Source: Alphaproteobacteria bacterium (GTDB lineage Bacteria; Pseudomonadota; Alphaproteobacteria; M2410). From it: a DNA stretch of 64,000 bases. The translations under genes were made by a program, and so were the position numbers. A model generated the notes under the pieces. The model had not been told where the DNA came from. It worked only from the letters and a program-made list of their open reading frames with translations, and did not search any database. This document shows, piece by piece, positions 1 through 64,000 of this stretch. The DNA lies in assembly GCA_965248915.1 (NCBI GenBank), contig OZ252216.1, forward strand, positions 1,507,001 through 1,571,000, in the 5' to 3' direction. The number at the start of each line of letters is the position of its first letter. Within the stretch, counting starts at the first letter, position 1.

Positions 1-1464
1 TTGCCCGCTAAGATGCCCCAGACGACGCACTTCTCCAATGTGAACGTAGCAGGCGATCGCCGCCAACTCTCCTAGTGTATCCCAATCAAGTTCAGCTCCT
101 TGGAAACCATCGGGGAACTCTTCATCAATATACCCGGTCGTTAATCGACCCTCCCGAAAGCGGTCTTGACCATACACGGCGCTAAGAAACGGGATGTTAT
201 GTTGAATGCCTTCTATGTGAAAAGAATCCAGCGCACGGATCATATGATCGATTGCGGCGTTTCGATCCGGTCCATGCACACACAGCTTGGCAATCATAGG
301 GTCATAATACAGTGAGATTTCCGACCCTTCGACAACCCCCGTATCATTGCGCACCGTAAGTCCATCTCTCGTTCCTTCTTCCGGCGGCGCATAGCGCACC
401 AACCGTCCTATTGAAGGGAGGAAGTTACGAAAAGGATCTTCCGCATAGATACGGCTTTCAAAGGCCCATCCGTTCAATTGTATACCTTTTTGGGTCAGTC
501 CGAGTTTCTCACCAGCCGCGACGCGTATCATTTCCTCAACCAGGTCAATACCGGTAATGAGTTCGGAGACCGGGTGTTCAACTTGCAATCTTGTGTTCAT
601 TTCCAGGAAGTAAAAGTTCCGATTGTCATCGACAATGAACTCGACAGTTCCAGCGCTCTCGTAGTCCACTGCTTTCGCAAGCGCAACAGCTTGCTCACCC
701 ATTTTCTTTCGCGTTTTTTCATCCAGAAATGGACTGGGTGCCTCTTCAATGACCTTCTGATTGCGTCGTTGAATTGAACACTCGCGTTCGCCGATATAGA
801 CAGCACTGCCGTGCTTGTCCGCCATCACCTGTATTTCAATGTGGCGCGGATCCGTAATGAACTTCTCAATGAAAACCCGGTCATCTCCGAAGGACGATCG
901 AGCTTCATTTTTAGAAGAATTGTACCCTTGCTCGACCTCTTCCTCGGAATGGGCGATACGCATACCTTTGCCGCCACCCCCCGCTGAGGCCTTGATCATC
1001 ACCGGATAGCCGATGCCATTGGCAATTTCTATGGCCTCTTGTGAGGTCTCGATCACGCCAAGATATCCTGGCACCGTGTTCACTTTGGCCTCATTCGCGA
1101 ATTTCTTGCTCTCGATCTTGTCGCCCATCACCTGAATGGCTTTTACATTGGGGCCGATGAAGGCGATCCCCTCTGTTGCAAGCCTCTCGGCAAAACCCGA
1201 ATTCTCCGAAAGAAAACCATAGCCTGGATGAATGGCTTCAGCCTTGGTGTGCTTTGCCGCTTCAACAATTCGCTCAGCAATCAAATAGGACTCCGACGCA
1301 GCAGATGGTCCGATGTGGACACACTCATCTGCCATTCTGACATGCAACGCATCTGCATCTGCATCTGAGTATACTGCCACCGTGGCAATGCCCATTTTGC
1401 GCGCCGTCTTGATTACCCGACAGGCAATTTCTCCGCGATTGGCGATGAGTATCTTCTTAAACAT
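1..1464 (-). CDS. pccA: Biotin carboxylase domain of the acyl-CoA carboxylase alpha subunit, most likely propionyl-CoA carboxylase alpha. Only the N-terminal ~488 aa are in the window; the gene runs past position 1.
   Basis: Reverse-strand translation starts [26 protein letters not shown] and contains the ATP-grasp motif [17 protein letters not shown] (minus strand of 958..1005). pccB lies upstream on the same strand. The + strand ORFs at 478..1009 are antisense artefacts. Confidence 0.85.
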
Positions 1465-1650
1465 TGCGGCTTCTTCTACCCGGCCGCCAAGATCTGCTCT
1501 CTTACAGTCTAGGGGTCTTCGGGCATCCCTTCTTTTGGGGGTCAACGGGCACACTTGCGGTCATAGAGTCTCACCGCCAAGCTAGACACTCCCATTCCAA
1601 ATTGGAAGGAACATGTCAACCACACAAGCCGCAGCAGAGTGTCCGAATGC

Positions 1651-2442
1651 CTAAAGAATCTCTTCCAAAGTCGGAGGGAAATCCCACCAGGTCCCATCTG
1701 GTTTTCGATTGGTATAGATGAAGAGATGGCCTCTAAATGTCAAAGTGCCATACTTCGGGCGGTCAAATGCAAAAATGAGCGCCCGATCAACATACGCCGC
1801 ATCCGCCTGCTGCCTGAGGTAATGGGACCAGACTTCGAGACTGAGTGCGTAGATTTCTTCCGGGTCGTCGATACTCCCATCGTAGTGATAATCGAGAACC
1901 ATGGAGAGGACACCTGAAACCATCTCAACACGCAGGGATTCCATTTGAATGACGTGTCCAGATGGCAATTCAATCGCGGTCGAAGGGTGCTTGGGGCCAG
2001 GTGGTGGTTTTATCTCAAGGACTTCATCCGTGGTCAAGTTTCGCCACGGACCGAAATTTCGCCGTTCATATTTGTGGATCGCGCCACTTGAGACACGAAT
2101 GGGACCAATTGAGGGGAGAGTATCGATGTACAGCCAAGCATCATTCAGCCCGGACACTTCGGCAAATGTGCCTAGATAAGCGACAAAAATCTCATTTGCT
2201 GTGTCTTCCAAACTCTGACCGTCACCCAATTGGAGGACACTTACAGTCAGCTGTGCGACTTCACTCAGCTCTCCATCGCCAATGATCCGCATAATCGTGG
2301 CGTCTTGAACAACAATACGCGACCCAGAATAGAGTTCAACTTCAGTGCCCTCCGGCACAGAGCACGCCGTAGCCAACCACCCGACAAGGAAAAGAACCGC
2401 AATCCGAGGAAATACCTGGAGCACCAACGCAATACACTTCAT
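1651..2442 (-). CDS. Hypothetical lipoprotein
   Basis: 263-aa ORF with an N-terminal signal peptide and a lipobox-like LATAC. No recognisable catalytic motifs. Confidence 0.5.
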   Translation of the reverse strand: MKCIALVLQVFPRIAVLFLVGWLATACSVPEGTEVELYSGSRIVVQDATIMRIIGDGELSEVAQLTVSVLQLGDGQSLEDTANEIFVAYLGTFAEVSGLNDAWLYIDTLPSIGPIRVSSGAIHKYERRNFGPWRNLTTDEVLEIKPPPGPKHPSTAIELPSGHVIQMESLRVEMVSGVLSMVLDYHYDGSIDDPEEIYALSLEVWSHYLRQQADAAYVDRALIFAFDRPKYGTLTFRGHLFIYTNRKPDGTWWDFPPTLEEIL

Positions 2443-2529
2443 TCACTATCCCCCGAAGGCCCCCGCCTTCATGATGGAACAATGTTAGCGTCTTTTTCCG
2501 TTCTTGTCTTGGTCTCAAACTGAGTGAAC

Positions 2530-2826
2530 CTACTGGGTTTCAGTCGATTCTGCGCTCGTTTCACCGGCAATCGTGCCGAGACGGTCGTAAATCTTGAATG
2601 ACAAAATCATCAGCTCGCACCAAATCCGCCAAAAGACCAAGGCCAAGGGCGTGAACAAAACGATCTGAAACAAGCCAGCAAAGAAACTATTTGTCATCGT
2701 ATATAGACCACCGAATACGCCTCCGAGAATAATCAAAGCGCCAACGACAAAGTAAATCAACTGAATGATCTGCGGAGCGATCATCTTCTCAAAACTTAGG
2801 AACGAATTAAGCAAAGACTGAGGCAT
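2530..2826 (-). CDS. Small membrane protein, DUF4282-like
   Basis: 98 aa with two hydrophobic segments (IIQLIYFVVGALIILGGVFGG; IVLFTPLALVFWRIW), typical of DUF4282 proteins. Confidence 0.5.
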   Translation of the reverse strand: MPQSLLNSFLSFEKMIAPQIIQLIYFVVGALIILGGVFGGLYTMTNSFFAGLFQIVLFTPLALVFWRIWCELMILSFKIYDRLGTIAGETSAESTETQ

Positions 2827-3117
2827 GGTCTTATCCTCCCAATGGAATCAATAGGTCAATATCCGCATGCTGCCAGAACCGCTAAGCCCTGTCACCCACC
2901 GCCCTCACCCAGGGTGGGACAATCAATCGAGGAATTTTTGATCGAATTACCCTTTGAATCCAGACTAGGTGGCTCTTGCGAAAAACTAGCTGACTTCCCT
3001 CGGTACACGGAAAGCCCACACAATCGACATCCCGCGCTGCCACCCTGATTCTTGACCGTCTTAAATTAATGGTCCTTACTCAGACACCTAAGAGTCAGCA
3101 TCTTTTGGGGTGACCAG

Positions 3118-5346
3118 TTGGCAAATGTGTTCTTGAGCTATGCGAGCGAAGATCGCGATCAAATTCGCGACCTCGTTGCGTTTCTTGAAGATGCAGGTCT
3201 TTCAGTTTGGTGGGACAATCGGCTATTGGGTGGGTCAATGTTCTCTACTGAAATCGAGAATGAGTTGACCCAGTCGGAAGCTGTGATCGTCGTATGGTCA
3301 CGACATTCAGCAACCTCCCGATGGGTCGCGGACGAAGCCGAACTCGCTCTTCGATTGGGAAAGCTAGTTCCCATCCAAATAGATCAAACTGAACCGCCTC
3401 TCGGATTTCGACAAATCCAAACTATCGATCTCTCACAATGGCAAAACGACGCCGATGATCCAATTTTCATCACCCTTCTGGCGTCACTTCGCGCCAAATT
3501 GACGAATGTGCCAGCGTCAATCCATCGCTCCGCCACCGCTCGAACCAAAGCCCCGAAGTACTCCATTGCTGTCCTACCCTTCGTAAATATGTCGGCAGAT
3601 CCCGATCAGGAATACTTTTCTGACGGAATCTCAGAAGAGCTCCTAAATTTGCTCGCCAAAGTAACTCAAATGAAGGTCACAGCACGAGGATCAACATTTC
3701 AGTTCAAAGGTAGAGAACAAGACGTAAAGAGAGTCGGTAGCCTATTGAATGTCGCGCATGTGTTAGAGGGTAGCGTTCGCAAGGCAGGTAACCGCGTACG
3801 AATAACCGCTCAGCTCATTGAGTCAGACACGGGCTATCACATTTGGTCTGAGACCTACGATCGAACATTGGAAGACATCTTTGAAATTCAAGATGAAATC
3901 TCAGCCGCCATTGTACATGAGCTAAAGGAACGAATACTCGACGCTACCGAAATTGACTCACCGAAATCCAACCGAAGTGCAAATGTCGACGCCTATGAAC
4001 ACTTCCTACTCGGTCAACAACTACTCAACACAAGAACCAAGTCTTCAATTGAACGTGGATTGAGCGAGTTCGAAAAGTCACTGACCTTCGATCCCGATTA
4101 CCTTCCGTCACTCGTCGGTCTCGCTGAATGTCACTTGCTGCTGAGCAAGCACATTACCAGCTATGGATCGACGTCAATCAAGGAAGCGCAAGCAAAAGCT
4201 TGGCCACTTCTTCAACTGGCAGGCAAAATCGAATCCAAGAATGCCGATGTTTATTCCGCTCAAGCTCTTTATGCACTCATTGGCGATGACCTAAAGAACG
4301 CCAAAGAACTTTCCGAAAGAGCAATAGCGATAAACTCCAATAGCGCCGCCGCACATCGCATATTGGGATTTGCCTTAGCGGGATTAAGTGGTTCGACACA
4401 TCAAATTATTCCAACTCTGCAGAAGGCTCTTGAAGTAGATCCCCTGTCCTTGTCGACACTCATTTCCCTTGCGAATGAATACAAGTATCGCGGACGCTTC
4501 GCCGAAGCAGAAGCTTTGAGGCAGCGTTGTCTTGTAATCAATCCGATTTGGCCCGGCGTACTCAATGGCATGGCCAGCGATGCCTACACACGAGGCAGTC
4601 TGAAGATTGCCCTGTCCGTCTTCACCGATCATGAATCACTGCTCACCTCACCTGTTGGCTTGGCAAATATTCAACTCATTCTTACGCGGCTAGGGTTTGG
4701 TCAAGAAGTCGAATATCTCGAGGAGTACATCGCGCTCACGCTCTACTCCATTTATGGCTTTGAAGACGATGCAAATCGATTGGGCAAACGACTCACCGAC
4801 TCGCTACCTGCTGACACTGACTATGAAACAGCACTGACATTTGTGGACTGGTATTCGCGGATCGGTAAAAACAAAGAAGCTCTTGCCCTTCTGGCTCCAT
4901 TCGTAATCGACACGGACCCTTTGCAGGGGCTACTCTTTAGCCCCGACAGCGACTATTACGGCGCCATGTACATGTACCACCTAAGTTTGGAGTTGGGCGA
5001 CGTCGAGACAACAAAGGTCTACTTGGAAAATCTTCGGATTATTCATAAGGATCTTATTTCTGATCCCAACGGCATCTCCATTCGAGCTTTCATGATCGGC
5101 GCCTTGATTGCATTGGCAGATGGTGACATCGAGGTCTGTTGCGATCAAATCGAACAAGAGTTCGAACGAAACAAATCTGATACGGCATTTGAATATTCGC
5201 CATTCTTTGAACGCATCGCCGACTATCCGCGCTTCAAGGATCTCGTGGGGTGGGCCCGCAAAAATCTTCAAGCTGAGATTTCAACCGCCAAGCAAGACGG
5301 ATTGCTGCCTCCATCAAAGGAACTGCTTCAAGCCATCAAAGAATAA
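3118..5346 (+). CDS. TIR domain protein with a cyclase-associated middle domain and C-terminal TPR repeats
   Basis: N-terminus FLSYASEDRDQIRDLVAFLEDAGLSVWWD...VIVVWSRHSATSRWVADEAELA matches the bacterial TIR_2 fold, including the WxxxE glutamate position. The middle segment IAVLPFVNMSADPDQEYFSDGISEELLNLL...LEGSVRKAGNRVRITAQLIESDTGYHIWSETYDR matches the region that follows the cyclase domain in TPR-containing adenylate cyclases. The C-terminal ~450 aa are helical, TPR-like repeats. Confidence 0.8.
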   Translation: MANVFLSYASEDRDQIRDLVAFLEDAGLSVWWDNRLLGGSMFSTEIENELTQSEAVIVVWSRHSATSRWVADEAELALRLGKLVPIQIDQTEPPLGFRQIQTIDLSQWQNDADDPIFITLLASLRAKLTNVPASIHRSATARTKAPKYSIAVLPFVNMSADPDQEYFSDGISEELLNLLAKVTQMKVTARGSTFQFKGREQDVKRVGSLLNVAHVLEGSVRKAGNRVRITAQLIESDTGYHIWSETYDRTLEDIFEIQDEISAAIVHELKERILDATEIDSPKSNRSANVDAYEHFLLGQQLLNTRTKSSIERGLSEFEKSLTFDPDYLPSLVGLAECHLLLSKHITSYGSTSIKEAQAKAWPLLQLAGKIESKNADVYSAQALYALIGDDLKNAKELSERAIAINSNSAAAHRILGFALAGLSGSTHQIIPTLQKALEVDPLSLSTLISLANEYKYRGRFAEAEALRQRCLVINPIWPGVLNGMASDAYTRGSLKIALSVFTDHESLLTSPVGLANIQLILTRLGFGQEVEYLEEYIALTLYSIYGFEDDANRLGKRLTDSLPADTDYETALTFVDWYSRIGKNKEALALLAPFVIDTDPLQGLLFSPDSDYYGAMYMYHLSLELGDVETTKVYLENLRIIHKDLISDPNGISIRAFMIGALIALADGDIEVCCDQIEQEFERNKSDTAFEYSPFFERIADYPRFKDLVGWARKNLQAEISTAKQDGLLPPSKELLQAIKE
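5219..5343. repeat. Copy A of an imperfect direct repeat; it is the true 3' end of the TIR-TPR gene
   Basis: About 85% identical to 7196..7320 by eye (gactatccgcgcttcaagga...agacggattgctgcctcc...). Confidence 0.8.
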
Positions 5347-5414
5347 TCCATTCAAAGAAAGACGGCATGTATCAAGTCAAATTTCGCAGTTGTCATTGAG
5401 CAAGAAAAACCTAG

Positions 5415-7100
5415 CTACTGGACAAGGTCGATTGCATATCTAATCGGGGCATTTCGAGAGTAATTGTACTTACGCAAAATTTCGTATGTAATCTCATGGG
5501 CAGGCGTCAGCAATAGGTTTTCCTTATCGTCTAGTTCAATTTGCGAATTGTGGACAAGGTACGAATGAGAAATCGTGCCTTTCAACTTTGAGTTCTTCAG
5601 TTCAAAGTCAACAGTCTCCCCCATTTGCGCAATGTTTTGCGAAGGCACTCCGCCCACATGAGTTGCTCCTAACAGATCAAGGTACATCGCAAACATGAAT
5701 CCCGCACTGTATGTAGATGCGTTCGTCACGAAAAGTACTTCTTCAGGTCGAAAAAACTCGGCATGTGACCCTTTCATGTATTCATCATAGAATGTCTTGG
5801 AAAGAGCCAAGTCCTCTTCGACAATGCGCTTGACGTATTCACGCTCCAACAGTCCTTCACTCATTCTTGAGACATCACTCAGATCATAGTCTGAATTTCG
5901 AAGCGGAAAATCACGCATACCGTCCCTACCGGCAACTTCGTTAAGCTCTTCCAGCGTCTGATCCGGTTCAGATGAAAAATAATAGGGGGAGAGCTTTCTT
6001 GAAACGACATTTGTACGTCTGTGAAGTTCAATAAGTGCCTCTTTCCCATAAAGAAAATAAACCAACATGTCAGCTGGATACGCCCAACCTCCAATGTTTG
6101 TTCTAAGGTCAACAATAAGAACGCGGGATGAGTTCTGCTTCATTTGACGCACAAGATCCGTGTAGGTATCCGTCAGAGAAGGCAACTTGGCCATCGTTTC
6201 ATTCAAGGAACCAGTTGGCTTTTCCCCATAGATGTCGTGATAAAAGTCCTCTACACCATCGGTAACGTCTGAGTACGTGGATCGCTTTTCCCAGGTCTCG
6301 CGGTTTTGGACCATTCTTGCAACGCGCAAATAAGCAATCTCTTTGTCATTGCCGAGAAAGCCCCAACCAAACTCGCGCCCGGATGTTGAAGGCAGCTCCA
6401 GGACCTTTTCGGTACCTTTGAGTCTATCATCCACGCGAGAACGTGTCGCAAATCGCACGACTTCACTTTTGCCGTCAGGTAGTTTGAACGAAGCCTTAAG
6501 CAGAGATTTGTCTTGCCATTCCGGCACTAGATCTTCAAGAACGCTTCTCTTTCCAAGGAAGAATTCGAAGTTCGCTAGTTGGGCAAGCGTTCCATAAATA
6601 TTGTCAGCTCCGTAGTATTTTCTTGTCCGCTCGACAAGCTGATCGAATTCGACACCCTCAATGGATTCCAACCGAGCCCCAAAAAGCGATTTGTGTTCAT
6701 CGTCCATTGCGCCAGCAACGTAGAGACCTTCCTCCACCACAAGAAAATACAAGGGGATGCCGGAGAAATCCGTTGGCCCATCTGGATATACATTTGTATG
6801 TCCATCTCCAATAGAAACTAACAATGGGCTGAGCAATCCGCGATAAGCTTCCCTTCCCATTCCTTCTTGCGGAATGGCCCTTAACACACTTTGAAATCGC
6901 TCATGGAATGCCAATTTTCCTCCACCAACAAAATACGGCTGCGGATGGGCGCTCTCGATCAACTCGGCTATTTGTCTTGTGTCTGCAATCAACTCATCTT
7001 TGCTAATCAGACCATCCAGCGCATCTGATCGCACCGAAATTCCGGTCAACAGAATGCAACAGACAACTAGAATTTGAATATTTCGCAAAGATTTTACCAC
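5415..7100 (-). CDS. Secreted S41-family (C-terminal processing / tail-specific) peptidase
   Basis: Signal peptide (MVKSLRNIQILVVCCILLTGISV). S41 signature VLIVDLRTNIGGW and a serine region NASTYSAGFMFAMYLD. Confidence 0.7.
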   Translation of the reverse strand: MVKSLRNIQILVVCCILLTGISVRSDALDGLISKDELIADTRQIAELIESAHPQPYFVGGGKLAFHERFQSVLRAIPQEGMGREAYRGLLSPLLVSIGDGHTNVYPDGPTDFSGIPLYFLVVEEGLYVAGAMDDEHKSLFGARLESIEGVEFDQLVERTRKYYGADNIYGTLAQLANFEFFLGKRSVLEDLVPEWQDKSLLKASFKLPDGKSEVVRFATRSRVDDRLKGTEKVLELPSTSGREFGWGFLGNDKEIAYLRVARMVQNRETWEKRSTYSDVTDGVEDFYHDIYGEKPTGSLNETMAKLPSLTDTYTDLVRQMKQNSSRVLIVDLRTNIGGWAYPADMLVYFLYGKEALIELHRRTNVVSRKLSPYYFSSEPDQTLEELNEVAGRDGMRDFPLRNSDYDLSDVSRMSEGLLEREYVKRIVEEDLALSKTFYDEYMKGSHAEFFRPEEVLFVTNASTYSAGFMFAMYLDLLGATHVGGVPSQNIAQMGETVDFELKNSKLKGTISHSYLVHNSQIELDDKENLLLTPAHEITYEILRKYNYSRNAPIRYAIDLVQ

Positions 7101-7195
7101 CGCTCATGCCTCAGATGAATTTGTTGTTCGCATTTCAAAACAAACAAAGTCTCGTCATTTACCGAATTCAAGTGTCCTAAATTACACGTCTGGTC

Positions 7196-7320
7196 GACTA
7201 TCCGCGCTTCAAGGACCTCGCGGGGTGGCCCGCAAAGTCCTTCAAGCTGAGATTTCGACAGCCAAGCCAGACGGATTGCTGCCTCCCAACAAAGACCTCA
7301 TACAACTTACAAAGATGAAC
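7196..7320 (+). repeat. Copy B of the direct repeat: a degenerate, frameshifted fragment of a TIR-TPR C-terminus (pseudogene remnant)
   Basis: Translates to VDYPRFKDLAGW and then loses frame through a 1-bp deletion relative to copy A (tggcccgca versus tgggcccgc). With the frame restored it reads ...QAEISTAKPDGLLPP.... Confidence 0.75.
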
Positions 7321-7322
7321 AG

Positions 7323-7610
7323 TTAGTCGTTTTCTGGCCTTTCAACTCTGCAAGCATAGAAGTAAACGATCCGATCCATTTTCCAATCGACACCTTCATC
7401 AACCAGCATAATGTCCATCTCATGGTCGCCGTCCGTATCGACATAGTGCAATTGGGTATTGTCCGAGCGATAGGACAAAATCACATCGCCGTACTTTCGA
7501 GGGCGTTTGTCCGGATCAATGTCTGTACTGACAACAGTTTCACAATCATCAGCTGTTGCCGAAAATGGAAAGACCCCAATCACCAGAACCGCTAATAGAA
7601 TTCGCCACAT
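7323..7610 (-). CDS. Small secreted hypothetical protein
   Basis: 95 aa with a signal peptide (MWRILLAVLVIGVFPFSATA); acidic mature part. Confidence 0.4.
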   Translation of the reverse strand: MWRILLAVLVIGVFPFSATADDCETVVSTDIDPDKRPRKYGDVILSYRSDNTQLHYVDTDGDHEMDIMLVDEGVDWKMDRIVYFYACRVERPEND

Positions 7611-7696
7611 ACAACCCTCCGTGCGTTTGCCACACTACAACACCTAGCAAAGGGCTGGCAAGTAATCGAAAATAAGTAGTGAACGAGTATCACCAA

Positions 7697-9229
7697 TTAC
7701 AAAGGAATATTGTCATGCTTCTTCCAGGGCATCTCGACTTCCTTTTTCCGCAACATGGCAAGTGACCGCGCGATCCGCCGCCGTGTTGAGTGCGGCATGA
7801 TCACATCATCAATGTAACCACGTTCGGCCGCAACGAAAGGATTGAGGAAACGCTCTTCATACTCTTGTGTACGCGCAGCAATCTTGTTCTCATCGCCAAT
7901 GTCTTTTCGGAAGATAATCTCCACCGCCCCTTTGGCACCCATCACGGCAATTTGCGCGGTCGGCCACGCGTAATTGACATCACCGCCCAAGTGTTTGGAC
8001 GACATGACATCGTACGCACCGCCGTAGGCTTTGCGTGTAATCACGGTGACTTTGGGAACCGTTGCTTCGCCGTAAGCAAAGAGAAGCTTTGCCCCATGTT
8101 TGATCAACCCGCCGTATTCCTGATCAGTGCCAGGTAAGAACCCTGGCACATCAACAAACGTAACAATTGGAATGTCAAAGCAGTCGCAAAAGCGAACGAA
8201 ACGCGCGCCCTTCCGGCTTGCGTCAGAATCCAGCACGCCGGCCAGAACCATCGGTTGATTGGCAAGAAAGCCAACGGTCCTGCCATCGATCCGTCCAAAC
8301 CCTGTAACCATGTTCTGGGCAAAGGCCTCTTGGATTTCAAAGAAATCACCTTCGTCGGTTACTTTAAGGATGAGTTCCTTGATGTCGTACGGTTTGTTAG
8401 GATTGTCCGGAACAAGACTATCAAGCGAGAGCTCAATACGGTCGATATCATCCTCCGTTGGCAAGACCGGAACATCATCTCGGTTCGACAAGGGGAGAAG
8501 GTTCACTAATCGCCTCACTTGTGTGAGTGCTTGAATATCGTCGTCATAGGCACCATCCGCAATGGATGATTTTGACGTATGAATACGCGCGCCACCAAGT
8601 TCTTCAGCGGTAACGGTCTCTTGTGTCACCGTCTTGACCACATCAGGCCCGGTAACAAACATGTAGGAACGATCTCGTACCATAAAGATGAAGTCCGTCA
8701 TCGCTGGCGAGTAGACATCACCGCCAGCACACGGTCCCATAATCACCGAGATCTGAGGAATGACGCCCGAAGCGGTAATGTTGCGTTGAAAGACTTCGCC
8801 ATATCCGCCGAGAGCTGCAACTCCTTCTTGAATGCGGGCACCGCCTGCATCAAACAAGCCAATGATCGGCGCTCCAGCTTTCAACGCCATATCTTGAATC
8901 TTGCAGATCTTCTGAGCATGCGTCTCCGACAAAGACCCGCCAAACACGGTGAAGTCTTTGGCGAACACAAAAACCAATCGCCCGCTGATGGTGCCCCAAC
9001 CGGTCACGACGCCGTCACCGGAGATCCCCTGCTCTTCCATACCAAAGTCGGTACAACGATGCTCGACGAACATGTCCCACTCTTCGAAGGACTCTTCGTC
9101 AAGCAATACTTCGATACGCTCCCGCGCGGTCAGCTTGCCTTTCGCGTGTTGCGACTCAATCCGCCTCTGCCCGCCACCTTGGCGTGCTTGTTCTCTCTTC
9201 TCTTCAAGTTGGCGAAGAATGTCTTGCAT
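7697..9229 (-). CDS. pccB: Propionyl-CoA carboxylase beta subunit (carboxyltransferase)
   Basis: 510 aa with the two-domain carboxyltransferase layout; motifs include [37 protein letters not shown] and GGAYDVM. Confidence 0.9.
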
Positions 9230-9331
9230 GGTGAACTCCGATTAGAAGGGTCATTTTTCTTGGGCCGAGTCGGCATTGAGCCAAGCCATGACATAGCAGC
9301 CAAGCCCAATCTTGCCAATTGCTTAAGGAAG

Positions 9332-10054
9332 CTAGGCGCTTTGACCTCTTAGGCTCTGTTGAAACTTCTTGATGGCGACGATCTCATCGCAGATCGCCGC
9401 TCGCCGCTCTGCTGCTTCTTCGTCTTGTCCCCATTGGGCCTCTTGCCACAACTCGTCGACCAAAGAGAGCGCGTGGGCCTCTTCTGCTGTCACCTCATTG
9501 TGGAACAACGCCAGTGCAAGAACTGTCGAACCAAGAAGTGGAATTGTTGGATGAACTCCAGCCAATTCAAATCGGTCGAGACTTTGCAAGAATCGACGAA
9601 GGTTCTCAATCGAAGCCACAGGTTGATCTATTGCTGAAATTCCAACCGTTACGTCCAGCGCAAATCCTACTGCATCTGCAGCCCATTGAAGAAGAGGATC
9701 CCACTTCTCGGCCTGGTGTCCCCGCAACTCCGGAGGTGTTTCAGCCCGGTAACACAAGAGATCGGAACCAGCATAATCAACAGCGGTTTCTACAAATCGA
9801 TTACATTCTGTCGCATCTCTGTCGACCGCCCCTTGCGCTAAACGGGTAACAGGCATCGATTTTGGATCGATGGTTTCCTCTTGTGCCGCCCACTCTTGCA
9901 GGATCAGGTGCGCAGTCGCTTCTTGCGGAACGGAGAGGACAGTCCGGCCAGGGGTAAGAACAGGTCGTTCATCAAGATGAATTGTGAATCCATCGTCTTC
10001 TCTGACGACTAAGACATCTTTGTAAATTCGCTTGATGGACACGGGTGCGCTCAA
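9332..10054 (-). CDS. ATP12-family F1-ATPase assembly chaperone
   Basis: 240 aa starting KRIYKDVLVV...GFTIHLDERPVLTPG; this matches ATP12 proteins of alphaproteobacteria. Confidence 0.7.
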   Translation of the reverse strand: MSAPVSIKRIYKDVLVVREDDGFTIHLDERPVLTPGRTVLSVPQEATAHLILQEWAAQEETIDPKSMPVTRLAQGAVDRDATECNRFVETAVDYAGSDLLCYRAETPPELRGHQAEKWDPLLQWAADAVGFALDVTVGISAIDQPVASIENLRRFLQSLDRFELAGVHPTIPLLGSTVLALALFHNEVTAEEAHALSLVDELWQEAQWGQDEEAAERRAAICDEIVAIKKFQQSLRGQSA

Positions 10055-10074
10055 CTCGCTTCGTCGATTGGTTT

Positions 10075-12057
10075 CTATTTCGCTTTCTTGAAGTCGAAAT
10101 CGTACCGTTCGTCAATATCATCGTGGATCGTGATTGTCCCACGATTGAGTTCAGGCGACCCAAGCAATGCACTAATGCACGGATTTTCGCCCTTTGCATC
10201 GTCATCGATAAGTGGCAACAAATCCTCATCTGCCTCCCTGACCAAGGCAAACCGACCCAGTGCCCCGGCAATGCCCCGAGAGACCGATCGGTCGTCCAAA
10301 TTGAAATAGGGTTGGGTGAGCGAACCTGTGACCCGAAGATCAGACGCATAGTCCAATAATGCCGGATTGAGAGGACGCGGCGCTAACCGAAGATCTACAG
10401 ATTCGGTTCCAAAGTTCAGATTGCCCCGCCCAGTCGTAATTAGATTGTGGGTTTGGATCAAAAAGGCGCGACTCTTGGCAAATCCATTTTTGATATCAAA
10501 TCGACTGACCGCACAATTCAAATTGATTTCCCGGGGCGCGTCGCCAATCGTACCATCTTCCAGCACCTGTGCTGCCAAAGGCCTGAGCTGCGCCATGAGA
10601 TCTCCGCCAAAGAACCGCCCAGCCCGTTCAGAGAGTTTTCCCGACCCGACAATCAGATTTGTCTGACCGTCCGCATTGGCGAACATACTTGCGATCGTAT
10701 CTCCTTCTCCATTGATATCGGCCGCGAAATCGAGCCTAGCTTGGAACTCGTCCATCACATTCATATCGGCCAGAAAGAGACCGAAATCGAAATTCGTAAG
10801 CGATGCAATCAATCTGAATTTCGGCGATAGTCTTGCGTCAACAATGAGCGAGGCATCAAACGCCCCATCCAAAAATGAAACAGCAACAGGATTCGCTGAC
10901 AAGACACCGTCCAGCAGGATAATTCTCACTTGGCCGTCATTCAGCAAGCCATTGGCCAGAAGAATGCGATCAGCGTAGTAGTCGAGCTCAATTTCCGAAG
11001 ATAAGAGAAATTCGATAGGAAGAGGATCATCGGAAAACAACTTTTTCGGCTTGCGTCGCAATCGAGCGCCTTCAAACGCATCAAGATCGAGAAGTTCAGA
11101 ACGCAGCGCGCCAGTTATGGTCAGGCTTTCATCGCGCTTAATCTCAATCCTTCCGTTTACATCTCCCCGCCCAATCCCGGCGTAAAGATCCTCAATCACG
11201 AAGTGTGACCTTGTGCCCGAAATGTTGGCGGTCAATGTAGTCGGCACATTTTGTTGCAAGTCGGTGATCCCAAGGAGAATTGCGACATCGGCAAGTTGTG
11301 GCGCATCGCCTTCCGCCAACAAATCAAGGCCAACGCTTTCGAGTTCGCCAAACGACCCTGAGACATTGAGATTTGCCGTTCCACTCTGAAAGGTCCCATC
11401 GATGAAAACCCGGTGGCCACTTAAAAAGGCAGAGACCGGACCAGATCGCCCTGTGAAGTGCACCTCTTGACCTTCAATGAACCCCATCGCTTCAAGATTG
11501 AGACCAATCTCACCAGGTGTGGCCGTTGCATCAGACAAAACCATCGTAAACACCGGCGTCGCTGCATTGATCAATTCAATCTGTCCACCAATCAACCGGA
11601 GACGGTTGAGGGCCGACATCCTAAAAGGTTCAGGCCCTGCCAACTTGAAACCAGATGAGGGGGCACGGTCCACGACATTCATGTCGCGACTAGGAACAAG
11701 GGACAAATCCGTATCAATGAGTTCAAGTGTTTCGACTTCGATACGACGGTGCAGCAAGGGCTTGAGACGAACCAGCGCCCGCATCTTCCCAATCTGCGCG
11801 GCGTAGGGAGCTACCGTTTCTGTCAATGGCTTGCGGTCATTGATCCCGACGCTCTCGAATGTCAGCCAAATACCCGGCGCCTTCGCAAGATCGAGGCCGA
11901 TAGGTCCAGAAACGATGATTTCCTGATCAAACTCTTCGCTGAGCATCGCTCCGACATCGGGCAACACTGGGCGTAAGTCGAGCGTGAACGGCGCGATCAA
12001 AAGACCGGCGATCATCAATACCATGGATGCGAGAATGGTGCCCCCAACTTTTCGCAA
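10075..12057 (-). CDS. AsmA-family outer-membrane assembly / lipid transport protein
   Basis: 660 aa with an N-terminal membrane anchor (MRKVGGTILASMVLMIAGLLIAP) followed by a long beta-rich, repetitive region typical of AsmA. Confidence 0.6.
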   Translation of the reverse strand: MRKVGGTILASMVLMIAGLLIAPFTLDLRPVLPDVGAMLSEEFDQEIIVSGPIGLDLAKAPGIWLTFESVGINDRKPLTETVAPYAAQIGKMRALVRLKPLLHRRIEVETLELIDTDLSLVPSRDMNVVDRAPSSGFKLAGPEPFRMSALNRLRLIGGQIELINAATPVFTMVLSDATATPGEIGLNLEAMGFIEGQEVHFTGRSGPVSAFLSGHRVFIDGTFQSGTANLNVSGSFGELESVGLDLLAEGDAPQLADVAILLGITDLQQNVPTTLTANISGTRSHFVIEDLYAGIGRGDVNGRIEIKRDESLTITGALRSELLDLDAFEGARLRRKPKKLFSDDPLPIEFLLSSEIELDYYADRILLANGLLNDGQVRIILLDGVLSANPVAVSFLDGAFDASLIVDARLSPKFRLIASLTNFDFGLFLADMNVMDEFQARLDFAADINGEGDTIASMFANADGQTNLIVGSGKLSERAGRFFGGDLMAQLRPLAAQVLEDGTIGDAPREINLNCAVSRFDIKNGFAKSRAFLIQTHNLITTGRGNLNFGTESVDLRLAPRPLNPALLDYASDLRVTGSLTQPYFNLDDRSVSRGIAGALGRFALVREADEDLLPLIDDDAKGENPCISALLGSPELNRGTITIHDDIDERYDFDFKKAK

Positions 12058-12094
12058 CGTCTCACCCTCACCCTAGTCGATCTGGTGTTTGACT

Positions 12095-12766
12095 CTACCC
12101 AGGCCAGATCTCGTTTAGAACTCGATGCAGCGCGTCAAATCGATCTATGACCGATATTGCCCCCGCCGCCATCAGCTCTTCTGGGTCATGATAGCCCCAT
12201 TTTACGCCCACCGCATGCGTTCCTGCATTTTTGGCGAGTTCAATATCGAAGATTGTGTCGCCGACGACAACCGTTTCGTCCGGATCGGCCCCAATCTGCG
12301 CCATCGCATCGGTCAAAATCTGAGGATCTGGCTTGCCTGGACCGTCATCGGCGGACTTAATAATATCAAAGTAGGGCTCAAGCCCGTGTTGAGCCAGCAC
12401 TGCATCGACCCCGCGTCGAGACTTGCCTGTGGCCATTCCCATATGGTGGCCGACCCTTCGCAGAGCGTCCAAGACCTCCTTGGTCCCTTCAAATAATGGT
12501 TCATGAACCTTCTCCGTCTCTCGGATGGTAAAAAAGGCTTCCCGATACGTCTCCGCGACCCGGGCGGCCAGTTCGGGATCACCATCCTCCAGAAGAACCA
12601 TAATGGCTTCATCTAGGTGAAGACCAACCACCCGGCGCACCGCGCTTCGCGGCAAAGGATCAAGTCCATGCGCCGCAAAAGCCCGTGACATGGCTTCTGC
12701 AATCATGAATTGGCTGTCCACCAAGGTTCCGTCGCAATCAAAGACGATGAAACGTGGAGTATTCAT
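12095..12766 (-). CDS. HAD-superfamily hydrolase, phosphoglycolate phosphatase-like
   Basis: HAD motif I FDCDGTLVDS; later GDTIFDIELAKNAG. Overlaps rluD by 4 nt. Confidence 0.75.
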   Translation of the reverse strand: MNTPRFIVFDCDGTLVDSQFMIAEAMSRAFAAHGLDPLPRSAVRRVVGLHLDEAIMVLLEDGDPELAARVAETYREAFFTIRETEKVHEPLFEGTKEVLDALRRVGHHMGMATGKSRRGVDAVLAQHGLEPYFDIIKSADDGPGKPDPQILTDAMAQIGADPDETVVVGDTIFDIELAKNAGTHAVGVKWGYHDPEELMAAGAISVIDRFDALHRVLNEIWPG

Positions 12767-13770
12767 CCATCCAAATCCAATTCATCAAAGGCACCTTCGC
12801 CCTCATTTTCTTCGAAAGTGAGAAGCGACCAGGTTTTTACCATGTGGTTGGGCAAAGGGGCTTCCACAACAAGCTGCCCTTTTCGCGGGTGAGGCAGAGA
12901 TATCGACCTCGCATGGAGGTGCATCTGCTTTGATATCTCACCGCCCAGCACTGCGTCTGGCCCGCCATATTTTCTGTCGCCGACTATGGCATGGTCGATG
13001 GCTGCACTGTGAACCCTTAGTTGATGCGTTCGTCCTGTCGTCGGCATCAAAGCAACCCAGGAAGATTGTTGCCCGGCCCGTGCCACCACTGAGTAGTGCG
13101 TGATCGCCTTTTGAGCTTCACTAAAGAGCTCTGGCGTCTCGTCGGTCACCGGCACCATGCGCTCACCATATTGACCGCCTGCTTGTTTCGCGATCGGCAA
13201 ATTGATCGTGCCTTGCTCTGGACGTGGTACTCCGACACAAAGCGCCCAATAGATCTTTCGAGCCTTCTTTCCTTTGAATGACTTTCCGAGCTTTCCTGCA
13301 TAAGCACCTGATTTTGCGAGCAAAAGGACACCGCTTGTATCCTTGTCGAGACGGTGAACAAGCCGCGGTCGCTCCGCACCCTCTTCAACCAATCCCGGCA
13401 ACATCGCGTCCAAATGACGCTCCGTCATGCTTCCACCTTGAACCGCAAGACCTGGTGGTTTGTTAAGCGCTATCACGGCATCATCTTCGTAAATCACAAG
13501 ACTGCGGACAAATTCTCGGTCCCGCGCGCTGACATATTCTGGCGTCTTGGGTAATGAATCGCTGTCGCGCAAAGGCGGCACCCGCACTGTCTGACCTTCG
13601 ACGATCCGCGCTGAGGATTTGACCCGTTTCCCATCAAGGCGAACCTGGCCGGTTCGAAGGAGTTTTTCGAGCCGACTGCGCGGCAAATCGGGAAAGCGGT
13701 CTTTGAACCACCGGTCGATCCTGCGCCCATCCTCAGCGTCTGTTACTTCGAATTTTTGTACGCCGCTCAT
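12763..13770 (-). CDS. RluA/RluC/RluD-family 23S rRNA pseudouridine synthase
   Basis: N-terminal S4 domain (RIDRWF...RSRLEKLLRTGQVRLDGKRV) and catalytic HRLDKDTSGVLLLAKS. Confidence 0.8.
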   Translation of the reverse strand: MSGVQKFEVTDAEDGRRIDRWFKDRFPDLPRSRLEKLLRTGQVRLDGKRVKSSARIVEGQTVRVPPLRDSDSLPKTPEYVSARDREFVRSLVIYEDDAVIALNKPPGLAVQGGSMTERHLDAMLPGLVEEGAERPRLVHRLDKDTSGVLLLAKSGAYAGKLGKSFKGKKARKIYWALCVGVPRPEQGTINLPIAKQAGGQYGERMVPVTDETPELFSEAQKAITHYSVVARAGQQSSWVALMPTTGRTHQLRVHSAAIDHAIVGDRKYGGPDAVLGGEISKQMHLHARSISLPHPRKGQLVVEAPLPNHMVKTWSLLTFEENEGEGAFDELDLDG

Positions 13771-14159
13771 GTCAGCACCGCCCGCATGATCGCCAGCCCG
13801 GCAAACAAAGCGGCTATCGCGAGAACGACCGATGAAACAATATAGAGAAAGGACGGCAACAATTGGCCCCGTTCAAACAGCGTGATCGCATCAAGGGCGA
13901 AGGTCGAAAAAGTTGTGAAACCGCCCAGCACCCCGACCGCCAGGAATGCACGTGCTTCCAAGCTGAGATTGAGTTTGAGGGCCGCCGCTTCAATCAATAC
14001 GCCCATTAGGAACGACCCCAACACATTGACCAATAATGTGCCCCAGGGGAAACCAAGCCCCATCAACCGGATCATCCAAGTCGAAACCAAATGTCGACTG
14101 GCTGCGCCAACTGCCCCGCCAAGAGCGACCGCTAGTGTAATCTGGAGCGCCTGAGGCAT
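13767..14159 (-). CDS. crcB: Fluoride ion channel CrcB/FluC
   Basis: 130 aa with four TM segments; motifs GFPWGTLLVNVLGSFLMG and GGFTTFSTF. Confidence 0.85.
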   Translation of the reverse strand: MPQALQITLAVALGGAVGAASRHLVSTWMIRLMGLGFPWGTLLVNVLGSFLMGVLIEAAALKLNLSLEARAFLAVGVLGGFTTFSTFALDAITLFERGQLLPSFLYIVSSVVLAIAALFAGLAIMRAVLT

Positions 14160-14196
14160 AGTCGAGAAAGGCCTTTCTGTATCTTCAAGAGCTCTG

Positions 14197-15621
14197 CTAA
14201 ACCGGTTTTATTGCGGTTGCAGGTGTTGGACTTCCACTGACACCGCCTCTTACGGCACGTTTTTCCGATTTTTTCCACTCTCTGCGCAAGTAGAACGAAT
14301 ACTCCGAACAATCAATCTGAATTGTATGGCTCTCTGACGATGTAAAACGCGATTTCATCCACGTATCGTAGGCCGCCATCTCAGACCGCATGACCCCCTT
14401 GTCCGGCAACACCACCTCGCCCACCAAGTAATCCGCCACAAAATTCGATTGCAGTTCGGCAATCGGCATCATGGCACACAGCGGTTGGACCAATGCAATA
14501 AAGGCCAAGTTCTCAATTTCTGGGTTGAAGATCCTCTGCCATAAAGGAATTGAATTCTGCGGCGCCGAAATGAAGTCTTTGTCAAAGAAAGGAAAGGTCA
14601 CATTGTATCCAGTGGCATAGATGATCGCATCGACGTCTTCCACCGAGCCATCCTCAAACATCACCTGATGACCCATCAGTTTCTTGATGTTCCCTTTCGG
14701 TGTGATGTCCCCGTGGATCAAACGGGCGTGCAGCTCTTGGCTCACTGTGGGATGGCGCATGTGGAATGGCTCCTTGGGCTCTTTCAATCCAACCCGCGTC
14801 GGCGACCCAAGGTTCCGCGTCAGCAGTTTTTCAATCACCCGGTCTGTCATCTTAAGTCTAAGACTGCGTGGTATCACCGCACGGATCAGACGCTCCTTCC
14901 AAGACGGCATCACCATCGGGTTTCGGGCCAACGCATCCTGTGGCACATTGCCAAAGACCTTCGGTACAATCCAAACACCTGAGCGCTGCGCCAGATAGAC
15001 GTTTCGGGCTCCCTGCCCCACATGTCCAAGTTCACAAGCTATATCCATTGCCGTATTACCCATGCCGACAACTACAACGTTCTTGTCGCGAAGGTCGTGC
15101 GGCGTCTGAGTGTCAATATAGTGATGGGCATGAAACTGCGGACCGTCAAACTGACCAGGGAAATCCACCATGCGCGGATCCCAGTGATGACCATTGGCAA
15201 CACAGAGAAAATCATAATGTTCGACAGAGACGCCCTCAGGACCCTCTACCGAAATTTCCCAAGTTCCATCATCGAGCCGCTTGCAGGCTTTTACCTCAGT
15301 GTTGAACTGGATTTGGTCTCGTACGCCAAACTCATCTACGTAACGATTGTATTCAGCATAGATTTCATCATGGGTCGGATACTCAGCAATCTCGGACCGA
15401 AACTTGAAATCCGATAACTCCATCATCCGTTTTGAAGTGTTGATATGAAGCGAACGATAGCAAGTCGATTGGCCATTATCGTTGTCGAATCGCCAGATGC
15501 CGCCAATACCGCTTCCCTTTTCGTAAACGACAACGGGAACCCCGTGCTGTTTGAGAACCTTCGCACAAATCACACCGCTCGTTCCGGCGCCAATCACACA
15601 TGTCTTCGGCCGCTCGACCAT
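14197..15621 (-). CDS. Flavin-containing monooxygenase; candidate trimethylamine monooxygenase
   Basis: FAD-binding GAGTSG. FMO-identifying motif FxGxxxHxxxY is present as FDGPQFHAHHY. Second Rossmann motif VVVVGMGNTAMD. Confidence 0.7.
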   Translation of the reverse strand: MVERPKTCVIGAGTSGVICAKVLKQHGVPVVVYEKGSGIGGIWRFDNDNGQSTCYRSLHINTSKRMMELSDFKFRSEIAEYPTHDEIYAEYNRYVDEFGVRDQIQFNTEVKACKRLDDGTWEISVEGPEGVSVEHYDFLCVANGHHWDPRMVDFPGQFDGPQFHAHHYIDTQTPHDLRDKNVVVVGMGNTAMDIACELGHVGQGARNVYLAQRSGVWIVPKVFGNVPQDALARNPMVMPSWKERLIRAVIPRSLRLKMTDRVIEKLLTRNLGSPTRVGLKEPKEPFHMRHPTVSQELHARLIHGDITPKGNIKKLMGHQVMFEDGSVEDVDAIIYATGYNVTFPFFDKDFISAPQNSIPLWQRIFNPEIENLAFIALVQPLCAMMPIAELQSNFVADYLVGEVVLPDKGVMRSEMAAYDTWMKSRFTSSESHTIQIDCSEYSFYLRREWKKSEKRAVRGGVSGSPTPATAIKPV

Positions 15622-15869
15622 CTAGGTCTCCTAGTCGCTTGGATCAATTATGGAAATCGAACATGACACTCCCTTCCCGACAGCGTCAAGGCGCGGACGG
15701 AAAAGCACAAACGAATCAGCTAGGTGAAAGGGATCGGGACGATTACACTTCTGCAAGCAACAAATTTTCCCTGGCGAATCTGAGCTTGCTTGATTCACAT
15801 GGCGGCCTGGCCTATTCACAAGCCTTACGCCCTTTATTGCCAGAAAGTTCACACGAGTTAAGGAGTCCC

Positions 15870-17867
15870 ATGGCCCGCGCAGCGAAGAAATCTGCGGATC
15901 TATTTGACAATGTCAGCGACAAGTCCGTCAAAGAATACAGTGCAAAAGACATTGAAGTCCTAGAAGGACTTGAACCGGTGCGTCGACGTCCCGGTATGTA
16001 TATCGGCGGCACGGACGAAAAAGCTCTGCATCACCTCTTTGCGGAAGTCCTGGACAATGCCATGGACGAAGCCGTCGCCGGACATGCCTCCTGGATCGAA
16101 GTCAACCTTCTGGACGATGGGACCCTGACGGTCACCGACAATGGACGCGGCATCCCAGTTGATCCTCACCCCAAATTCAAAAACAAATCTGCGCTCGAAG
16201 TGATCATGACCACGCTTCATTCAGGTGGTAAATTTGGCGGCAAGGCCTACGAAACATCTGGCGGCCTACACGGCGTCGGCGTCTCTGTGGTAAATGCTCT
16301 CTCGGAAATACTGATTGTCGAAGTTGCTCGCAACAAGAAGCTCTACCAACAGACGTTCTCGCGCGGCAAACCGAAGACAAAACTCAAACAAATCGGCACC
16401 ACCGGAAATCGCCGCGGCAGCAAAATCTCGTTCGTGCCCGATTCCGAAATTTTCGGGAAAACCGCTAAGTTCAAACCGTCCCGCCTCTTCCGAATGGCGC
16501 GGTCCAAGGCCTATCTCTTCGGCGGTGTTCAAATCAAATGGCGATGTGCGCCTTCTCTACTCGGCAAAGACCAATCCACACCACAAAAGGAAGACCTACA
16601 TTTTCCCGGCGGGCTCAAAGATTTTTTGGCTGCGACGATCCAAGATCGTCCAACCGTCACCAGTGAAGCTTTTGCCGGCAAGACGGAGAAAACCAAGGGC
16701 CACGGGGCCGTTGAATGGGCGATCACATGGTATGCCAGCGCGGACCCATTCTTTGACTCCTATTGCAACACCGTCCCCACCACCGAAGGCGGCACCCACG
16801 AGAGTGGTTTTCGATCTGCGCTGACCAAGGGGCTGCGTGCCTACGGCGAACTCACTGGCACCAAAAAGGCATCTCAGATATCAGCTGATGATGTCATGAG
16901 TACGGCTGGCGCTCTAATGTCGGTCTTCATTCGTGAGCCGGAATTTCAAGGCCAGACGAAAGAAAAACTGGCGACCGTCGAAGCCACCAAGTTAGTAGAA
17001 AGCGCGGTGCGAGATCATTTCGACCATTGGCTGACAAAGTCACCCAAGGAAGCCGACAAGCTGTTGGAGTGGACAATTGAACGCTCCGAAGACCGCTTGC
17101 GCCGCCGAAAAGAACGTGAGGTCTCCCGCAAAAACGCTGTTCGAAAACTCCGCCTGCCGGGCAAACTCGCAGACTGCAGTAGCGGGGCGGCTGACAACAC
17201 AGAGATCTTCATTGTCGAGGGAGACTCGGCTGGTGGCTCTGCAAAGCAAGCACGCGATCGCAAGACCCAAGCCATCCTGCCCTTGCGAGGCAAGATCCTC
17301 AACGTCGCAAGCGCCGGCGCCGCAAAGATCCAAGCAAACCAAGAACTGAGCGATCTCATCCAAGCACTGGGTTGTGGACTACGCGACAAATACCGCGAAA
17401 ACGATCTTCGCTACGACCGCGTGGTCATTATGACGGACGCCGATGTCGATGGTGCCCATATCGCCTCTCTTTTGATCACCTTCTTCTACAAAGAAATTCC
17501 GAACCTCATTCGCGACGGTCATTTATTCCTCGCCGTCCCGCCCCTCTATCGCCTTAGCCAAGGGGGCAAGTCGGCCTATGCCCGCGATGACGAACACCGC
17601 GACGAATTGATAAAGAAAGAGTTCAAGGGCAAGGGCAAGATTGAAGTCAGTCGCTTCAAAGGCCTCGGCGAAATGATGCCTGCGCAGCTTAAAGAAACCA
17701 CCATGAAGCCTGGCAGCCGCACACTCCTACGCGTTGAGTTCCCTGAAGATATTGATGACGTTAAAGACACAGCCAATCTCGTAGAGACCCTAATGGGCAA
17801 AAAACCGGAACTTCGTTTCGCCTACATCCAAGAAAATGCGGTCTATGCTGAAGACCTCGACATTTAG
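15870..17867 (+). CDS. parE: DNA topoisomerase IV subunit B
   Basis: GHKL ATPase plus TOPRIM motifs: VLDNAMDE, VTDNGRGIP, EGDSAGGSAK, IMTDADVDGAHI. Length (665 aa) fits ParE rather than the longer alphaproteobacterial GyrB. An aggag RBS sits at 15861..15865. The ORF-track start at 15600 overlaps the FMO gene, so I reject it in favour of the ATG at 15870. Confidence 0.85.
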   Translation: MARAAKKSADLFDNVSDKSVKEYSAKDIEVLEGLEPVRRRPGMYIGGTDEKALHHLFAEVLDNAMDEAVAGHASWIEVNLLDDGTLTVTDNGRGIPVDPHPKFKNKSALEVIMTTLHSGGKFGGKAYETSGGLHGVGVSVVNALSEILIVEVARNKKLYQQTFSRGKPKTKLKQIGTTGNRRGSKISFVPDSEIFGKTAKFKPSRLFRMARSKAYLFGGVQIKWRCAPSLLGKDQSTPQKEDLHFPGGLKDFLAATIQDRPTVTSEAFAGKTEKTKGHGAVEWAITWYASADPFFDSYCNTVPTTEGGTHESGFRSALTKGLRAYGELTGTKKASQISADDVMSTAGALMSVFIREPEFQGQTKEKLATVEATKLVESAVRDHFDHWLTKSPKEADKLLEWTIERSEDRLRRRKEREVSRKNAVRKLRLPGKLADCSSGAADNTEIFIVEGDSAGGSAKQARDRKTQAILPLRGKILNVASAGAAKIQANQELSDLIQALGCGLRDKYRENDLRYDRVVIMTDADVDGAHIASLLITFFYKEIPNLIRDGHLFLAVPPLYRLSQGGKSAYARDDEHRDELIKKEFKGKGKIEVSRFKGLGEMMPAQLKETTMKPGSRTLLRVEFPEDIDDVKDTANLVETLMGKKPELRFAYIQENAVYAEDLDI

Positions 17868-17881
17868 CGAGCCGTTCATCC

Positions 17882-18595
17882 ATGACCAAACTCAAGCTCA
17901 TCGCCCTTACCACCGCCACGGTCACAATCATGATGGCAGGCCTTCAGGCAAGCCAATCGAACGATGAAGCACCTCTCGATACTCTGACGATCGAGGAGTT
18001 GCGCAATGGGATCCGCACATCAGTCGAGCAACTCATTGAAGCAACAAATGCTCAGCGCGCAATTTCGAACAATCAAGAAGCCCTTGCAGAAGCGACGTCC
18101 GCCACAGACATGAAGCGCGAAACACTAGAAGAACAAATATCCGTTCTTGAGAAAAACTATGAGCGATTCAGTGGAGAGGTAAAAAAGTACAATCGAAAGT
18201 GCGACAAGGCATTCACTGAAGACGATCCAGAACTCAAAAAGTGCTTTGAATGGCAGGAAGACCTTAAGGCGGCCGAGGACGAGCTCGACCAATCACAATC
18301 GTCATTGGAGCGTGCTGGAGCAAAACACGATTTGCGGCAGAAAGAGCTAACTACACGCCAAAGCGAAGTTGCCGCCAACGCCGCAGCCCAACGAGAGACA
18401 ATCCACGGTCTCATCGCGCGCACACGGTCCATTCGCGCCGAAGCCGACCATCGAAAGTGGTTTGGGTGTGTCGAAAAAGACCTTTGCGACAACGTCAAAC
18501 GCCTTGAAAAATGCATGAGGGCCATAACCCTGACCTGCAGAACCGGGTGCCTACAGAGCATTCTTGATGGCACGAGCCCTCCTTCTTGCGAATAG
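17882..18595 (+). CDS. Secreted coiled-coil protein with a Cys-rich C-terminus (hypothetical)
   Basis: Signal peptide MTKLKLIALTTATVTIMMAGLQA. Heptad-like helical region. C-terminal cysteines: CDKAF...CFEW...GCVEKDLCDN...CMRAITLTCRTGC. Confidence 0.45.
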   Translation: MTKLKLIALTTATVTIMMAGLQASQSNDEAPLDTLTIEELRNGIRTSVEQLIEATNAQRAISNNQEALAEATSATDMKRETLEEQISVLEKNYERFSGEVKKYNRKCDKAFTEDDPELKKCFEWQEDLKAAEDELDQSQSSLERAGAKHDLRQKELTTRQSEVAANAAAQRETIHGLIARTRSIRAEADHRKWFGCVEKDLCDNVKRLEKCMRAITLTCRTGCLQSILDGTSPPSCE

Positions 18596-18871
18596 AACGA
18601 ACCGTTGGCCCACCGAATCAGTCAAAGTCTGAACCATCCCACCTGTTGCCGATTGGCTACAGAAACGTTGTAATTGGGCTCCACAGGGCCAATTCATAGG
18701 GATTCAAAGGCCAATCACGCGATCCCATTTGACACACTCGCTTAAAATCATATGGTCGCGCAATTCGTACGGCGACCAACGATGTCCCATGCGGATGGTA
18801 TGAAGGCTTGGACCCACCGATGAGGTCCGGGGCCCGGCCTCGCAAAATGGGGCCCAATAGAGCGACATTGA

Positions 18872-20353
18872 ATGAGTTTTAAAGACCTCGGATTGAGCGA
18901 GAGTGTGTTGGCCGCTGTGGCTGATGCAGGATACACAGAACCCACCCCTATTCAGGCACAAGCCATCCCAAATGTTTTGGGCAATCGTGACGTCTTGGGC
19001 ATCGCCCAGACCGGCACAGGCAAAACCGCTGGCTTCACATTGCCCATGATCGACAAATTGGCCAAGGGCCGAGCGAGAGCTCGAATGCCACGGTCGTTGA
19101 TTTTGGAGCCGACGCGTGAATTGGCGGCACAAGTTTCAGAGAGCTTTGAGACCTACGGAAAAAATCAGAAACTCTCCATGGCTCTGTTGATCGGTGGCGT
19201 GTCATTTGCTGAACAAGAAAAGAAACTGGATCGAGGTGTCGACGTTTTGATCGCAACGCCTGGCCGTCTGCTGGATCACGTCGAGCGCGGTAAAGTTCTC
19301 CTCAACGGTGTGCAGATCCTCGTGATTGACGAAGCTGATCGCATGTTGGACATGGGATTTATTCCAGACATTGAACGTATTTGTCAGCGCCTACCGTTCA
19401 CACGTCAAACATTGTTTTTCTCAGCAACCATGCCACCGGAAATTCAGCGCCTCACAGAAGCGTTCCTGCATATGCCGGTTAAAATTGAAGTGGCCCGCCC
19501 AGCAACCGCAGCCGCATTGGTGGCCCAGGCCCTCATCCATGTCGACCCAAAGCCATCGAGCAAGCGAGAAGCTTTGCGAACCCTCATCAGGCAAGAAACT
19601 GAGCTAACAAACGGCATCATCTTCTGTAATCGCAAACGCGATGTAGATACATTGCACCGGTCGCTTATCAAGCATGACTTCAGTGCCGCTGCTCTGCATG
19701 GTGATCTTGATCAACGCGTACGCATGAAGACCCTTGAGAGCTTCAAGAACGGTGAGGTCAAACTCCTCGTGGCCAGCGATGTCGCAGCCCGTGGGCTCGA
19801 TATCCCCGAGGTTAGTCACGTCTTCAATTTCGATGTTCCAACTCATGCCGAAGACTATATCCATCGCATCGGTCGAACCGGCCGCGCAGGTCGCACCGGC
19901 AAGACTTTCATGATCGCAACCAAAGCAGAAGGCAAATATGTCGACGCCATCGAGCAGCTAACTGGAAACAAGATCGAAACCGTCAAGTTAAAGGGCTTTG
20001 AGAACAAGAAGGACAGCGCTCAAGAGGATGAAAAGCCGAGTGCGAAGCCGCGCCGCGAACGTCGTCCTCGCACGCAAAAGGACACATCCGAACGAACTGA
20101 ACGCACTGAGAAAACCGAACGTTCAGAGCGCAAAGAACGACCGGAACGCAAAGAACGACCTGCTCGTGAAAGTGCAAAACCTGCGGCGACAGATGAAAAG
20201 CCTAAGCGGACACGCACCCAAAAGGAACGGCCTGCCAGAACGGCAAAGGACAATGACCAAGCCCCAAAAGGCCTTGGCGATCACGTCCCGGCCTTCTTGA
20301 TGCGACCCATCCCTGCTTCAGACCGAACACCAAAGAAAGACGACGCCGCTTGA
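18872..20353 (+). CDS. DEAD-box ATP-dependent RNA helicase (RhlE-like) with a basic low-complexity C-terminal tail
   Basis: Q-motif; TGTGKTAGFTLP; DEADRMLDMGF; SAT; HRIGRTGRAG. The tail carries ERTEKTERSERKERPERKERP repeats. Confidence 0.9.
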   Translation: MSFKDLGLSESVLAAVADAGYTEPTPIQAQAIPNVLGNRDVLGIAQTGTGKTAGFTLPMIDKLAKGRARARMPRSLILEPTRELAAQVSESFETYGKNQKLSMALLIGGVSFAEQEKKLDRGVDVLIATPGRLLDHVERGKVLLNGVQILVIDEADRMLDMGFIPDIERICQRLPFTRQTLFFSATMPPEIQRLTEAFLHMPVKIEVARPATAAALVAQALIHVDPKPSSKREALRTLIRQETELTNGIIFCNRKRDVDTLHRSLIKHDFSAAALHGDLDQRVRMKTLESFKNGEVKLLVASDVAARGLDIPEVSHVFNFDVPTHAEDYIHRIGRTGRAGRTGKTFMIATKAEGKYVDAIEQLTGNKIETVKLKGFENKKDSAQEDEKPSAKPRRERRPRTQKDTSERTERTEKTERSERKERPERKERPARESAKPAATDEKPKRTRTQKERPARTAKDNDQAPKGLGDHVPAFLMRPIPASDRTPKKDDAA

Positions 20354-20361
20354 TTGCTGCG

Positions 20362-20847
20362 TCAGGTTTTGTTCGGCAAGTCGTTTGCCAATAATCGCGC
20401 ATTGAGTTCGTAAAGCGACACTTCGTCGGTCAACCAATAGACGCGTTCTCGCGCTTCTTCATATGTGACCCAGGCATATTCAGAATGTTCATATGACAGC
20501 ATAATCTCGTACGCAGTCGCATCGACGGCAAAAGCATGGCCAGGCATCACGTACGGGTTTGACAACCAACGATCGCGCGCGGCAAAATTCTCGACGGGGA
20601 TAGAGCTTTTCGAATCCAAAGCATAGAACTTCGCTGTCTCTGGAATGCCAGATTCTTCAAAACACTCCCGCTTCGCGGCTTCGAGAGGCGTCTCATCATC
20701 CTCGCCGCCACCAGCAATCCCTTGCCAATAACCGGCATCCGCGCGCTTGAAGACGGCAAACACATGACCACCATCGGTTAAACGCCGAAAGGGAAAGACG
20801 AAAGCCTGAAAGGGAGCACGCGCCATCTGTCTGCCCCCCCAACTCAA
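20362..20847 (-). CDS. NUDIX hydrolase
   Basis: Nudix box GGGEDDETPLEAAKRECFEESGI. The true start may be a downstream Met. Confidence 0.7.
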   Translation of the reverse strand: MSWGGRQMARAPFQAFVFPFRRLTDGGHVFAVFKRADAGYWQGIAGGGEDDETPLEAAKRECFEESGIPETAKFYALDSKSSIPVENFAARDRWLSNPYVMPGHAFAVDATAYEIMLSYEHSEYAWVTYEEARERVYWLTDEVSLYELNARLLANDLPNKT

Positions 20848-20864
20848 TCAATCAATTATCGACT

Positions 20865-22340
20865 CTACCGTTTAATCTGGCTCTTTAGGATCTTCTCGAG
20901 CTTTGGCCCCCAAGGCGGCCGGATCATCGCAATCTTCTCAGTTTTCGGTGCTGTGAAGATCGCTTTGGCATGGGAGAACGTCTTGAAACCATCATGCCCG
21001 TGATAGGAACCCATCCCGCTGGGACCGACGCCACCAAATGGAAGATCGTCGACACTCACGTGCATCACCACGTCATTAAGGCTCACGCCGCCGGAGGTGG
21101 TGCGATCAAGAACCATGCGCTCTTCGCCTTGGTCTTCGCCGAAGTAGTATAGACCCAAAGGACGCGGATGATCGTTCACATAGTCGACCGCTGATTTGAC
21201 ATGTTCATAAGTTTTGACTGGGAATACCGGCCCAAAGATTTCGTCCTGCATGACTTTCATATCATCGGTTGGGTTGAGAACCAGAGTCGGCGGGATTTTG
21301 TGATGCGGTTGTTGCGTGAAGTCTTCTTTGGCAGGGTTAATCTCGACGATTTCCGCCCCTTTAGACTTCGCATCTTCAAGATAGCCCTGCAGACGGTCGT
21401 AGTGCCGTTGATTGACAACCGAGGTGTAGTCCGGATTATCTTTTAGGGTTGGATACATTGTTTGCACCGCTGACTGCGCCGCACTAACAAATCCGTCAAC
21501 CTTCCCTTCCGGCACAAACACGTAGTCAGGCGCCAAACAAATTTGTCCTGCGTTCATGGTTTTACCAAACATGATGCGATTGGCCGCTGTCTGCATGTTG
21601 GCGGACTCACTCACGATGACAGGGGATTTTCCGCCAAGCTCCAATGTTAGTGGAACGAGGTTTTCCGCCGCCGCGCGCATAACATGGTGCGCGACGGAAG
21701 TAGCACCTGTGAAGATCATATGGTCGAAAGGTAGAGAACTGAACGCCGCGCCAACATCCGGTCCACCGGTGATGACAGCAACTTCGGTTTCATCAAACAC
21801 GGATGCAAACATCCGCTTCATCAGTTCTGATGTCGCTGGTGTAAATTCTGACGGTTTTATCATCGCACGATTGCCTGCGGCGAAAATGTCTGCAAGTGGA
21901 CCCATGGTCAATTGAACGGGGAAATTCCACGGGCTGATCACGCCGACAACGCCCAGAGGTTGATACTCAACCCGCGCCTTCGCCCCCAATAAATTCATCG
22001 GGAAACCAGCAGAACGCCGTTCCGACTTCATCCATTTGCGAAGATTCTTCCGGGCATGTTTGAGAGGTATGATCGAACTCGCGACATCGGTAAACGATGA
22101 TTGATGACGGGAACGATGTCCAAAGTCCTTCACCAAGCAATCGACGATTTCTTCTTCGTAATCCACCATGAGACCAATCGCCCGATTAATGCGATCTTCG
22201 CGAAGATCCGCGTCAGGAGGGCCATCTTGGATCTGCGCCGCCCTTTGTCTCTTCAAAACGTCAAGCATTTCAACTGCGGCATTGTTTGCCCCGTGATCGA
22301 GGTCGTGTGTTTCTGCCACGCTCATAGGTCCATCCTCCAA
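20865..22340 (-). CDS. NAD(P)-dependent aldehyde dehydrogenase family protein
   Basis: 491 aa. Motifs include FTGATSVAHHVM, ELGGKSP, a catalytic Cys in GQICLAPDYV, and EIFGPV. Confidence 0.85.
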   Translation of the reverse strand: MEDGPMSVAETHDLDHGANNAAVEMLDVLKRQRAAQIQDGPPDADLREDRINRAIGLMVDYEEEIVDCLVKDFGHRSRHQSSFTDVASSIIPLKHARKNLRKWMKSERRSAGFPMNLLGAKARVEYQPLGVVGVISPWNFPVQLTMGPLADIFAAGNRAMIKPSEFTPATSELMKRMFASVFDETEVAVITGGPDVGAAFSSLPFDHMIFTGATSVAHHVMRAAAENLVPLTLELGGKSPVIVSESANMQTAANRIMFGKTMNAGQICLAPDYVFVPEGKVDGFVSAAQSAVQTMYPTLKDNPDYTSVVNQRHYDRLQGYLEDAKSKGAEIVEINPAKEDFTQQPHHKIPPTLVLNPTDDMKVMQDEIFGPVFPVKTYEHVKSAVDYVNDHPRPLGLYYFGEDQGEERMVLDRTTSGGVSLNDVVMHVSVDDLPFGGVGPSGMGSYHGHDGFKTFSHAKAIFTAPKTEKIAMIRPPWGPKLEKILKSQIKR

Positions 22341-22523
22341 AGATGTTATGATTCCACAGCATTTTGGCGAAGCAGGACCTCATCGTCCAGGGATATTCGT
22401 CACAAACCGAGGCCTTCCCCCAATTTCTCCTTGCCAACACCAATCACTTTTATGAGGGTGTGATCGCAAAGGCGGCGATGATCGCCCAAAACAAGAAAAT
22501 CGATCACACCGGGGAAACCAGAA

Positions 22524-23318
22524 ATGTCATATGAAGCCATCACTCTCGAGTTCGACAACCATATTGCCAAGCTGACCCTCAACGACCCTGCGACACTCAA
22601 TGCCGTCTCCAGACAGATGATTACGGAGCTTGGGCAGGTCATCGACGAAATCGCAGACCCAGCCAACGGTGCCCGCTGCCTTCTCATCACTGGTGCCGGT
22701 CGCGGATTCTGTTCCGGCGCAAATCTTGCCGATGGGGCGGCCAACGCAGACAGAAAGAATACTGGCGCAGGAGAAGGGCTCGAAAAATACTATCACCCAT
22801 TCTTGCGAAAATTACGCAATCTCGACATTCCCATTGTCACAGCCGTGAACGGTGCTGCCGCGGGCGTCGGCATGAGCTTCGCCCTCATGGGAGACATCGT
22901 CTACGCCGCTAAGGATGCTTATTTCCTGCAAGCGTTCGGTCGCATCGGTCTGGTGCCAGACGGGGGCGCCACCTACATACTTCCCCGCCGCATTGGCCTG
23001 GCCCGCTCATTGGAACTCTCACTGCTGGCAGAAAAACTACCCGCTGACATGGCGCACGAGTGGGGCCTTATCAATGACGTCTTCGATGAACACGATCTGA
23101 TGCCGGCCGCGCAGAAGACAGCTGAAAGGTTGGCCAGTGGTCCAACCGTCGCCTTTGGTCTCATTCGAAAACTATACTGGGAAAGCCCGGATCACGTTTA
23201 TGAAGAACAACTTCAAATGGAACGCAACAGTCAAAATCGGGCGGGTGGAACCGAAGACTTCAAAGAAGGTGTCACGGCTTTTTTGCAAAAGCGCAAAGCT
23301 GAGTTCAAAGGAAAGTAA
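22524..23318 (+). CDS. Enoyl-CoA hydratase/isomerase (crotonase) family protein
   Basis: LITGAGRGFCSGANL oxyanion-hole motif; 264 aa. Confidence 0.85.
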   Translation: MSYEAITLEFDNHIAKLTLNDPATLNAVSRQMITELGQVIDEIADPANGARCLLITGAGRGFCSGANLADGAANADRKNTGAGEGLEKYYHPFLRKLRNLDIPIVTAVNGAAAGVGMSFALMGDIVYAAKDAYFLQAFGRIGLVPDGGATYILPRRIGLARSLELSLLAEKLPADMAHEWGLINDVFDEHDLMPAAQKTAERLASGPTVAFGLIRKLYWESPDHVYEEQLQMERNSQNRAGGTEDFKEGVTAFLQKRKAEFKGK

Positions 23319-23321
23319 TCC

Positions 23322-23690
23322 TTAATCACTCATGGATTGGGCGGGAACAAGGGTTACGGACTCGCCGCAGCCGCACGCGTCAACTTGGTTTGGATTGTTG
23401 AACACAAATCCTGACGTCATCTTGTCGACCTGATAGTCCATCTCTGTGCCGAGTAGAAACAGGATCGCCTTAGGGTCAATCAAGATCTTGACCCCCTTGT
23501 CCTCAACGACTTCGTCAAACGGAGCCTGGGTCTCGGCATATTCCATTGTGTACGACATGCCGGCACATCCACCGTTCTCAACACCAAGCCGCACGCCGAC
23601 GTAGTCTTGGCCTGCGTTTGACATGATGTCTTTGACACGCTCTGCCGCAGCATCTGTGAGGGAAATTGCCTTGGGTAAAGATCGAGCCAT
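23322..23690 (-). CDS. sufA: Fe-S cluster assembly A-type carrier (SufA/IscA)
   Basis: GGCAGMSY ... CGCGESV conserved-cysteine signature. Confidence 0.85.
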   Translation of the reverse strand: MARSLPKAISLTDAAAERVKDIMSNAGQDYVGVRLGVENGGCAGMSYTMEYAETQAPFDEVVEDKGVKILIDPKAILFLLGTEMDYQVDKMTSGFVFNNPNQVDACGCGESVTLVPAQSMSD

Positions 23691-23697
23691 AAATCAC

Positions 23698-24024
23698 CTA
23701 ATACATATTTAACTGAAGACGCGCCTCTTCCGTCAATCGGGACATATCCCAAGGCGGATCAAACACCATGTTTACATTTACGCTCCTAATACCTGGCACG
23801 ATTGAAACAGAATCATGTACCCAGACCGGCATTTCAACGGCCACAGGACACCCAGGCGCTGTAAGCGTCATATCGATATCCACGTCTTTGTCATCTGAGA
23901 CATCAATCTTGTAGATCAGTCCCAATTCAAAAATGTCGACTGGAATTTCTGGATCATAAACGGTTTTGATCGCAGCGATGATCTGTTCCGTCAGCCCTTC
24001 CAGTTCTTGTGCCTCAATGGCCAT
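23698..24024 (-). CDS. SUF-system DUF59/MIP18-family protein (SufT-like)
   Basis: VYDPEIPVDIFELGLIY motif; sits between sufS and sufA. Confidence 0.75.
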   Translation of the reverse strand: MAIEAQELEGLTEQIIAAIKTVYDPEIPVDIFELGLIYKIDVSDDKDVDIDMTLTAPGCPVAVEMPVWVHDSVSIVPGIRSVNVNMVFDPPWDMSRLTEEARLQLNMY

Positions 24025-24045
24025 AGTCGTTCTCTCTTCTTAACA

Positions 24046-25290
24046 CTAACCTAAAAGGTCACGTGCCTTCTTAACAGCTTCAACCAGAGCTTCAACTTCC
24101 TCATGCGTGTTGTAGAACGCAAATGACGCACGTGCAGTGGATGTCACACCCATTCGGTCCATAAGCGGTTGAGCGCAGTGATGTCCAGCCCGAACCGCGA
24201 CCCCTGAACGATCAACAATCGTCGAGACGTCATGCGCATGCGCCCCTTCCAACTCAAACGATAGAATGCTGCCCTTATTCTTAGAGGTGCCAAACAGGCG
24301 CAGCGAGTTTAAGCTTCCAAGCGATCGCGTCGCGTGGTCGAGAAGGTCCTGCTCATGAGCCAGAGCCGCATCCCGGTCCATGTCCATCATATAAGTAAGG
24401 GCTGCACCCAATCCAATACCCTCAACAATGGGCGGAGTACCGGCTTCAAACTTGTGGGGTAGATCAGCGTAAGTGATTTCATCTTGGGTGACAATTGAGA
24501 TCATCTCCCCGCCACCGCGGTACGGCGGCAAAACTTCCAATCGCTCTCGCTTGCCGTAGAGAACACCAATGCCCGTCGGACCGTAAACCTTGTGCCCTGT
24601 AAACACGAAGTAGTCGCAATCAAGATCCTGCACATCAACCGGAAAATGAACCGCCGACTGGCTCCCATCAAGCAGGATTGGCACACCATGGTCATGCGCG
24701 ATCCGCACCAACTCTTTTGCAGGTGTGATTGTGCCAAGCGCATTTGACATATGCGTCATGGCCACAAATTTCGTTCGCGGTGAAAAGAGCTTCTCATATT
24801 CCTCAACAAGGAGTTCGCCCTCATCATTCATTGGCACCCATTTCAAGACCGCGCCTTTGCGCTCCTTCAAGAAATACCATGGGACGATGTTTGAGTGGTG
24901 CTCCATGATCGAGAGGATGATCTCATCACCCTCTTCAATGTCAGCGAGACCGACACTTGATGCCACCAAATTGATCGCATCCGTCGTATTGCCCGTGAAG
25001 AGAACCTCGGCTGTTTCTTTCGCATTGAGGAAGGTGCGAGCTGTTTCCCGCGCCACTTCGTATTTGGCGGTCGCCTCATTGCTCAGGTAATGAAGACCAC
25101 GATGCACATTGGCGTATTCTTCTTCCATCACGCGGGTCATCGCATTGATGACGGCGGTCGGCTTTTGTGCTGAGGCAGCATTGTCGAGATAGACAAGCGG
25201 CTTGCCATAAACCTCGCGGGACAGAATAGGAAAGTCTGCGCGAACGGCATCGACATCAAACGTAGGTTTAGGCGCGTGGAGTTCGCTCAT
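24046..25290 (-). CDS. sufS: Cysteine desulfurase SufS
   Basis: Class V aminotransferase, 414 aa; HHSN, FTGHKVYGPTGIG (PLP lysine), and RAGHHCAQP catalytic Cys loop. Confidence 0.9.
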   Translation of the reverse strand: MSELHAPKPTFDVDAVRADFPILSREVYGKPLVYLDNAASAQKPTAVINAMTRVMEEEYANVHRGLHYLSNEATAKYEVARETARTFLNAKETAEVLFTGNTTDAINLVASSVGLADIEEGDEIILSIMEHHSNIVPWYFLKERKGAVLKWVPMNDEGELLVEEYEKLFSPRTKFVAMTHMSNALGTITPAKELVRIAHDHGVPILLDGSQSAVHFPVDVQDLDCDYFVFTGHKVYGPTGIGVLYGKRERLEVLPPYRGGGEMISIVTQDEITYADLPHKFEAGTPPIVEGIGLGAALTYMMDMDRDAALAHEQDLLDHATRSLGSLNSLRLFGTSKNKGSILSFELEGAHAHDVSTIVDRSGVAVRAGHHCAQPLMDRMGVTSTARASFAFYNTHEEVEALVEAVKKARDLLG

Positions 25291-26600
25291 GCTGCGCCTC
25301 CTCTGGACATCATTTCCGCAACCGCCCCTTCCAAGGCAGCGCGGATATCGCCATCAACAATCGGGTCCAACGCTTCCTGAACAAAGGCTCCGATAAGCAA
25401 AGAGCGGGCCGTTCTTTCGTCAATGCCGCGGGATCGCAGATAAAAGAGCGCTTGCTCATCTAAGCTTCCCACCGTTGCTCCATGCGCGCACTTCACATCG
25501 TCGGCATAGATTTCAAGTTCGGGCTTTGAATCCATCTCTGCACGATCCGACAACAACAAAGACTTAATCATCATTCGGCTATCGGTTTTCTGAGCGTCAG
25601 GTTCAACCCCAATTTTCCCTTGAAAGACGCCGCGAGATTTGCCGTCCAAAACACCGCGGTACACTTCATCGCAAGCGCAATTCGGAACTGCATGTTCAAC
25701 ACGAGTCGTCGTATCCAAATGTTGACCGTCGACGGTTAGAAACGCCCCACACAATGTCGCATTCGCCCCTTCGCCAACAAATCGTACAAAGATCTCATTG
25801 CGGGAAAGCTCACCACCGAGAACGAGCGATCCATTTCGGTAATGGGCATCTTTTCCCACTTCCACGGATGCATTCTGGGTGTGAACGGCTTTCGCGCCCT
25901 CAAACTGGGTCTTGATATGGTTGAGCTCGGCGCCCTCGCTCAATACAACCTCTGAAATGCAGTTCGTCAGATACAATTCATCTGTACCACTGAAGGTCTC
26001 AATGACCGTGGCTGAGACTCCTTCCTCCATCACGATGAGATTTCGCATCACTTGCGCGAAGGCGCCCGTTTGAGTGGCGCGAAAATCCACATGAATGGGT
26101 TTTTCAACTTTGGTGCCGGCAGAAATGATCACAACGGCCCCATCGCTCATAAGAGCTGAGTTGAGGTCGGCAATCACCGTCTTCTCACACGTCGCAAGCT
26201 TGCCAATGTGTTGTTCCAAGATCTCAGGAATCTCGACCAAGGCTTGCGACAGGGCCAATACACGAACACCTTCAGGAAGACCCTCGATCATTGGTGAAGA
26301 CGGGTTATAGAACCCGTTCACAAAACACAAGCGGTATGCGTCCATGCCATCAAACAGGCCCTTAGACGCCTGTACCGACAAACCTGAAGGAGGATCGGCG
26401 AGGGCAAACTCATCTTTCAAACGTGCTCTAAGATCAGTGTATTTCCAATCCTCAATGCGGCGGTGCGGCAAGCCACGTTCCTCAAAGGAAGAAAGCCCAG
26501 CTTGAGACATCGAAGCCCACCATTCAGGCAGACCTCCGGCATATCTCAGCCGGCCCTTGGAGATCAGGCTTTCTTCGCTGCTTGTTCGTTTCATCATCAT
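25287..26600 (-). CDS. sufD: Fe-S cluster assembly protein SufD
   Basis: Position inside the suf operon and a C-terminal SufBD beta-helix region; overlaps sufS by 4 nt. Confidence 0.8.
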   Translation of the reverse strand: MMMKRTSSEESLISKGRLRYAGGLPEWWASMSQAGLSSFEERGLPHRRIEDWKYTDLRARLKDEFALADPPSGLSVQASKGLFDGMDAYRLCFVNGFYNPSSPMIEGLPEGVRVLALSQALVEIPEILEQHIGKLATCEKTVIADLNSALMSDGAVVIISAGTKVEKPIHVDFRATQTGAFAQVMRNLIVMEEGVSATVIETFSGTDELYLTNCISEVVLSEGAELNHIKTQFEGAKAVHTQNASVEVGKDAHYRNGSLVLGGELSRNEIFVRFVGEGANATLCGAFLTVDGQHLDTTTRVEHAVPNCACDEVYRGVLDGKSRGVFQGKIGVEPDAQKTDSRMMIKSLLLSDRAEMDSKPELEIYADDVKCAHGATVGSLDEQALFYLRSRGIDERTARSLLIGAFVQEALDPIVDGDIRAALEGAVAEMMSRGGAA

Positions 26601-26625
26601 TTACATTCAATCCAAAGGTCGGGCC

Positions 26626-27414
26626 TTACGCGGCGTCCGATACAATACCTTCGTACCCATCGCGCTCCAATTGAAGCGCTAGATCCTTATCGCCCGTGCG
26701 CACAATGCGACCATGCGCTAACACATGCACAACATCAGGAACGATGTGATCCAAAAGCCGTTGATAATGCGTGATTACAACCATCGAGCGATCCGGTGCC
26801 CGCAACTTGTTCACACCATCGGAAACAACCTTGAGAGCATCGATATCAAGGCCAGAATCTGTTTCATCAAGGATCGCAAGGGAGGGTTCCAACAGCGCCA
26901 TTTGCAAGACTTCATTGCGCTTCTTCTCGCCGCCCGAAAACCCGACATTCAAAGGCCGTTTAAGCATCGTGTCTGAAACATTGAGCTGCTTCGATTTCTC
27001 TTTGATCAAGCGCAAGAAGGAAGCCGCATCAACCTCATCTTCTCCGCGCGCCTTCTTTTGTGCATTTAGAGCTGTGCGCAAGAAGGTCATGTTGGTCACG
27101 CCAGGGATTTCAATGGGGTATTGAAAGGCCAAGAAAACACCGGCAACAGCGCGCTCATCAACGCTCATCTCGGTCAGGTCTTTGCCTTTGTACGAGATTG
27201 AACCCTTCGTCACCTCATACCCTTCACGTCCAGAGAGCGCGTAGGACAGCGTACTTTTCCCGGACCCATTGGGACCCATAATGGCATGCACTTCACCTGG
27301 CTCGACCGTGAGGTTGATACCGTTGAGAATGTCCTGGCCACCGACAGCGACGTGCAGGTCTTTGATTTCCAACAAACTCATTTTCTCTGTCTCTCTATCC
27401 AACACTTCCTTCAA
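26626..27414 (-). CDS. sufC: Fe-S cluster assembly ATPase SufC
   Basis: Walker [13 protein letters not shown] signature FSGGEKKR, Walker [13 protein letters not shown]. Confidence 0.9.
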
Positions 27415-28858
27415 GCGAAATGGCCACGAGCTTTTGCGCTTCTACCGCAAACTCCATGGGCAAATGCTGAAGGACGTCCTTACAAAATCCGTTCACGATC
27501 AGCGCGACCGCTTCTTCTTCATCCAGCCCACGTTGCTGGCAATAGAAGAGTTGTTCTTCACTGATCTTTGATGTCGTTGCTTCGTGTTCAATGATCGCAC
27601 TCGGTGTCCGGCTCTCAATATAGGGCACCGTGTGTGCGCCGCATTTGTCGCCAATCAAAAGCGAGTCACATTGTGTGTAGTTTCGTGCGCCGGTGGCTTT
27701 AGAGTGGGTCGACACAAGGCCCCGATACGTCGCCTGTGATTTCCCAGCCGAAATACCTTTTGAGATGATCCGGCTCGAAGTGTTGCGCCCAAGATGCATC
27801 ATCTTGGTCCCTGTATCGGCTTGCTGATAATTATTGGTGATCGCAATTGAATAGAACTCACCAACTGTATCATTACCTCGCAAGATGCAACTCGGGTACT
27901 TCCAGGTAATGGCAGAGCCCGTTTCAACTTGCGTCCAGGAAATTTTCGAGCGATCCCCACGGCAGTCACCGCGTTTGGTGACAAAGTTAAAAATGCCGCC
28001 TTCGCCGTCAGCGTTTCCGGGGTACCAATTCTGAACGGTCGAATACTTGATCTCAGCATCTTCGTGGGTAATCAGCTCAACCACGGCCGCGTGAAGCTGA
28101 TTCTCATCCCGCTGTGGCGCTGTGCACCCTTCCAGATAGGAGACGTAGGACTTTTCATCGGCAATGATCAACGTGCGCTCAAACTGACCTGTTTCCCGCT
28201 CATTGATGCGGAAATAGGTCGAAAGCTCCATCGGACACCGAACACCCGGGGGAATATAGACAAAGGACCCGTCGCTAAAGACCGCCGAGTTGAGAGCGGA
28301 GTAGTAGTTGTCGGACACCGGAACGACAGATCCCAAATACTTCTTCACGAGATCAGGATGATTCAGAACCGCTTCAGAAAACGGACAGAATATCACGCCA
28401 GCCTCGGCGAGCTTTTCTTTGAACGTCGTGACCACCGAAACACTATCGAACACCGCATCCACAGCAACGCCAGCCAACATCATTTGTTCTTCAAGCGGAA
28501 TCCCTAACTTCTTATAGGTTTCGAGCAGCTCTGGGTCGACTTCATCCAAACTCTTTGGCCGATCTTCTTGGCTTTTGGGCGCCGCATAATAATACGCATC
28601 CTGAAAGTCGATTTCCGGCAAGTCGAGCTTTGCCCAATCCGGCATCGGCATTTTCTTCCAACGCGCAAAGGCCTCCAGACGCCACTCAAGCATCCACGCC
28701 GGTTCGTTCTTCTTGGCAGAAATGAACCGAACCGTGTCTTCGTTAAGCCCTTTGGGAGCCTTTTCGGACTCGATGTCTGTAACAAACCCGAACTCATACG
28801 TCTTGGTCGCGAGTTCTGCTACATCATCTTTTTGTTGTTCTTGTGCTGACATTGACAT
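27395..28858 (-). CDS. sufB: Fe-S cluster assembly protein SufB
   Basis: 487 aa with SufB hallmarks (long beta-helix; C-terminal ...AHTVPYIE...[22 protein letters not shown]). Overlaps sufC. Confidence 0.9.
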
Positions 28859-28864
28859 TCCTAT

Positions 28865-30019
28865 TCAAGCAACCGCGCTTGCACTCGCTCGTTTACCTAA
28901 TCTGTGTCGCATCGCCGCCCAAGCGTCAAAAAACGCACGGACTTCATCCTGTGTCGTTTTCCAACCAAGACTGACTCGAATTGAGCTGGAAGAGACACTC
29001 TGATCAAAACCCATCTCATTCAATACACGCGAACTGGATACCTTCCCCGACGAACATGCTGAACCAGCACTGATGCAGAAGCCTGCCAAATCTAGCGCTA
29101 TCACTTGTGTTTCTGCAGGTATCCCTGGGAGCGAAATACAAAGCGTATTAGGAAGGCGGATCACATCTCCGCCGGCGACAACAGCTTCAGGAGCCACTTC
29201 TTCGATACGGTCCTGAAGTTCGTCGCGCCACACCGCCAACCCGGCAACCGCATCTAAGTCTTCTGTTGCCAACTCGGCTGCCAAACCAAAGCCAACTATG
29301 CCCGGGAGGTTTTCTGTGCCCGATCGTCTCGACTTTTCCTGACCACCACCGTACATGCGACCGGAAACTTCAATATTGTCGCGTCGCACCAATGCGCCCA
29401 CTCCATGTGGTCCCCCCATCTTATGTGAAGAAAGGGTCATCAAATCGATGCCTAGGCTTTCAAAATCAACTTTGATCTTTGCAGCGGCCTGTACCGCATC
29501 ACAATGCACAATCGCATTGTGGTCATGCGCGATCTTCGCGAGATCAGCAACCCGTTGTATGACGCCGGTCTCGTTGTTTGCCAGCATAATGGACACTAGT
29601 GCACGGCCATCATCAGCGCGCAGCAATTCGTCTAGTTTTTTTGGATCAATCAGACCATCACGGTCGCAAGCCAGTTTATGAACATCCAAATCAGTGGCGA
29701 CAGCGGCTACCCGAACGGATGGGTGCTCAGTCGCTGAAATGAGAAGTCTCGCAATACCGTTTGCCCTAGCACCGCCGAGCACAGCCAGCGTATTTCCTTC
29801 AGTGCCGCCGCTGGTGAAAATGATTTCATCCGGTGAAGCATTGACGAACGCAGCAACTTGTTCACGCGCGCGTTCTAGGAGACCGTGTGCAGCACGGCCA
29901 TGGGCATGCACAGAAGACGCATTGCCTCCTGCTGTCATGACTTCAGCAACCTTGTCCACGACAGCAGGTTTGGCTGGCGCGGTCGCGTTAAAGTCCAGAT
30001 ATGTCAATTTCTTCGTCAC
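28865..30019 (-). CDS. Cysteine desulfurase (NifS/IscS-like), first gene of the suf operon
   Basis: Aminotransferase class V: FTSGGTEGN, SSHKMGGPHGVGALV (PLP lysine), SAGSACSSG (catalytic Cys). Confidence 0.85.
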   Translation of the reverse strand: MTKKLTYLDFNATAPAKPAVVDKVAEVMTAGGNASSVHAHGRAAHGLLERAREQVAAFVNASPDEIIFTSGGTEGNTLAVLGGARANGIARLLISATEHPSVRVAAVATDLDVHKLACDRDGLIDPKKLDELLRADDGRALVSIMLANNETGVIQRVADLAKIAHDHNAIVHCDAVQAAAKIKVDFESLGIDLMTLSSHKMGGPHGVGALVRRDNIEVSGRMYGGGQEKSRRSGTENLPGIVGFGLAAELATEDLDAVAGLAVWRDELQDRIEEVAPEAVVAGGDVIRLPNTLCISLPGIPAETQVIALDLAGFCISAGSACSSGKVSSSRVLNEMGFDQSVSSSSIRVSLGWKTTQDEVRAFFDAWAAMRHRLGKRASASAVA

Positions 30020-30039
30020 GAATGAATGTCCAGTCTTCC

Positions 30040-30555
30040 CTATTCACCTGCCGCAACATGTTGCAGCGTTTCCTCGGCCATATCGTCTGATCCATCCTGG
30101 ACTTGCGCTTCTGGCGCATCGAAAAGCCCACTACTACCGACGATGCGCTTCTTGACCACGTCATCCAAAGTAACGGAGCTTAAGAATAATTGAATTTGGC
30201 GGCTCAGCTCTTCCCACAAATCATGGGTCACGCACCGACTGTTGGTCCCGGTACACCCCTTGCCCGATCCACTCTTGCATCTCGTTGCAAGGATAGGTTC
30301 GTCGACCGCGAAGATAATATCTGAGATCCGGATTTGATCCGGCGCATCGGCCAACATGTATCCGCCACCAGGGCCACGTACGCTTTTAACCAGCCCGCTT
30401 CGACGCAGCTTTGAAAACAACTGCTCTAAATAGGACAATGAGATTTCCTGCCGGCTTGCAACATCCGCCAGAACCACAGGTTCCCCATCGCGGCTCTGCC
30501 CCGAAAGGTCAACCATCGCCATGACAGCATATCGCCCTTTTGTGCTTAGTCTCAT
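30040..30555 (-). CDS. Rrf2-family transcriptional regulator (IscR-like), probably the suf operon regulator
   Basis: N-terminus MRLSTKGRYAVMAMVDL (Rrf2 wHTH). Cys cluster CKSGSGKGCTG...C for an Fe-S ligand. Confidence 0.8.
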   Translation of the reverse strand: MRLSTKGRYAVMAMVDLSGQSRDGEPVVLADVASRQEISLSYLEQLFSKLRRSGLVKSVRGPGGGYMLADAPDQIRISDIIFAVDEPILATRCKSGSGKGCTGTNSRCVTHDLWEELSRQIQLFLSSVTLDDVVKKRIVGSSGLFDAPEAQVQDGSDDMAEETLQHVAAGE

Positions 30556-30731
30556 CGTCTCCTCCTCAACGCGTCTCGCCTCAAAGTGCTGTGGTCAAAT
30601 AGGCACACCCCACCGAATTCCAAGACATATCTCCAACGACCTGTGATATGACCTGCGTCCCGAGGGACCAAATCACCTGATTCCAAGACCGCAAACCGCT
30701 TTCATCGGTGTTTTGGGAGGTTAAAATTATA

Positions 30732-30758
30732 ATATCTGACTAACGAGGTCAAGTATAT
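30732..30758. promoter_or_regulatory. Near-palindromic candidate Rrf2/IscR operator in the divergent intergenic region
   Basis: aatatctgac-taacgag-gtcaagtatat has inverted arms TGAC/GTCA flanked by ATAT/ATAT. It lies between the divergently transcribed Rrf2 regulator and alpha/beta hydrolase genes. A tandem TTGCGACA TTGCGACA follows at 30782..30797. Confidence 0.35.
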
Positions 30759-30886
30759 CAACTATCATTAATCCCAGGTTCTTGCGACATTGCGACACAT
30801 CAGAAAAATAGCTGATCAAAACAGTCAGATTATAGGTCCGGAACGGTCCAAATCGACAGGACGAAAAACAAGAATGAAAGAGTGAA

Positions 30887-31561
30887 ATGCCAGAAGTGAT
30901 GTTTATTGGCCCGAGTGGCCGACTCGAAGGACGGTACCAACAAGGTACGGATACCGACGCACCGATTGCCCTCGTTCTTCATCCCCACCCCCAATTCGGC
31001 GGAACTATGAACAACCACGTCGTCTATGAGACGTTCTACACGTTTCAGAGACGCGGGTTCTCCACCCTTCGATTTAATTTTCGCGGCGTTAGCCGCAGCC
31101 AAGGCATTTTCGACAACGGTGTCGGCGAATTGTCTGACGCCGCCTCAGCCCTCGACTGGCTTCAGCAACAAAACCCGAATGCGCGAACGTGTTGGATCGC
31201 CGGTTTTTCCTTTGGGGCTTGGATTGGAATGCAGCTCCTCATGCGCCGCCCAGAAATCGCTGGCTTCATCTCAATCGCACCTCCAGCCAACATGTACGAC
31301 TTCTCGTTCCTTGCACCCTGCCCCTCCTCCGGCTTGATCCTACACGGCACGGCCGATCAGGTCGTGCCTCAGGGCAATGTCCACAAATTAGTTGAAAGGC
31401 TCTCCGCCCAAAAAGGCATTGTCATCGACCATGTGGAAGTTGACCGCGCCAATCACTTCTTCGAAGACCGGATGCCCGAAATGGTCGGGGAAGTTGAAAA
31501 GTATCTGGATAAAAGACTTGTGGTCCCAGAAGCCGCGCCAGAAGACGACAAGAAGAAATAA
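30887..31561 (+). CDS. Alpha/beta-hydrolase fold protein
   Basis: 224 aa; ALVLHPHPQFGG, a nucleophile-elbow-like IAGFSFGAW, C-terminal ...DHVEVDRANHFF. Confidence 0.7.
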   Translation: MPEVMFIGPSGRLEGRYQQGTDTDAPIALVLHPHPQFGGTMNNHVVYETFYTFQRRGFSTLRFNFRGVSRSQGIFDNGVGELSDAASALDWLQQQNPNARTCWIAGFSFGAWIGMQLLMRRPEIAGFISIAPPANMYDFSFLAPCPSSGLILHGTADQVVPQGNVHKLVERLSAQKGIVIDHVEVDRANHFFEDRMPEMVGEVEKYLDKRLVVPEAAPEDDKKK

Positions 31562-31568
31562 TCACGCG

Positions 31569-32681
31569 TTAGGTCGCTCGAAAAAGCGTGCCTCCAGTTG
31601 TCGGTCGTGGAACGCCTGTCGTCGTAGGCAGGCTCAATGGCAGCCCTAAGAAGCTGCGCACAGCCAGGAAGGCGAACGCTTCTGCCTCAAGGTCATCTCC
31701 GCGCCAACCCAGTTCTTCCGCAGTAAGAACCGTTCCTTGAATGCGGTTTTCAAGCTCCATCATCAAAGTCGCGTTGTGCCTACCCCCACCACAAATGACC
31801 CAAGTGAGCGGTGGAGCGGAATAGTGCTTCGCCGACTTTGCAATGACTTCCGCTGTCAGCGCTGTTAGCGTTGCAGCTCCATCTTCAATATTCATTGTCG
31901 CCAAGGGTTCACTGGACAATTCATTCCGGTCCATGGACTTGGGCGGAGGCTTGTCGAAATAGGGAAGCGTCATGAGAAAGTCCAAGACCTTGTCATGTAT
32001 CTTTCCAACTGACGCAAGAGCGCCAAACTCATCGTAGGGTTGACCGGTGCTTTCGCGAACCCAATCATCGATCAGTGCGTTTCCCGGTCCGGTATCAAAG
32101 GCGACAAGATTGTCCCCCTCTACGAAAGTAACATTCGCGACACCGCCGATATTGACCACCGCCGTCGGCTCGTCGAGCCCTGTGGATTGAACCAAGGCCT
32201 GATGATAAAGGCAGGTCAATGGTGCGCCCTGTCCGCCGGCCGCCATGTCTGCAGACCGAAAGTCCGCAATCGTATCAACGCCGGTTTCGCTCGCCAGCGC
32301 CTGAGCGTCTCCCAATTGTATCGACCGCCGCGAATCTGGGTCATGCAGGATCGTTTGCCCATGAAATCCCAGAAAGTCGATGTCGTGGGGCTCGAACTCA
32401 GATCGCTCCATCAAACGTGTGACAGCAGCAACGTGAGCGGACGTGATCGCACGCTCCGCCTCACCAATCGCCCGAGGCGTTTTGGCCTGCGCTGGCCAAA
32501 GTTTGGCGGCATTCTGCGCCCGACGAATGACCTCACGCAAGGTGTCATCATAACTGAGATGGAGCGTTGGCCCTTGCCCTAAGACCCGCCGGCCATCTGT
32601 CTGCAATATCGCTGCATCGACACCATCCATCGAGGTCCCGCTCATCAACCCCAAAGCGGTGAAGTGTTTCTGTGTCGACAA
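31569..32681 (-). CDS. anmK: Anhydro-N-acetylmuramic acid kinase
   Basis: GLMSGTSMDGVDAA N-terminal motif; 370 aa. Confidence 0.85.
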   Translation of the reverse strand: MSTQKHFTALGLMSGTSMDGVDAAILQTDGRRVLGQGPTLHLSYDDTLREVIRRAQNAAKLWPAQAKTPRAIGEAERAITSAHVAAVTRLMERSEFEPHDIDFLGFHGQTILHDPDSRRSIQLGDAQALASETGVDTIADFRSADMAAGGQGAPLTCLYHQALVQSTGLDEPTAVVNIGGVANVTFVEGDNLVAFDTGPGNALIDDWVRESTGQPYDEFGALASVGKIHDKVLDFLMTLPYFDKPPPKSMDRNELSSEPLATMNIEDGAATLTALTAEVIAKSAKHYSAPPLTWVICGGGRHNATLMMELENRIQGTVLTAEELGWRGDDLEAEAFAFLAVRSFLGLPLSLPTTTGVPRPTTGGTLFRAT

Positions 32682-32764
32682 TTCTCAGCCTGCCTCTTCC
32701 AATGTTGCTGCCAAGCATGATACACACCTCCCCGTTTCAACATAAGAAGAATTGACAGATCGAC

Positions 32765-34018
32765 ATGGCCAATTTCCGTTCCGAATTCCTCAATACCTTG
32801 AGTGAGCGTGGCTTCATCCACCAATGCACCGATGAAACGGCGCTGGATCAAGCCCTCTTGGACGGAGTGGTCACGGCCTATATTGGCTTCGATTGCACGG
32901 CAGAAAGCCTTCATGCCGGGAACCTCATTCAAATCATGATGTTGCGCCATCTACAGAAGGCAGGGCACCGCCCCATCGTTCTCATGGGAGGCGGAACGAC
33001 TAAGGTGGGTGACCCGACGGACAAGGACGAAGCGCGCCCTCTTTTGACGGACGAGCAGATCAACAAGAATCTTGAGGGTATTCGCAAAGTCTTCGACAGT
33101 CTCATTGAGTTTGGGGACGGACCCACTGACGCCGTCATGGTCAACAATGATGATTGGTTGAACAAACTCGGATACGTCGAATTCTTGCGCGACTACGGTA
33201 CCCATTTCACGATCAATCGCATGCTCACCTTCGACAGTGTCAAGCTGCGTCTCTCGCGCGAGCAGCCGATGACATTTTTGGAATTCAACTACATGTTGAT
33301 GCAAGCGTTTGATTACCATGAACTGCACAACAGACATGGTTGCACCCTACAGATGGGTGGGTCGGATCAATGGGGCAACATCGTCAACGGTGTGGAACTT
33401 TGCCGCCGAGTAGATTCGGCACAAGTGTTCGGTCTCACAACGCCGCTTCTTGCAACCTCTTCCGGCCAAAAAATGGGCAAGTCGTTGGGCGGCGCAGTTT
33501 GGCTCAATGCTGACATGTACTCGCCTTATGACTACTGGCAGTACTGGCGCAACGCCGAGGACGCCGACGTTGGTACGTTCCTAAAGCGATTTACCGAATT
33601 GCCAATCGACGAAATCGTCCGGCTAGAGGCGTTAGGTGGTCAAGAAATCAATGAGGCCAAAAAAATCTTGGCGAACGAGGCAACGGCAATGATACATGGC
33701 GCCGAAGCCGCTGCCAAAGCTGGCGAAACCGCCCGGCAGGCATTTGAAGAAGGTGTATCTGCCGCAGGCCTCCCCACCATCACCGTATCAGGCAAAGATT
33801 TGAAACAAGGCATTTGGGCACCGCAACTCTTCACGCAAGCGGAATTGACCAAGTCTAATGGCGAAGCCAAACGTCAAATCAAGTCGGGCGGATTGCGTAT
33901 CAATGATGAGCCGGTATCCGACGATCAGCGTCAAATAACGCAAAACGATCTCAATGCGGACGGTGTGGTGAAATTGTCATTTGGGAAGAAACGTCACGTT
34001 TTGGTCAAACCACAGTAG
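32765..34018 (+). CDS. tyrS: Tyrosyl-tRNA synthetase
   Basis: Class I HIGH-variant (LHAGNL), KMGKS motif, C-terminal S4-like domain; 417 aa. Confidence 0.9.
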
Positions 34019-34033
34019 CAGCCGTAATGCCTG

Positions 34034-37000
34034 CTAATTGACCACCTCAAGTGGTTCCGACGGGACATCTTCTGAACTCGGCGATTTGAGATCTTCGAGT
34101 TTTTCGACCGGCACCCTATGCGCTTCTTGTGAACCTCTGGGCTGGAAAACTCGGCGCAAGAAGCCTGGCGCCAATCCCGACAGCGGATTGACAAAGACGG
34201 TCGGCCCGTCTGTTGGGCCAGCGATCCCATAAGTGAATGCAAATACACCTTCCCCTTCTCGAGACACCAAGATGGGACCGAAGATCGGCATTTTCCCAAG
34301 CGCAGAATTGATGCCGTATGAAGGCACGATCGTTCCTTGTAGATCCGTTTCATTGGTACCCTGGTCAAAGGTGCCAAAGAGCGTAAGACCCAAAGATGGC
34401 CCAGATGCGGAAGCATCTGAGATACCAATGACGCCTTCTTCATCCACCCAGAACGGTGCGTCGAGTGAATCAAACTGTATACCTTCGCCCTGAAGCAAGC
34501 TTCCCATGCCTTGGAAGGACGCCACCGTCAGCAGCCTGGCCAGGATCGGCGCTTGGACCACCTTAAAGTCATCTATACGCAGATAGCCCTCTGCGGAGCT
34601 TTCTGTTTCCAAACTACGAAACCGAACTCGGCTATCCTCCAGCGCCGCCAAAACCGCTTTGTCTTCCTCGGTAGTTTCCGTCTCGGCTCGACTTTGGGAG
34701 GAACCCTCTTGTTGTGCCAATGCATAATTGTTGAAGTACTCAGCCATTGTCGGCGGAGCCTTCGTCTTGTCCTGGCGCATGGGTTGATCGTTCAGCTCCA
34801 TCTTCAAGGAGAAATTGCCGCCCTTAACCTGATCAACGCCCGTTATCCCCTGAATGATCCGACCGCCATCTGATGCCGTAACGACCAGATGCCGATTGGA
34901 CTGCCCTCCTGGCGTAATAGCTGCATAGACCTCTCCGTCATCTTCAAATCGACCGGTCACATTCAGTTCTGTGAATTTCTCGCCGCTGTTGGCCACATCC
35001 AGTTTGACTTGATGGAGTGCAACCCCACCTCGGAGATAGAGGTCCGCGACTTCACCCTTCAAATTCCAAGCCGAAGGCTCTGTCTCTGTTTCTACTTCCT
35101 CCGCCTTTGGCTGCCCGCCAAGATCAGCCATCATATTAGACATGAACGGAGACACATTGAGGTATTCGCCCAAGATCGAAACATTGAGTTCACCATCAGG
35201 ACCTCTGTCTGAATGAAACTCAACATCCATCAAATCATCAATCCAGATACGCTCGAATGCGGCCTTCTCCAATCGACCGGTTGAAGCGAGTCTCAGTGAA
35301 CCGTTGATACCTAGGCGGTCCCCACCCATAACGAAGTTCTTCAGGTTTAGGTCACCATCCTCGCCGAAGGTCACTCGCATCTTTGCGTTGCTTGCTTCCC
35401 CTTCAGGTTTTTCAAAATCAATACTTTCCACAACAATTGTTGCGGCTGTCAGGTCCGCACTCAAGTCGATAGAGCTAATATTCGGGCCCCGTCCTCGCGC
35501 TTCCAATATGACGGGAACTTCGCCCGTCATAGAGCCACCGGTGCTAAGGCCCCATTTTTCTTGCGCGGTATCGTTGAACAAGGTCGTGAGGTGAAATACA
35601 GATGAATCACCTTCTCCCGCGTTGAAATCCTCAGTCCAAATGAGAGCGGTCTCAATGCCGGCAACTTCAATATTGCCATGCCCCTTCAGACCATCAAGAT
35701 TGATATCCAATGTCAGCTCGCCACCATCGACCCCAAGATCGCCAATCAAGTTTGGAAAGACCAGTTGTTTGATCTGGCCGGTCGCCTTGAAACCAATCCG
35801 GTCTCTGGGAACATGCCGTAATAAAGGTATCGAAAACCACAAGTCTGCCTCGCCGACGCCGCCAATGTCAGACGGTTTAACCCCAAACCGCTTGAGATAG
35901 CCCAACGGTTCGTGATCAACGAGAGTTAGTATGTCTTCTGTACGTCCGTCGAGTGTTGCCGCGATGAGAATCGGTGATCCGCGAACATGAAGCTCTTCAA
36001 TCGACACCGTTGAACCTGCGGCAACCTTGATTGGCTCTTTCACCTCGTCTACGACACGGCCATTTCTTAGAGTGAGATCAAAGGTTTCGACCGTGAGCTT
36101 CACATCAGCCGCCGCATCAATCATGCGTGGCATGCCTCCAAGGTAAGACACACTTGCGTCCGCAATAGAGAAATCCAAATTGATGTATTCTGCACCAATG
36201 GGTTTTTGAGCAAGAACCCCCGGAGGCGCATTGATTGTCAAAATACCCTTCGGCAGCACACCGCCTTCAATGTTCTGGGTAACCCAATCGCGCGCGCCAA
36301 GCGCTAAGTTCTTAGGCCACAATATGTCGATCTTCTCGACCGGGATATTGCTGAAGGAGCCGCTCGCGATCACGGCGGGCGCCCCAATAGAATCGTACAC
36401 ATCACCGCTCAATTGCACATGACCCTCCCCAATCTGAATGAAGAGTTCTTCAATTCGCGCCCATCGTTCAACGAGATCGACAACACCCTCCATTCGAAGG
36501 TCATCAAAGGCCACCACGTGCTTCATGTGGCGGGGAATATCGAAAGAAAGATCTTGGCCCGAGAGATCAAATCGGAAGGAACTAAGCTGGAGCCGCTCCT
36601 CGGTCTCGAATGTAACTTTTGCTGAACCGATGAGGGTTGCGCGGTTTTCGCCAGCAACATAGTGCAGACGTCGAATATCGAACCATTGCCGCTCTCCGTC
36701 ATAGGTCGCCGAGAACGCCCCATAATCGACCGGAATGGTCTCTTCGCCCAATTCCTCAATTCGCATAGATCCTTGACCCACACCCAGTTCGAACTCGGCT
36801 GCTCTCAATTCTCCTTCATTGTCGATTTGTATCTTGGCTTTCCCGCTAACCGGTATCTGAAAATCACCTAAAGCCTCAAAGAAGGTCGATTTTGCGGCAA
36901 AGCTCGACAAAGTGACATCGGTGAACTCGAGTGCGGTGTAAATCCAGTCTGTCTCCGAGTCGTAGTCGCCCTGCATAGCGACACTAACCTCTTCCATCCC

Positions 37001-37690
37001 AACTTTTACATCGCCTCGCATGTCCCAAGCGATGCCGCTCTCGCCACGCGACAGCGACACCACCGCTTTCGGCGCCACCCACAAAGACCCAGATTGCTGA
37101 TCCAGCAATTCAATCTTGGCATCGCTAATCGTGAACGTTTCAAGAGCCGACATCGGCCCACTGCTTTCAGCATCTTCTGACAGGAGGTCGGTAAGAACAT
37201 TAAAAGCCCGGTCAACCTGCTTGTCTTTTGCTACACTGGGTGACTGAAAGGTATCTGCTTCTTGTCCAAAACCTAGTTCGAAATTGCCATCGTGAGTTCT
37301 AACGATGGTGGCGGACGGGCCAAAAATTTCCACGCGAGATGGTGTTATACGCCCTTGCAAAAGTGCACTCACCGCCAGATCAATTTCGACCTGTGGGATA
37401 TGGCCGATTAACGTGCCGTGTGAATCAAACAGATCCACACCGACAACCCGGAAGTGAGCCGATCGATCATCCTCCGACCATGCCACCACCGCATCTTGAA
37501 TTTTCACATCCAAGTTGGCATAGGCTTGACTTAGGGTTTTTTCGATTTGAGGCGTGAAGCGGCCAAAGGACACCGGACCCTTGGACAATTGCCACATGAA
37601 GAACCCGAGCAGCACCACCACGACCGCGATGAGGCCCGCCACGACTTCCATCGCATGCTTCACACTCACTCTAAGTGACGATCTAACCAA
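34034..37690 (-). CDS. Large membrane-anchored AsmA-like / YhdP-family (DUF3971-type) envelope protein
   Basis: 1218 aa with a single N-terminal TM (VAGLIAVVVVLLGFFMW) and a long repetitive beta-rich periplasmic region. Family assignment rests on architecture only. Confidence 0.5.
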   Translation of the reverse strand: MVRSSLRVSVKHAMEVVAGLIAVVVVLLGFFMWQLSKGPVSFGRFTPQIEKTLSQAYANLDVKIQDAVVAWSEDDRSAHFRVVGVDLFDSHGTLIGHIPQVEIDLAVSALLQGRITPSRVEIFGPSATIVRTHDGNFELGFGQEADTFQSPSVAKDKQVDRAFNVLTDLLSEDAESSGPMSALETFTISDAKIELLDQQSGSLWVAPKAVVSLSRGESGIAWDMRGDVKVGMEEVSVAMQGDYDSETDWIYTALEFTDVTLSSFAAKSTFFEALGDFQIPVSGKAKIQIDNEGELRAAEFELGVGQGSMRIEELGEETIPVDYGAFSATYDGERQWFDIRRLHYVAGENRATLIGSAKVTFETEERLQLSSFRFDLSGQDLSFDIPRHMKHVVAFDDLRMEGVVDLVERWARIEELFIQIGEGHVQLSGDVYDSIGAPAVIASGSFSNIPVEKIDILWPKNLALGARDWVTQNIEGGVLPKGILTINAPPGVLAQKPIGAEYINLDFSIADASVSYLGGMPRMIDAAADVKLTVETFDLTLRNGRVVDEVKEPIKVAAGSTVSIEELHVRGSPILIAATLDGRTEDILTLVDHEPLGYLKRFGVKPSDIGGVGEADLWFSIPLLRHVPRDRIGFKATGQIKQLVFPNLIGDLGVDGGELTLDINLDGLKGHGNIEVAGIETALIWTEDFNAGEGDSSVFHLTTLFNDTAQEKWGLSTGGSMTGEVPVILEARGRGPNISSIDLSADLTAATIVVESIDFEKPEGEASNAKMRVTFGEDGDLNLKNFVMGGDRLGINGSLRLASTGRLEKAAFERIWIDDLMDVEFHSDRGPDGELNVSILGEYLNVSPFMSNMMADLGGQPKAEEVETETEPSAWNLKGEVADLYLRGGVALHQVKLDVANSGEKFTELNVTGRFEDDGEVYAAITPGGQSNRHLVVTASDGGRIIQGITGVDQVKGGNFSLKMELNDQPMRQDKTKAPPTMAEYFNNYALAQQEGSSQSRAETETTEEDKAVLAALEDSRVRFRSLETESSAEGYLRIDDFKVVQAPILARLLTVASFQGMGSLLQGEGIQFDSLDAPFWVDEEGVIGISDASASGPSLGLTLFGTFDQGTNETDLQGTIVPSYGINSALGKMPIFGPILVSREGEGVFAFTYGIAGPTDGPTVFVNPLSGLAPGFLRRVFQPRGSQEAHRVPVEKLEDLKSPSSEDVPSEPLEVVN

Positions 37691-38105
37691 GTGCCCTCTT
37701 CCACGGTCTTACAACCTTGTCCTTCGACAAGTTCGGCTGACAATACCCCGATTTCAATTTGCCCCAGCTCCGTCAATAGTTCTGTCTATTTGCGACAAAC
37801 TCATCGGCCTGATGAAGCGCTGACAGAAATTGGCTGAGGCGCTAGCCTACCCAAAACCATGCTAAATTTAACACCTTGATGTTTCAACATAATTTCAAGC
37901 TATTGCCGAATCCTTGAAACGAATTTTAGGAAAGGCTATTGCCTCCTTTCTCAACGGACTCCGGCAAGGCTCAAGTGAGGCTTTCTGATCACTCAATAGT
38001 GGCAGATAAGAGACTAAATCGAGGCAAGGTCCGCCGCGTTAATGGTTAAGCTCACCACGTGGCTCCAGACCATGACAAATCGTTAATGATCGCAAAGGAG
38101 GGTAC

Positions 38106-38588
38106 ATGACCAAACGACTTGAAGAAGGCGACAAGGCTCCCCCATTCAAAATGTCGACCGATGGCGGAGACGTCGTCTCGCTGAAGGACTACAAAGGCCA
38201 GAGTCTCGTCATGTTTTTCTACCCGCGCGACGACACACCCGGCTGTACTAAGGAGAACATTGGCTTTACGGAAAAGCTGACAGCTTTTAGACGGGCCGGC
38301 GCAGAGGTTATCGGTGTCTCAAAAGATACGGTCGAGAAACACGGAAAATTCAGGACCAAGCATAGTCTCAAAGTCATTCTGGCTTCAGATGCAGAGACTG
38401 ACGTCATCGAGCGCTATGGGTCCTGGGTCGAAAAGAACATGTACGGCAAGAAGAAAATGGGCATCGAACGGTCTACTTTCCTCATTGATGGAAAAGGTGT
38501 GATCAGAAAGGTCTGGCGTAAAGTGAAGGTTGCAGATCATGTCGAAGAAGTTCTAGACGCTGCAAAAGCCCTCAAGAAAAGCGGATAA
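38106..38588 (+). CDS. bcp: Peroxiredoxin Bcp (thiol peroxidase)
   Basis: FYPRDDTPGCTKE peroxidatic Cys motif; 160 aa. Confidence 0.9.
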   Translation: MTKRLEEGDKAPPFKMSTDGGDVVSLKDYKGQSLVMFFYPRDDTPGCTKENIGFTEKLTAFRRAGAEVIGVSKDTVEKHGKFRTKHSLKVILASDAETDVIERYGSWVEKNMYGKKKMGIERSTFLIDGKGVIRKVWRKVKVADHVEEVLDAAKALKKSG

Positions 38589-38590
38589 TC

Positions 38591-39433
38591 GTGGAAACCA
38601 TCGCCACCCAGGCACCCCCTCCGCAAACGCTGGAGGTCTCTTGCCTCGCCGTCCTGAAGGAAGAAGACACTCGGGCGAAGGCAGATCTTGCCATACGCGC
38701 TTATGAGAACTGGCAATCAGGTGCAATCAAAGGAGATTTCGATCAACCCTTCGATTTGCCAGATCGCCCGGGGAGGCCTGCGGCTCCAGAGCTACGGGAC
38801 CCTCATGACATGCCCAAACGTCGCCTCGGGAGCGAAGCTGGCAGAAGGGCTCTCATCCATGCGCTCGCCCATATCGAACTCAACGCCATCGATCTAGCCG
38901 TTGATATGGCCGCTCGATTTTACGCTGAGTGTTCAGGTATGGGGTTTGACGCACCCACATTTGTAGGGGATTGGTTGAGAATTGCATCCGAGGAAGCATC
39001 ACATTTCGTATTGTTAGATGACCGATTGAAGGCCCTAGGCTCATTCTACGGTCAAATGCCGGCTCACGACGGCTTATGGGAGGCAGCAATCGCCACAAAA
39101 GACGATTGGGCCGCCCGTCTAGCCATTGTTCCGATGGTCCTAGAAGCTCGAGGACTCGATGTCAGTCCTAACACCATTAAATTGCTTCGAAAGGCCGGAG
39201 ATGCGACCACCGCAAACATCCTTCAGCGCATTTACGAAGACGAAATTGGCCATGTTGAGGTCGGCACCACCTGGTTCAAGCGTATTTGCAGCGCGAAAAA
39301 CGTTGATGAGGTAACGTGTTACCACGATCTCATCCACAAGCACTTCAAAGGATCCTTGAAGCCACCTTTTAACGATGAAGCCCGCTTAAAAGCAGGACTT
39401 TTACCTAACTTTTACCGTCCCCTGGCAAAGTAG
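38591..39433 (+). CDS. Ferritin-like di-iron protein (DUF455-like)
   Basis: Two E..H carboxylate motifs (EEASHF; DEIGHV) on predicted helices; LAHIELNAIDLA. Starts 2 nt after the bcp stop. Confidence 0.5.
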   Translation: METIATQAPPPQTLEVSCLAVLKEEDTRAKADLAIRAYENWQSGAIKGDFDQPFDLPDRPGRPAAPELRDPHDMPKRRLGSEAGRRALIHALAHIELNAIDLAVDMAARFYAECSGMGFDAPTFVGDWLRIASEEASHFVLLDDRLKALGSFYGQMPAHDGLWEAAIATKDDWAARLAIVPMVLEARGLDVSPNTIKLLRKAGDATTANILQRIYEDEIGHVEVGTTWFKRICSAKNVDEVTCYHDLIHKHFKGSLKPPFNDEARLKAGLLPNFYRPLAK

Positions 39434-39489
39434 AACTCACAATCGGTAACCCTAATCTGGGATTAATTGCGCCGAAAGGATGGAAGTAC

Positions 39490-40926
39490 TTGAAATTTGC
39501 AGCAAAATTCGGTGGAATGGCTCAGGGTGTTGGGCAGTTGGATCAGAGACTACATGATCAAGGGAAGCGTCGAATGACCACAGGACCTGTGGCCAGAGTT
39601 AGATCATTACTTGCGCGTCTTTTTCCGGAAAGACAGTTCTATCATCGTAGCCACGGTGAAGTGCGCTTCATTTCGCTCTCTGCACGAAATCAAATTGGCC
39701 TTGTCGCGGTATCCCTCGCCTTTTTGGGCTGGGTCGCGTTCGCGTCGGTGAATGTGGTCTTTAAAGACCAAATCATCACGATCAAGGAACGCAAGCTCAA
39801 AGCCATGCGGGCGGAATACGAAGTTCAAATGTCTGACATGCAATCAGCCTATGATGAACTCAACTCTCTCTTGAGCCTTGCCCAGGAACGATTTGAGGAA
39901 ACCACCACAGAGCTCGAAGCCAAACATGGCCAACTAGAGTCCTTTGTCGTTCGACAAGCATCTATCCAAGGCAATTTTGACGAATTGCGTCAGCGTCTTC
40001 AGCAAAAAGCCATGAAAGGCGCCGATGAAAAGCCTGAGAGTTCAGTTCTCATGCAGGCAACCAATCTTGAGCCCGCCAAACGCGTCTCGCGCATGGGGCC
40101 TGTGGATGAAGACACCAACCTCACTTACATGAGCCAGGTTATGCGCGCCGTTTCCACTGGCCGCATCCAGCTCCACCGCAATACAGCGAAGGTGAGCGAC
40201 AAAGTCTCAAAGCTCGACAACCGTCTGGCTCTTCTCAATCGGTCTCGCAGCGAACAGCTGGCCGGCTTAGAAGAGCGCGCTACCAGAGCCATTGAACAAT
40301 ACGAAGCCATCATCCAACAAACCGGCCTCGACATCGACGAAGTGACCGAGAATTTCAAACCACAACACACCTCAATTGGCGGACCATTCATTTCGCTCGA
40401 GGATTATGATGGTGACTACTCGGAACTCGCGATCGATGAGTACCAACGCCAAATTCACCGGATCGACGAGAAGCTCGCCCGCTTGGACAGCTTAGGTTCA
40501 GCCCTTACGAGCATTCCCCTCGCCCTTCCCACAGACAGTAACTTGAGGCTTTCGAGCCGATTTGGCCCTCGGCGCGATCCATATACGCGCAGAGCGGCCT
40601 TCCACGCCGGCTTGGATGTCGCCGGCCCAAGACGTTCAGACATTCACGCGACAGCCGCCGGCAAAGTTGTCCATGCAGGTCGCCGTGGTCCTTACGGGTG
40701 GATGGTCGAGATCGACCACGGCCACGGATTTAAGACTCGTTACGGTCATCTTTACAAAATCAAAGTAAAGAAAGGCGATACTGTCGACTTCGGTCAGGTG
40801 GTTGGATTGCTGGGTTCCAGCGGGCGCTCCACGGGACCTCACGTTCACTACGAAATCTGGTTCGAAGGAAAAGTTCGCGATCCGGATAAGTTCATAAAGG
40901 CAGGTCGCCATGTTCTCAAAAGCTAA
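39490..40926 (+). CDS. M23-family (LytM) metallopeptidase with an N-terminal membrane anchor and coiled-coil region
   Basis: C-terminal M23 motifs HAGLDVAG ... VEIDHGHGFKTRYGHL ... GSSGRSTGPHVHYEI. Start uncertain; an internal ATG at 39574 is possible. Confidence 0.8.
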   Translation: MKFAAKFGGMAQGVGQLDQRLHDQGKRRMTTGPVARVRSLLARLFPERQFYHRSHGEVRFISLSARNQIGLVAVSLAFLGWVAFASVNVVFKDQIITIKERKLKAMRAEYEVQMSDMQSAYDELNSLLSLAQERFEETTTELEAKHGQLESFVVRQASIQGNFDELRQRLQQKAMKGADEKPESSVLMQATNLEPAKRVSRMGPVDEDTNLTYMSQVMRAVSTGRIQLHRNTAKVSDKVSKLDNRLALLNRSRSEQLAGLEERATRAIEQYEAIIQQTGLDIDEVTENFKPQHTSIGGPFISLEDYDGDYSELAIDEYQRQIHRIDEKLARLDSLGSALTSIPLALPTDSNLRLSSRFGPRRDPYTRRAAFHAGLDVAGPRRSDIHATAAGKVVHAGRRGPYGWMVEIDHGHGFKTRYGHLYKIKVKKGDTVDFGQVVGLLGSSGRSTGPHVHYEIWFEGKVRDPDKFIKAGRHVLKS

Positions 40927-41515
40927 AGACGCACCAGAAAAACCGAAAATGAAGACCCAATCTCAACCGCAACAAACGAGGCGTAACGTGAAATCCGCTC
41001 CTTCGATTATTAGCGCCGACATGACCGTGAACGGAACGCTCACGGCAACAGGCGACATTCAGGTCGACGGTACAGTAGAGGGCGATATCTCTAGCGCCTC
41101 ACTGACCATCGGTGAAAAAGCAACCGTACATGGCGAAGTCATATCGGAAGATGTTGTGATCCGAGGACGGGTCATTGGCAGCGTTCGCGCAAATCGCGTC
41201 CAGCTCTCCTCTTCCAGCCATGTCGAAGGCGACATTTATCATCAGGCCTTGGCCGTCGAAACGGGCGCCTTCTTTGAAGGCAACTGCCGTCACTCGGACA
41301 ATCCAATGGCTGAATCAGGTGGCGGCGGACGCGGATCCCGCAAAGTTGCTACCAATCCACTCGAGCAAGGCGGCAAGCCTGCGATGGCTCACGAGAGCGG
41401 CGCCAAAAGCCCGCCCCGACCGGCCCGCAATGGTGGCGGCGGCCGCGCTCCAGTCGAAGCTCAGTCAGCGTTGCAACGCTTGACCGGCTCAAGTGGACGC
41501 AAGGGCCAAGACTAA
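40910..41515 (+). CDS. Bactofilin (polymer-forming cytoskeletal protein)
   Basis: Bactofilin/DUF583 beta-helical repeats (VNGTLTATGDIQVDGTVEGDIS...VHGEV...IRGRVIGSVRAN...VEGDIYHQALAVETGAFFEGNC). The start overlaps the M23 gene by 17 nt. Confidence 0.85.
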   Translation: MFSKAKDAPEKPKMKTQSQPQQTRRNVKSAPSIISADMTVNGTLTATGDIQVDGTVEGDISSASLTIGEKATVHGEVISEDVVIRGRVIGSVRANRVQLSSSSHVEGDIYHQALAVETGAFFEGNCRHSDNPMAESGGGGRGSRKVATNPLEQGGKPAMAHESGAKSPPRPARNGGGGRAPVEAQSALQRLTGSSGRKGQD

Positions 41516-41540
41516 GAACACGACAATCTCAAGATTTAAC

Positions 41541-41575
41541 CCCCTTGGGCCTTGGCCCTAGGGGGTTTTTCTTTG
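41541..41575 (+). terminator. Rho-independent terminator after the first bactofilin gene
   Basis: GC-rich hairpin cccc-ttGGGCC-tt-GGCCCta-gggg followed by ttttt. Confidence 0.7.
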
Positions 41576-41633
41576 CTCAATCACAACAATTGATCCAGCG
41601 ACTTTTACTGAATCCTAGGATTAACAAGATAGC

Positions 41634-42203
41634 TTGGCGATGAAATTCATTCGATCATCAAAAGGCCTCGACATGTTGAAAAAGACCCCTGAAGCATCTG
41701 ATCTGCAAGCCAGAGCGCCAAAAGGCGTACCCCCACGTGAAGCCATTGTCAGTGCCGGCATGAAAATCACGGGCACAATTCACTCCGTCACCGATGTGCG
41801 CATCGAAGGGGAATTGGATGGTGACGTGCTTGCAGCGACGCTGACCGTTGCTGAAGGTGCAACCGTCAACGGTGAAGTGGTTGCTGAAACTGTCGTCGTT
41901 GAGGGCAGCGTTACCGGCACAGTCCGGACGAACAATGCCTACCTCGCAGCCACAGGTCATGTGAGCGGTGACGTCTACTTCCGTGATCTCACAGTTGATC
42001 AAGGCGCGAAGGTCAATGCCGTATGCGAATGCAAAGAGAACCCAATTTCTGATTTTGTAGCGGGTTCAGTGGCCGAAGGTAAACTTGGCAAATCTGACCG
42101 TTCTGTCGGTGATGTCGACGCCAACGACGAGACCGTTTCAAAAATTGAGAAGAATGAAGAATCAGTCGACAAAGGCAACGAAAAGAAAGTCGCGACCGCC
42201 TAA
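41634..42203 (+). CDS. Bactofilin paralog
   Basis: Same DUF583 repeat pattern (ITGTIHSVTDVRIEGELDGDV...VNGEVVAETVVVEGSVTGTVRTN...VSGDVYFRDLTVDQGAKVNAVCE). Start uncertain. Confidence 0.8.
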   Translation: MAMKFIRSSKGLDMLKKTPEASDLQARAPKGVPPREAIVSAGMKITGTIHSVTDVRIEGELDGDVLAATLTVAEGATVNGEVVAETVVVEGSVTGTVRTNNAYLAATGHVSGDVYFRDLTVDQGAKVNAVCECKENPISDFVAGSVAEGKLGKSDRSVGDVDANDETVSKIEKNEESVDKGNEKKVATA

Positions 42204-42254
42204 GGAAAAAACATTCAAGCAAAGTTTTGGGTCGACCCTTGAGGTCGGCCTTTT

Positions 42255-43169
42255 CTATTTCAGAACCAAAATGAGAATGCCGCTCGCTACCAAAGCAACA
42301 CCGATAAGGTCAAGTGCGCCCGGGCGTTCTTTGAAGAACCCTCTCGCGACAATCAGCGCGAAGAGAAGTTCAACTTGCCCAAGCGCTTTCACATATGCCG
42401 CTTTTTGAATGGTGAAGGCTGTAAACCACCCGGCAGACCCAATGGCGCTCGTCAAACCAATGAACAAGCTCAACCGCCACTCACGAAACATCGCCAAAAC
42501 AGATTGTCGTCCCCGCCAGATGAAGTATGGCGTCATAACCATGATCTGTAAGATAATGGTAGAGATCAGTGTGAAGAGCCCATGTACCATAAAGTCTCCC
42601 TCCCCAAGCGAAAGACTGGCGGTACGAATGGCAAGGGATGTAATGGCAAACAAAACGCCAGATCCGATCCCTAGTGACATTGAGGGATTGAAGACCCAGT
42701 CCCACAACCGAATGTTTCCACGATCCATGTGAGAGACATTCATCACCACAATCCCAATGGAACTCACAACGATTGCAAGCCAACCCATGGCCCCGATCGC
42801 TTCGGCAAACAGAGTCACCCCAAGGAGCGCTGTCAAAAACGTCTCTGACCGCACATACGTGACACCAATCGCAAAATTTCGAAGGCTGAACAGTCGAATC
42901 ATCAAGATGGTGGCGGCGATTTGCGAAAGACCTGCAATCACTACAAACGCCCAGAAGACGACATTCCCTTCTGGCACATCAACGGCACTCGTTCTCAAAA
43001 ATACAAACAGTGCTAATCCGACGAATGGCAGGCCGTAGAGATACCGGATGAACGTCACCGTGACCACATCCAGACGCCCAGCAAGGTGCTTTTGACCTGC
43101 GGTCCGAAAAGTCTGTGCAATGACCGCCATGAGGGTCAACCAGATCCATGTCGTCTCACTAGGTTGCAC
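42255..43169 (-). CDS. DMT-superfamily (EamA-like) transporter
   Basis: 304 aa with ten predicted TM helices in two EamA-like halves. Confidence 0.7.
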   Translation of the reverse strand: MQPSETTWIWLTLMAVIAQTFRTAGQKHLAGRLDVVTVTFIRYLYGLPFVGLALFVFLRTSAVDVPEGNVVFWAFVVIAGLSQIAATILMIRLFSLRNFAIGVTYVRSETFLTALLGVTLFAEAIGAMGWLAIVVSSIGIVVMNVSHMDRGNIRLWDWVFNPSMSLGIGSGVLFAITSLAIRTASLSLGEGDFMVHGLFTLISTIILQIMVMTPYFIWRGRQSVLAMFREWRLSLFIGLTSAIGSAGWFTAFTIQKAAYVKALGQVELLFALIVARGFFKERPGALDLIGVALVASGILILVLK

Positions 43170-43257
43170 GCAGAAATCCTCAAATTGACCACAAGAGACA
43201 TTTGCGGCAGTTTGGCGCTAACAACAAGACAAATAGTCTGGATAAGGAAACGAACCC

Positions 43258-45135
43258 GTGGATAGCAAGAAGCCTTCAAGTCGACCTGGAGTAAGGGCGG
43301 CCATAGCCGCAGCCGCTCTCTTTCTATCAACTGCCGCTGTCGCAGAAGATGCCCCCCGCAACCTCTACTGGGGAGATACCCATCTTCATTCGAACTATTC
43401 ATTCGACGCCTACTTGTTTCAGAACTACACCGGCGATCCCGATCTAGCCTATCGGTTTGCCAAAGGTGTGCCGGTCCTCCATCCTAAACTCCAAACTCAA
43501 ATTCAGATCGAAACCCCGCTCGATTTCTTGGTGCTCGCGGACCACGCCGAGCTAACGGCAGTGCCCTTGCGGATCTTCGAGAAGGACGAACAACTCCTCA
43601 AGACAGCCTTCGGAAAGCGCGTCCGACCGCTGATTGAGGCCGATAAAGGCGGTGATGTATTCGCTGAGATCGTCCGTCTCGCAAATGCGGGAATGGACAA
43701 CAACTCCGAACTTACCGAGCTCCAATCCGACGACATTCGTCGGCCCGCCTGGGAAGACATTGTTGAAGTTGCTGACCGGCACAATGAACCTGGAAAGTTT
43801 ACAGCCTTCATTGGGTGGGAATGGTCATCACTCCCCGATGCGGCCAACCTCCACCGAGTGGTCTTCATGGACAAGGATGCTGAGACCGGCAAAAAATTCC
43901 TCCCCTACGGGTCGACCACCAGCGTCAAGCCTGAAGACTTGTGGGCCTGGCTTGAAGAAACAGAGGAACTGACCGGCGCCAATTTCGTCGCCATCCCTCA
44001 CAACATGAACATTTCCAAAGGGCGCATGTTTGAAACAATGGACAGCGATGGCCGCCCGATCACCGATGCCTACGCGCGCACACGCATGCGTTGGGAGCCA
44101 GTTGCCGAAGTCACCCAGTATAAGGGCGACTCTGAGACCCACCCTATCCTCTCCCCGGATGATGAATTCGCAAATTTTGAGACCTACCGTCATTTGATCG
44201 ACACCAGGCCTGACACCGATCACACCGCCTCCGTCACAAACGGCGACTATGCAAGAGGCGCCCTCAAGACTGGCCTGAAACTGGAAAGCGACATTGGCGT
44301 CAATCCATTCAAATTTGGAATGATTGGCGCAACGGATTCACACACCAGCCTTGCCTCGGCTGAAGAGACAAACTTCTTCTACAAGTTCCCGTTTATGGCG
44401 ACACCGACAGATAGGTCCGAGGGAACACCAGGCCGAGGGGATGGCCCGATCGGGTGGAACTTTGGCGCTCAAGGGTTGGCCGGCGTTTGGGCCGAAGAAA
44501 ACACACGCGAGTCCATTCTCACAGCCTTCAAACGAAAAGAAGTCTTCGCGACAACCGGCCCAAGGATCATGTTGAGATTTTTCGGTGGCTGGAATTTCAG
44601 GTCGCGAGATGCCCGCGCAAATGATGTCGGCCAAACAGGCTACGACAAGGGCGTTTCCATGGGCGCCGATCTGATGGCACCGGCGGGTGGCCTCTTCTCC
44701 GGTGACAAGACACCAAGCTTTCTCATTCAAGCGGTCAGCGATCCCAAGAGCGGCAACCTTGACCGCATACAAATCGTCAAAGGTTGGCTCGATGCAGAAG
44801 GTCAGACCCAAGAGAAAGTCTTCAATGTTGTGGCATCGGATGGTCGAACCATCGACTCCGACGGTAAGCTTGCCCCAGTCGGCAACACAGTTGATTTGGC
44901 CACAGCCACCTACACAAACACAATTGGCGACCCAGAACTTGTCGCCGTGTGGCGCGACCCAGAGTTTGATCCCACACAGCGCGCCTTCTACTATGTAAGA
45001 GTTCTGGAAATCCCCACCCCTCGGCACGCACTACTTGATGCCCTGAGCCTTCAAACAGATCTACCAGAGGGCGTCTCCGCCATACTCCAGGAACGAGCCT
45101 ACTCGTCCCCAATCTGGTACACCCCGCCGTCTTGA
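43258..45135 (+). CDS. Secreted DUF3604-domain protein
   Basis: Signal peptide, then NLYWGDTHLHSNYSFDAY, typical of the N-terminus of DUF3604 (PHP-like); 625 aa. Confidence 0.6.
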   Translation: MDSKKPSSRPGVRAAIAAAALFLSTAAVAEDAPRNLYWGDTHLHSNYSFDAYLFQNYTGDPDLAYRFAKGVPVLHPKLQTQIQIETPLDFLVLADHAELTAVPLRIFEKDEQLLKTAFGKRVRPLIEADKGGDVFAEIVRLANAGMDNNSELTELQSDDIRRPAWEDIVEVADRHNEPGKFTAFIGWEWSSLPDAANLHRVVFMDKDAETGKKFLPYGSTTSVKPEDLWAWLEETEELTGANFVAIPHNMNISKGRMFETMDSDGRPITDAYARTRMRWEPVAEVTQYKGDSETHPILSPDDEFANFETYRHLIDTRPDTDHTASVTNGDYARGALKTGLKLESDIGVNPFKFGMIGATDSHTSLASAEETNFFYKFPFMATPTDRSEGTPGRGDGPIGWNFGAQGLAGVWAEENTRESILTAFKRKEVFATTGPRIMLRFFGGWNFRSRDARANDVGQTGYDKGVSMGADLMAPAGGLFSGDKTPSFLIQAVSDPKSGNLDRIQIVKGWLDAEGQTQEKVFNVVASDGRTIDSDGKLAPVGNTVDLATATYTNTIGDPELVAVWRDPEFDPTQRAFYYVRVLEIPTPRHALLDALSLQTDLPEGVSAILQERAYSSPIWYTPPS

Positions 45136-45152
45136 CGATTACGCACTAAGGA

Positions 45153-46058
45153 TTGACAAATATGACATGGCTCAAGCGGATCATCACCGATCCGCTTACC
45201 CACTTTCTCATCATCGGTGTCGCAATTTTGCTCGTCGCAAGTTTGCTGGACCGCGAAGGGAACCAAAGCGATGCGGATCGACAAATCTCTGTGGATCGAG
45301 AAGCCCTCCTGACTTTTATGCAATATCGCGCCAACAGTTTTGATCCGGAAACCTCCGATACTTATCTGACCGAAATGAGCGAGGCAGATCGCAAGGAGCT
45401 CGTAAGTGACTACGTCAGAAACGAAGTGTTGCTGCGAGAAGCCGTCGCACTCGGTCTTGACCGAAGCGACGGGGTCATTCGAGGACGTCTACAACAGCGG
45501 ATGGAATTCGCCCTCAAAGGCCTGATCGCAGAAACTGGACCACAAAGCGATGAAGCGATCACCACGTATTTTCAAGAAAACATTGAAGCTTACCGGATCG
45601 CGCCGTCCATTACTTTCACGCATATCTTCTTTTCAACAAAGAGTGACGCCCCCTTTGAGGCTGAAGAGCGCGCAGCCAAAGCACTTGAAACAATGGATTC
45701 AACACCGAACGCCAATCCCAACCCTCTTGGCGACCGGTTCCAGTATTTCGGCAACTATGTCGAACGCACTCCCGAACTCGTTGCCAGTCATTTCGGAGAT
45801 GACTTCACAACAACTGTATTTGCAATCAACCCAGAACCAGGCCTTTGGCAGGGTCCCGTCCTATCTCCTTACGGACTTCATCTCGTCCAGGTCTCAGGCA
45901 AACGAGCGTCACGCCTGCCTCAATTCGAAGAGGTTCAGTCGCAGGTCACCGAAGATGCGACCCGTGCAAGCACTGACCAGCGTCTAGAGAAAGCCATTCG
46001 CGAACTAACAGCTGGATATCAAGTCACCGTCGACCTCTCAAAGACAGAGAGTGAGTGA
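45153..46058 (+). CDS. Membrane-anchored parvulin-like (PpiC-type) peptidyl-prolyl isomerase domain protein
   Basis: N-terminal TM (HFLIIGVAILLVASLL). C-terminal region ITFTHIFF...GDRFQYFG...GLWQGPVLSPYGLHLVQV resembles a degenerate parvulin domain. Confidence 0.45.
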   Translation: MTNMTWLKRIITDPLTHFLIIGVAILLVASLLDREGNQSDADRQISVDREALLTFMQYRANSFDPETSDTYLTEMSEADRKELVSDYVRNEVLLREAVALGLDRSDGVIRGRLQQRMEFALKGLIAETGPQSDEAITTYFQENIEAYRIAPSITFTHIFFSTKSDAPFEAEERAAKALETMDSTPNANPNPLGDRFQYFGNYVERTPELVASHFGDDFTTTVFAINPEPGLWQGPVLSPYGLHLVQVSGKRASRLPQFEEVQSQVTEDATRASTDQRLEKAIRELTAGYQVTVDLSKTESE

Positions 46059-47092
46059 TGATGGATTGGCGGGCCAAAGTCCTCACCTTTTCGTTGGTTT
46101 TGACGTTTTTGTGTATGTTTGACTGGGCCAGCCCGGCAGTCGCCCACGACAGTCGCCCCATCTCTTTGCGCATCACAGAAAAATCTGAGGCCCTCTTCTC
46201 AGTAACCTGGCAAGTGCCCGGCTCTGTCGCCAATGAGAACCAACCTTCACCCCGCCTGCCAACAATGTGTAACCCCTTGAGTCCGCCAAAACTGTCAACC
46301 CAGTCAGGCGCCCGGATTGGGGAACAGATCTATCATTGCCACAACAAGCTGTCGGGAGAGATCGTTGAGATCGATTTCCCCCTCTTCAATCCTTCCCTGA
46401 CGGCTGTAGTTCAGATTGATTGGATGTCGGGCGAAACGGTGAACGTGGTTCTCGCCCCAAATGAACTCACATGGAAGGTCCCGGAGAAATCAACACCAGC
46501 GAACGTCTCCAAACGCTACTTTACTCTGGGTATGATACACATCTTCGGTGGGTACGATCACCTGCTCTTCTTGCTGTGTCTTCTCCTGATCGCCAGAACA
46601 CCGAAGCGAACCATCGTCACAGTTACGGGATTTACCCTTGCCCACTCCTTCACATTGGCGCTCGCAGTGTTTCAGGTCATCAGACTGCCGATCGCAGCGG
46701 TCGAAACAGTCATTGCGCTGAGCATTGTCTTTCTTGCTGTAGAGATTGCGCGCGGCCGATCAAATACGCTGAGTTTTCGTTATCCAGTCATCGTGGCAAG
46801 CGCTTTCGGTCTTCTTCACGGATTGGGTTTCGCTTCCGTTCTCAGCGAAATTGGTCTGCCAAGCGGGCAAGTCCCCTTAGCCTTATTGTTGTTCAACCTG
46901 GGAATTGAAGCCGGGCAGCTCTTGATCCTCGCACCGACCTTCATCGGGATTGTCTGGTTCGCGAGGCACGAAATGACCAGGACACCTAGAATGCTGAGAT
47001 CGATAGCCGTCCAAAGGACCGCCATCTATGTTGTCGGCGGGCTCGCCTCGTTTTGGTTTCTCGAGAGGTTCTCTCAAGCGTTTTCGCTTTAG
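46055..47092 (+). CDS. HupE/UreJ_2-like membrane protein with an N-terminal periplasmic domain
   Basis: Signal peptide and a ~150-aa soluble domain, then a 6-TM region with [13 protein letters not shown] and [10 protein letters not shown] motifs as in HupE/UreJ Ni/Co-type transporters. Overlaps the previous gene by 4 nt. Confidence 0.5.
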
Positions 47093-48218
47093 TCGAGGTC
47101 TTCTACGTCGCTGCTGGTTCCATGGACGCGCGCCGCCAAAGACGCCGCCATAAAGGGGTCGAGATCGCCATTAAGGACATTTTGCGGCGCCGTGCTTTCT
47201 ACGCCTGTGCGCAGATCCTTGACCATTTGGTAGGGCTGCAGAACATATGATCGAATTTGATGTCCCCACCCGATGTCGGTTTTGGCATCAGCATCCGCTT
47301 GCGCCACCTCTTCCCGTTTCTGAAGTTCGGCTTCATAAAGCCGGGCTCGTAACATCGTCCAAGCCGTCGCCCGGTTCTTGTGTTGTGATCGCTCGTTTTG
47401 GCACTGAACCACGATACCAGAGGAGATGTGGGTAATGCGCACCGCACTATCGGTGGTGTTGACATGTTGCCCCCCTGCCCCGCTGGCGCGGTAGGTATCA
47501 ATGCGAACGTCTTTTTCGCTGACATCTATATCAATCTCGTCGTCGACTTCCGGGAACACCCAGACAGAGGCAAAACTAGTGTGGCGCCGGGCGTTGGAAT
47601 CAAACGGGGAGATCCGTACCAATCGATGTACACCGGACTCCGTCTTGAGCCAGCCATAAGAATTGTGGCCTTTGATATGAAGGGTGGCCGACTTAAGTCC
47701 CGCTTCTTCGCCCGGGCTTTCTTCAATCACTTCGACCTTGTGACCATGGGCCTGGGCCCAGCGCGCATACATGCGGACCAACATACTGGCCCAATCTTGG
47801 CTCTCAGTGCCACCTGCTCCCGCATGAACTTCAAGGAAGGTGTCGTTCGCATCCGCTTCGCCGGAGAGTAATGTTTCAAGCTCTTGTTTTTGCGCCACCT
47901 TATGTAGTTCTTTGAGACTTGCTTCAGCTTCCGCCACAACTTCACTTTCGCCTTCAGCCTCTCCCATTTCAATAAGATCGATTGAATCTGACAGGCCCTG
48001 TTCAAGCTCTTTGTAGCCCGACATTTGGCTGTCCAAGTGGGTTCGTTCGCGCATAACTTTTTGCGCGGCCTCCGGCTTATCCCACAAGGTTGGGTCTTCG
48101 ACTTTCGCGTTCAGCTCATCGAGGCGTTTTTGGGCTGTATCCCAGTCAAAGATGCCTCCTCAGCAGTTCCAGTGACTGCTTGATGTCATTGATGAGTGCT
48201 TGTGTTTCTGCGCGCATG
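47089..48218 (-). CDS. prfB: Peptide chain release factor 2, requiring a +1 programmed frameshift
   Basis: Frame 0 reads [23 protein letters not shown] then UGA within CTT TGA C (minus strand of 48145..48151), preceded by an AGGAGG-like motif. The +1 frame continues [14 protein letters not shown]... to the GGQ-containing body ([18 protein letters not shown]) called at 47089..48087. Confidence 0.9.
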
Positions 48219-48457
48219 TTTAACCTCTATCACCTCGCCTGGAACCCGCCGGGAAGATAATGAGACCTTGGCTCGAAGTCAAAGAGAGCTACGCACCGAA
48301 AGGCCACTTCGCCATCTCCCAAAGACATAAACCATCGATATAAATGGGCATAAACCCTCTCTATGGCTAATGGCAATTCAAGGGTCGATGGTCAATCTGA
48401 TGTTTGCGGCCCATTATTACCGAAGGCCGACTTTGCAACAGCACTTGAGAGGCAACC

Positions 48458-48733
48458 ATGAAACGACTGACAACCCCGGCAATCATCAGCGTCCTATCTC
48501 TCGCTCTATCGCCTGCCGCCCTGGCATCCGGTTATGAATGCGAGTCTGGGCCAAAAGACCAATGGATTGAGGAAGAAGCAGTGAAAGTCATGCTCACAGA
48601 GCAAGGCTATGAGATCCGCAAAATCGAAGTGGAAGACGGATGTTACGAAGCCTATGTGAAAAAGGAAGGCAAACGATTCGAGGTGTTCGTAAACCCGAGT
48701 ACTGGCGAAATTGAGAAAGTCCAGGAAGACTAA
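48458..48733 (+). CDS. Secreted PepSY-domain protein
   Basis: Signal peptide plus a single PepSY-like fold (VKVMLTEQGYEIRKIEVEDGCYEAYVKKEGKRFEVFVNPSTGEI). Confidence 0.65.
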   Translation: MKRLTTPAIISVLSLALSPAALASGYECESGPKDQWIEEEAVKVMLTEQGYEIRKIEVEDGCYEAYVKKEGKRFEVFVNPSTGEIEKVQED

Positions 48734-48737
48734 GCCA

Positions 48738-49274
48738 ATGACAAAAGAGATCGGCCCTACCAAGGTCAAAGTCTGGGATCCCATCGTGCGAATCTTCCAT
48801 TGGGTGACCGTTTCGATCGTGTTTATCGACTACTTCGTTTTCGATGAAGGCGATCTACACGAGGCCCTTGGATTCACCCTCATCGGTCTCCTGACGCTAC
48901 GGTTTCTATGGGGTTTTGTAGGGACAAAAAACGCCAGATTCTCGTGCTTTTGGCCAACACATTCGAGGCTGAGGTCCCACTGGGCCGATCTCAAACATCG
49001 CCGTGAAGGTCATGCGATTGGCCATAATCCGATTGGCGCGGTCATGATCTTCAATTTGCTGTTTGCTCTATCCATCACCTGCCTGACCGGATACCTGGGA
49101 ATAACCGATCGGTTTTGGGGTGTTGAGTGGGTCGAAGAGACCCATGAAGCCGCCGCCGGCTATCTTATGCTCAGCGTGACGATACATGTGATTGGCGTCC
49201 TATTTGAGTCCTGGCGTACCAATACGAATTTGATCTTAGCCATGTTCACAGGCATAAAGCGGGTGAAACGATAA
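48738..49274 (+). CDS. Cytochrome b561 / Ni-Fe hydrogenase b-type cytochrome family membrane protein
   Basis: VWDPIVRIFHW N-terminal His motif, four TM helices, a second His in HNPIGAVMIF. Start chosen at the ATG at 48738, just after the PepSY stop. Confidence 0.65.
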   Translation: MTKEIGPTKVKVWDPIVRIFHWVTVSIVFIDYFVFDEGDLHEALGFTLIGLLTLRFLWGFVGTKNARFSCFWPTHSRLRSHWADLKHRREGHAIGHNPIGAVMIFNLLFALSITCLTGYLGITDRFWGVEWVEETHEAAAGYLMLSVTIHVIGVLFESWRTNTNLILAMFTGIKRVKR

Positions 49275-49284
49275 CGTGAAATAG

Positions 49285-49854
49285 ATGTCTGTCGCCCAAA
49301 TTCTAAATCACCTGCACTCGACTCTTACCCATCCTCGGCAAATCGCCGTGATTTGGGTGGGCATCGTTGTTTCTCTTAGCTGCTCGATCTTTTTCTCCCT
49401 CGACGTCATCGGAGACCTTTTGGATCGGGACGACTTCCCTGGTGGCCGCGCTCACGAATTGATCGAGCTACTTGTCGTCGCCATCTCCGTCATGGCCTTA
49501 TTCTTTCTCCTGACCCAACTACGGCGGCTGTTGAAGCGCCACAGGCGGATCAGCAATCAGATGCGCGTGGCGGCAGGCGAATTTTCCGAGGTTGCCGATG
49601 CGCTGTTCGAACAATGGCAACTCTCACCTGCCGAACGGGATGTCGCTTTGTTTCTCATGAAAGGATTGAGCTTCAAAGAGATTGCCACATATCGAAATTC
49701 CAAGGAGGGAACGGTAAAAGCACAAGCCAATGCGGTTTATCGAAAGGCTGATGTGAACGGACGTCACCAGCTTTTGGCTGTCTTTTTTGACGAATTGATC
49801 GCCGATCCGCCATCAATGAACCGCACCTCTGAACCGAACAACGGCCAAGCCTAG
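49285..49854 (+). CDS. Membrane-anchored LuxR-family HTH transcriptional regulator
   Basis: Two N-terminal TM segments, then a GerE/LuxR HTH (ERDVALFLMKGLSFKEIATYRNSKEGTVKAQANAVYRK). Confidence 0.7.
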   Translation: MSVAQILNHLHSTLTHPRQIAVIWVGIVVSLSCSIFFSLDVIGDLLDRDDFPGGRAHELIELLVVAISVMALFFLLTQLRRLLKRHRRISNQMRVAAGEFSEVADALFEQWQLSPAERDVALFLMKGLSFKEIATYRNSKEGTVKAQANAVYRKADVNGRHQLLAVFFDELIADPPSMNRTSEPNNGQA

Positions 49855-52442
49855 TAAAGCCCACCTGTGCCGGACTTCAGTTCTGAACCTTCATTCTGCT
49901 CGCCATACTTTTGCAGCGTTGGGTCAAAGGCACCGCCACCGATCACCGCCGGGGCTTCGTTGGTTGGTTCTGTACCAGGCTTGAAGGCTTCCAGAATGAC
50001 CGCACGGTCGCCCGAGCGCGCCAACAGGCCGGTGTCACGATTGATACGCACCAACCGAATACCTTCAGGCGTTCTGAACGGCACCGCTGGCTTGTCACCA
50101 ATAACCTCCCGCATAAACTCTTTAAAGACGGGCGCAGCGACCCTGCCGCCGGTTTCCGCCCGTCCCATGGGGATGGGGGTATCAAAGCCCACAAAGACGC
50201 CGACAGCCAGATCCGGCGCAAAACCTACAAACCAGGCGTCACGTTCTTCATTGGTCGTGCCGGTCTTGCCGGCAAGGGGTTTGCCAATTTCGCGGATCGA
50301 CCGCCCTGTGCCGCGCAACACAACACCCTCTAGCATGGAAACAATTTGAAAAGCGGTGCGTTGATCAATGACCTGACTGCGATTGTCGGTCAATATCGGT
50401 TCCGGTTGATCGGCCCACAGCTCAACAGCACAATCGAAACACACTCGATTGTCCTTTCGGAAAATTGTCTTGCCATCGCGGTCTTGGATACGATCGATCA
50501 AGGTCGGGGTGATCTTCTTACCCCCATTGACCATTTGTGCGTAACCCATTGTCAGGCGCATCAAGGTTGTCTCACCCGCCCCAAGGGCCATTGACAGCAC
50601 CGGCTCCATATTGTCCCGAACACCAAAGCGCGCCGCGTAGTCAACAATCGGTTCCATACCCATTTCTTGCGCAAGGCGAACCGTCATGACATTCCGTGAT
50701 TTCTCGATACCAAGACGCAAAGTTGAGGGGCCATAGAAAGTCGGTGTGTAATTCTTTGGCTTCCACCAACCGAGATTGGCGCCTTGGTCAATGACGAAAG
50801 GCGCATCGAGCACGAGGGTCGACGGTGTATAGCCCTGATCCAATGCAGCCGCGTAGACGAATGGTTTGAACGAAGACCCAGGTTGGCGATAGGCCTGAGT
50901 GGCGCGATTAAACTCGCTATTGGCAAAACTAAACCCGCCAGACAACGCCAAGATCCGCCCTGTGTGGGGATCAATCGCAACGATACCGCCATTCACATCC
51001 GGAATTTGGCGCAAGGCATAATGCGTCGGCTCTTCCACTGGTTCTTGAATCTCAACATCTTCTTCGAGGGCTGCAGCTTGCTCAGCTCTCATATCCGCAA
51101 GTGCAGCAGCGGTTTCTGCACTAATGCCTTCAACCGCATCTGACCCAGTAGCATCTTCTGCCTGATGAGACGCAAAGATGGGCTCGACATAAATCACATC
51201 GCCCGTGGCCAAAACATCTGATGGCGAATTCGGTTCAGCACCAAACCGCTGTCCTTTAATCCACTTACGAGCCCACTTCATTTCAGAAAATGGAATGACG
51301 CCGCGTTGCAAGCCATCCTTGAAGCCAACAATGACATCACTGCCGCTCATGCGAAGGACTACCGCTGGCATCCAGTCATCAATGGCCGGTGGGAGTTCCA
51401 TGGCATCAAGTTGTTCAACCCAGGTCAGTCCTTCCACGTGATTGAAGTCAATCTGCGCCAACGCCCCGCGCCATCCATGGCGGCGATCGTAAGCTTGCAA
51501 CCCATTCCGCAAGGCTGTTACAGCAATCGACTGCATTTCCGTATCGAGCGTGGTCCGAACAGACAAGCCCTCCCCGTAGAGATTTTGATCGCCATAGATT
51601 TCGAAAATCTCACGCCGAACCTCCTCAACAAAGTACTGGGCGTCTTCTGTTTGTGAGCCATGCCGGCGCTCCACCACAACCAATTCTTCGGCCTGGGCTT
51701 CGTCCGCATCTTCCTTGCTCACGTAACCATTCTCGAGCATCCGGTCGACGACCCAGTTACGACGCGCGATAGCGCGATCCGTCTTGCGGGTCGGATGGTA
51801 ATTGTTCGGCGCCTTGGGCAGTGCGGCCATATAGGCGGCTTCCGCCAAGGTCAATTCATCGAGTGCCTTGTCGTAGTAGTTGAGTGCGGCAGCTGCGACC
51901 CCATAAGAGGAAAACCCGAGATAGATTTCATTGAGGTAGAGTTCAAGAATTTCGTCCTTGGTGAAAGCCTGCTCAATTCGAAAGGCAAGAATGGCCTCGC
52001 GAACTTTACGTTCCATCTTTTGATCGCTGCTCAGAAGGAAGTTCTTTGCGACCTGTTGGGTAATGGTCGATGCGCCTTCCATACGCTCATCGTTGAGGTA
52101 GTGATAAACGTTGGCGATGGCGGCTCTGAGAACCCCCATGAAATCGACACCTTTGTGACTGTAAAAATTTTTGTCTTCCGCCGACAAAAACGCGTTGATC
52201 ACATTGTCTGGAATACTTTTCTTGGGAACAAACACCCGGCGCTCACGCGCGAACTCAGCAATGAGGCTTCCGTCGCCTGCATGCACCCGGGTCGTGATGT
52301 CCGGCTCATACTCTGCCAAAACTTGATAATCCGGCAGATCACGGCCCAGTTTGCCCACATAATAGCCGACTATTCCGAGGCAAATGAGTCCCATTATGAC
52401 AAATGCACCAAAGAGATAGGAGAGAATTCTCAATATCGACAT
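49851..52442 (-). CDS. mrcA: Penicillin-binding protein 1A (bifunctional transglycosylase/transpeptidase)
   Basis: GT51 motifs (EDKNFYSHKGVD, RKVRE, GASTITQQ) and transpeptidase SSFKP, SRN, KTGTT; 863 aa. Confidence 0.9.
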   Translation of the reverse strand: MSILRILSYLFGAFVIMGLICLGIVGYYVGKLGRDLPDYQVLAEYEPDITTRVHAGDGSLIAEFARERRVFVPKKSIPDNVINAFLSAEDKNFYSHKGVDFMGVLRAAIANVYHYLNDERMEGASTITQQVAKNFLLSSDQKMERKVREAILAFRIEQAFTKDEILELYLNEIYLGFSSYGVAAAALNYYDKALDELTLAEAAYMAALPKAPNNYHPTRKTDRAIARRNWVVDRMLENGYVSKEDADEAQAEELVVVERRHGSQTEDAQYFVEEVRREIFEIYGDQNLYGEGLSVRTTLDTEMQSIAVTALRNGLQAYDRRHGWRGALAQIDFNHVEGLTWVEQLDAMELPPAIDDWMPAVVLRMSGSDVIVGFKDGLQRGVIPFSEMKWARKWIKGQRFGAEPNSPSDVLATGDVIYVEPIFASHQAEDATGSDAVEGISAETAAALADMRAEQAAALEEDVEIQEPVEEPTHYALRQIPDVNGGIVAIDPHTGRILALSGGFSFANSEFNRATQAYRQPGSSFKPFVYAAALDQGYTPSTLVLDAPFVIDQGANLGWWKPKNYTPTFYGPSTLRLGIEKSRNVMTVRLAQEMGMEPIVDYAARFGVRDNMEPVLSMALGAGETTLMRLTMGYAQMVNGGKKITPTLIDRIQDRDGKTIFRKDNRVCFDCAVELWADQPEPILTDNRSQVIDQRTAFQIVSMLEGVVLRGTGRSIREIGKPLAGKTGTTNEERDAWFVGFAPDLAVGVFVGFDTPIPMGRAETGGRVAAPVFKEFMREVIGDKPAVPFRTPEGIRLVRINRDTGLLARSGDRAVILEAFKPGTEPTNEAPAVIGGGAFDPTLQKYGEQNEGSELKSGTGGLY

Positions 52443-52635
52443 TAGTTCCCCTTGCGGCTGAACAAATCTCGTTTTCGAAAGAAAACCGTTGCTTTATCGC
52501 CGCTGTCAGCAGGGTCCTTCGGACCGTCCACATACCCCACCTTTGAGGTATCACATGCCGCCTCATAGGAAAAGATTAAGGCGTCGAATTGTCGAAAATC
52601 AGGGCCTTGAAAGGCATATTCCGGCCCTATCCGCA

Positions 52636-53880
52636 TTATCGCAGCGCCGCCTGGCGATTGACGTGCAAACCGCCCTTTTCTTCCGACTCAAAATGCTGAT
52701 CAACCGAATCTGCGATCGCCCCCGCGACCTTCTTTCTCCAATTGAGGGACCCAAGGTTCTTTTCATCCTGTCGATTGGACAAATATCCCAGCTCCAGGAG
52801 TACGGAAGGCACATCTGGCGCTTTCAACACGCGAAAACCGGCGAACCGGTGGGTGTTACGCAGCAATCGTGTTTCTTGCGACAGCTCCGGCATCAACACT
52901 TGAGCGAATTGAACGGAGCGATTCATCGTCTCCCGCTGTGACAGCTCAATAAGGATCATCGAGACATCAGCATTTTCATGCCGAAAATCGACCCCTGCGA
53001 TCACGTCCGCCTGGTTCTCCTTCAGTGCAAGCTCACCGGCTTCGCTATCTGAGGCTGTCTCAGAAAGCGTGTAGACCGACGCCCCACGAACGCTGCGGTC
53101 TCTAATTGTGTCTGCATGAAGCGAAATAAAGAGGTCTGCCCGTTCTGCCCGCGCAATTGCCACCCGATCCTTCAAGGAATGGAAGATGTCGTCATCGCGA
53201 GTCATCACAACTTCATATCGACCGCGCCCTTTCAGGCTCTTGGAGACCTGCTTACCCACTGCCAGCGAGATATTTTTCTCGAGGATGCCAGAACGCCCGC
53301 GCGCGCCTGGATCGATGCCACCATGCCCTGGGTCGATCACCACCACATACTTGCCTGTCCGGGTCCTAGGGTCATCAAGAGGGAGTGAAGGCACTGCGGC
53401 ATCATTTGAAGACGATGGCCAGCCGGCGCTTGCTAGAAAGGCATCTCGCCCGATGGTCTTGAGATCCAGAACCAAGCGATAGCCCTTCGGTCCATCCGGT
53501 TTTAGGTTGAAAACGCGGGCGATTTCAGATGGTCCAGTGAGGTCTAAGACCACACGAGAGTTGCCGGGTTTGAAGAGACCAAATCGATAGCCAGCCACCA
53601 AACCCTTTTTGGCCTCGCTTTCTGCAGCTTCGAACTTCCATTTCACTTCTGGCAGATCGATAACCACCCTGTATGGGTCCGCCAACGTGAAGACACGCGG
53701 CTGCACATCGTCACTCATATCTAGGACAAATCGGGTGTATTCCTCGTGTTGGCCAACCCGGATGGACGAAACATCAACACTACCCAAGGCTGCTTTGACA
53801 GGCAGAATTGCTACCATGCAGCCAGCGACGAGCCAGCAACAAGCCCAAGTTTTCGGTCTAAGCCATTGATACGCAAGCAT
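52636..53880 (-). CDS. N-acetylmuramoyl-L-alanine amidase (AmiC-like, Amidase_3) with an N-terminal AMIN-like domain
   Basis: VVIDPGHGGIDPGARG and ISLHAD motifs; 414 aa. Confidence 0.85.
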   Translation of the reverse strand: MLAYQWLRPKTWACCWLVAGCMVAILPVKAALGSVDVSSIRVGQHEEYTRFVLDMSDDVQPRVFTLADPYRVVIDLPEVKWKFEAAESEAKKGLVAGYRFGLFKPGNSRVVLDLTGPSEIARVFNLKPDGPKGYRLVLDLKTIGRDAFLASAGWPSSSNDAAVPSLPLDDPRTRTGKYVVVIDPGHGGIDPGARGRSGILEKNISLAVGKQVSKSLKGRGRYEVVMTRDDDIFHSLKDRVAIARAERADLFISLHADTIRDRSVRGASVYTLSETASDSEAGELALKENQADVIAGVDFRHENADVSMILIELSQRETMNRSVQFAQVLMPELSQETRLLRNTHRFAGFRVLKAPDVPSVLLELGYLSNRQDEKNLGSLNWRKKVAGAIADSVDQHFESEEKGGLHVNRQAALR

Positions 53881-54591
53881 CGACGTCCCACTTCCTAAGC
53901 CATCGAGGTGATCTTAAGATCTACCGGAAAAACAGGAATTCTTCCTTTACATCTCGCAAGTTAACGACCACTTAAGGAAATAATAACCCTTCTTTAGCAG
54001 CCGCCGCTATAGCATAAGGTCAGCTGCCAACGGATCGGCCCTTTCGGTCATTCGACTTGCCTAATAGCAAGAGAAGCGGCTAAAAGACCCTAAGACGTTT
54101 TTTCGTAGCGGCTGGGCCATAGGAAAGCCTGTTTCCCGCTACTTGAGGTAGTAACCTCAGATCGAGTTATTGAGAAGAGACGTTCCCTGGTGCAGAGCCT
54201 TTTGGAGGATTTGCACCCCTTCCCCACCTTTTTCTCGCGAATAAGGTGAGGCCAGAGAAATCACACGTCGTCGCCGACGGAGAAAAAACACCAAGTTGGC
54301 GAGGCGGAATAGCCGGTCTCAATGTTGGATTAACCCGCAAAGAGACCACGTTGGAAATAAGAAGCATGCGGCTCGCACTACTCAAAGCTCCGTTACCGCA
54401 CCTCCCCAGAGGAAGGACGGCAAGTCCTTTCGCGCCCGATTTGGGCCGCGACGGCAACGGATCAAGCTTTTCGCGAAGCACAGCATGTCTCTACCAAACA
54501 TCGCGCTCCTCAATAGCAACCTCCCAATACGTCTCCTCCTTACGGCGACGTACCAGGATGAGGGCTCTTGATAGCGCAGGAGACACATTAC
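53881..54591 (+). promoter_or_regulatory. Long rne 5' leader (candidate autoregulatory UTR)
   Basis: About 710 nt with no convincing ORF directly upstream of rne; GC-rich stretches that can pair. A long structured leader before rne is the usual arrangement in proteobacteria. Confidence 0.5.
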
Positions 54592-57072
54592 ATGGCCAAG
54601 AAAATGCTTATCGACGCGACCCATGCCGAGGAGACCCGGGTGGTAGTCGCGGAAGGTGCCCGTGTTGAAGAGTTCGACTACGAATCTGCGAACAAGAAAC
54701 AACTTCGCGGCAATATCTACCTAGCAAAAGTTACGAGGGTTGAACCTTCACTCCAGGCGGCTTTTGTCGACTATGGTGGGAACCGTCATGGGTTCCTTGC
54801 CTTTTCGGAAATTCATCCAGACTACTATCAAATTCCGGTCGCTGATCGCGAAGCTCTCGCTGCTGCAGAAGCAGAAGAGGATCGACGTGAAGCCGCCATC
54901 GAAGACAACGAAATTGAAGGCGGTCAAGCACCTGAGGAAGTCCCTCAGGAAGCAGAGGACAATCAGCCAGATCTCGGAGAAGAAGATGCTTCTCTTTGGG
55001 GCAAAATGGCCGATCGATCGGAACTCCCTCAAACAGAAGCAAATGATGCGGTTTGGACCAACCTCGTCCAACGCTCTGAAGAACAAGGTGACATTGACGG
55101 CGCCTTGGTTGAGGTAACGAAAAAGAAATCAAAAAAAGAAGACTCAAACGATGAAATCGGCCGTCGCCGTCGTCGTTACGCGCGCCGCTACAAAATTCAA
55201 GAGGTCATCAAGAGACGCCAAGTATTGCTAGTGCAAGTGGTCAAAGAAGAACGCGGCAATAAAGGCGCGGCATTGACCACTTATCTCTCGCTCGCAGGAC
55301 GTTACAGCGTATTGATGCCCAATACCGGTCGAGGCGGTGGCATCTCTCGCAAAATTACCAACATGACTGATCGTCGTCAGTTGAAATCAACAGTGTCAGC
55401 TCTCAATGTTCCTGACGGCATGGGTTTGATCATTCGCACAGCGGGTGCTAATCGAACCAAGGCGGAGATCAAACGAGACTATGAGTACCTTTTAAGGCTC
55501 TGGGAAAGTGTGCGTGACCTGACTTTGCAGTCGTCCGCTCCAGCCCTCGTTTATGAGGAAGGAAGTCTGATCAAAAGGTCGATCCGTGATCTTTACAATC
55601 GCGACATCGACTCGATCTTGGTGGAAGGCGACGAAGGCTACAAAGAGGCCAAGGGCTTCATGAAAATGTTGATCCCCAGCCACGCCAAAAACGTCCAACC
55701 CTATCGAGGCGCAATCCCCCTCTTCCAACGACACCAAGTTGAAACGCAACTCGATTCGATGTTTCACCCCGTGGTCCAATTGAAATCCGGTGGCTACATT
55801 GTTATAAATCCCACCGAAGCTCTTGTCGCAATCGACGTCAATTCAGGCCGCGCCACGCGCGAGCACTCTGTCGAAGATACTGCGCTCAAAACCAATCTCG
55901 AAGCTGTTGAAGAGGTCTCCCGTCAACTCCGGCTCCGCGACCTCGCTGGTCTGATCGTTATTGACCTCATCGATATGGAAGAGCACCGCAATAACCGAGC
56001 TGTGGAGCGCAAACTCAAAGACGGTCTTCGGACCGAACGTGCCCGTATTCAGGTTGGACGCATCAGCTCCTTCGGATTGTTGGAGATGTCGCGGCAACGC
56101 CTTCGCTCCGGACTTCACGAAGGCAGCACTGTGACCTGCCCTCATTGCGAAGGCACTGGCCTGGTGAAATCGGTCGAGTCATCTGCCCTGTCATGCTTGC
56201 GGGCGCTGGAGGAAGAAGGCATCCAAGCCCGGACGGCGACATGCACACTTAAAGCGCCAACGGAAGTTTCGCTTTATCTTTTGAATCAAAAGCGCGCCGA
56301 AATTTCACGCATCGAAAACACCTATCAATTGGCGGTGTCCATCGAAATGGACGAGGCGATGTTATCCAATGACTTTGAACTTCAAAGAGGCGAGGCACTA
56401 TCCGAAGAAAAGGCCAGCCTTGTTCAAGAAGTCGTGAGCTTCGAAAGCGGGTTTGTGGAAGAAAGCGATAACGACGCTCCAGCAAGTTCAGCCGAAAATA
56501 CCGACGAGGCAGCAGCAAAAGAACCGCGCAAGCGGCGACGTCGCCGTGGAGGACGTCGCAAGGACACCACTGAAGACAACCAAAGACTACAATCCGAAGA
56601 GTCGGACACTCCAGCTGAAGCAGATAAGCCGGTGAGCGCGGAAGCAGATAGCAACGAACTCAATGGCGTCGCGGTTGATGGTGATGAAGAAAAACCGAAG
56701 CGTCGCCGCCGCAGAGGCCGTCGCGGTGGACGTCGCAATCGCCGCCCAGAAGATGCAAGCGAAACTGAAGCAACAGGGAACGACGACAAACCTGCGCAAC
56801 AAGCCTCCGAGTCAAATGAGCCGGAGAGCCCTGTAGAGGTAGACGCCGGACCAACAGCCCCTGATCCAATCGTGATCGACATTGCCGAAAAGGTCGTTGA
56901 AAAGCCCAAACGCAAACGAGCACCCAGAAACGGGTCCAAAGAAAACACGCCAAAAGCGGCTGAAGCGCCAGCCGAACCGGAACTGGTCGAGACTGTGGTT
57001 TCCGAAGCGCCCATTCCTGAAAAATCTGATCAGCCGACACGTAAGGGTTGGTGGCAAAAACGTTCCGATTAG
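54592..57072 (+). CDS. rne: Ribonuclease E
   Basis: MAKKMLIDATHAEETRVVV (S1/RNase E-G catalytic N-terminal half), zinc-link CPHCEGTG, Arg-rich C-terminal scaffold (RKRRRRRGGRR). A gcaggag RBS precedes the ATG at 54592. Confidence 0.9.
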   Translation: MAKKMLIDATHAEETRVVVAEGARVEEFDYESANKKQLRGNIYLAKVTRVEPSLQAAFVDYGGNRHGFLAFSEIHPDYYQIPVADREALAAAEAEEDRREAAIEDNEIEGGQAPEEVPQEAEDNQPDLGEEDASLWGKMADRSELPQTEANDAVWTNLVQRSEEQGDIDGALVEVTKKKSKKEDSNDEIGRRRRRYARRYKIQEVIKRRQVLLVQVVKEERGNKGAALTTYLSLAGRYSVLMPNTGRGGGISRKITNMTDRRQLKSTVSALNVPDGMGLIIRTAGANRTKAEIKRDYEYLLRLWESVRDLTLQSSAPALVYEEGSLIKRSIRDLYNRDIDSILVEGDEGYKEAKGFMKMLIPSHAKNVQPYRGAIPLFQRHQVETQLDSMFHPVVQLKSGGYIVINPTEALVAIDVNSGRATREHSVEDTALKTNLEAVEEVSRQLRLRDLAGLIVIDLIDMEEHRNNRAVERKLKDGLRTERARIQVGRISSFGLLEMSRQRLRSGLHEGSTVTCPHCEGTGLVKSVESSALSCLRALEEEGIQARTATCTLKAPTEVSLYLLNQKRAEISRIENTYQLAVSIEMDEAMLSNDFELQRGEALSEEKASLVQEVVSFESGFVEESDNDAPASSAENTDEAAAKEPRKRRRRRGGRRKDTTEDNQRLQSEESDTPAEADKPVSAEADSNELNGVAVDGDEEKPKRRRRRGRRGGRRNRRPEDASETEATGNDDKPAQQASESNEPESPVEVDAGPTAPDPIVIDIAEKVVEKPKRKRAPRNGSKENTPKAAEAPAEPELVETVVSEAPIPEKSDQPTRKGWWQKRSD

Positions 57073-57075
57073 CCC

Positions 57076-58113
57076 CTACCACTTTGTAGCGATGGACACT
57101 GCGGCGAACTTATGCGGCGCCCTCTGTCCATCGAATTCTTCTGATCGAACAATATAGGTGTAAGAAATCTGCACTTGCTCATATTGCAAGACCAATCCCG
57201 CTTGCGCTTCCCCGACCCAGGGTCGTCTACCAACGCTCGCACTATCAACCCACGTATTGCCATCTAAGAAGATATTGCGGGCAACGGCGCGCCCGCCAAT
57301 ACCAGTAAACAAATACCAATTGAACCCACTGCCCTCTTCAAAATAACTTGCACCTGCCAAAGAAGGACGTATCCGGGGTGGCACGTAGTCCCGGCTTAGA
57401 TCCTTCCCAAATCGCGCCACAAGACCGACATTGGCCTGGGTCATAACATTGCCCAGGCTAAAGCCAAGGCTCGGCATGATGTCCGCCTGCAGATTCCCCT
57501 CGCTGTCGACATCGACCGCATCTGGGCGCCAGATTCTCTGATACCAAAGGTTCAAGCCGAATTCATCTTTGAGCTGATAATCCCATCCTTTAGGATCATT
57601 GGTATCAATCAATTCATGGAAATTTCGCTGCACATATTCCCCACCTGCGCTCGGACCCACGACGCCAAGATCAACGGCAACCATATCAAGAACGCCACTG
57701 GCTTCATGTTCTGCGACCAATGAAAGAGACAGATAGAGCCACCCAGCATAGGGGTGTTGATCAGGTGGTGGTGGTACGGTCTGAATGTCGTCTGGTGTGA
57801 AAATCGAGTGGCCTAAAGAAACACCGGCATGGACGTGATGATCCGCCCCAAGCCAATCAGGCACCCTCCCGATAGACTTTTTGAACAAGTCAGGAACCGC
57901 TCCTTTCGGTGTCAGATAACTTATGCGGAGGCCATTTGTGTAGTTCTGGTCTGTGTCAGACAGAACATCATTTTCTACGACAATTGAGATGGTTCCCTTA
58001 TCCGCCATCGCTTCCGGGGCAGCCAGAACCAACAGCCCGCACAAACAAAGTGCGAGAACGCCATTTCTCCGTTGAGACTTAAGATTTGCCGGGTTGATGT
58101 TTGGCATCCCCAA
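57076..58113 (-). CDS. Lipid A deacylase LpxR-family (DUF2219) outer-membrane protein
   Basis: Signal peptide, then VVENDVLSDTDQNYTNGLRISY, the characteristic LpxR N-terminal motif. Confidence 0.6.
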   Translation of the reverse strand: MGMPNINPANLKSQRRNGVLALCLCGLLVLAAPEAMADKGTISIVVENDVLSDTDQNYTNGLRISYLTPKGAVPDLFKKSIGRVPDWLGADHHVHAGVSLGHSIFTPDDIQTVPPPPDQHPYAGWLYLSLSLVAEHEASGVLDMVAVDLGVVGPSAGGEYVQRNFHELIDTNDPKGWDYQLKDEFGLNLWYQRIWRPDAVDVDSEGNLQADIMPSLGFSLGNVMTQANVGLVARFGKDLSRDYVPPRIRPSLAGASYFEEGSGFNWYLFTGIGGRAVARNIFLDGNTWVDSASVGRRPWVGEAQAGLVLQYEQVQISYTYIVRSEEFDGQRAPHKFAAVSIATKW

Positions 58114-58140
58114 CCCCCGATATCTTCTCAGCCCACGCTG

Positions 58141-59646
58141 CTACTTACGTGTCGCCTCCAAAGCCAGCCCATTGCCTCGCGGATCAGCTCCATAATGGCA
58201 TTCACGAACAACACCTTCGTCGCTACGACTGCATGTCATGGCATTGACCGGTGACGCAGAACTTGAGCCACTTTCAGCCAAAGCTGAACTGAGATCTTCT
58301 TGCGTACTCATGGCACCCAGATTGAGCACTTCGACGACATCTTCGATCGCTGTTTGATTGCCAGCGCTAGAGCCAACAAATGCAGGCAGCCCATCTGGGC
58401 GGGCTAGTGCAATCACCGGTGCGAGATAAGAATAAACCGTGTCCTCTTCTCCGGCACTTCCCAAAATCTCATTGACCATGCGAGCAGTCAAATATCCCGC
58501 GCCTTTGACGTTGCGCGCCCCTTCCGACGGAAGAGCGTAAAAAATACCCGTCTCTCTCGACTTACCGCCATATCCAAAGGCCCCGTTCATTGTCAACGCG
58601 CAGGAAACGCTTCGACCTCGAGCATCAATCACGAGAAAACTCGTTGTTCCAGCCTCGATGTGTTTTTGATTTTCGGGCAACTGATCGGTCAAGCTCTCAC
58701 CTTGAAGAGCGGTAGTCCAGACATCTCGCATTCTCTCATCTTCAAGCGCAGTAAAAACGCGTAATCCACTGCTTGAGACCATGTCGGCAAGCCGAACCCG
58801 AACCTTGTAATTGCGGAGATCCTGCTCAGTAATCGTACCGCCTTCTTTTGCAGCATTGGCAACAAAGGCCTTCCCGAGCGCACCTCGATAGAAACCGTCC
58901 TCACCTGCGTACTGGATAAGGCCTATCGAAGTGGCGATCTCTTTTTGCACGATGTAGTGCCCAACAGAGATCTTACCTTTTCCCGTACGGTCAAATGTCT
59001 CAACAGCAGATCGATTGTCTTGAGCAGCGTCAATCTGATTGGCGAGTGCCTGCGAAACAACAGTGCCTTTCCCGGCCATGTATCCAGATGGGCCGACCAA
59101 ATCGACCCATTTAAGATTTCCGTGACGGTCATGAAGATTTGCAAACCCGGCAATGTTCCCTGGCACAGCAATTGGTCCACGTCGTGCAGGCGATGAGGGT
59201 CGAAAATCGATGACCTCAACCTGAGGACTGTTGGGGCCCCGGTAAAGACACATGCCTCCGCCACCAAGGCTCGCGGCACCTGGATAGGTCACTGACAATG
59301 CAAAATAGAGGGCTGTTGCGGCATCCGCAGCATTTCCACCTGTTTCCAGGATAGACCGCGCGATTAAAGCTGCTTGAGGCTCGTCAGCTGAGACAATTCC
59401 ATAGAATCGGTCAAGATCGGCAACCGTGCCCACACCATCTGAGGGACTTTCAACAACGGTCTTCGCCTCTTCCTTGCTCCACGGCACGAGGATCGATGGG
59501 ATCTTGGGCAATCGTTGCGGCAAACCACAGCCAGTCGCCATCACCCCAACGGCAGTGGTTAGCACCAAAAATCGCAGTTTTGAGCCGATTTCATCAGACA
59601 TAGAACTGCCGGATTTGTTCGATAAGATCCGTTTCACAATATTCAT
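58141..59646 (-). CDS. Gamma-glutamyltransferase-family (Ntn hydrolase) lipoprotein
   Basis: GGNAADAATA motif and the GTTSF threonine-nucleophile segment; signal plus lipobox (TGCGLP). Confidence 0.65.
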   Translation of the reverse strand: MNIVKRILSNKSGSSMSDEIGSKLRFLVLTTAVGVMATGCGLPQRLPKIPSILVPWSKEEAKTVVESPSDGVGTVADLDRFYGIVSADEPQAALIARSILETGGNAADAATALYFALSVTYPGAASLGGGGMCLYRGPNSPQVEVIDFRPSSPARRGPIAVPGNIAGFANLHDRHGNLKWVDLVGPSGYMAGKGTVVSQALANQIDAAQDNRSAVETFDRTGKGKISVGHYIVQKEIATSIGLIQYAGEDGFYRGALGKAFVANAAKEGGTITEQDLRNYKVRVRLADMVSSSGLRVFTALEDERMRDVWTTALQGESLTDQLPENQKHIEAGTTSFLVIDARGRSVSCALTMNGAFGYGGKSRETGIFYALPSEGARNVKGAGYLTARMVNEILGSAGEEDTVYSYLAPVIALARPDGLPAFVGSSAGNQTAIEDVVEVLNLGAMSTQEDLSSALAESGSSSASPVNAMTCSRSDEGVVRECHYGADPRGNGLALEATRK

Positions 59647-59828
59647 GGAGCTCCCAAATTCGTTACTGGGCCGTAAGTTGACGTTTAAAAGTGCCCCTCG
59701 TACCCTGGCCAGCGCTAGTTTGATGGACAGGTCACAAGTTGCCCGGATGTCTTATTCCCGACACTGGACCGAATTGGTAGCAGAAGTTACGAGTAGGGAC
59801 CAAGCCCTACCTTGCACAGGAGGCCGAT

Positions 59829-61274
59829 TTGGCACTCAAAGAGTTAATGCGTAAGGCCGCCCTATCCCGTTTCGGCCATAAATTGTGCCATATCCTCGCG
59901 GCCGTTGGCATTGCCGCATTTGCAATCACCTCAACCGCACAAGCGCAAATCTCAACCATTCGGGATGCCGAGATTGAGACGCTGCTGCGGGAATACACCG
60001 ATCCAATCCTTGTTGCTGCAGGCTTGGACCCTAACTCGGTGAATATCTACATCGTCAATGACCCAACGTTGAATGCCTTCGTCGCCGGCGGCCAGAATAT
60101 CTTCTTTCATACTGGCCTCATTGTGGCCGCTGACACGCCAAACGAACTCATCGGCGTCGCCGCCCATGAAACCGGCCACATGTCAGGCGGTCATCTCGCC
60201 CGAATGAGCGACGGTCTGGGCGCCGCAAAAATGCCCTTGTATCTGGGATTGGGTCTTGGCCTGATTGCGTTGGCTGCTGGCTCCCCGGAAGCCGGAATGG
60301 CCTTGATCGCTGGCGGTCAACACATCGCGACGATGGAAATGCTGGCCTACACGCGCGTCCAAGAATCAGCCGCCGATCAAGCAGCTGTTGGGTTTCTCAC
60401 CAAGACCGGACAATCCGCAAATGGACTCATTGGATTCTTTAACAAGTTTCGTTATCAAGAAACCATGAGTGAGGCACGCAGATACCCCTACTGGCGCACT
60501 CACCCCCTCTCCGCCGACCGGATCGCAGCTTTGAGACAACGTGTGGGCGAAACACCCTATGCAGATGTGAAAGACAGTAAGGAAAGCGCCTATCGATTTA
60601 GAATGGCAAAAGCCAAGCTATACGGTTTTCTCGACAACCCAGACGTCGCGCTGAGAAGATTTCCGCAGAGCAACAAATCACGGCCAGCTAAGTACGCCCG
60701 CTCCGTCGCCTATTTCCGTTCGGGTCACATCGACAAAGCAATTGGCGAATTGGATGACCTCATCGAAGCGGAGCCGAACAATCCTTACTTCCACGAGTTA
60801 AAGGGTCAGATCCTTTTTGAGAGTGGCCGAATTGCCGAGTCCATCCCAGAGCATGAATTGGCAATCAAATTGGCGCCGACACAGGCGCTTCTCAGAGTGA
60901 ACCTCGCTCAAGCATACATCGCTCAACCTGGTGCGGAACAGAATGTTGAGACAAATCAGGCCGCACAAGAACAATTGAAAATCGCGCTCAACATGGACGA
61001 CCAGATACCGTTTGCCTATCACCAGTTGGCCATCACGCACGCCAGACAAGGCGATCCGGGCCTCGCGGATCTCGCAACGGCAGAGCGGTTCTATCGCACT
61101 GGTCAGATGACCGAAGCCGCCACTTTTGCGTCCAGGGCGAAAGACAAACTTAAGAAAAACACGCCACAATGGAATCGTGCCATCGACATATTGAATGTGG
61201 CCATGATCCAACGCGAACAGCAAGGTAGGCGGCGCCAACTTTCATTTACAACCTCACTAAGTGAAGAACGGTAA
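59829..61274 (+). CDS. M48-family metallopeptidase with C-terminal TPR repeats (BepA/YfgC-like)
   Basis: HETGHMSGGH (HExxH) zinc motif plus downstream ...ESAADQ; TPR-like C-terminal half. Signal peptide. Confidence 0.8.
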   Translation: MALKELMRKAALSRFGHKLCHILAAVGIAAFAITSTAQAQISTIRDAEIETLLREYTDPILVAAGLDPNSVNIYIVNDPTLNAFVAGGQNIFFHTGLIVAADTPNELIGVAAHETGHMSGGHLARMSDGLGAAKMPLYLGLGLGLIALAAGSPEAGMALIAGGQHIATMEMLAYTRVQESAADQAAVGFLTKTGQSANGLIGFFNKFRYQETMSEARRYPYWRTHPLSADRIAALRQRVGETPYADVKDSKESAYRFRMAKAKLYGFLDNPDVALRRFPQSNKSRPAKYARSVAYFRSGHIDKAIGELDDLIEAEPNNPYFHELKGQILFESGRIAESIPEHELAIKLAPTQALLRVNLAQAYIAQPGAEQNVETNQAAQEQLKIALNMDDQIPFAYHQLAITHARQGDPGLADLATAERFYRTGQMTEAATFASRAKDKLKKNTPQWNRAIDILNVAMIQREQQGRRRQLSFTTSLSEER

Positions 61275-61277
61275 ATT

Positions 61278-62063
61278 ATGTCACGATACAATTCACGACC
61301 AAAGATGTTTGCCATCGGTCTTCTTTCATGTGTGGTTTCCTCAACTGCAATGGCCGAGACAGACGAGAAACAAACAGCCTTTGGCGACGACCAAGTTGAT
61401 GCAATCGAACAAGTGATTTACGACTATCTGATGACCAATCCAGAAGTCATCATCGAAGCGGTTGAAGTCTTACAAGCGCGAGAAGAAGCTGAAGCCGCTG
61501 CAAAAATTGCGCAGACCCTTCGAGACAGTCATGATGATATTTACAATTCGCCTGACTCCCATGTTGCAGGAAATCCAGATGGTGATTTGACCATCGTCGA
61601 ATTCTTCGATTACAACTGCGGATATTGCAAACGCGGACTTGATGGACTCCTTGAAGCTGTCGAGGAAGATTCCAACGTACGATTGGTATTCAAAGAGTAT
61701 CCAATTTTGAGTGAGGACTCAGTTCTCGCGTCTCAAGCCGCTTTGGCCTCTCGCAACCAGGGCAAGTACATGGACTTTCATGTCGCGCTGATGCGCTCGA
61801 CCGGTGGCCTGTCTCAATCTCGCATTGATCAGATTGCAAAAAGCGTTGGCATCAATGTGAAGCAACTCCATAAAGATATGGAAGATCCCATGATCGTCGA
61901 CATGATTGCCGCAAACAAAGTGCTGGCTGACAATCTTTCGATCAGCGGCACGCCAAATTTCATAATCGCAGATCAAATATTTCCTGGGCTGATGGAAAAA
62001 GATCAACTTACAGCGGTTTTCGCTCAGCTTCGTGCAGCAAAGAAAGAAGCCGCGGTCAACTAG
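61278..62063 (+). CDS. DsbA-family thiol:disulfide oxidoreductase
   Basis: Thioredoxin-fold active site FFDYNCGYCKRG; signal peptide. Confidence 0.85.
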   Translation: MSRYNSRPKMFAIGLLSCVVSSTAMAETDEKQTAFGDDQVDAIEQVIYDYLMTNPEVIIEAVEVLQAREEAEAAAKIAQTLRDSHDDIYNSPDSHVAGNPDGDLTIVEFFDYNCGYCKRGLDGLLEAVEEDSNVRLVFKEYPILSEDSVLASQAALASRNQGKYMDFHVALMRSTGGLSQSRIDQIAKSVGINVKQLHKDMEDPMIVDMIAANKVLADNLSISGTPNFIIADQIFPGLMEKDQLTAVFAQLRAAKKEAAVN

Positions 62064-62064
62064 T

Positions 62065-62454
62065 CTATTCGTTTTCGACAACCGCATCGACTTCCACTTC
62101 GACGAGCCAGTCCTTATTGATAAAGCCAGACACCTCAACGAAGGTCGCCGCAGGCCGAACTTCGCGGAAAACTTCCTCGTGGGCGCGGGCGGCAGCTTCC
62201 CACTCTGCAATGTTTACCAACATGATGCGAGAGCGAGTTATGTCTCCAGGTCTTCCGCCGGCCTCCGCCACCGCCGCAACGATGATCTCGAGGCAACGCC
62301 GGGTCTGCCCGTAGACATCTCCTGGCGAAGTCGTTGTACCATCGTCCGCAATTGGAGCCGTGCCAGAAACAGCAATCACATTGCCAATCCGGCGAGCCCG
62401 GGAAAACCCAATTGACGCCTCAAACGGAGAGTCTGAGGAAACATTTTTCGCCAT
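62065..62454 (-). CDS. RidA/YjgF-family protein
   Basis: 129 aa with a chorismate-mutase-like fold pattern (…IAVSGTAP…GDITRSRIMLVN…EVEVDAVV). Confidence 0.7.
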   Translation of the reverse strand: MAKNVSSDSPFEASIGFSRARRIGNVIAVSGTAPIADDGTTTSPGDVYGQTRRCLEIIVAAVAEAGGRPGDITRSRIMLVNIAEWEAAARAHEEVFREVRPAATFVEVSGFINKDWLVEVEVDAVVENE

Positions 62455-62481
62455 CTCACTCCCTCACACGGTTCAAAGGGC

Positions 62482-63288
62482 CTAAATCAATCCCGCCAAG
62501 GGTGACGAAGGATCTGCATACATCTTCTTAGGCATTCGACCCGCCAGATAGGCGAGACGCCCAGCCTCAACCGCATGCTTCATGGCACGCGCCATGATGA
62601 TCGGGTCCCTAGCTCCCGCGATAGCTGTATTCATCAAGACACCATCACAACCAAGTTCCATCGCGACGGCTGCATCTGAGGCCGTTCCAACACCCGCATC
62701 TACTAAGACAGGAACCTTCGCCTCCTCAACGATAAGGCGGATGTTGACCGGGTTCTGAATACCCAAACCGGAACCAATGGGTGCCCCCAGGGGCATGATC
62801 GCGCAACACCCAATCTCCTCCAAGTGCTTGGCCTGGATCGGATCATCATTGCAATAAACCATCACCTCAAAGCCTTCTTTGATCAGCAATTCGGCCGCTC
62901 TAAGCGTCTCCGGCATATTTGGATAAAGAGTTTTCTCGTCGCCCAATACTTCAAGTTTGACCATAGTCCAACCACCGGCCTCACGAGCCAAACGCAATGT
63001 TCGAACCGCATCCTCACCGGTAAAACACCCCGCCGTGTTGGGTAGGTATTCGACTTTCTTTGGATCGATATAGTCCACCAACATGGGCTCATCGCGGTTT
63101 GAGAGGTTGACCCGGCGAACAGCCACCGTGACAATCTCCGCACCAGAGGCTTCAAGTGCCGCGGCATTTTCTGCATAGTCTTTGTATTTACCGGTCCCAA
63201 TGATCAGCCGTGACTTGTAGTGGCGACCCGCAATGACGAGATCATCACTCTTCTCGGAGATGCCTTGATCGATCACTGTGACTGTCAT
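62482..63288 (-). CDS. thiG: Thiazole synthase
   Basis: LIIGTGKY ... [12 protein letters not shown] motifs; 268 aa. Confidence 0.9.
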
Positions 63289-63330
63289 GTGTTCGCCTCT
63301 TCACTTTCCTTGAACGGCTGTTCGAGCAAC

Positions 63331-63537
63331 TCACCCGCCGCCGATAAAATGAACGATCTCTATTCTGTCGTCATTTTGTATTTGAACCTTTCCAAAGGCA
63401 GATTTGGGCACAATTTCCAGATTCCGCTCAATCGCTACTTTTCCCTCAGCCAAATCAAGCTCGACCAACAGGCCAGAAATCGTTGTATTTTCAGCTACCT
63501 CGCATGGATCACCATTCAATATTAGATTTATGGCCAC
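63331..63537 (-). CDS. thiS: Sulfur carrier protein ThiS
   Basis: 68 aa ending in the GG C-terminus (…[10 protein letters not shown]); apparent GTG start. Confidence 0.85.
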
Positions 63538-63678
63538 TTGCGCCCTATCCTCAAATCACCATATCCAAACTCGCCGAAACAATTGTGTTTTCAGGGCTTT
63601 GGGTATAACAACAGCCGAAATGGAAATGCCTGCACCAAATTGGCGCAAACAGAGACGTCAACAAAGAGAGTTCGACCA

Positions 63679-64000
63679 ATGTCGTCAACTATATTCGTTC
63701 TCAATGGCCCCAATCTAAATCTATTGGGCCAAAGAGAAATCGAGGTCTACGGGCCGACGACCATGGTGGATATCGAGAAAAATTGCACAACAAGAGCCAA
63801 AGAGCTTGGTGCATCGATTGACTTCAGACAATCAAACCACGAAGGCGTCATCGTCGACTGGATCCAAGAAGCAAGGGACAAAGCCGACGGAATTGTCATC
63901 AATGCGGCAGCACTAACCCACACGTCGCAGGCGATCCCCGACGCCCTCCGCGCCTTTGAGGGACCTATCATCGAAGTTCATCTTTCCAACATCTTTGCCC
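63679..64000 (+). CDS. aroQ: Type II 3-dehydroquinate dehydratase; N-terminal part, the gene runs past the window end
   Basis: Translation [28 protein letters not shown]...SNHEG...[10 protein letters not shown] matches AroQ. It is absent from the ORF track because no stop codon falls inside the window. Confidence 0.8.

Follow-up and report, generated by a model that had tools for sequence, protein, structure and literature searches.

The pccB-pccA interval of an alphaproteobacterium is probably a lineage-specific accessory islet built up in at least two layers

Gene content and composition of the interval

The window, by which we mean the whole 64-kb stretch of DNA that was analysed, has pccA at its left edge and pccB to the right of it, both on the minus strand. 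The two genes are separated by a gap of 6,232 bp (1465..7696) with five open reading frames, which account for every ORF of at least 90 aa in the interval. The original prediction had placed five genes between pccA and pccB, and their coordinates and content were confirmed by the ORF search and by Pfam. The features are as follows.

1..1464, minus strand: pccA, propionyl-CoA carboxylase alpha subunit; N-terminal 488 codons, the gene being cut by the left edge of the window
1465..1650: spacer of 186 bp from the lipoprotein stop to the pccA start; putative site of the pccA promoter or of read-through
1651..2442, minus strand: putative lipoprotein, 263 aa, with a hydrophobic N-terminal segment and a LATAC lipobox-like motif
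2530..2826, minus strand: DUF4282 small membrane protein, 98 aa (PF14110, E 1e-13)
2827..3117: intergenic region from which the DUF4282 and TIR-TPR genes diverge; perhaps a recombination boundary
3118..5346, plus strand: TIR / CadC-sensor-like / TPR protein, 742 aa (TIR_2, E 6e-25, and TPR)
5211..5343, plus strand: repeat copy A, the 3' end of the functional TIR-TPR coding sequence (last ~44 codons), from the repeat comparison
5415..7100, minus strand: S41-like secreted peptidase, 561 aa (Peptidase_S41, PF03572), with a hydrophobic N-terminal segment
7186..7314, plus strand: repeat copy B, a frameshifted pseudogene remnant of a TIR-TPR 3' end, flanked by the start of the S41 gene and the stop of the small secreted-protein gene
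7323..7610, minus strand: small secreted protein (small95), 95 aa, with a hydrophobic N-terminal segment
7697..9229, minus strand: pccB, propionyl-CoA carboxylase beta subunit (Carboxyl_trans, E 5e-198)
9332..14159, minus strand: conserved upstream flank of five genes, assigned by Pfam and collinear with a Parvibaculum MAG (L007)
9332..10054, minus strand: ATP12 chaperone (Pfam)
10075..12057, minus strand: AsmA (Pfam)
12095..12766, minus strand: HAD hydrolase (Pfam)
12763..13770, minus strand: pseudouridine synthase (Pfam)
13767..14159, minus strand: CrcB (Pfam)

The truncated pccA contains the Pfam domains Biotin_carb_N, CPSase_L_D2 and Biotin_carb_C (biotin carboxylase domains, E 1e-83). Lying on the opposite strand, the TIR-TPR gene would separate the expression of pccA from that of pccB, and pccA would then need its own promoter or that of the DUF4282 and lipoprotein genes. 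A consensus scan of 1..9600 for promoters and terminators gave none above the shuffled expectation, and Rfam had no match anywhere in the 64-kb window. At 90% identity, the five interval proteins and PccB fell into clusters without any other genome, except for one short metagenomic contig with DUF4282. No description of the pccB-pccA spacer was found in the literature on pccB, pccA and pccR.

The interval has a GC content of 47.9% compared to 52.5% for the remaining window, and the lowest GC of all 64 kb falls here whether 1, 2, 4.6 or 6.2 kb are averaged. All 1-kb segments below 47.5% GC are within 4751..7750, the lowest being 5251..6250. The GC content drops stepwise from the lipoprotein gene (50.6%, which is host-like) to the TIR-TPR gene (48.4%) and the S41 gene (46.0%); the small95 gene has 45.8%. 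The interval also tops the window in tetranucleotide distance (z ~3.4), so that the composition deviates from the host in GC and tetranucleotides, but the dinucleotide signature (rank 12 of 116) and the codon bias of the single genes were no outliers. The predicted AT-richness was thus borne out by the sliding GC minimum, though this is modest (4.6 points), and not by codon usage, which is normal. The five ORFs were inspected with Pfam, NCBIfam and PADLOC, where no integrase, recombinase or transposase was found. No tRNA was present in the 64-kb window and no repeats paired the boundary regions 1465-1650 and 7611-7696.

Spacing of pccB and pccA in related bacteria

The locus was compared with 80 other alphaproteobacterial pccB loci. 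Their PccB proteins are 76-82% identical to that of the window, so that even the closest comparator genomes are distant (at most 82%), and pccA is 65-76% identical in related loci. The original prediction had assumed a normally short distance between pccB and pccA, which the comparison contradicted: the genes are adjacent (7-146 bp) in only 7 of the 80 loci. A gap of 1.2-9.1 kb with unrelated cargo was found in 17 loci, in 42 loci pccA is more than 10 kb downstream of pccB or absent, and in one it is inverted. The cargo of the 17 filled spacers belongs to 53 Pfam families with almost no recurrence. Since spacer lengths run from 7 bp to over 10 kb and the cargo is unrelated, the 6.2-kb gap is unremarkable in itself. 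In many Alphaproteobacteria, unrelated cargo gathers at this position of the chromosome.

The best flanking synteny was observed with L007, which shares the five collinear upstream genes CrcB, pseudouridine synthase, HAD, AsmA and ATP12, followed by pccB, and has pccA about 10 bp after pccB. It also has the PccA most similar to that of the window (76%). The upstream flank without AsmA is collinear in L004, L006, L070 and others. Homologues of the five interval genes were searched with tblastn (E<=1e-3) and found in none of the 80 pccB loci. Together with the adjacent pair in L007, this upheld the view that the block is no part of a conserved pcc operon. The proposed synteny check accordingly gave a mixed answer, as no related locus has the five genes but the spacer itself is variable across the clade.

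Properties of the five genes and the duplicated fragment

The TIR-TPR gene starts with the TTG codon at 3118; the database copy of the protein (P0001) begins 3 codons later. The TIR_2 match identifies a TIR domain, and profile matches in the PDB were obtained to the AbTIR NADase structures 8g83 and 7uwg. The motif S-x-W-V-x-D-E (W69, V70, D72, E73) is invariant in 35 homologues. E73 is presumably the catalytic Glu, which we take from analogy with the W-x-x-x-E position and not from a structural superposition. In the AlphaFold model (pLDDT 86), the TIR domain comprises residues 1-129, an alpha/beta domain residues 148-274 and helical repeats residues 290-742. The first 129 residues have a beta-alpha fold with pLDDT values mostly of 75-91 and of ~64 in the loop 31-40. 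When tested with Foldseek, the central domain and the first helices superposed on the CadC periplasmic domain 3lya with a target TM-score of 0.64 and an rmsd of 4.8 A, and a weak NCBIfam match was to CadC/HilA. Since no strongly hydrophobic segment that resembles a transmembrane region was found, the protein is probably cytoplasmic.

Apart from the relative L087 described below, no homologue of the TIR-TPR protein exceeds 45% identity. Relatives that share its scaffold have a guanylate/adenylate cyclase domain (PF00211) or a protein kinase domain, and their JGI label is 'TolB-like protein' or 'adenylate cyclase'. In L081, the family is multi-copy and clustered. PADLOC found TIR-level matches to the Thoeris ThsB, SAVED-TIR and Argonaute-TIR models, but no system-level match at the locus; the four neighbouring proteins matched nothing, and no defence partner (ThsA, SAVED, STING, Argonaute or retron RT) adjoins the gene. 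For the TIR + TolB-like + TPR architecture, nothing relevant was found in the literature. Some features might be signs of an immune- or conflict-like behaviour of this family, namely the multi-copy clusters, a higher AT content than that of the hosts, a synonymous divergence twice that of the neighbouring genes and a pseudogene relic that suggests allele replacement.

To the left of the TIR-TPR gene, the DUF4282 protein matches PF14110 with 52 bits, well within the family (gathering cut-off 27), and has hydrophobic segments at residues 20-38 and 47-73. For the lipoprotein no match was found in Pfam, NCBIfam or PADLOC. A word-index search with a chimeric query of small95 and the lipoprotein returned only the lipoprotein itself; since not even the entry of small95 was returned, this search is hardly informative for the latter protein. 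With HMMER, 8 weak matches (E 1e-7 to 1e-3) were obtained among 1.84 billion representatives, and the AlphaFold single-sequence model of the lipoprotein (pLDDT 43) was too poor for use. Small95 likewise had no match in Pfam, NCBIfam or PADLOC and forms a singleton cluster.

The only close relative that was found is L087, a 1,362-bp contig of a diverged organism from SRR14699982; probing the JGI metagenomes with DUF4282 gave one weak unrelated match and no further relatives. L087 carries the N-terminus of the TIR-TPR protein, DUF4282 and the N-terminus of the lipoprotein in the order and orientation of the window. The amino acid identities are 71% for TIR-TPR (153 aa), 95% for DUF4282 and 80% for the lipoprotein (partial ORF), and the dS values are 1.82, 0.93 and 0.96, respectively. 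The intergenic region between DUF4282 and TIR-TPR has 291 bp in the window and 171 bp in L087 and could not be aligned, although both flanks align. Because the three genes are collinear in L087 at a dS of ~0.95, the left part of the block is old.

On the right side, the S41-like protein belongs to PF03572 by a weak match (31.2 bits, gathering cut-off 24). The motifs DLRxNxGG (331-338) and T-x-S-x-G (463-467) are conserved across 50 family members, including Ser465 in the latter. No conserved Lys that could complete a Ser-Lys dyad follows downstream, and for a Ser-His dyad the conserved His52 and His101 are candidates only. A PDZ domain was not detected. The subfamily is small: 5.8 billion clusters contain only 53 homologues, of which the best are 53-56% identical, and most of the homologues have a precomputed PF03572 assignment. 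The only named homologue is from Eudoraea sp., and the window protein is inside the clade that holds it in an NJ tree (calculated without support values). The homologue contigs L084-L086 have 33-43% GC and contain DUF6090, CarboxypepD_reg-TonB receptor and CBM9/DUF5916 genes. The clade is not purely of the Bacteroidota, as it includes L090 (49% GC) and L092 (54% GC), and the sister branch L091 has an alphaproteobacterial-looking context. Since the clade is mixed, the donor lineage is not fixed. Where the contig exceeds ~43% GC, the S41 gene is AT-richer than its surroundings (L085, L091, L092 and the window, here 46.0% compared to 52.2%), and in L090 both are equal. The subfamily appears to move between low-GC Bacteroidota-like and higher-GC proteobacterial-looking genomes, and its member in the window is the best candidate for horizontal transfer in the block.

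The internal duplicated fragment that had been noted before is present. Copies A and B are ~80-85% identical in the repeat core and ~77% over the full span at the nucleotide level, with a 1-nt indel. Copy B, which lies beyond the S41 gene, has the 1-nt deletion and is frameshifted. Its conceptual peptide is 77% identical to the C-terminus of the resident protein, the next-best family member reaching 42%. Of the 31 differences between the copies, 16 are at codon position 3. The ratio of position 3 to positions 1 and 2 is 2.1, which is bracketed by the values expected for a diverged functional allele (~2.6) and for neutral decay after duplication (~1.7). The remnant shows gene turnover inside the block. 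Most likely, the resident TIR-TPR allele was replaced by a diverged allele that carried the S41 gene, and the old 3' end was left behind. Alternatives are the Campbell-type insertion of a circle with the S41 gene and the deletion of a tandem TIR-TPR paralogue.

Assembly of the islet and comparison with known systems

Taken together, our results suggest that the pccB-pccA spacer is probably a lineage-specific accessory islet that was assembled in at least two layers. In the ancestral state, pccB and pccA would have been adjacent downstream of ATP12, as they are in the Parvibaculum and Thalassobaculaceae comparators; since the comparators are distant, this adjacency is argued from parsimony only. 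The older layer would consist of the lipoprotein, DUF4282 and divergent TIR-TPR genes, arranged before the split from the relative that is about one synonymous substitution per site away. In a younger layer, the AT-rich right part would have been altered by recombination, although the order of these events is conjectural. The S41 gene lies between the live TIR-TPR 3' end and the frameshifted copy, and the other members of its family come mostly from low-GC marine Bacteroidota-like contigs. The gene would therefore have arrived or been rearranged after a TIR-TPR gene abutted the small secreted-protein gene. The five genes are no conserved functional module but are surface, secreted or sensor genes typical of such islets.

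Could the whole block have come in one horizontal transfer of all five genes into an adjacent pccB-pccA pair? The block is contiguous, coincides with the GC minimum of the window, and its genes are missing from other pcc loci. Nevertheless, we regard a single event as very unlikely because the GC content falls in steps, the dS to L087 differs two-fold between neighbouring genes, and the S41 and TIR-TPR families differ in their phyletic distribution and were never seen adjoining elsewhere. The pseudogene remnant marks a separate later event, and the integrase, tRNA and flanking repeats of an island are all missing. The opposite reading, in which the dip is no transfer signal and native genes of a certain class (secreted, membrane or weakly expressed, with AT-rich intergenic DNA) account for the composition, is rather unlikely. 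It fits the inconspicuous codon bias and dinucleotide signature and other native-looking genes of the window with 46-47% GC (23698..24024 and 61278..62063). The TIR-TPR homologues, too, are AT-richer than their host contigs (55.7% vs 61.4% and 54.1% vs 58.0%), so the GC difference could partly reflect the gene class. However, the dip is the minimum at every scale and contiguous across ~3 kb, and the S41 gene has in addition a foreign phyletic pattern and is AT-richer than its host also in another contig of 54% GC.

Two functional readings have also to be weighed. That the interval genes are ancestral residents of the pcc locus, expressed together with pccB and pccA and lost elsewhere, is extremely unlikely. 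Four of the five genes share the pcc strand, the pcc pair is separated by other genes in many Alphaproteobacteria, and L087 has the left three, but the 80 pccB loci contain no homologue of any of the five, the cargo elsewhere is unrelated and the pair is adjacent in the best-syntenic loci. Moreover, two of the genes are essentially without relatives among billions of proteins, and the TIR-TPR gene has the opposite orientation and converges on S41. A defence or signalling module, in which the TIR-TPR protein as a putative NADase sensor would form one system with S41 and/or the small secreted protein and the islet would be a defence locus, is hardly more than a slim chance. The conserved W-x-x-x-E motif, the resemblance to AbTIR, the TIR-level PADLOC matches, the clustered copies in L081 and the faster or deeper divergence with allele turnover would all agree with it. 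A TIR/TPR anti-phage pair (BcTir/BcTpr) has also been reported from Bacillus cereus (bioRxiv 10.1101/2023.05.26.542521). Against such a module, PADLOC recognised no system and matched none of the other four proteins, neither S41 nor small95 adjoins the TIR-TPR homologues in L081, L082 and L088, and none of the six S41 homologue contexts examined has a TIR neighbour. Adenylate cyclase or kinase heads on the same sensor scaffold in relatives point to general signalling. It is similarly doubtful, if marginally less so, that the TIR/CadC-sensor-like/TPR proteins are uncharacterised alphaproteobacterial NTPase-less cytoplasmic TIR sensors (putative NADases) of an immune- or conflict-like kind, and that recombination swaps the sensor allele and the S41 cargo in the islet, which would then be a small locus of defence or conflict.

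The mosaic, two-layered islet remains the preferred reading. The original proposal of a horizontally acquired or hypervariable islet was supported in part, by the separation from the pcc operon, the GC minimum, the foreign phyletic and GC pattern of S41 and the remnant. A single acquired island was not supported. The left part is old, an integrase, transposase, tRNA or flanking repeat is missing, and the codon bias is normal.

As the pccB-pccA gap varies widely across related bacteria, the block represents ordinary genome plasticity. In Hyphomicrobiales and Rhodobacterales-type genomes, lineage-specific cargo is routine in this spacer, and the split of the two genes here is therefore no sign of an unusual propionate metabolism. 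The main value of the analysis is this correction, as a 6-kb interruption of pccB-pccA is striking only in isolation. Beyond that, the locus is a clean case of a mosaic islet that lacks mobility genes and whose gene turnover is documented by a pseudogene relic. The very rare S41-like subfamily is of modest interest, and the conserved, unstudied architecture of TIR, CadC-like sensor and TPR with its intact putative catalytic Glu makes a reasonable candidate for NADase activity or signalling.

Compared with known systems, the S41-like protein resembles peptidase family S41 (C-terminal processing peptidases, tricorn core) in PF03572, both motifs and the signal-like N-terminal segment, but differs in its weak match, the undetected PDZ domain, the missing conserved Lys after the Ser and its tiny subfamily. 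The TIR-TPR protein shares with the bacterial TIR NADases (AbTIR, ThsB, BcTir/BcTpr) the TIR_2 domain with the conserved putative catalytic E73, with AbTIR a profile match to its structures and with BcTir/BcTpr the combination of TIR and a TPR region. In contrast to these, it is a single polypeptide with a CadC-like alpha/beta domain between TIR and a helical solenoid of ~450 aa, and unlike the catalogued TIR systems its locus has no ThsA, SAVED, STING or Argonaute partner and no NTPase. The central domain and first helices are like the CadC sensor, and the 'TolB-like'-TPR scaffold is common to the relatives with cyclase or kinase N-terminal domains. Here, however, the output domain is TIR, and the sensor is predicted to be cytoplasmic and not periplasmic as in CadC, as no clear transmembrane segment was found.

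Comparative genomics has an established concept of chromosomal hotspots or 'islets', in which accessory genes lie between conserved core genes. The block differs from them in that it has no integrase, tRNA, insertion sequence or boundary repeat, that its variability is shown only at the level of families and genera, and that part of it is old. It corresponds to them in its mostly surface, secreted and sensor genes between two core genes, in a cargo that varies by lineage, in a GC content below that of the flanks and in an internal remnant from turnover.

Gene content and base composition of the pccB-pccA interval

The pccA and pccB genes lie on the same strand and are separated by 6,232 bp with five ORFs inside. 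The coordinates, ORFs and domains agree with the original prediction, which had placed five genes between them:

1..1464, minus strand, pccA N-terminus, 488 aa with biotin carboxylase domains; the window begins inside the gene
1651..2442, minus strand, putative lipoprotein, 263 aa, no family match; N-terminal hydrophobic segment, then LATAC
2530..2826, minus strand, DUF4282 protein, 98 aa, two hydrophobic segments
3118..5346, plus strand, TIR-TPR protein, 742 aa, TIR_2 and TPR
5415..7100, minus strand, S41-like protein, 561 aa, matching Peptidase_S41 weakly (31 bits; cut-off 24 bits)
7323..7610, minus strand, small ORF, 95 aa, no family match; N-terminal hydrophobic segment
7697..9229, minus strand, pccB, Carboxyl_trans (E 5e-198)

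In a hydropathy scan, the profiles of four interval proteins fitted export or a place in the membrane; the fifth, the TIR-TPR protein, lacked a clear transmembrane segment. The lipoprotein has no credible homologue: HMMER, run in full against 1.84 billion representatives, gave 8 matches (E 1e-7 to 1e-3). Its single-sequence model was unusable. The 95-aa protein had no library match and was a singleton at 90% clustering. No tRNA or Rfam family was found across the whole window.

The TIR-TPR and S41 coding regions had been described as visibly AT-richer than the pcc genes, and AT-richness of the interval was confirmed as a non-random feature within the window. The GC content of the interval is 47.9%, compared with 52.5% in the remaining 57.8 kb, and at scales of 1, 2, 4.6 and 6.2 kb it is the GC minimum of the window. 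At the 1-kb scale, GC below 47.5% is confined to 4751..7750, with a trough of 44.1% at 5251..6250 within the S41-like gene. GC declines stepwise over the block from the lipoprotein gene (50.6%, host-like) to the TIR-TPR gene (48.4%) and the S41-like gene (46.0%); the small ORF has 45.8% and the DUF4282 gene 45.5%, against a mean of 52.0 ± 2.8% over 55 window ORFs. By tetranucleotide distance, the interval outranks every other part of the window (z about 3.4). A departure from the flanks in both GC and codon usage had been expected; it held for GC, but the Karlin codon bias of the interval genes was ordinary given their lengths and the dinucleotide relative-abundance distance ranked only 12th of 116. 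The AT-richness amounts to a few points of base composition, not to a foreign signature. Elsewhere in the window, a ScsC/DsbA-like thioredoxin-fold gene (61278-62063) has a GC content of 46.9%, as low as the S41-like gene, so the interval genes are not the only ones with low GC.

pccB-pccA loci in related genomes

PccB was scanned in one genome per species, which gave at least 80 loci, and PccA was then placed in each by tblastn. No close sequenced relative of the source lineage was found: the best PccB identity among the 80 matches listed was 82%, and by exact-sequence lookup PccB and the five interval proteins, except DUF4282, were singletons at 90% clustering. The 80 listed loci were distributed as follows:

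pccB-pccA adjacent, 7-146 bp: 7 loci
same-strand spacer of 1.2-9.1 kb: 17 loci
inverted pccA: 1 locus
pccA absent within 10 kb downstream: 42 loci, 37 of them without pccA on either side
contig too short to judge: 13 loci

The assumption that the two genes normally lie close together did not hold, with 7 adjacent pairs in 80 listed related loci, and filled spacers are the norm among these Alphaproteobacteria. The spacer ORFs at the 17 loci belonged to 53 different Pfam families, hardly any of which recurred; DUF6497 and a MiaB-like radical-SAM protein were each present three times. None of the window's five interval proteins had a tblastn match (E ≤ 1e-3) in any of the 80 listed loci, which upholds the view that these genes stand outside any conserved pcc operon.

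The locus of a Parvibaculum MAG (L007) has five upstream genes collinear with the window, encoding CrcB, pseudouridine synthase, HAD, AsmA and ATP12 by Pfam, at identities of 30-57% that for three of the five were the highest seen. It also showed the highest PccA identity among the loci listed (76%), and pccA starts there about 10 bp after pccB. A Thalassobaculaceae locus (L070) has the same flank minus AsmA, with 48 bp between pccB and pccA. Given this adjacency and the shared flank, parsimony favours an ancestral adjacent pair whose spacer was filled lineage-specifically.

The AsmA-family gene (10075-12057) between the ATP12 and HAD hydrolase genes was found in the window and in L007 and not in the other syntenic loci; this placement may be a shared derived feature tying the source lineage to the Parvibaculum group. 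A flavin-containing monooxygenase gene (14197-15621; FMO-like, E 4e-75) lies directly upstream of the CrcB/pseudouridine synthase/HAD block and was absent from the compared loci.

The TIR-TPR gene and its neighbours

The 90% cluster of the DUF4282 protein also holds a protein of a 1,362-bp Logan contig (L087), which aligned to window positions 3572..2097. One strand encodes a TIR-TPR N-terminus (71% amino acid identity across 153 residues), the other DUF4282 (95%) and then the lipoprotein N-terminus (80%), in the gene order and orientation of the window. What L087 shows of this relative is limited to these three genes. Nei-Gojobori dS was 0.93 for DUF4282 and 0.96 for the lipoprotein; the shared order at such distances argues that the left three genes are an old, inherited arrangement. 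The TIR-TPR fragment had a dS of 1.82, and the DUF4282/TIR-TPR intergenic region (291 bp in the window, 171 bp in L087) was unalignable. The TIR-TPR gene thus has diverged for longer, or faster, than the genes beside it, a pattern compatible with allele replacement.

Alphaproteobacterial MAGs carry TIR-TPR homologues of about 740 aa and no more than 45% identity at scattered sites amid housekeeping genes, and in the contexts examined pcc or S41 genes were never nearby. An alphaproteobacterial metagenome contig (L081:355-22223) carries four paralogues (597, 740, 689 and at least 680 aa) amid housekeeping genes in 22 kb, which shows that the family can occur as multiple clustered copies. The S-x-W-V-x-D-E motif, with the putative catalytic Glu73, was invariant in 35 sequences, and the AbTIR NADase was among the PDB profile matches.

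In the AlphaFold model (pLDDT 86), a linker joins a TIR domain (1-129) to an alpha/beta domain (148-274), and a long helical solenoid follows. With Foldseek the middle part matched the CadC periplasmic sensor domain (3lya, target TM-score 0.64), in agreement with a weak NCBIfam CadC/HilA match; residues 148-340, 'TolB-like' in JGI annotations, superpose on this domain. Since a clear transmembrane segment is lacking, a normally periplasmic sensor fold appears to be used in the cytoplasm. In more distant relatives, this scaffold bears adenylate cyclase or kinase heads. The protein most likely acts in the cytoplasm as a switch that senses ligands or proteins and whose output is the TIR domain (NADase or signalling). 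A role in defence is possible but unsupported: PADLOC gave TIR-domain-level matches only, and none for the neighbours. The database copy (P0001, 739 aa) starts 3 codons downstream of the TTG at 3118 (window 3118-3127); the longer form that begins at this TTG (MANVFLSY...) is the one supported by aligned homologues (MADIFVSY...).

The S41-like gene, the duplicated fragment and the make-up of the block

The S41-like family is rare, with 53 matching clusters among 5.8 billion. The best matches were 53-56% identical, the sole named one being from Eudoraea sp. (Flavobacteriaceae). Three contexts of the closest clade (L084-L086; GC 33-43%) carry DUF6090 arrays, a CarboxypepD_reg-TonB receptor and CBM9/DUF5916, gene types typical of Bacteroidota. 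In a neighbour-joining tree without support values, the window protein fell in the basal polytomy of this clade, whose members are 47-100% identical. Two other contexts, L090 (49% GC) and L092 (54% GC), are of unclear taxonomy. In the sister branch, the gene of L091 has secB on one side and dnaQ-coaE-maf on the other, in what resembles an alphaproteobacterial core region; this homologue (L091:8001-9602, 35% identical), alone amid housekeeping genes, is a further single-gene insertion. The family conserves the DLRxNxGG and T-x-S-x-G motifs and not the canonical downstream Lys.

In contigs of 33-37% GC the S41 gene was slightly GC-richer than its contig, whereas in those of at least 43% GC it was AT-richer (46.0% versus 52.2% in the window; 46.9% versus 53.7% for L092:3475-5157), except in L090, where the two were equal. 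That the gene is AT-richer in most hosts whose GC exceeds about 43% suggests that low-GC donors have passed it on repeatedly, and the donor lineage of the window gene was probably low in GC and Bacteroidota-like.

The predicted internal duplication was recovered: 5211..5343, the final ~44 codons of the TIR-TPR gene, recurs in direct orientation at 7186..7314, with 80-85% identity in the core families and about 77% across the full span, and a 1-nt deletion disrupts its frame. The remnant occupies part of the gap from the S41 start codon (7100) to the small-ORF stop (7323), so the two copies flank the S41-like gene. Through this bracketing repeat, the GC pattern and the rarity of its family, the S41-like gene is alone in the block in having positive evidence of horizontal acquisition.

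Translated conceptually, the remnant matches the resident C-terminus at 77% identity, against 42% for the next-best of 120 family members, which makes a close allele or paralogue within this lineage its source. Possibly a diverged, S41-carrying allele replaced the resident one; a duplicative (Campbell-type) insertion is also conceivable, as is a tandem paralogue that was mostly deleted, for which the four-copy cluster of L081 is a precedent. The substitutions (16 of 31 differences at codon position 3) have a spectrum that does not separate these routes, and all three imply gene turnover inside the interval.

The block is accessory and lineage-specific, outside any conserved pcc operon, and bears marks of acquisition and turnover. 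Of the proposed acquired islet, this much stood, through the S41-like gene and the remnant, but the inherited part seen in L087 argues against a single island. We found no evidence for a mobile-element mechanism or strain-level hypervariability. An old part and a younger, AT-rich one together form a mosaic block, and the interval is a fresh instance of a familiar phenomenon.

Follow-up and report, generated by a model that had tools for sequence, protein, structure and literature searches.

The 3' end of a TIR-TPR gene recurs about 2 kb downstream of the intact gene as a truncated and frameshifted relic, whose restored stop codon overlaps that of a convergent gene, and the differences between the two copies are not distributed at random: they build a hairpin. 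We give an even chance to the explanation as a whole, namely that a relic gene tail, a displaced gene and a hairpin perfected by template switching and then retained at the RNA level account together for this locus. By the window we mean the whole stretch of 64,000 nucleotides that was analysed, and all positions are counted within it. The features which matter here are the following:

1..1464, minus strand, 5' part of pccA (propionyl-CoA carboxylase, biotin carboxylase subunit), cut off by the left end of the window
3118..5346, plus strand, intact TIR / TolB-like / TPR gene, 742 aa from a TTG
5211..5346, plus strand, copy A, the last 45 codons and the stop of the intact TIR-TPR gene, RIADYPRFKDLVGWARKNLQAEISTAKQDGLLPPSKELLQAIKE*
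5347..5414, no strand, spacer of 68 bp between the stop of the TIR-TPR gene and that of the convergent S41 gene
5415..7100, minus strand, S41-family peptidase gene, 561 aa with a hydrophobic signal-like N-terminus
7101..7186, no strand, unique stretch of 86 bp upstream of the S41 start, holding an in-frame TAA at 7178-7180
7187..7326, plus strand, copy B, the relic of the TIR-TPR tail, with homology, frameshift and restored TAG at 7324-7326
7187..7273, minus strand, interrupted stem-loop of 34 bp in the first 87 nt of the copy B relic
7323..7610, minus strand, ORF95, a small ORF bearing a signal peptide, with its stop at 7323-7325
7697..9229, minus strand, pccB, the carboxyltransferase subunit of propionyl-CoA carboxylase (Pfam Carboxyl_trans, E 4.8e-198)

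The block formed by the TIR-TPR gene, the S41 gene and the relic occupies the spacer between pccB and pccA. The minus-strand translation of pccA begins at 1464 and is 65-75% identical to the pccA found downstream of pccB in 20 related loci, while pccB is 74-82% identical to its counterparts in 80 metagenome loci. The TIR-TPR protein (Pfam TIR_2, E 5.9e-25; TPR matches weak) is identical to P0001, whose database start lies 3 codons further in. Its nearest relative after P0001 has just 45% identity, and no genome nearer than 82% for pccB or 45% for the TIR-TPR gene was found. ORF95 gave no match in Pfam, NCBIfam or PADLOC; its composition is coding-like (GC1 > GC2) and we infer that it is a real gene.

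When positions 3000-5420 were searched against the window with blastn, a single non-self match was returned, between 5220-5319 and 7195-7294 (89.1% identity over 101 columns, E 2.2e-30), and tblastn gave E 7e-8 for the homology. In a local alignment 5211-5342 pairs with 7186-7315 (score 77), and 5212-5346 scores 76 against 7187-7326, where shuffled sequences reach a mean of 8.2 and a maximum of 14 (0/500). The original prediction of a repeat of ~125 nt at ~85% identity was about right; the homology may begin 9 nt sooner, at 7187. Aligned in codon register, the copies agree at 102 of 135 positions, and at 90 of the first 108, the identity fading over the last ~25 nt. The longest identical run is 21 nt (5220-5240/7195-7215), with further runs of 18 and 17 nt inside the repeat, and the restored peptide of copy B is 75% identical to that of copy A. 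Beyond the repeat the similarity falls to chance level (left flank 11 vs a shuffle mean of 9.0, right flank 9 vs 8.4), which on the right means that the spacer 5347..5414 is unrelated to the sequence 3' of copy B. The repeat is present twice in the 64-kb window, which holds no other TIR-TPR fragment; the 20-mer GACTATCCGCGCTTCAAGGA has 2 occurrences at up to 3 mismatches where 0.02 are expected. A search with the tail only, among 1.84 billion proteins, found nothing but the TIR-TPR gene itself. This means that copies A and B are each other's closest relatives. No compositional mosaic marking an imported 3' part was seen in the TIR-TPR gene (change-point p about 0.3).

Copy B has no start and no 5' part and sits after the in-frame TAA. 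Its frame is broken by a 1-bp deletion, as had been claimed, which we located between 7228 and 7229 (GGGTGG-CC): before the deletion it reads ITRLVDYPRFKDLAGW and after it RKVLQAEISTAKPDGLLPPNKDLIQLTKMNS, and it is otherwise open up to the TAG at 7324-7326, which overlaps the stop of the convergent ORF95 by 2 nt. No intact ORF covers the segment, the mechanical ORFs that overlap it having just 33 and 35 aa. Hence, from the truncation, the frameshift and the TAG overlapping ORF95, we concluded that copy B preserves, as a relic, the last 46 codons of another TIR-TPR copy which had diverged from the first. The homology, the missing 5' part and the frameshift support the earlier view of a second gene tail, and three marks of a truncated pseudogene are there: partial homology, absence of the start and of the remainder, and a disabling lesion.

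Between the two copies lies exactly one gene, again as predicted, the S41 peptidase gene (Pfam Peptidase_S41, E 1.9e-7). It has the lowest GC3 among the 47 ORFs of the window (0.457, z -2.2) and only 34 relatives of its product were found in 5.8 billion proteins, the best with 55-56% identity and the sole named one coming from Eudoraea. This suggests that the gene is probably foreign. The two loci of relatives that we examined have a G+C content of 38% and 43%, and neither has a TIR-TPR gene next to the peptidase gene. The minus strand shows no sigma-70-like site in the 86 bp upstream of the S41 start. In the 20 related loci, the pccB-pccA spacer ranges from 13 to 5502 bp and its gene contents are unrelated. 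A rearrangement at this place is therefore not unusual, contrary to what had been supposed for a core metabolic locus. Nor is a recent rearrangement supported by the divergence of the copies: their differences are distributed 6/8/16 over the codon positions, a bias towards the third, and dN is 0.18 and dS 0.71 (range of dS about 0.4-0.7), an estimate which is drawn from 43 codons and is confounded because many of the differences build the hairpin. Outside the hairpin there are four clean synonymous changes in 14 codons. With such a dS, the copies parted long ago or derive from different genomes. A tandem duplication followed by replacement and a recombination-mediated insertion, the routes put forward in the earlier note, are both possible.

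In E. coli K-12, one copy of the icd 3' end at e14 completes the gene and the other, icdC, is a C-terminal pseudogene (PMC13626634). By analogy with e14 or phage 21 at icd, our repeats could be the attL and attR of a decayed integrative element inserted in the TIR-TPR 3' end; copy A would then be the substitute tail brought by the element, copy B the native tail that it displaced and the peptidase gene what is left of its cargo. The geometry matches that of icd ... e14 ... icdC: the gene runs on into the element, a C-terminal pseudogene lies beyond it, and the duplicated 3' ends flank the inserted DNA as imperfect direct repeats, with differences that are partly synonymous (PMC13626634). Moreover, the longest identical block is found where a crossover core is expected, at the 5' edge of the repeat, and the native-looking overlap with the ORF95 stop is that of copy B. 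However, the candidate element has just 1.97 kb and one gene; neither the segment between the copies nor the DNA within 12 kb holds an integrase, excisionase or other mobile-element gene, and no excision can be inferred; tRNA genes are absent from the window; the 21-nt edge block is not distinctive, since the interior of the repeat has identical blocks of 17-18 nt as well; and the hairpin described below would be left unexplained. We regard such an element as very unlikely.

The layout also resembles the orphan 3' ends of Rhs and T6SS effector loci, for which one homologous and one illegitimate join have been proposed: there too, the complete gene comes first and the 3' fragment of an older copy lies downstream of it in the same orientation, with new DNA in between (PMC5361080, PMC3240628). 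Our locus differs from these in having no toxin/immunity module, in a homology which extends over the entire tail and does not end at a variable tip, in the inserted gene, which is a convergent peptidase gene, and in being known here from one genome. A C-terminal displacement of the Rhs or polymorphic-toxin type was itself rejected, given the TIR and TPR domains only, this homology over the whole tail and the intervening opposite-strand gene of 561 aa. The target-site duplication of a transposon was rejected as well: the repeat of ~130 bp is 76-89% identical, there is no transposase, and the segment between the copies has no terminal inverted repeats at its edges.

The minus-strand RNA of copy B is predicted to fold into a hairpin with stems 7187-7193/7267-7273, 7194-7202/7257-7265, 7206-7209/7244-7247 and 7211-7224/7229-7242 around the loop 7225-7228, and the 5' edge of the relic is the base of the stem. 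The predicted energy is -55.1 kcal/mol (z -5.87), compared with -40.3 kcal/mol (z -3.0) on the plus strand, while copy A folds unremarkably (minus strand z -0.58, plus strand z +0.71). Among 10,650 segments of 100 nt across the window, the copy B hairpin ranks first in stability (GC-adjusted z -5.77 vs -3.71 for the runner-up). The 34 stem pairs of copy B comprise 29 Watson-Crick and 5 G.U pairs; at the equivalent positions, copy A has 20 Watson-Crick pairs, 9 G.U pairs and 5 mismatches. All 12 substitutions at 7187-7276 fall on paired positions and none is disrupting: 10 of them improve 9 pairs and the other 2 form a compensatory UA>CG double change. Of 5000 mutants of copy A that received an equal number of random changes, none reached -54 kcal/mol; their mean was -25.1 and their minimum -44.5. 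Another 3000, in which the positions changed in copy B were given random bases, likewise included none. An unpatterned neutral decay of copy B was rejected on these grounds, the placement of the substitutions and the absence of any random mutant as stable. This pattern in the differences between the copies had been overlooked in the earlier note. The tails of three homologous genes elsewhere have no structure. This suggests that the hairpin is derived in copy B, and the residues of the family at N/V and Q/P also point to copy B as the derived state.

Template switching creates and perfects hairpins through clustered changes (PMC8794818, PMC7202029). In copy B, the clustered changes are the reverse complement of the opposite arm, as expected from a quasipalindrome: AAT>GTC faces GGAC and CGCATCG>CGTCTGG faces CCAGACG. 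With the known cases our locus shares clustered changes and a frameshift complementing the other arm, and a double change that keeps a pair (PMC8794818, PMC7202029); it differs from them in that the "before" state is approximated by a paralogous copy in the same genome and not by a reconstructed ancestor, in that the substrate is a gene remnant and in the many separate events required. It may be that the relic is as we describe it and that its hairpin has no function: a weak quasipalindrome, free of coding, would have been repeatedly "corrected" by intrastrand template switching and fixed by drift, the edge of the relic coinciding with the stem base since hairpins serve as endpoints of illegitimate recombination. 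With G.U counted, 29 of the 34 pairings are present on the minus strand of copy A, hence the quasipalindrome already existed; 7 of the 13 changes lie in two tight clusters which are exact complements of the opposite arm, the signature reported in PMC8794818 and PMC7202029; neither a terminator-like T-run nor an Rfam match was found; and a neutral correction predicts the identical pair-improving pattern. It would nevertheless take at least about 9 separate events, on both arms and in three helices, all directed towards pairing. In addition, CTC/AAA in the middle of the inner stem stayed uncorrected, these being mismatches in DNA and forming G.U pairs solely in the minus-strand RNA, the z-score of the minus strand is about twice that of the plus strand, and no comparable site exists elsewhere in the 64 kb. 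We lean against a hairpin devoid of function, while holding it to be possible.

The hairpin stands on the minus strand (7273-7187), 47 nt past the ORF95 stop, where the stem-loop of a terminator would be sought. It shares with Rho-independent terminators and with REP-like 3' stabilising stem-loops a very stable stem-loop at this distance from a stop. However, its 34 pairs are interrupted, whereas the clear terminators of this genome have a GC stem of 9 bp followed by TTTTT (e.g. 41541-41565), a T-run which is missing here; its 3' tail UGUAAUUUA is only weakly U-rich (5 U in 8), the terminator consensus scan gave no report there, and it is single-copy in the window. Rfam 15 gave no family match, the sole result being mir-8186, which scored 22 bits where the gathering score is 80 (E 0.54). 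We suggest only tentatively, and with some doubt, that a piece of a dead gene has taken on a function as an RNA stem-loop, which would for example protect the 3' end of pccB-ORF95 or insulate it from the peptidase gene.

Alternatively, the hairpin may already have been embedded in the coding 3' end of an intact second copy, serving the convergent pccB-ORF95 transcript in a place where the ORF95 stop overlaps the second gene and leaves no intergenic room, and it would then have been spared by the deletion since it was needed. This agrees with the open frame of the restored relic, with arm changes which are mostly conservative replacements (RIA>RLV, V>A), with the overlapping stops and with a relic beginning exactly at the stem base. 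Yet N>V and Q>P depart from the usual residues of the family, the deletion at the edge of the loop is a frameshift, and the three homologue tails, which likewise have convergent genes next to them, show no such structure; we judge this origin rather unlikely. It is extremely unlikely, in our opinion, that the minus-strand transcript of the relic acts as a trans-antisense RNA on the 3' end of the TIR-TPR mRNA, tying a defence-like TIR gene to the pcc operon. The region is probably transcribed and the relic does lie on its antisense side, and the predicted intermolecular duplex has -180 kcal/mol vs -87 for both self-folds, with perfect runs of 21, 18 and 17 nt, but this duplex is an automatic consequence of the homology of the copies. 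The changes of copy B raise its self-pairing and make it less complementary to copy A, contrary to the prediction of antisense selection.

For the explanation by a relic tail, a displaced gene and a retained hairpin, we infer the following order of events, template switching and any role of the hairpin included. Copy B would be the 3' end, still in its original place, of a second and diverged TIR-TPR gene (a paralogue, or else a resident allele that was displaced), which formerly lay tail-to-tail with ORF95, downstream of pccB. The remainder of this gene would have been lost as the probably foreign S41 gene took its place, so that the part surviving would extend from the base of the stem-loop to the old stop codon, the intact TIR-TPR end being now 2 kb upstream. 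The two copies would have diverged while each was still coding, as the third-position bias and the synonymous changes outside the hairpin suggest; template-switch mutations of the quasipalindrome would then have given the clustered, hairpin-perfecting changes; and the stem-loop would have been retained for an effect as RNA on the transcript of pccB-ORF95(-S41), read from the minus strand, possibly as a structure protecting the 3' end or insulating it, 47 nt past the ORF95 stop.

The origin of long, well-paired RNA stems is debated, and template switching is among the proposed answers. Genome flux ordinarily leaves such scars as the relic and the inserted peptidase gene, here in a spacer which is variable across many Alphaproteobacteria; the hairpin is the unusual part. 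Here copy A, as the starting sequence, and copy B, as the product, stand 2 kb apart, with 12 of 12 substitutions favourable to pairing and one compensatory double change among them. If the hairpin was indeed recruited, the locus offers, side by side in nature, the earlier and the later state in the origin of a long RNA hairpin. A functional hairpin would mean that a pseudogene fragment was exapted into a cis-acting RNA element; a hairpin without function would show the reach of neutral palindrome correction.

Finally, the fold is 15 kcal/mol stabler on the strand of pccB, ORF95 and S41 than on the other, and the z-scores concur; this excess is partly due to the G-richness of that strand.

When the stretch 3000-5420 was compared with the whole window by blastn, a single non-self match was returned, 5220-5319 against 7195-7294 (89.1% identity over 101 columns, E = 2.2e-30), which places the imperfect direct repeat of the original prediction where it had been described, on both sides of the S41 peptidase gene; no further fragment of the TIR-TPR gene was detected in the window by blastn. 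Local alignment widens the repeat to 5211-5342 against 7186-7315. The alignment of 5212-5346 with 7187-7326 scores 76; in 500 shuffles the mean score was 8.2 and the highest 14, and the left and right flanks align at chance level. In codon register 90 of the first 108 nt are identical, and identity declines across the last 25 nt. The core 20-mer has two occurrences in the 64 kb with three mismatches permitted. The genes of the block and the two copies of the repeat, called here A and B, are as follows.

9229-7697, minus strand: pccB, a propionyl-CoA carboxylase subunit gene (Carboxyl_trans, E = 5e-198)
7610-7323, minus strand: ORF95, an ORF of 95 aa whose start resembles a signal peptide
7187-7326, plus strand: copy B, filling the gap from the ORF95 stop to the region upstream of the peptidase start
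7100-5415, minus strand: S41 peptidase gene, next after ORF95 in minus-strand order
final 45 codons of the TIR-TPR gene, plus strand: copy A
3118-5346, plus strand: TIR-TPR gene (TIR_2, E = 6e-25)
between the S41 gene and pccA in minus-strand order, minus strand: DUF4282 gene, then a 263-aa ORF (ORF263)
from 1464 and running off the window, minus strand: pccA, the other subunit gene

The TIR-TPR gene is the sole plus-strand gene of this block and is convergent with the peptidase gene. One can also notice a 19-nt inverted repeat (5198-5216 / 5346-5364, 79% complementary) which encloses copy A almost exactly; this probably reflects chance, as pairs of similar quality exist elsewhere in the region.

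The reading frame of copy B is closed on its 5' side by a TAA at 7178-7180. It reads RLVDYPRFKDLAGW until 7228, where one G is missing, after which it continues as RKVLQAEISTAKPDGLLPPNKDLIQLTKMNS and ends on a TAG at 7324-7326 sharing two bases with the stop of ORF95 (7323-7325). Once restored, its peptide shares 75% identity with copy A, and no intact ORF on either strand contains copy B. Hence the view that this second copy is the relic of another TIR-TPR gene tail is borne out: copy B is very probably the 3' end of a second TIR-TPR copy. By comparison, the closest full-length relative of the TIR-TPR protein in a set of 5.8 billion has 45% identity, the 52-residue tail, run exhaustively by phmmer against 1.84 billion representatives, returned the gene itself and one spurious low-complexity eukaryotic protein, and a degenerate DNA pattern of the tail (DYPRFKDL.GW) had 0 matches in metagenome contigs. 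This means that A and B are each other's closest known relatives. A protein scan of genome contigs for close TIR-TPR relatives yielded distant ones only, whose identity over partial segments does not exceed 52%, and exact look-ups of the TIR-TPR protein and of pccB matched no contig. A word-indexed protein search with the alignment of the two tails gave no candidates despite the presence in the database of P0001, a protein identical to the TIR-TPR product, tail included, so that this negative is unreliable; negatives obtained in such a search with very short alignment queries are not trustworthy. Since a C-terminal motif (..PRF/Y..L....AGLLP.P..L) is kept family-wide, the tail is ancestral coding sequence and not an inserted repeat element. 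The differences between A and B fall 6, 8 and 16 times on codon positions 1, 2 and 3, Nei-Gojobori estimates are dN 0.18 and dS 0.71 (0.12 and 0.37 in the first 34 codons), and outside the hairpin discussed below there are four clean synonymous changes among the differences in 14 codons. This suggests, on these few sites, that the divergence took place at a time when A and B were both coding, possibly as paralogues or as alleles of different genomes. From just past the frameshift, a predicted GTG-initiated ORF of 33 codons (7225-7326, plus strand; MARKVLQAEISTAKPDGLLPPNKDLIQLTKMNS) retains the old frame to its stop.

The relic has been converted, in a non-random way, to the strongest stem-loop of the window, a feature which was not part of the original prediction. 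The region between ORF95 and the S41 gene folds with a z-score of -4.4. As minus-strand RNA, 7180-7285 reaches -55.1 kcal/mol (z -5.87, equalled by 0 of 200 shuffles) and, as plus strand, -40.3 kcal/mol (z -3.0), while the matching stretch of copy A has z-scores of -0.58 (minus) and +0.71 (plus). No other 100-nt window on either strand of the 64 kb folds as stably, the GC-adjusted z-score being -5.77 here and -3.71 for the runner-up. The hairpin proper (7187-7273) consists of 34 pairs in four stacked helices, 29 of them Watson-Crick and 5 G.U, with a loop at 7225-7228 adjoining the frameshift site; its base, 7187, is the 5' limit of the homology between A and B. The corresponding positions of copy A make 20 Watson-Crick pairs, 9 G.U pairs and 5 mismatches. 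All 12 substitutions between the copies in 7187-7276 are at paired positions and none is at the 22 unpaired ones; ten of them strengthen nine pairs, the remaining two form a compensatory UA to CG double change (7216/7237), and no pair is broken. When copy A was mutated at random, by 12 substitutions and one deletion each time, the fold energy was -25.1 +/- 4.2 kcal/mol (lowest -44.5) and 0 of 5000 mutants came to -54 kcal/mol; with random bases at the observed positions, 0 of 3000 attained that value. Hence, we concluded that the hairpin-building pattern of these changes is almost certainly not random. Three homologous genes from other genomes have tails that show no structure (z between -0.15 and +1.5), which speaks against the hairpin as a family-wide trait of TIR-TPR tails and indicates that it is probably derived in copy B.

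Of the 13 changes, seven lie in two tight clusters which complement the arm across from them exactly: AAT>GTC faces GGAC, and CGCATCG>CGTCTGG faces CCAGACG. Clusters of this kind are the signature of template switching at quasipalindromes, a mutational process documented to create hairpins and to maintain them (PMC8794818, PMC7202029). Most of the hairpin positions are weakly paired in copy A already, so that the substrate for such a mutation existed. We consider it rather unlikely that a purely neutral origin by template switching is the whole story. A function of the hairpin at the RNA level is possible, and we would propose it tentatively for the minus-strand RNA: the z-score is stronger on that strand (-5.87 versus -3.0), there are mismatches, left uncorrected in the DNA, that become G.U pairs in minus-strand RNA only, and the hairpin lies 47 nt past the ORF95 stop. 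No Rfam match was found for it. A role as classical terminator has three points against it: the hairpin is followed by UGUAAUUUA only, a consensus scan did not return the site, and the clear terminators of this genome have 9-bp GC stems followed by T-runs. The canonical form is displayed here by two textbook intrinsic terminators, 41541-41565 and 42229-42251 (plus strand), behind genes ending at 41515 and 42203.

Three routes give this same end state, and with the nearest relatives at 82% pccB identity they cannot be separated. One is HFIR, a one-sided homologous recombination with an illegitimate join, a mechanism put forward for arrays of T6SS and Rhs genes (PMC5361080, PMC3240628), by which a diverged allele and the peptidase gene would have come in and the resident tail would have been displaced; against it, no compositional mosaic was found in the TIR-TPR gene, in which no GC3 change-point marks an imported 3' part (p about 0.3). 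A tandem paralogue may have been replaced for the most part later, and paralogues do cluster in the family, as this route would allow: three TIR-TPR family genes lie within 18 kb of a metagenome contig, L082 (1-148, 8001-10223, 15544-17613). By analogy with icd/icdC and e14, where a surrogate 3' end is known (PMC13626634), the scar could also be that of a decayed integrative element; however, no integrase or other element gene was found at the present locus. A tRNA or att target was set aside, there being no tRNA in the window. Overall, the finding belongs to a familiar class of genomic scars, to which the hairpin adds an uncommon and testable twist.

The S41 peptidase gene was likely, if not provably, acquired horizontally. 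It has 34 relatives among 5.8 billion proteins, at most 56% identical and mostly from marine metagenomes, the one named source being Eudoraea, a flavobacterium. Its GC3 (0.457, z -2.2) is the lowest among 47 ORFs, those of the TIR-TPR gene and ORF95 being low too. Two loci of S41 homologues have 38% and 43% G+C, against 52% in the window, and no TIR-TPR neighbour; a conserved pairing of the two genes is ruled out by the unrelated neighbours of three TIR-TPR and two S41 homologues. The Pfam S41 match is limited to residues 310-522, and no known domain falls in the N-terminal 300 residues. As for the TIR-TPR protein, its longer relatives carry adenylate cyclase or Ser/Thr kinase domains in place of the N-terminal TIR, which suggests a modular signalling family and not a defined defence system. 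Membership of a defence system was set aside, as the TIR domain alone matches the PADLOC models.

From pccB to pccA there are here 6232 bp and five ORFs, one of them on the opposite strand. Its counterparts in 20 related metagenome loci that have pccA after pccB are 13 to 5502 bp long and contain unrelated genes (for a transporter, a GST, a GGDEF protein or an esterase, for example), so that the spacer looks like a recurrent site of gene gain in Alphaproteobacteria and a rearrangement in it is not unusual. The claims that the region is recently rearranged, and that this is unusual for a core metabolic locus, are not supported. ATP12 lies upstream of pccB in 31 loci. The closest loci of the pccB-anchored metagenome scan are at most 82% identical, and homologues of ORF95, S41, DUF4282 and ORF263 occur in 0 of its 80 loci. 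Finally we must note that small ORFs recur in the spacers: one with the motif FFVE.V.D.IVWQ...P.G lies just upstream of pccA in several loci (L109 9085-10092, L131 8050-8481, L115 5071-5550, L094 11137-11592), and a second type, ending in ..VFE.YRP.D..C.WEEF, is present in L159 and L163.

Follow-up and report, generated by a model that had tools for sequence, protein, structure and literature searches.

Three adjacent genes in the window (the whole 64,000-nucleotide stretch of DNA analysed here) encode a predicted Sec-exported enzyme of the DUF3604 family, a putative membrane-anchored foldase and a protein that probably combines a periplasmic His-1 domain with a HupE/UreJ-2 channel. We give an even chance to the view that this trio is a single conserved cassette, in which the latter two proteins form a maturation module that folds the exported enzyme and supplies it with metal, and for which the substrate class, the metal and the direction of metal flow are inferred. 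A literature search yielded no published description of the trio and no experiment on any of its members, in agreement with the earlier note on this DNA, which knew of no characterised function for the combination.

Gene layout and phylogenetic distribution

The three genes lie on the same strand (Table 1), and the spacing given in the earlier note, a 17-nt gap between genes 1 and 2 and a 4-nt overlap of genes 2 and 3, is exact for the longest ORFs, which encode 625, 301 and 345 aa and start with GTG, TTG (45153) and GTG (46055) respectively. The database forms of protein 2 (298 aa, P0241) and protein 3 (344 aa, P0121) are shorter: gene 2 then starts at the ATG at 45162, 9 nt past the Shine-Dalgarno sequence AAGGA (45148–45152), and gene 3 at the ATG at 46058, which overlaps the gene 2 stop codon as TGATG; this gives a 26-nt gap and a 1-nt overlap. 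Under either choice of starts the genes are tightly packed, and the junction of genes 2 and 3 appears to be arranged for translational coupling. A sequence scan found no notable terminator-like site between the trio genes. The operon promoter presumably lies in the short region that separates gene 1 from a divergent EamA-family gene (minus strand, start 43169); a simple scan of this region found no sigma-70 match, and no Zur-, Fur-, NikR- or PhoB-like box was seen there. Gene 1 has a Shine-Dalgarno sequence, AAGGAA (43244–43249), 8 nt ahead of its GTG start, and the gene 3 stop codon abuts the convergent prfB. The flanks consist of unrelated housekeeping genes, with EamA, bactofilins and an M23 peptidase on one side and prfB and PBP1A on the other.

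Table 1. Features of the three-gene locus (window coordinates; a slash marks predicted signal peptide cleavage)
Feature	Coordinates	Strand	Basis
Divergent intergenic region, 88 nt, EamA-family gene to gene 1	43170..43257	.	Sequence read
Gene 1, DUF3604 protein, 625 aa	43258..45135	+	Pfam DUF3604
Gene 1 signal peptide, aa 1-29, ...STAAVA/EDAP	43258..43344	+	Read from translation
Gene 1 PHP-like (beta/alpha)7 catalytic barrel, ~aa 33-470	43354..44667	+	Predicted
Gene 1 C-terminal beta-sandwich (FnIII/Ig-like), ~aa 485-625	44710..45135	+	Predicted
Gene 2, parvulin-type foldase (putative), 298 aa from ATG 45162 (longest ORF, TTG 45153)	45162..46058	+	Pfam Rotamase_2
Gene 2 parvulin (Rotamase_2) domain	45546..45938	+	Pfam match, aa 132-262 of the 301-aa ORF
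Gene 3, 344 aa from ATG 46058 (longest ORF, GTG 46055)	46058..47092	+	Pfam, junction sequence, AF2 model
Gene 3 signal peptide, aa 1-29, ...ASPAVA/H	46058..46144	+	Helix 4-23 in AF2 model
Gene 3 periplasmic N-domain, beta-sandwich, aa 30 to ~146	46145..46495	+	His-1 codon 46145-46147
Gene 3 HupE/UreJ-2 helical membrane domain, aa ~147-344	46496..47092	+	

Analysis of other genomes, for which the earlier note had called, showed that the trio is syntenic far beyond chance. In 49 of the 50 informative loci the foldase gene immediately precedes the channel gene, so that the two inner-membrane proteins form an almost obligate pair, and a DUF3604 gene is located near the pair in 38 of 45 (in the other 7 it is absent within 2 kb). 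The DUF3604 family is much larger than the pair and most of its copies lie away from it: among 80 DUF3604-anchored loci, 22 contain the full trio and 58 have no pair nearby. Trio loci span the Alpha- and Gammaproteobacteria, 'Delta'/Myxococcota and Nitrospirales, and include those of cultured Aurantiacibacter and Microbulbifer strains; this recurrence across several bacterial phyla argues for a real enzyme-plus-maturation cassette. The gene order is permuted in three loci (L009, L023 and L075) and the DUF3604 gene is convergent in another (L163), while one genome carries the trio with tandem DUF3604 genes and a separate lone copy (L029, L041). In the family tree, pair-adjacent DUF3604 copies extend over the deepest branches. 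Comparisons of protein 2 orthologues between loci gave E values from 1e-25 to 1e-68, and the three proteins co-diversify (mirror-tree r = 0.45–0.62, reached by 0 of 2000 permutations).

Domain architecture of the three proteins

Profile searches bore out the family assignments of the earlier note, as well as its statement that all three products are targeted to the envelope. Protein 1 matches DUF3604 (PF12228) over its full length (E=3e-226). Its signal peptide, a segment of low pLDDT in the structure model, is of the Sec type, without a twin-arginine motif; an RR-like motif occurs in only 2 of the 120 N-termini of DUF3604 homologues (118 are without it) and the median cysteine count in the family is 0, both of which support Sec export. 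The predicted barrel, with helical insertions at ~aa 100–175 and 260–350, carries nine candidate metal ligands (H42, H44, D50, H96, E188, H199, H248, D360 and H362), and all of these lie where a predicted strand reaches its C-terminal end, as in PHP barrels; the motif LYWGDTHLHSNYS, quoted earlier as PHP-like, is present. H42 and H44 are invariant (alignment A4). All 110 DUF3604 sequences compared keep D50, H96, E188, H199, D360 and H362, and all but one keep H248 (109 of 110); copies distant from the foldase/channel pair likewise retain these seven residues. The C-terminal domain includes the invariant motifs IPTPRH and QERAYSSPIWYTP. Neither the Pfam PHP model (PF02811) nor a PDB sequence search gave a match to this protein. 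We predict that gene 1 encodes a periplasmic PHP-superfamily enzyme whose trinuclear metal site is complete, with all nine residues, and which most likely hydrolyses a phosphoester bond.

Protein 2 (Rotamase_2, PF13145, E=4.7e-11) has a short cytoplasmic N-terminus followed by a transmembrane helix (~aa 12–29) that would serve as an N-terminal anchor; it is preceded by a conserved PLxHF motif, whose conservation seems unusual for a passive anchor. The periplasmic part comprises a PEB4/PrsA-like chaperone region and the parvulin domain. Its profile (A5) matches PEB4 (3rfw) with E=7e-14 over positions 59–289 (230 residues) and HP0175 with 1e-9, in addition to SurA and PrsA, in line with the folding helper proposed earlier; gene 2 thus probably codes for a membrane-anchored foldase of the PEB4/PrsA type. 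Residues F15, E88, R92, G98, D103, R109, W229, P232, G238 and H240 are invariant, as is the second parvulin histidine (GLHLV). At the position of the first histidine (THIFF), close homologues keep the His whereas distant homologues have Gln, which makes isomerase activity uncertain.

Protein 3 matches HupE_UreJ_2 (PF13795, E=2.3e-43) better than HupE_UreJ (PF04955, E=7.6e-11, 42 bits), and in its AF2 model (pLDDT 89.8) the signal peptide is followed by a beta-sandwich and then by helices that form the membrane domain. Predicted cleavage at PAVA/HDSRP would leave histidine as the mature N-terminal residue; all 50 homologues compared have A29 and H30, with the consensus AxA/H(D/E)SRP. Within the N-domain, two paired cysteines (C71 and C94) are invariant and Glu41 is nearly so. 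In structure comparisons of the predicted model its nearest folds all belong to metal-binding proteins: it resembles ZrgA/PA4063 and, more weakly, Ang-1, in structure only and at 8–16% identity. ZrgA and PA4063 bind zinc (PMC9820375; PMC8561739), and Ang-1 binds Cu and Ni via His1 (PMC12537917). The membrane domain, which resembles generic secondary-transporter bundles, contains an HX5DH motif (H161...D167-H168), invariant H196, E229, H254, N280, E284 and Q287, and the GYDHLL and HGLGF motifs pointed out previously. Long relatives of this protein have Asp in place of His1 and degenerate HupE motifs, and at least two of them (L075, L159) still adjoin a foldase and a DUF3604 gene. The model suggests a His-1 beta-sandwich joined to a HupE/UreJ-2 channel, something other than a plain Ni/Co permease.

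A possible maturation module and its alternatives

The enzyme would leave the cytoplasm unfolded via Sec, and because it is exported in this state, its three metal ions must be added after it has reached the periplasm. At the membrane surface the foldase would hold and fold the enzyme, while the His-1 domain of protein 3 would capture a divalent metal, drawn from the periplasm or delivered by the protein 3 channel, and pass it to the nascent active site, presumably through physical contact among the three proteins. Zinc is our best guess for the metal. A single foldase/channel pair could serve several DUF3604 paralogues in trans. There is a precedent in a Sec-secreted PHP phosphodiesterase with 2.1 Zn per subunit (PMC5460133) and an analogy in the cytoplasmic PHP enzyme YcdX, whose zinc-dependent maturation requires the chaperone YcdY (PMC4464133). 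The earlier note had proposed that protein 3 is a dedicated Ni/Co importer for the enzyme. This part is not supported as worded: protein 3 is a member of a different family, HupE_UreJ_2, and carries an additional periplasmic His-1 beta-sandwich, and no hydrogenase, urease or B12 genes were found among the immediate neighbours in the window, in the annotated recurring neighbour clusters or in three loci with called genes. Moreover, since the enzyme is exported unfolded, metal import into the cytoplasm alone would not metallate it, and the metal link must depend on outward flow or on the side of protein 3 that faces the periplasm.

Metal uptake as such, which covers both the dedicated importer of the earlier note and the published 'anglerase' model, is a rather unlikely alternative. 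Protein 3 would then fish a transition metal from the periplasm and import it into the cytoplasm, the foldase would assist protein 3 or envelope proteins generally, and the DUF3604 enzyme would be co-regulated with them or would act upstream, freeing the metal by hydrolysis of an organic (e.g. phosphoester-containing) complex. Characterised HupE/UreJ proteins are indeed importers serving cytoplasmic Ni/Co enzymes (PMC2667541), the only study of His1-domain/HupE-UreJ-2 fusions proposes uptake and not enzyme metallation (PMC12537917), and ZrgA and PA4063 are parts of zinc-import systems; a TonB-dependent receptor is encoded between DUF3604 and the pair in L097, and seven informative loci hold the pair without an adjacent DUF3604 gene. 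However, uptake accounts neither for the coupling of a membrane-anchored foldase to the channel gene nor for the fact that their usual companion is a large exported enzyme that has a three-metal site of its own. A weak test, based on consensus sequences, detected no Zur/Fur/NikR-like operator ahead of 41 trio loci. The adjacent regulator, where present, is an AraC-type catabolic one, many DUF3604 paralogues have lipid/acyl-CoA catabolic genes, and not metal genes, as neighbours, and the neighbourhoods examined contained no genes for cytoplasmic Ni/Co/Zn clients.

We consider it improbable that the module has nothing to do with metals, i.e. that the HupE/UreJ-2 domain was co-opted as a carrier for what the DUF3604 enzyme consumes or produces, or as an anchor or signalling device, with the His-1 sandwich binding that ligand or the enzyme and the foldase acting as a secretion chaperone, like Lif for lipase or PrsA. 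Transport by HupE_UreJ_2 itself was nowhere demonstrated in the literature searched, where the 2025 domain study was the only one found, and both the transporter-like bundle and the long relatives lacking His1 would suit this reading. Against it, His1, HX5DH and further His, Asp and Glu residues of the membrane domain are invariant in the ~340-aa family, a pattern typical of metal sites, and the metal-binding character of the nearest N-domain folds points the same way. That the three genes are functionally unrelated, neighbours by chance or in this lineage only, would fit the housekeeping genes around them but is extremely improbable, given the co-occurrence in independently sampled loci, the retention of the trio across phyla and through permutations of gene order, and the co-diversification of its proteins; the synteny counts refute chance neighbourhood.

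Comparison with known systems

The PHP-superfamily phosphoesterases (YcdX, L-histidinol phosphate phosphatase, RNase AM/TrpH, EndoQ, the PHP domains of Pol III and PolX, the Sphingobium phosphodiesterase Sb-PDE and the structural-genomics proteins 3e38 and 2anu) share with protein 1 the ligand pattern HxH, D, H, E, H, H, DxH, located where strands end. In addition, 3e38 likewise combines a barrel with a C-terminal beta-sandwich, and Sb-PDE is also Sec-secreted. Protein 1 differs in its much larger size, its long helical insertions and the absence of PF02811 and PDB sequence matches. Genetic coupling of this kind, with a foldase as well as a metal-handling membrane protein, was not found described for any PHP enzyme, the nearest case being cytoplasmic YcdX with its chaperone YcdY.

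The anglerase-HupE/UreJ-2 fusions (Ang-1/Ang-2; Nat Commun 2025; PMC12537917; PDB 9GCE) have the same order of signal peptide, mature His, beta-sandwich and HupE_UreJ_2 as protein 3, which shows no sequence similarity to 9GCE and whose ~115-aa N-domain lacks the helical insert of Ang-1 and is closer in fold to ZrgA/PA4063. The neighbours reported for the fusions are unknowns, DUF4198, IndA-like and PfkB proteins, and the source data list Rotamase_2 only three times and DUF3604 never (PMC12537917), whereas a foldase almost invariably adjoins the protein 3 family (49/50). With ZrgA and PA4063, components of Zur-regulated ABC importers, the N-domain shares a periplasmic beta-sandwich, a disulfide-capable Cys pair and ligands in the N-terminal segment, at 15–16% identity and without a His-rich loop; it is, however, fused to a HupE/UreJ-2 channel, while they are encoded beside an ABC transporter, and trio loci had no Zur-like box in the same weak test with consensus sequences. 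Canonical HupE/UreJ Ni/Co permeases (PF04955, above threshold for protein 3) share with it a mature N-terminal His and an HX5DH-type motif that lies in the domain's first helix, but protein 3 has ~115 additional aa between His1 and the membrane part, and its gene lacks their hydrogenase, urease and B12 neighbours in the neighbourhoods examined.

Protein 2 can be compared with dedicated envelope foldases whose genes adjoin that of the client (PrsA, PEB4/HP0175, SurA, PpiD and the lipase-specific foldase Lif). Points in common are a parvulin domain with an adjoining helical chaperone region (profile matches to PEB4, HP0175, SurA and PrsA), a membrane tether as in PrsA, PpiD and Lif, and a gene located beside that of a secreted enzyme, the putative client. 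What sets protein 2 apart from these foldases, besides a variable first catalytic His, is that it represents a specific orthologous family almost always paired with a His1-HupE/UreJ-2 gene.

Layout and surroundings of the three genes

The tight packing claimed in the earlier note holds in the mechanical ORF list: genes 1 (DUF3604 enzyme), 2 (parvulin-type foldase) and 3 (HupE/UreJ-2 channel protein) lie on one strand, with a 17-nt gap between the first two ORFs and a 4-nt overlap between the second and the third (see the table). Because the database copies measure 298 aa for protein 2 and 344 aa for protein 3, we take ATG 45162 and ATG 46058 to be the annotated starts. A Shine-Dalgarno sequence, AAGGA, is found 9 nt upstream of the former, and the latter overlaps the gene 2 stop codon as TGATG, giving a 26-nt spacing between genes 1 and 2 and a 1-nt overlap of genes 2 and 3. 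Whichever starts are used, the layout is that of a single compact transcription unit in which genes 2 and 3 would be translationally coupled. The promoter and terminator scan was uninformative and gave no convincing terminator inside the unit; an Rfam search of the full 64-kb window for riboswitches and other RNAs returned no matches.

The three genes of the operon, with ORF coordinates in the window and the database copies of their products
Gene	Coordinates	Strand	ORF and start
gene 1	43258-45135	+	ORF, 625 aa, GTG start; AAGGAA 8 nt before GTG
gene 2	45153-46058	+	ORF 301 aa; database copy P0241 = 298 aa, start ATG 45162
gene 3	46055-47092	+	ORF 345 aa; database copy P0121 = 344 aa, start ATG 46058

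The trio is flanked by a divergent EamA-family gene upstream and a convergent prfB gene downstream, and its wider surroundings in the window are housekeeping in character (Bcp, DUF455, an M23 peptidase, two bactofilins and PBP1A). Programmed +1 frameshifting is a classic feature of prfB, which encodes release factor 2, and the site is found here on the minus strand at 48090-48216 (ATG 48216, then ...AGGAGG CAT CTT TGA C...), so that the ORF list gives only the second part of the gene (47089-48087); as read from the nucleotide sequence, it confirms that prfB is intact. At 39490-42203, two bactofilin genes follow the gene for an M23 peptidase that has a DUF5930 N-terminal region, and the first of them overlaps the end of the peptidase gene. 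Modules of this type act in cell shape and peptidoglycan remodelling and are known from stalked or budding Alphaproteobacteria; the module is consistent with an alphaproteobacterial origin of the window. A compact cluster at 48458-49854 comprises genes for a 91-aa PepSY_2 protein, for a membrane protein of the cytochrome b561 family and for a membrane-associated LuxR/GerE-type regulator; the second of these genes overlaps the PepSY gene at its start. The cluster fails to recur in the other loci and is therefore unrelated to the trio by synteny.

Each of the window proteins checked by exact sequence is a singleton at 90% identity, and the best non-self DUF3604 match to protein 1 has just 69% identity, the nearest DUF3604 relatives coming from Alphaproteobacteria MAGs. 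Within the collection, the window lineage lacks a close sequenced relative.

The enzyme, the foldase and the channel protein

Profile searches upheld the family assignments on which the proposed operon function was built. Protein 1 scores 752.9 bits with the DUF3604 model (PF12228; gathering cut-off 20.4), its residues 32-623 aligning to profile positions 2-591 of 591, and this is its sole Pfam family at E<=0.1; the PHP model PF02811 gives no match. The kinship of DUF3604 with the PHP superfamily thus shows only in its fold and motifs. The predicted structure of protein 1 has the distorted (beta/alpha)7 barrel of that superfamily, with comparison figures of ~8.6 for Pol III alpha PHP domains and ~7 for histidinol phosphatases, followed at the C-terminus by a FnIII/Ig-like sandwich. 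Nine residues (H42, H44, D50, H96, E188, H199, H248, D360 and H362) are invariant in the alignment of 52 homologues (A4). In a further 110 DUF3604 sequences, drawn from 160 loci and selected by the H42-x-H44 motif, D50, H96, E188, H199, D360 and H362 are invariant and H248 is retained in 109. All nine sit at the C-terminal ends of predicted strands and reproduce the series HxH, D/H, H, E, H, H, DxH with which PHP enzymes bind three metal ions through His, Asp and Glu. By position, and by comparison with the histidinol phosphatase site, we take them to be the putative one-to-one equivalents of the trinuclear PHP ligands.

The N-terminus of protein 1 is a Sec-type signal peptide, and cysteine is typically absent from the family. 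Tat export of a pre-metallated enzyme was rejected, since an RR-like motif occurs in only 2 of 120 homologues. An exported PHP phosphoesterase has a precedent in the Sec-secreted PHP phosphodiesterase of Sphingobium (Sb-PDE), which carries ~2 Zn per subunit (PMC5460133). Taken together, the analysis suggests that DUF3604 proteins are periplasmic phosphoesterases of PHP type that depend on accessory factors. No relatives of protein 1 emerged from the PDB by sequence or profile search, NCBIfam gave no useful result for any of the three proteins, and in the literature searched the term 'PF12228' does not occur and 'DUF3604' has a single unrelated mention, where it labels a gene in a Chlamydia transposon table. 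With at least 7991 significant matches among the 8000 candidates scored, and frequently several copies per genome in marine Gammaproteobacteria, DUF3604 is, to our knowledge, a large family with no characterized member.

Protein 2, put forward earlier as a folding helper, matches Rotamase_2 (PF13145; E=4.7e-11, 44 bits against a cut-off of 27), with a further 17 bits to PF00639, under the cut-off of 21.7. A profile of 28 homologues (A5) aligns over ~230 residues with the periplasmic chaperone-isomerases PEB4 (3rfw; profile positions 59-289 to residues 20-250, E=7.4e-14) and HP0175 (E=1.6e-9), and across the parvulin domain with SurA and PrsA; by this profile alignment, chaperone helices and parvulin domain are arranged as in PEB4 and HP0175. 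The short basic N-terminus and single TM helix place the bulk of the protein in the periplasm. Of the two parvulin histidines, the second (H240, GLHLV) is invariant across the family, and the first (THIFF) is kept in the window protein and its close homologues and is Gln in distant ones; for the latter reason we predict a foldase/chaperone that may or may not act as an isomerase. Where the TM helix meets the cytoplasm (window 45195-45248, aa 11-15 plus the helix), a motif, (E/D)PLxHF, is conserved family-wide, with P11 and H14 at least 90% conserved and F15 invariant. A passive anchor would not need such conservation, which hints at a specific intramembrane partner and may reflect contact with the channel protein.

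Protein 3 matches HupE_UreJ_2 (PF13795; E=2.3e-43, 148 bits against a cut-off of 24.5) over residues 155-304 and, more weakly, HupE_UreJ (PF04955; 42.3 bits, cut-off 23). Its first membrane helix carries an invariant H161-X5-D167-H168 (HX5DH), which corresponds to the canonical HupE/UreJ motif defined in work on R. leguminosarum HupE. Also invariant among 50 homologues are C71, C94 and several His, Glu, Asn and Gln residues of the membrane domain. The first ~150 residues match no Pfam family. In the AF2 model (pLDDT 89.8) a beta-sandwich at 35-140 (the N-domain) precedes helices at 147-343. The predicted cleavage site, A29|H30, lies in an AxA|H(D/E)SRP motif invariant in 50/50 homologues, and the mature protein is therefore predicted to begin with His. 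A search of 1.84 billion representatives with the N-domain alone gave 219 matches, all immediately after a signal peptide and mostly in proteins of ~320-345 aa. PDB searches with protein 3 and with the isolated N-domain found no relatives, and 'PF13795' does not occur in the literature searched.

Relatives of protein 3 of ~610-760 aa (P0377, P0382 and ~15 other representatives) have the mature N-terminus DDVRPV, with Asp replacing His1, a weak or absent HupE_UreJ_2 match, a further TM segment and a ~400-aa C-terminal extension. At least two of these long ORFs, at sampled loci L075 (3507-5939) and L159 (2607-4766), still adjoin foldase and DUF3604 genes. Since the extension has no Pfam match, the long (~700-aa) forms were rejected as Rosetta-stone fusions with the foldase or DUF3604.

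Distribution and linkage of the trio

The trio is syntenic in other genomes, as the operon proposal had presupposed, and recurs across Alpha- and Gammaproteobacteria, 'Delta'/Myxococcota and a Nitrospirales MAG; cultured carriers are Aurantiacibacter sp. MUD11, on CP114054.1 at 2706172-2719074, and Microbulbifer sp. JMSA003, on CP174327.1. Among the best 80 of 586 DUF3604-anchored loci of the genome collection, 22 contain all three genes; permuted orders occur in L009 (foldase-channel-DUF-DUF), L023 (DUF-channel-foldase) and L075 (channel-foldase-DUF). The foldase and channel proteins are the only broadly recurring neighbour families of DUF3604; other neighbours are lineage-specific, namely acyl-CoA/lipid-type catabolic genes, TonB-dependent receptors and AraC regulators. 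One 7.6-Mb genome keeps the trio despite a foldase of just 26% identity and a convergent DUF3604 gene.

In 80 metagenome loci anchored on protein 3, the foldase gene is directly upstream of the channel gene in 49 of the 50 with enough sequence. DUF3604 was seen in 38 loci and is missing from seven with at least 2 kb on either side, where the pair has miscellaneous same-strand neighbours (SDR, GGDEF-EAL, ketoacyl synthase, nitroreductase, aminotransferase) and where we found no alternative consistent partner. In a set of 45 loci, the three proteins show correlated pairwise distances (r = 0.55, 0.45 and 0.62; none of 2000 permutations reaches these values). The deepest branches of a neighbour-joining tree of DUF3604 are pair-adjacent copies, and 'lone' copies gather in derived Halieaceae-type clades; one contig has both a trio with tandem DUF3604 genes and a separate lone copy (L029, L041). 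Chance adjacency of the three genes is excluded by the synteny counts. From these counts, the tree and the distances we conclude that foldase and channel genes form an obligate pair, usually beside DUF3604, and that DUF3604 has expanded beyond the pair.

Tandem pairs of diverged DUF3604 paralogues, mostly directly upstream of one foldase-channel pair, occur in L003, L007, L009, L029, L030, L055, L083, L090, L098, L136 and L159; they suggest either a hetero-oligomeric enzyme or two clients per maturation module. Genes inserted between DUF3604 and the pair, two tandem DUF1254/DUF1214 proteins in L119 (1933-4831) and a TonB-dependent receptor in L097 (2429-4816), may be further pathway members in some lineages. 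The lone DUF3604 genes of L037, L054, L070, L073, L077 and other Halieaceae-type loci lie in a conserved block encoding acyl-CoA synthetase, acyl-CoA dehydrogenase, family-III CoA-transferase and enoyl-CoA hydratase, and elsewhere adjoin Baeyer-Villiger monooxygenase-like and GST-like genes. Such contexts could mean that the substrate is a lipid-like or hydrophobic phosphoester or, equally, reflect shared ancestry of closely related genomes.

Possible roles in maturation or uptake, and known systems

We consider two narrower claims, taken jointly, to be likely: a functional link among the three genes, and the identity of protein 1 as a PHP-type metalloenzyme of the periplasm. The simplest reading, and the one we favour, is that the trio makes up an enzyme-specific maturation module, a model in which we infer metal, substrate and contacts and whose chances, taken whole, we put at about even. 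Being exported unfolded, the DUF3604 enzyme would have to gain its three metal ions outside the cytoplasm. Proteins 2 and 3 would face the periplasm from the inner membrane and travel with the enzyme; the foldase, with its envelope-foldase architecture, would keep the emerging enzyme at the membrane. Metal would be supplied by the predicted metal-binding His-1 domain, which is set atop a metal-channel-like domain and falls in the fold class of ZrgA, PA4063 and, less clearly, Ang-1. The channel domain might pass metal out of the cytoplasm, take surplus metal in or merely anchor the N-domain. It is conceivable, and we suggest it tentatively, that foldase and His1/HupE-UreJ-2 protein together make a membrane-bound 'periplasmic metal insertase' for Sec-exported DUF3604 enzymes: metal caught at or passing the channel would be held by the N-terminal His and loaded into the trinuclear site of an enzyme kept open by the foldase. 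Our best guess for the metal is zinc, by analogy, because YcdX and Sb-PDE carry zinc and zinc-trafficking proteins have the folds nearest to that of the N-domain, with Ni, Co, Cu, Mn and Fe as less favoured possibilities. A cytoplasmic analogy is offered by E. coli, where zinc-dependent maturation of the PHP enzyme YcdX requires the chaperone YcdY (PMC4464133).

The earlier note had instead combined a periplasmic metalloenzyme and a folding helper with a dedicated importer of the Ni/Co type. Pure metal uptake is also what was proposed for the 'anglerase' architecture described in 2025, in which a periplasmic sandwich that bears His1 is joined to HupE/UreJ-2 and would fish for metal and feed the permease (PMC12537917). 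Applied to the trio, with DUF3604 co-regulated or freeing metal upstream, such uptake agrees with what is known of HupE, yet it leaves the obligate foldase and the nature of the third partner unexplained, and we regard it as rather unlikely. Of the Ni/Co transporter assignment the family matches stand, but no hydrogenase, urease or B12/cobalt genes are found in the immediate neighbours in the window, the annotated neighbour clusters or three loci with called genes; the actual genomic partners of gene 3 are the foldase and DUF3604. Nor is there a signal for metal-responsive or PhoB operators upstream of 41 trio loci, as the best matches to the Zur, Fur, NikR and PhoB consensuses carry 3-9 mismatches (a weak test), and the regulators present at DUF3604 and trio loci are of AraC type. 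A role of protein 3 unconnected with metal is improbable given its invariant metal-type residues and metal-binding structural relatives.

For the question of how enzymes that fold outside the cytoplasm acquire the right metal, the trio, with its cultured carriers, offers a concrete and genetically tractable system, and the maturation model provides a first hypothesis for the large DUF3604 family. The need for accessory factors, if true, would explain failed heterologous expression and guide co-expression. An insertase, if real, would serve one hydrolase family as its own machine for metallation outside the cytoplasm and would give the 'anglerase' architecture a physiological role other than metal uptake.

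Metalloenzyme genes beside those for a metal permease and a chaperone are a known theme, as in the urease, hydrogenase and lipase-foldase systems, and each component of the trio belongs to a known superfamily. What is new is the specific, widespread trio, of which the searchable literature gives no description, in keeping with the earlier remark that no characterized function was known for the combination; the placing of DUF3604, on its predicted structure, in the PHP superfamily with the trinuclear site intact; and the finding that a PEB4/PrsA-like foldase is almost always coupled to one distinct His1-sandwich/HupE-UreJ-2 subfamily. The N-domain model shares the beta-sandwich fold of ZrgA/PA4063, but the His-rich flexible loop of ZrgA is absent from its sequence and alignment, and no ABC transporter genes like those of the ZrgA-type importer operon (zrgBCDE) lie beside the pair in the loci examined. 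It also differs from Ang-1 (PDB 9GCE), to which it has no sequence similarity, in being shorter and lacking the described helical insert. The genes next to Ang-1 encode unknowns, DUF4198, IndA-like and PfkB proteins, and its source data contain Rotamase_2 just 3 times and DUF3604 never, a neighbourhood different from that of the trio (PMC12537917). What protein 3 has in common with the anglerases is a His as first mature residue, by predicted cleavage, and a periplasmic beta-sandwich N-terminal to HupE/UreJ-2; on our reading, at least one large HupE/UreJ-2 'anglerase' subfamily is linked to one particular client enzyme, not to metal uptake in general.
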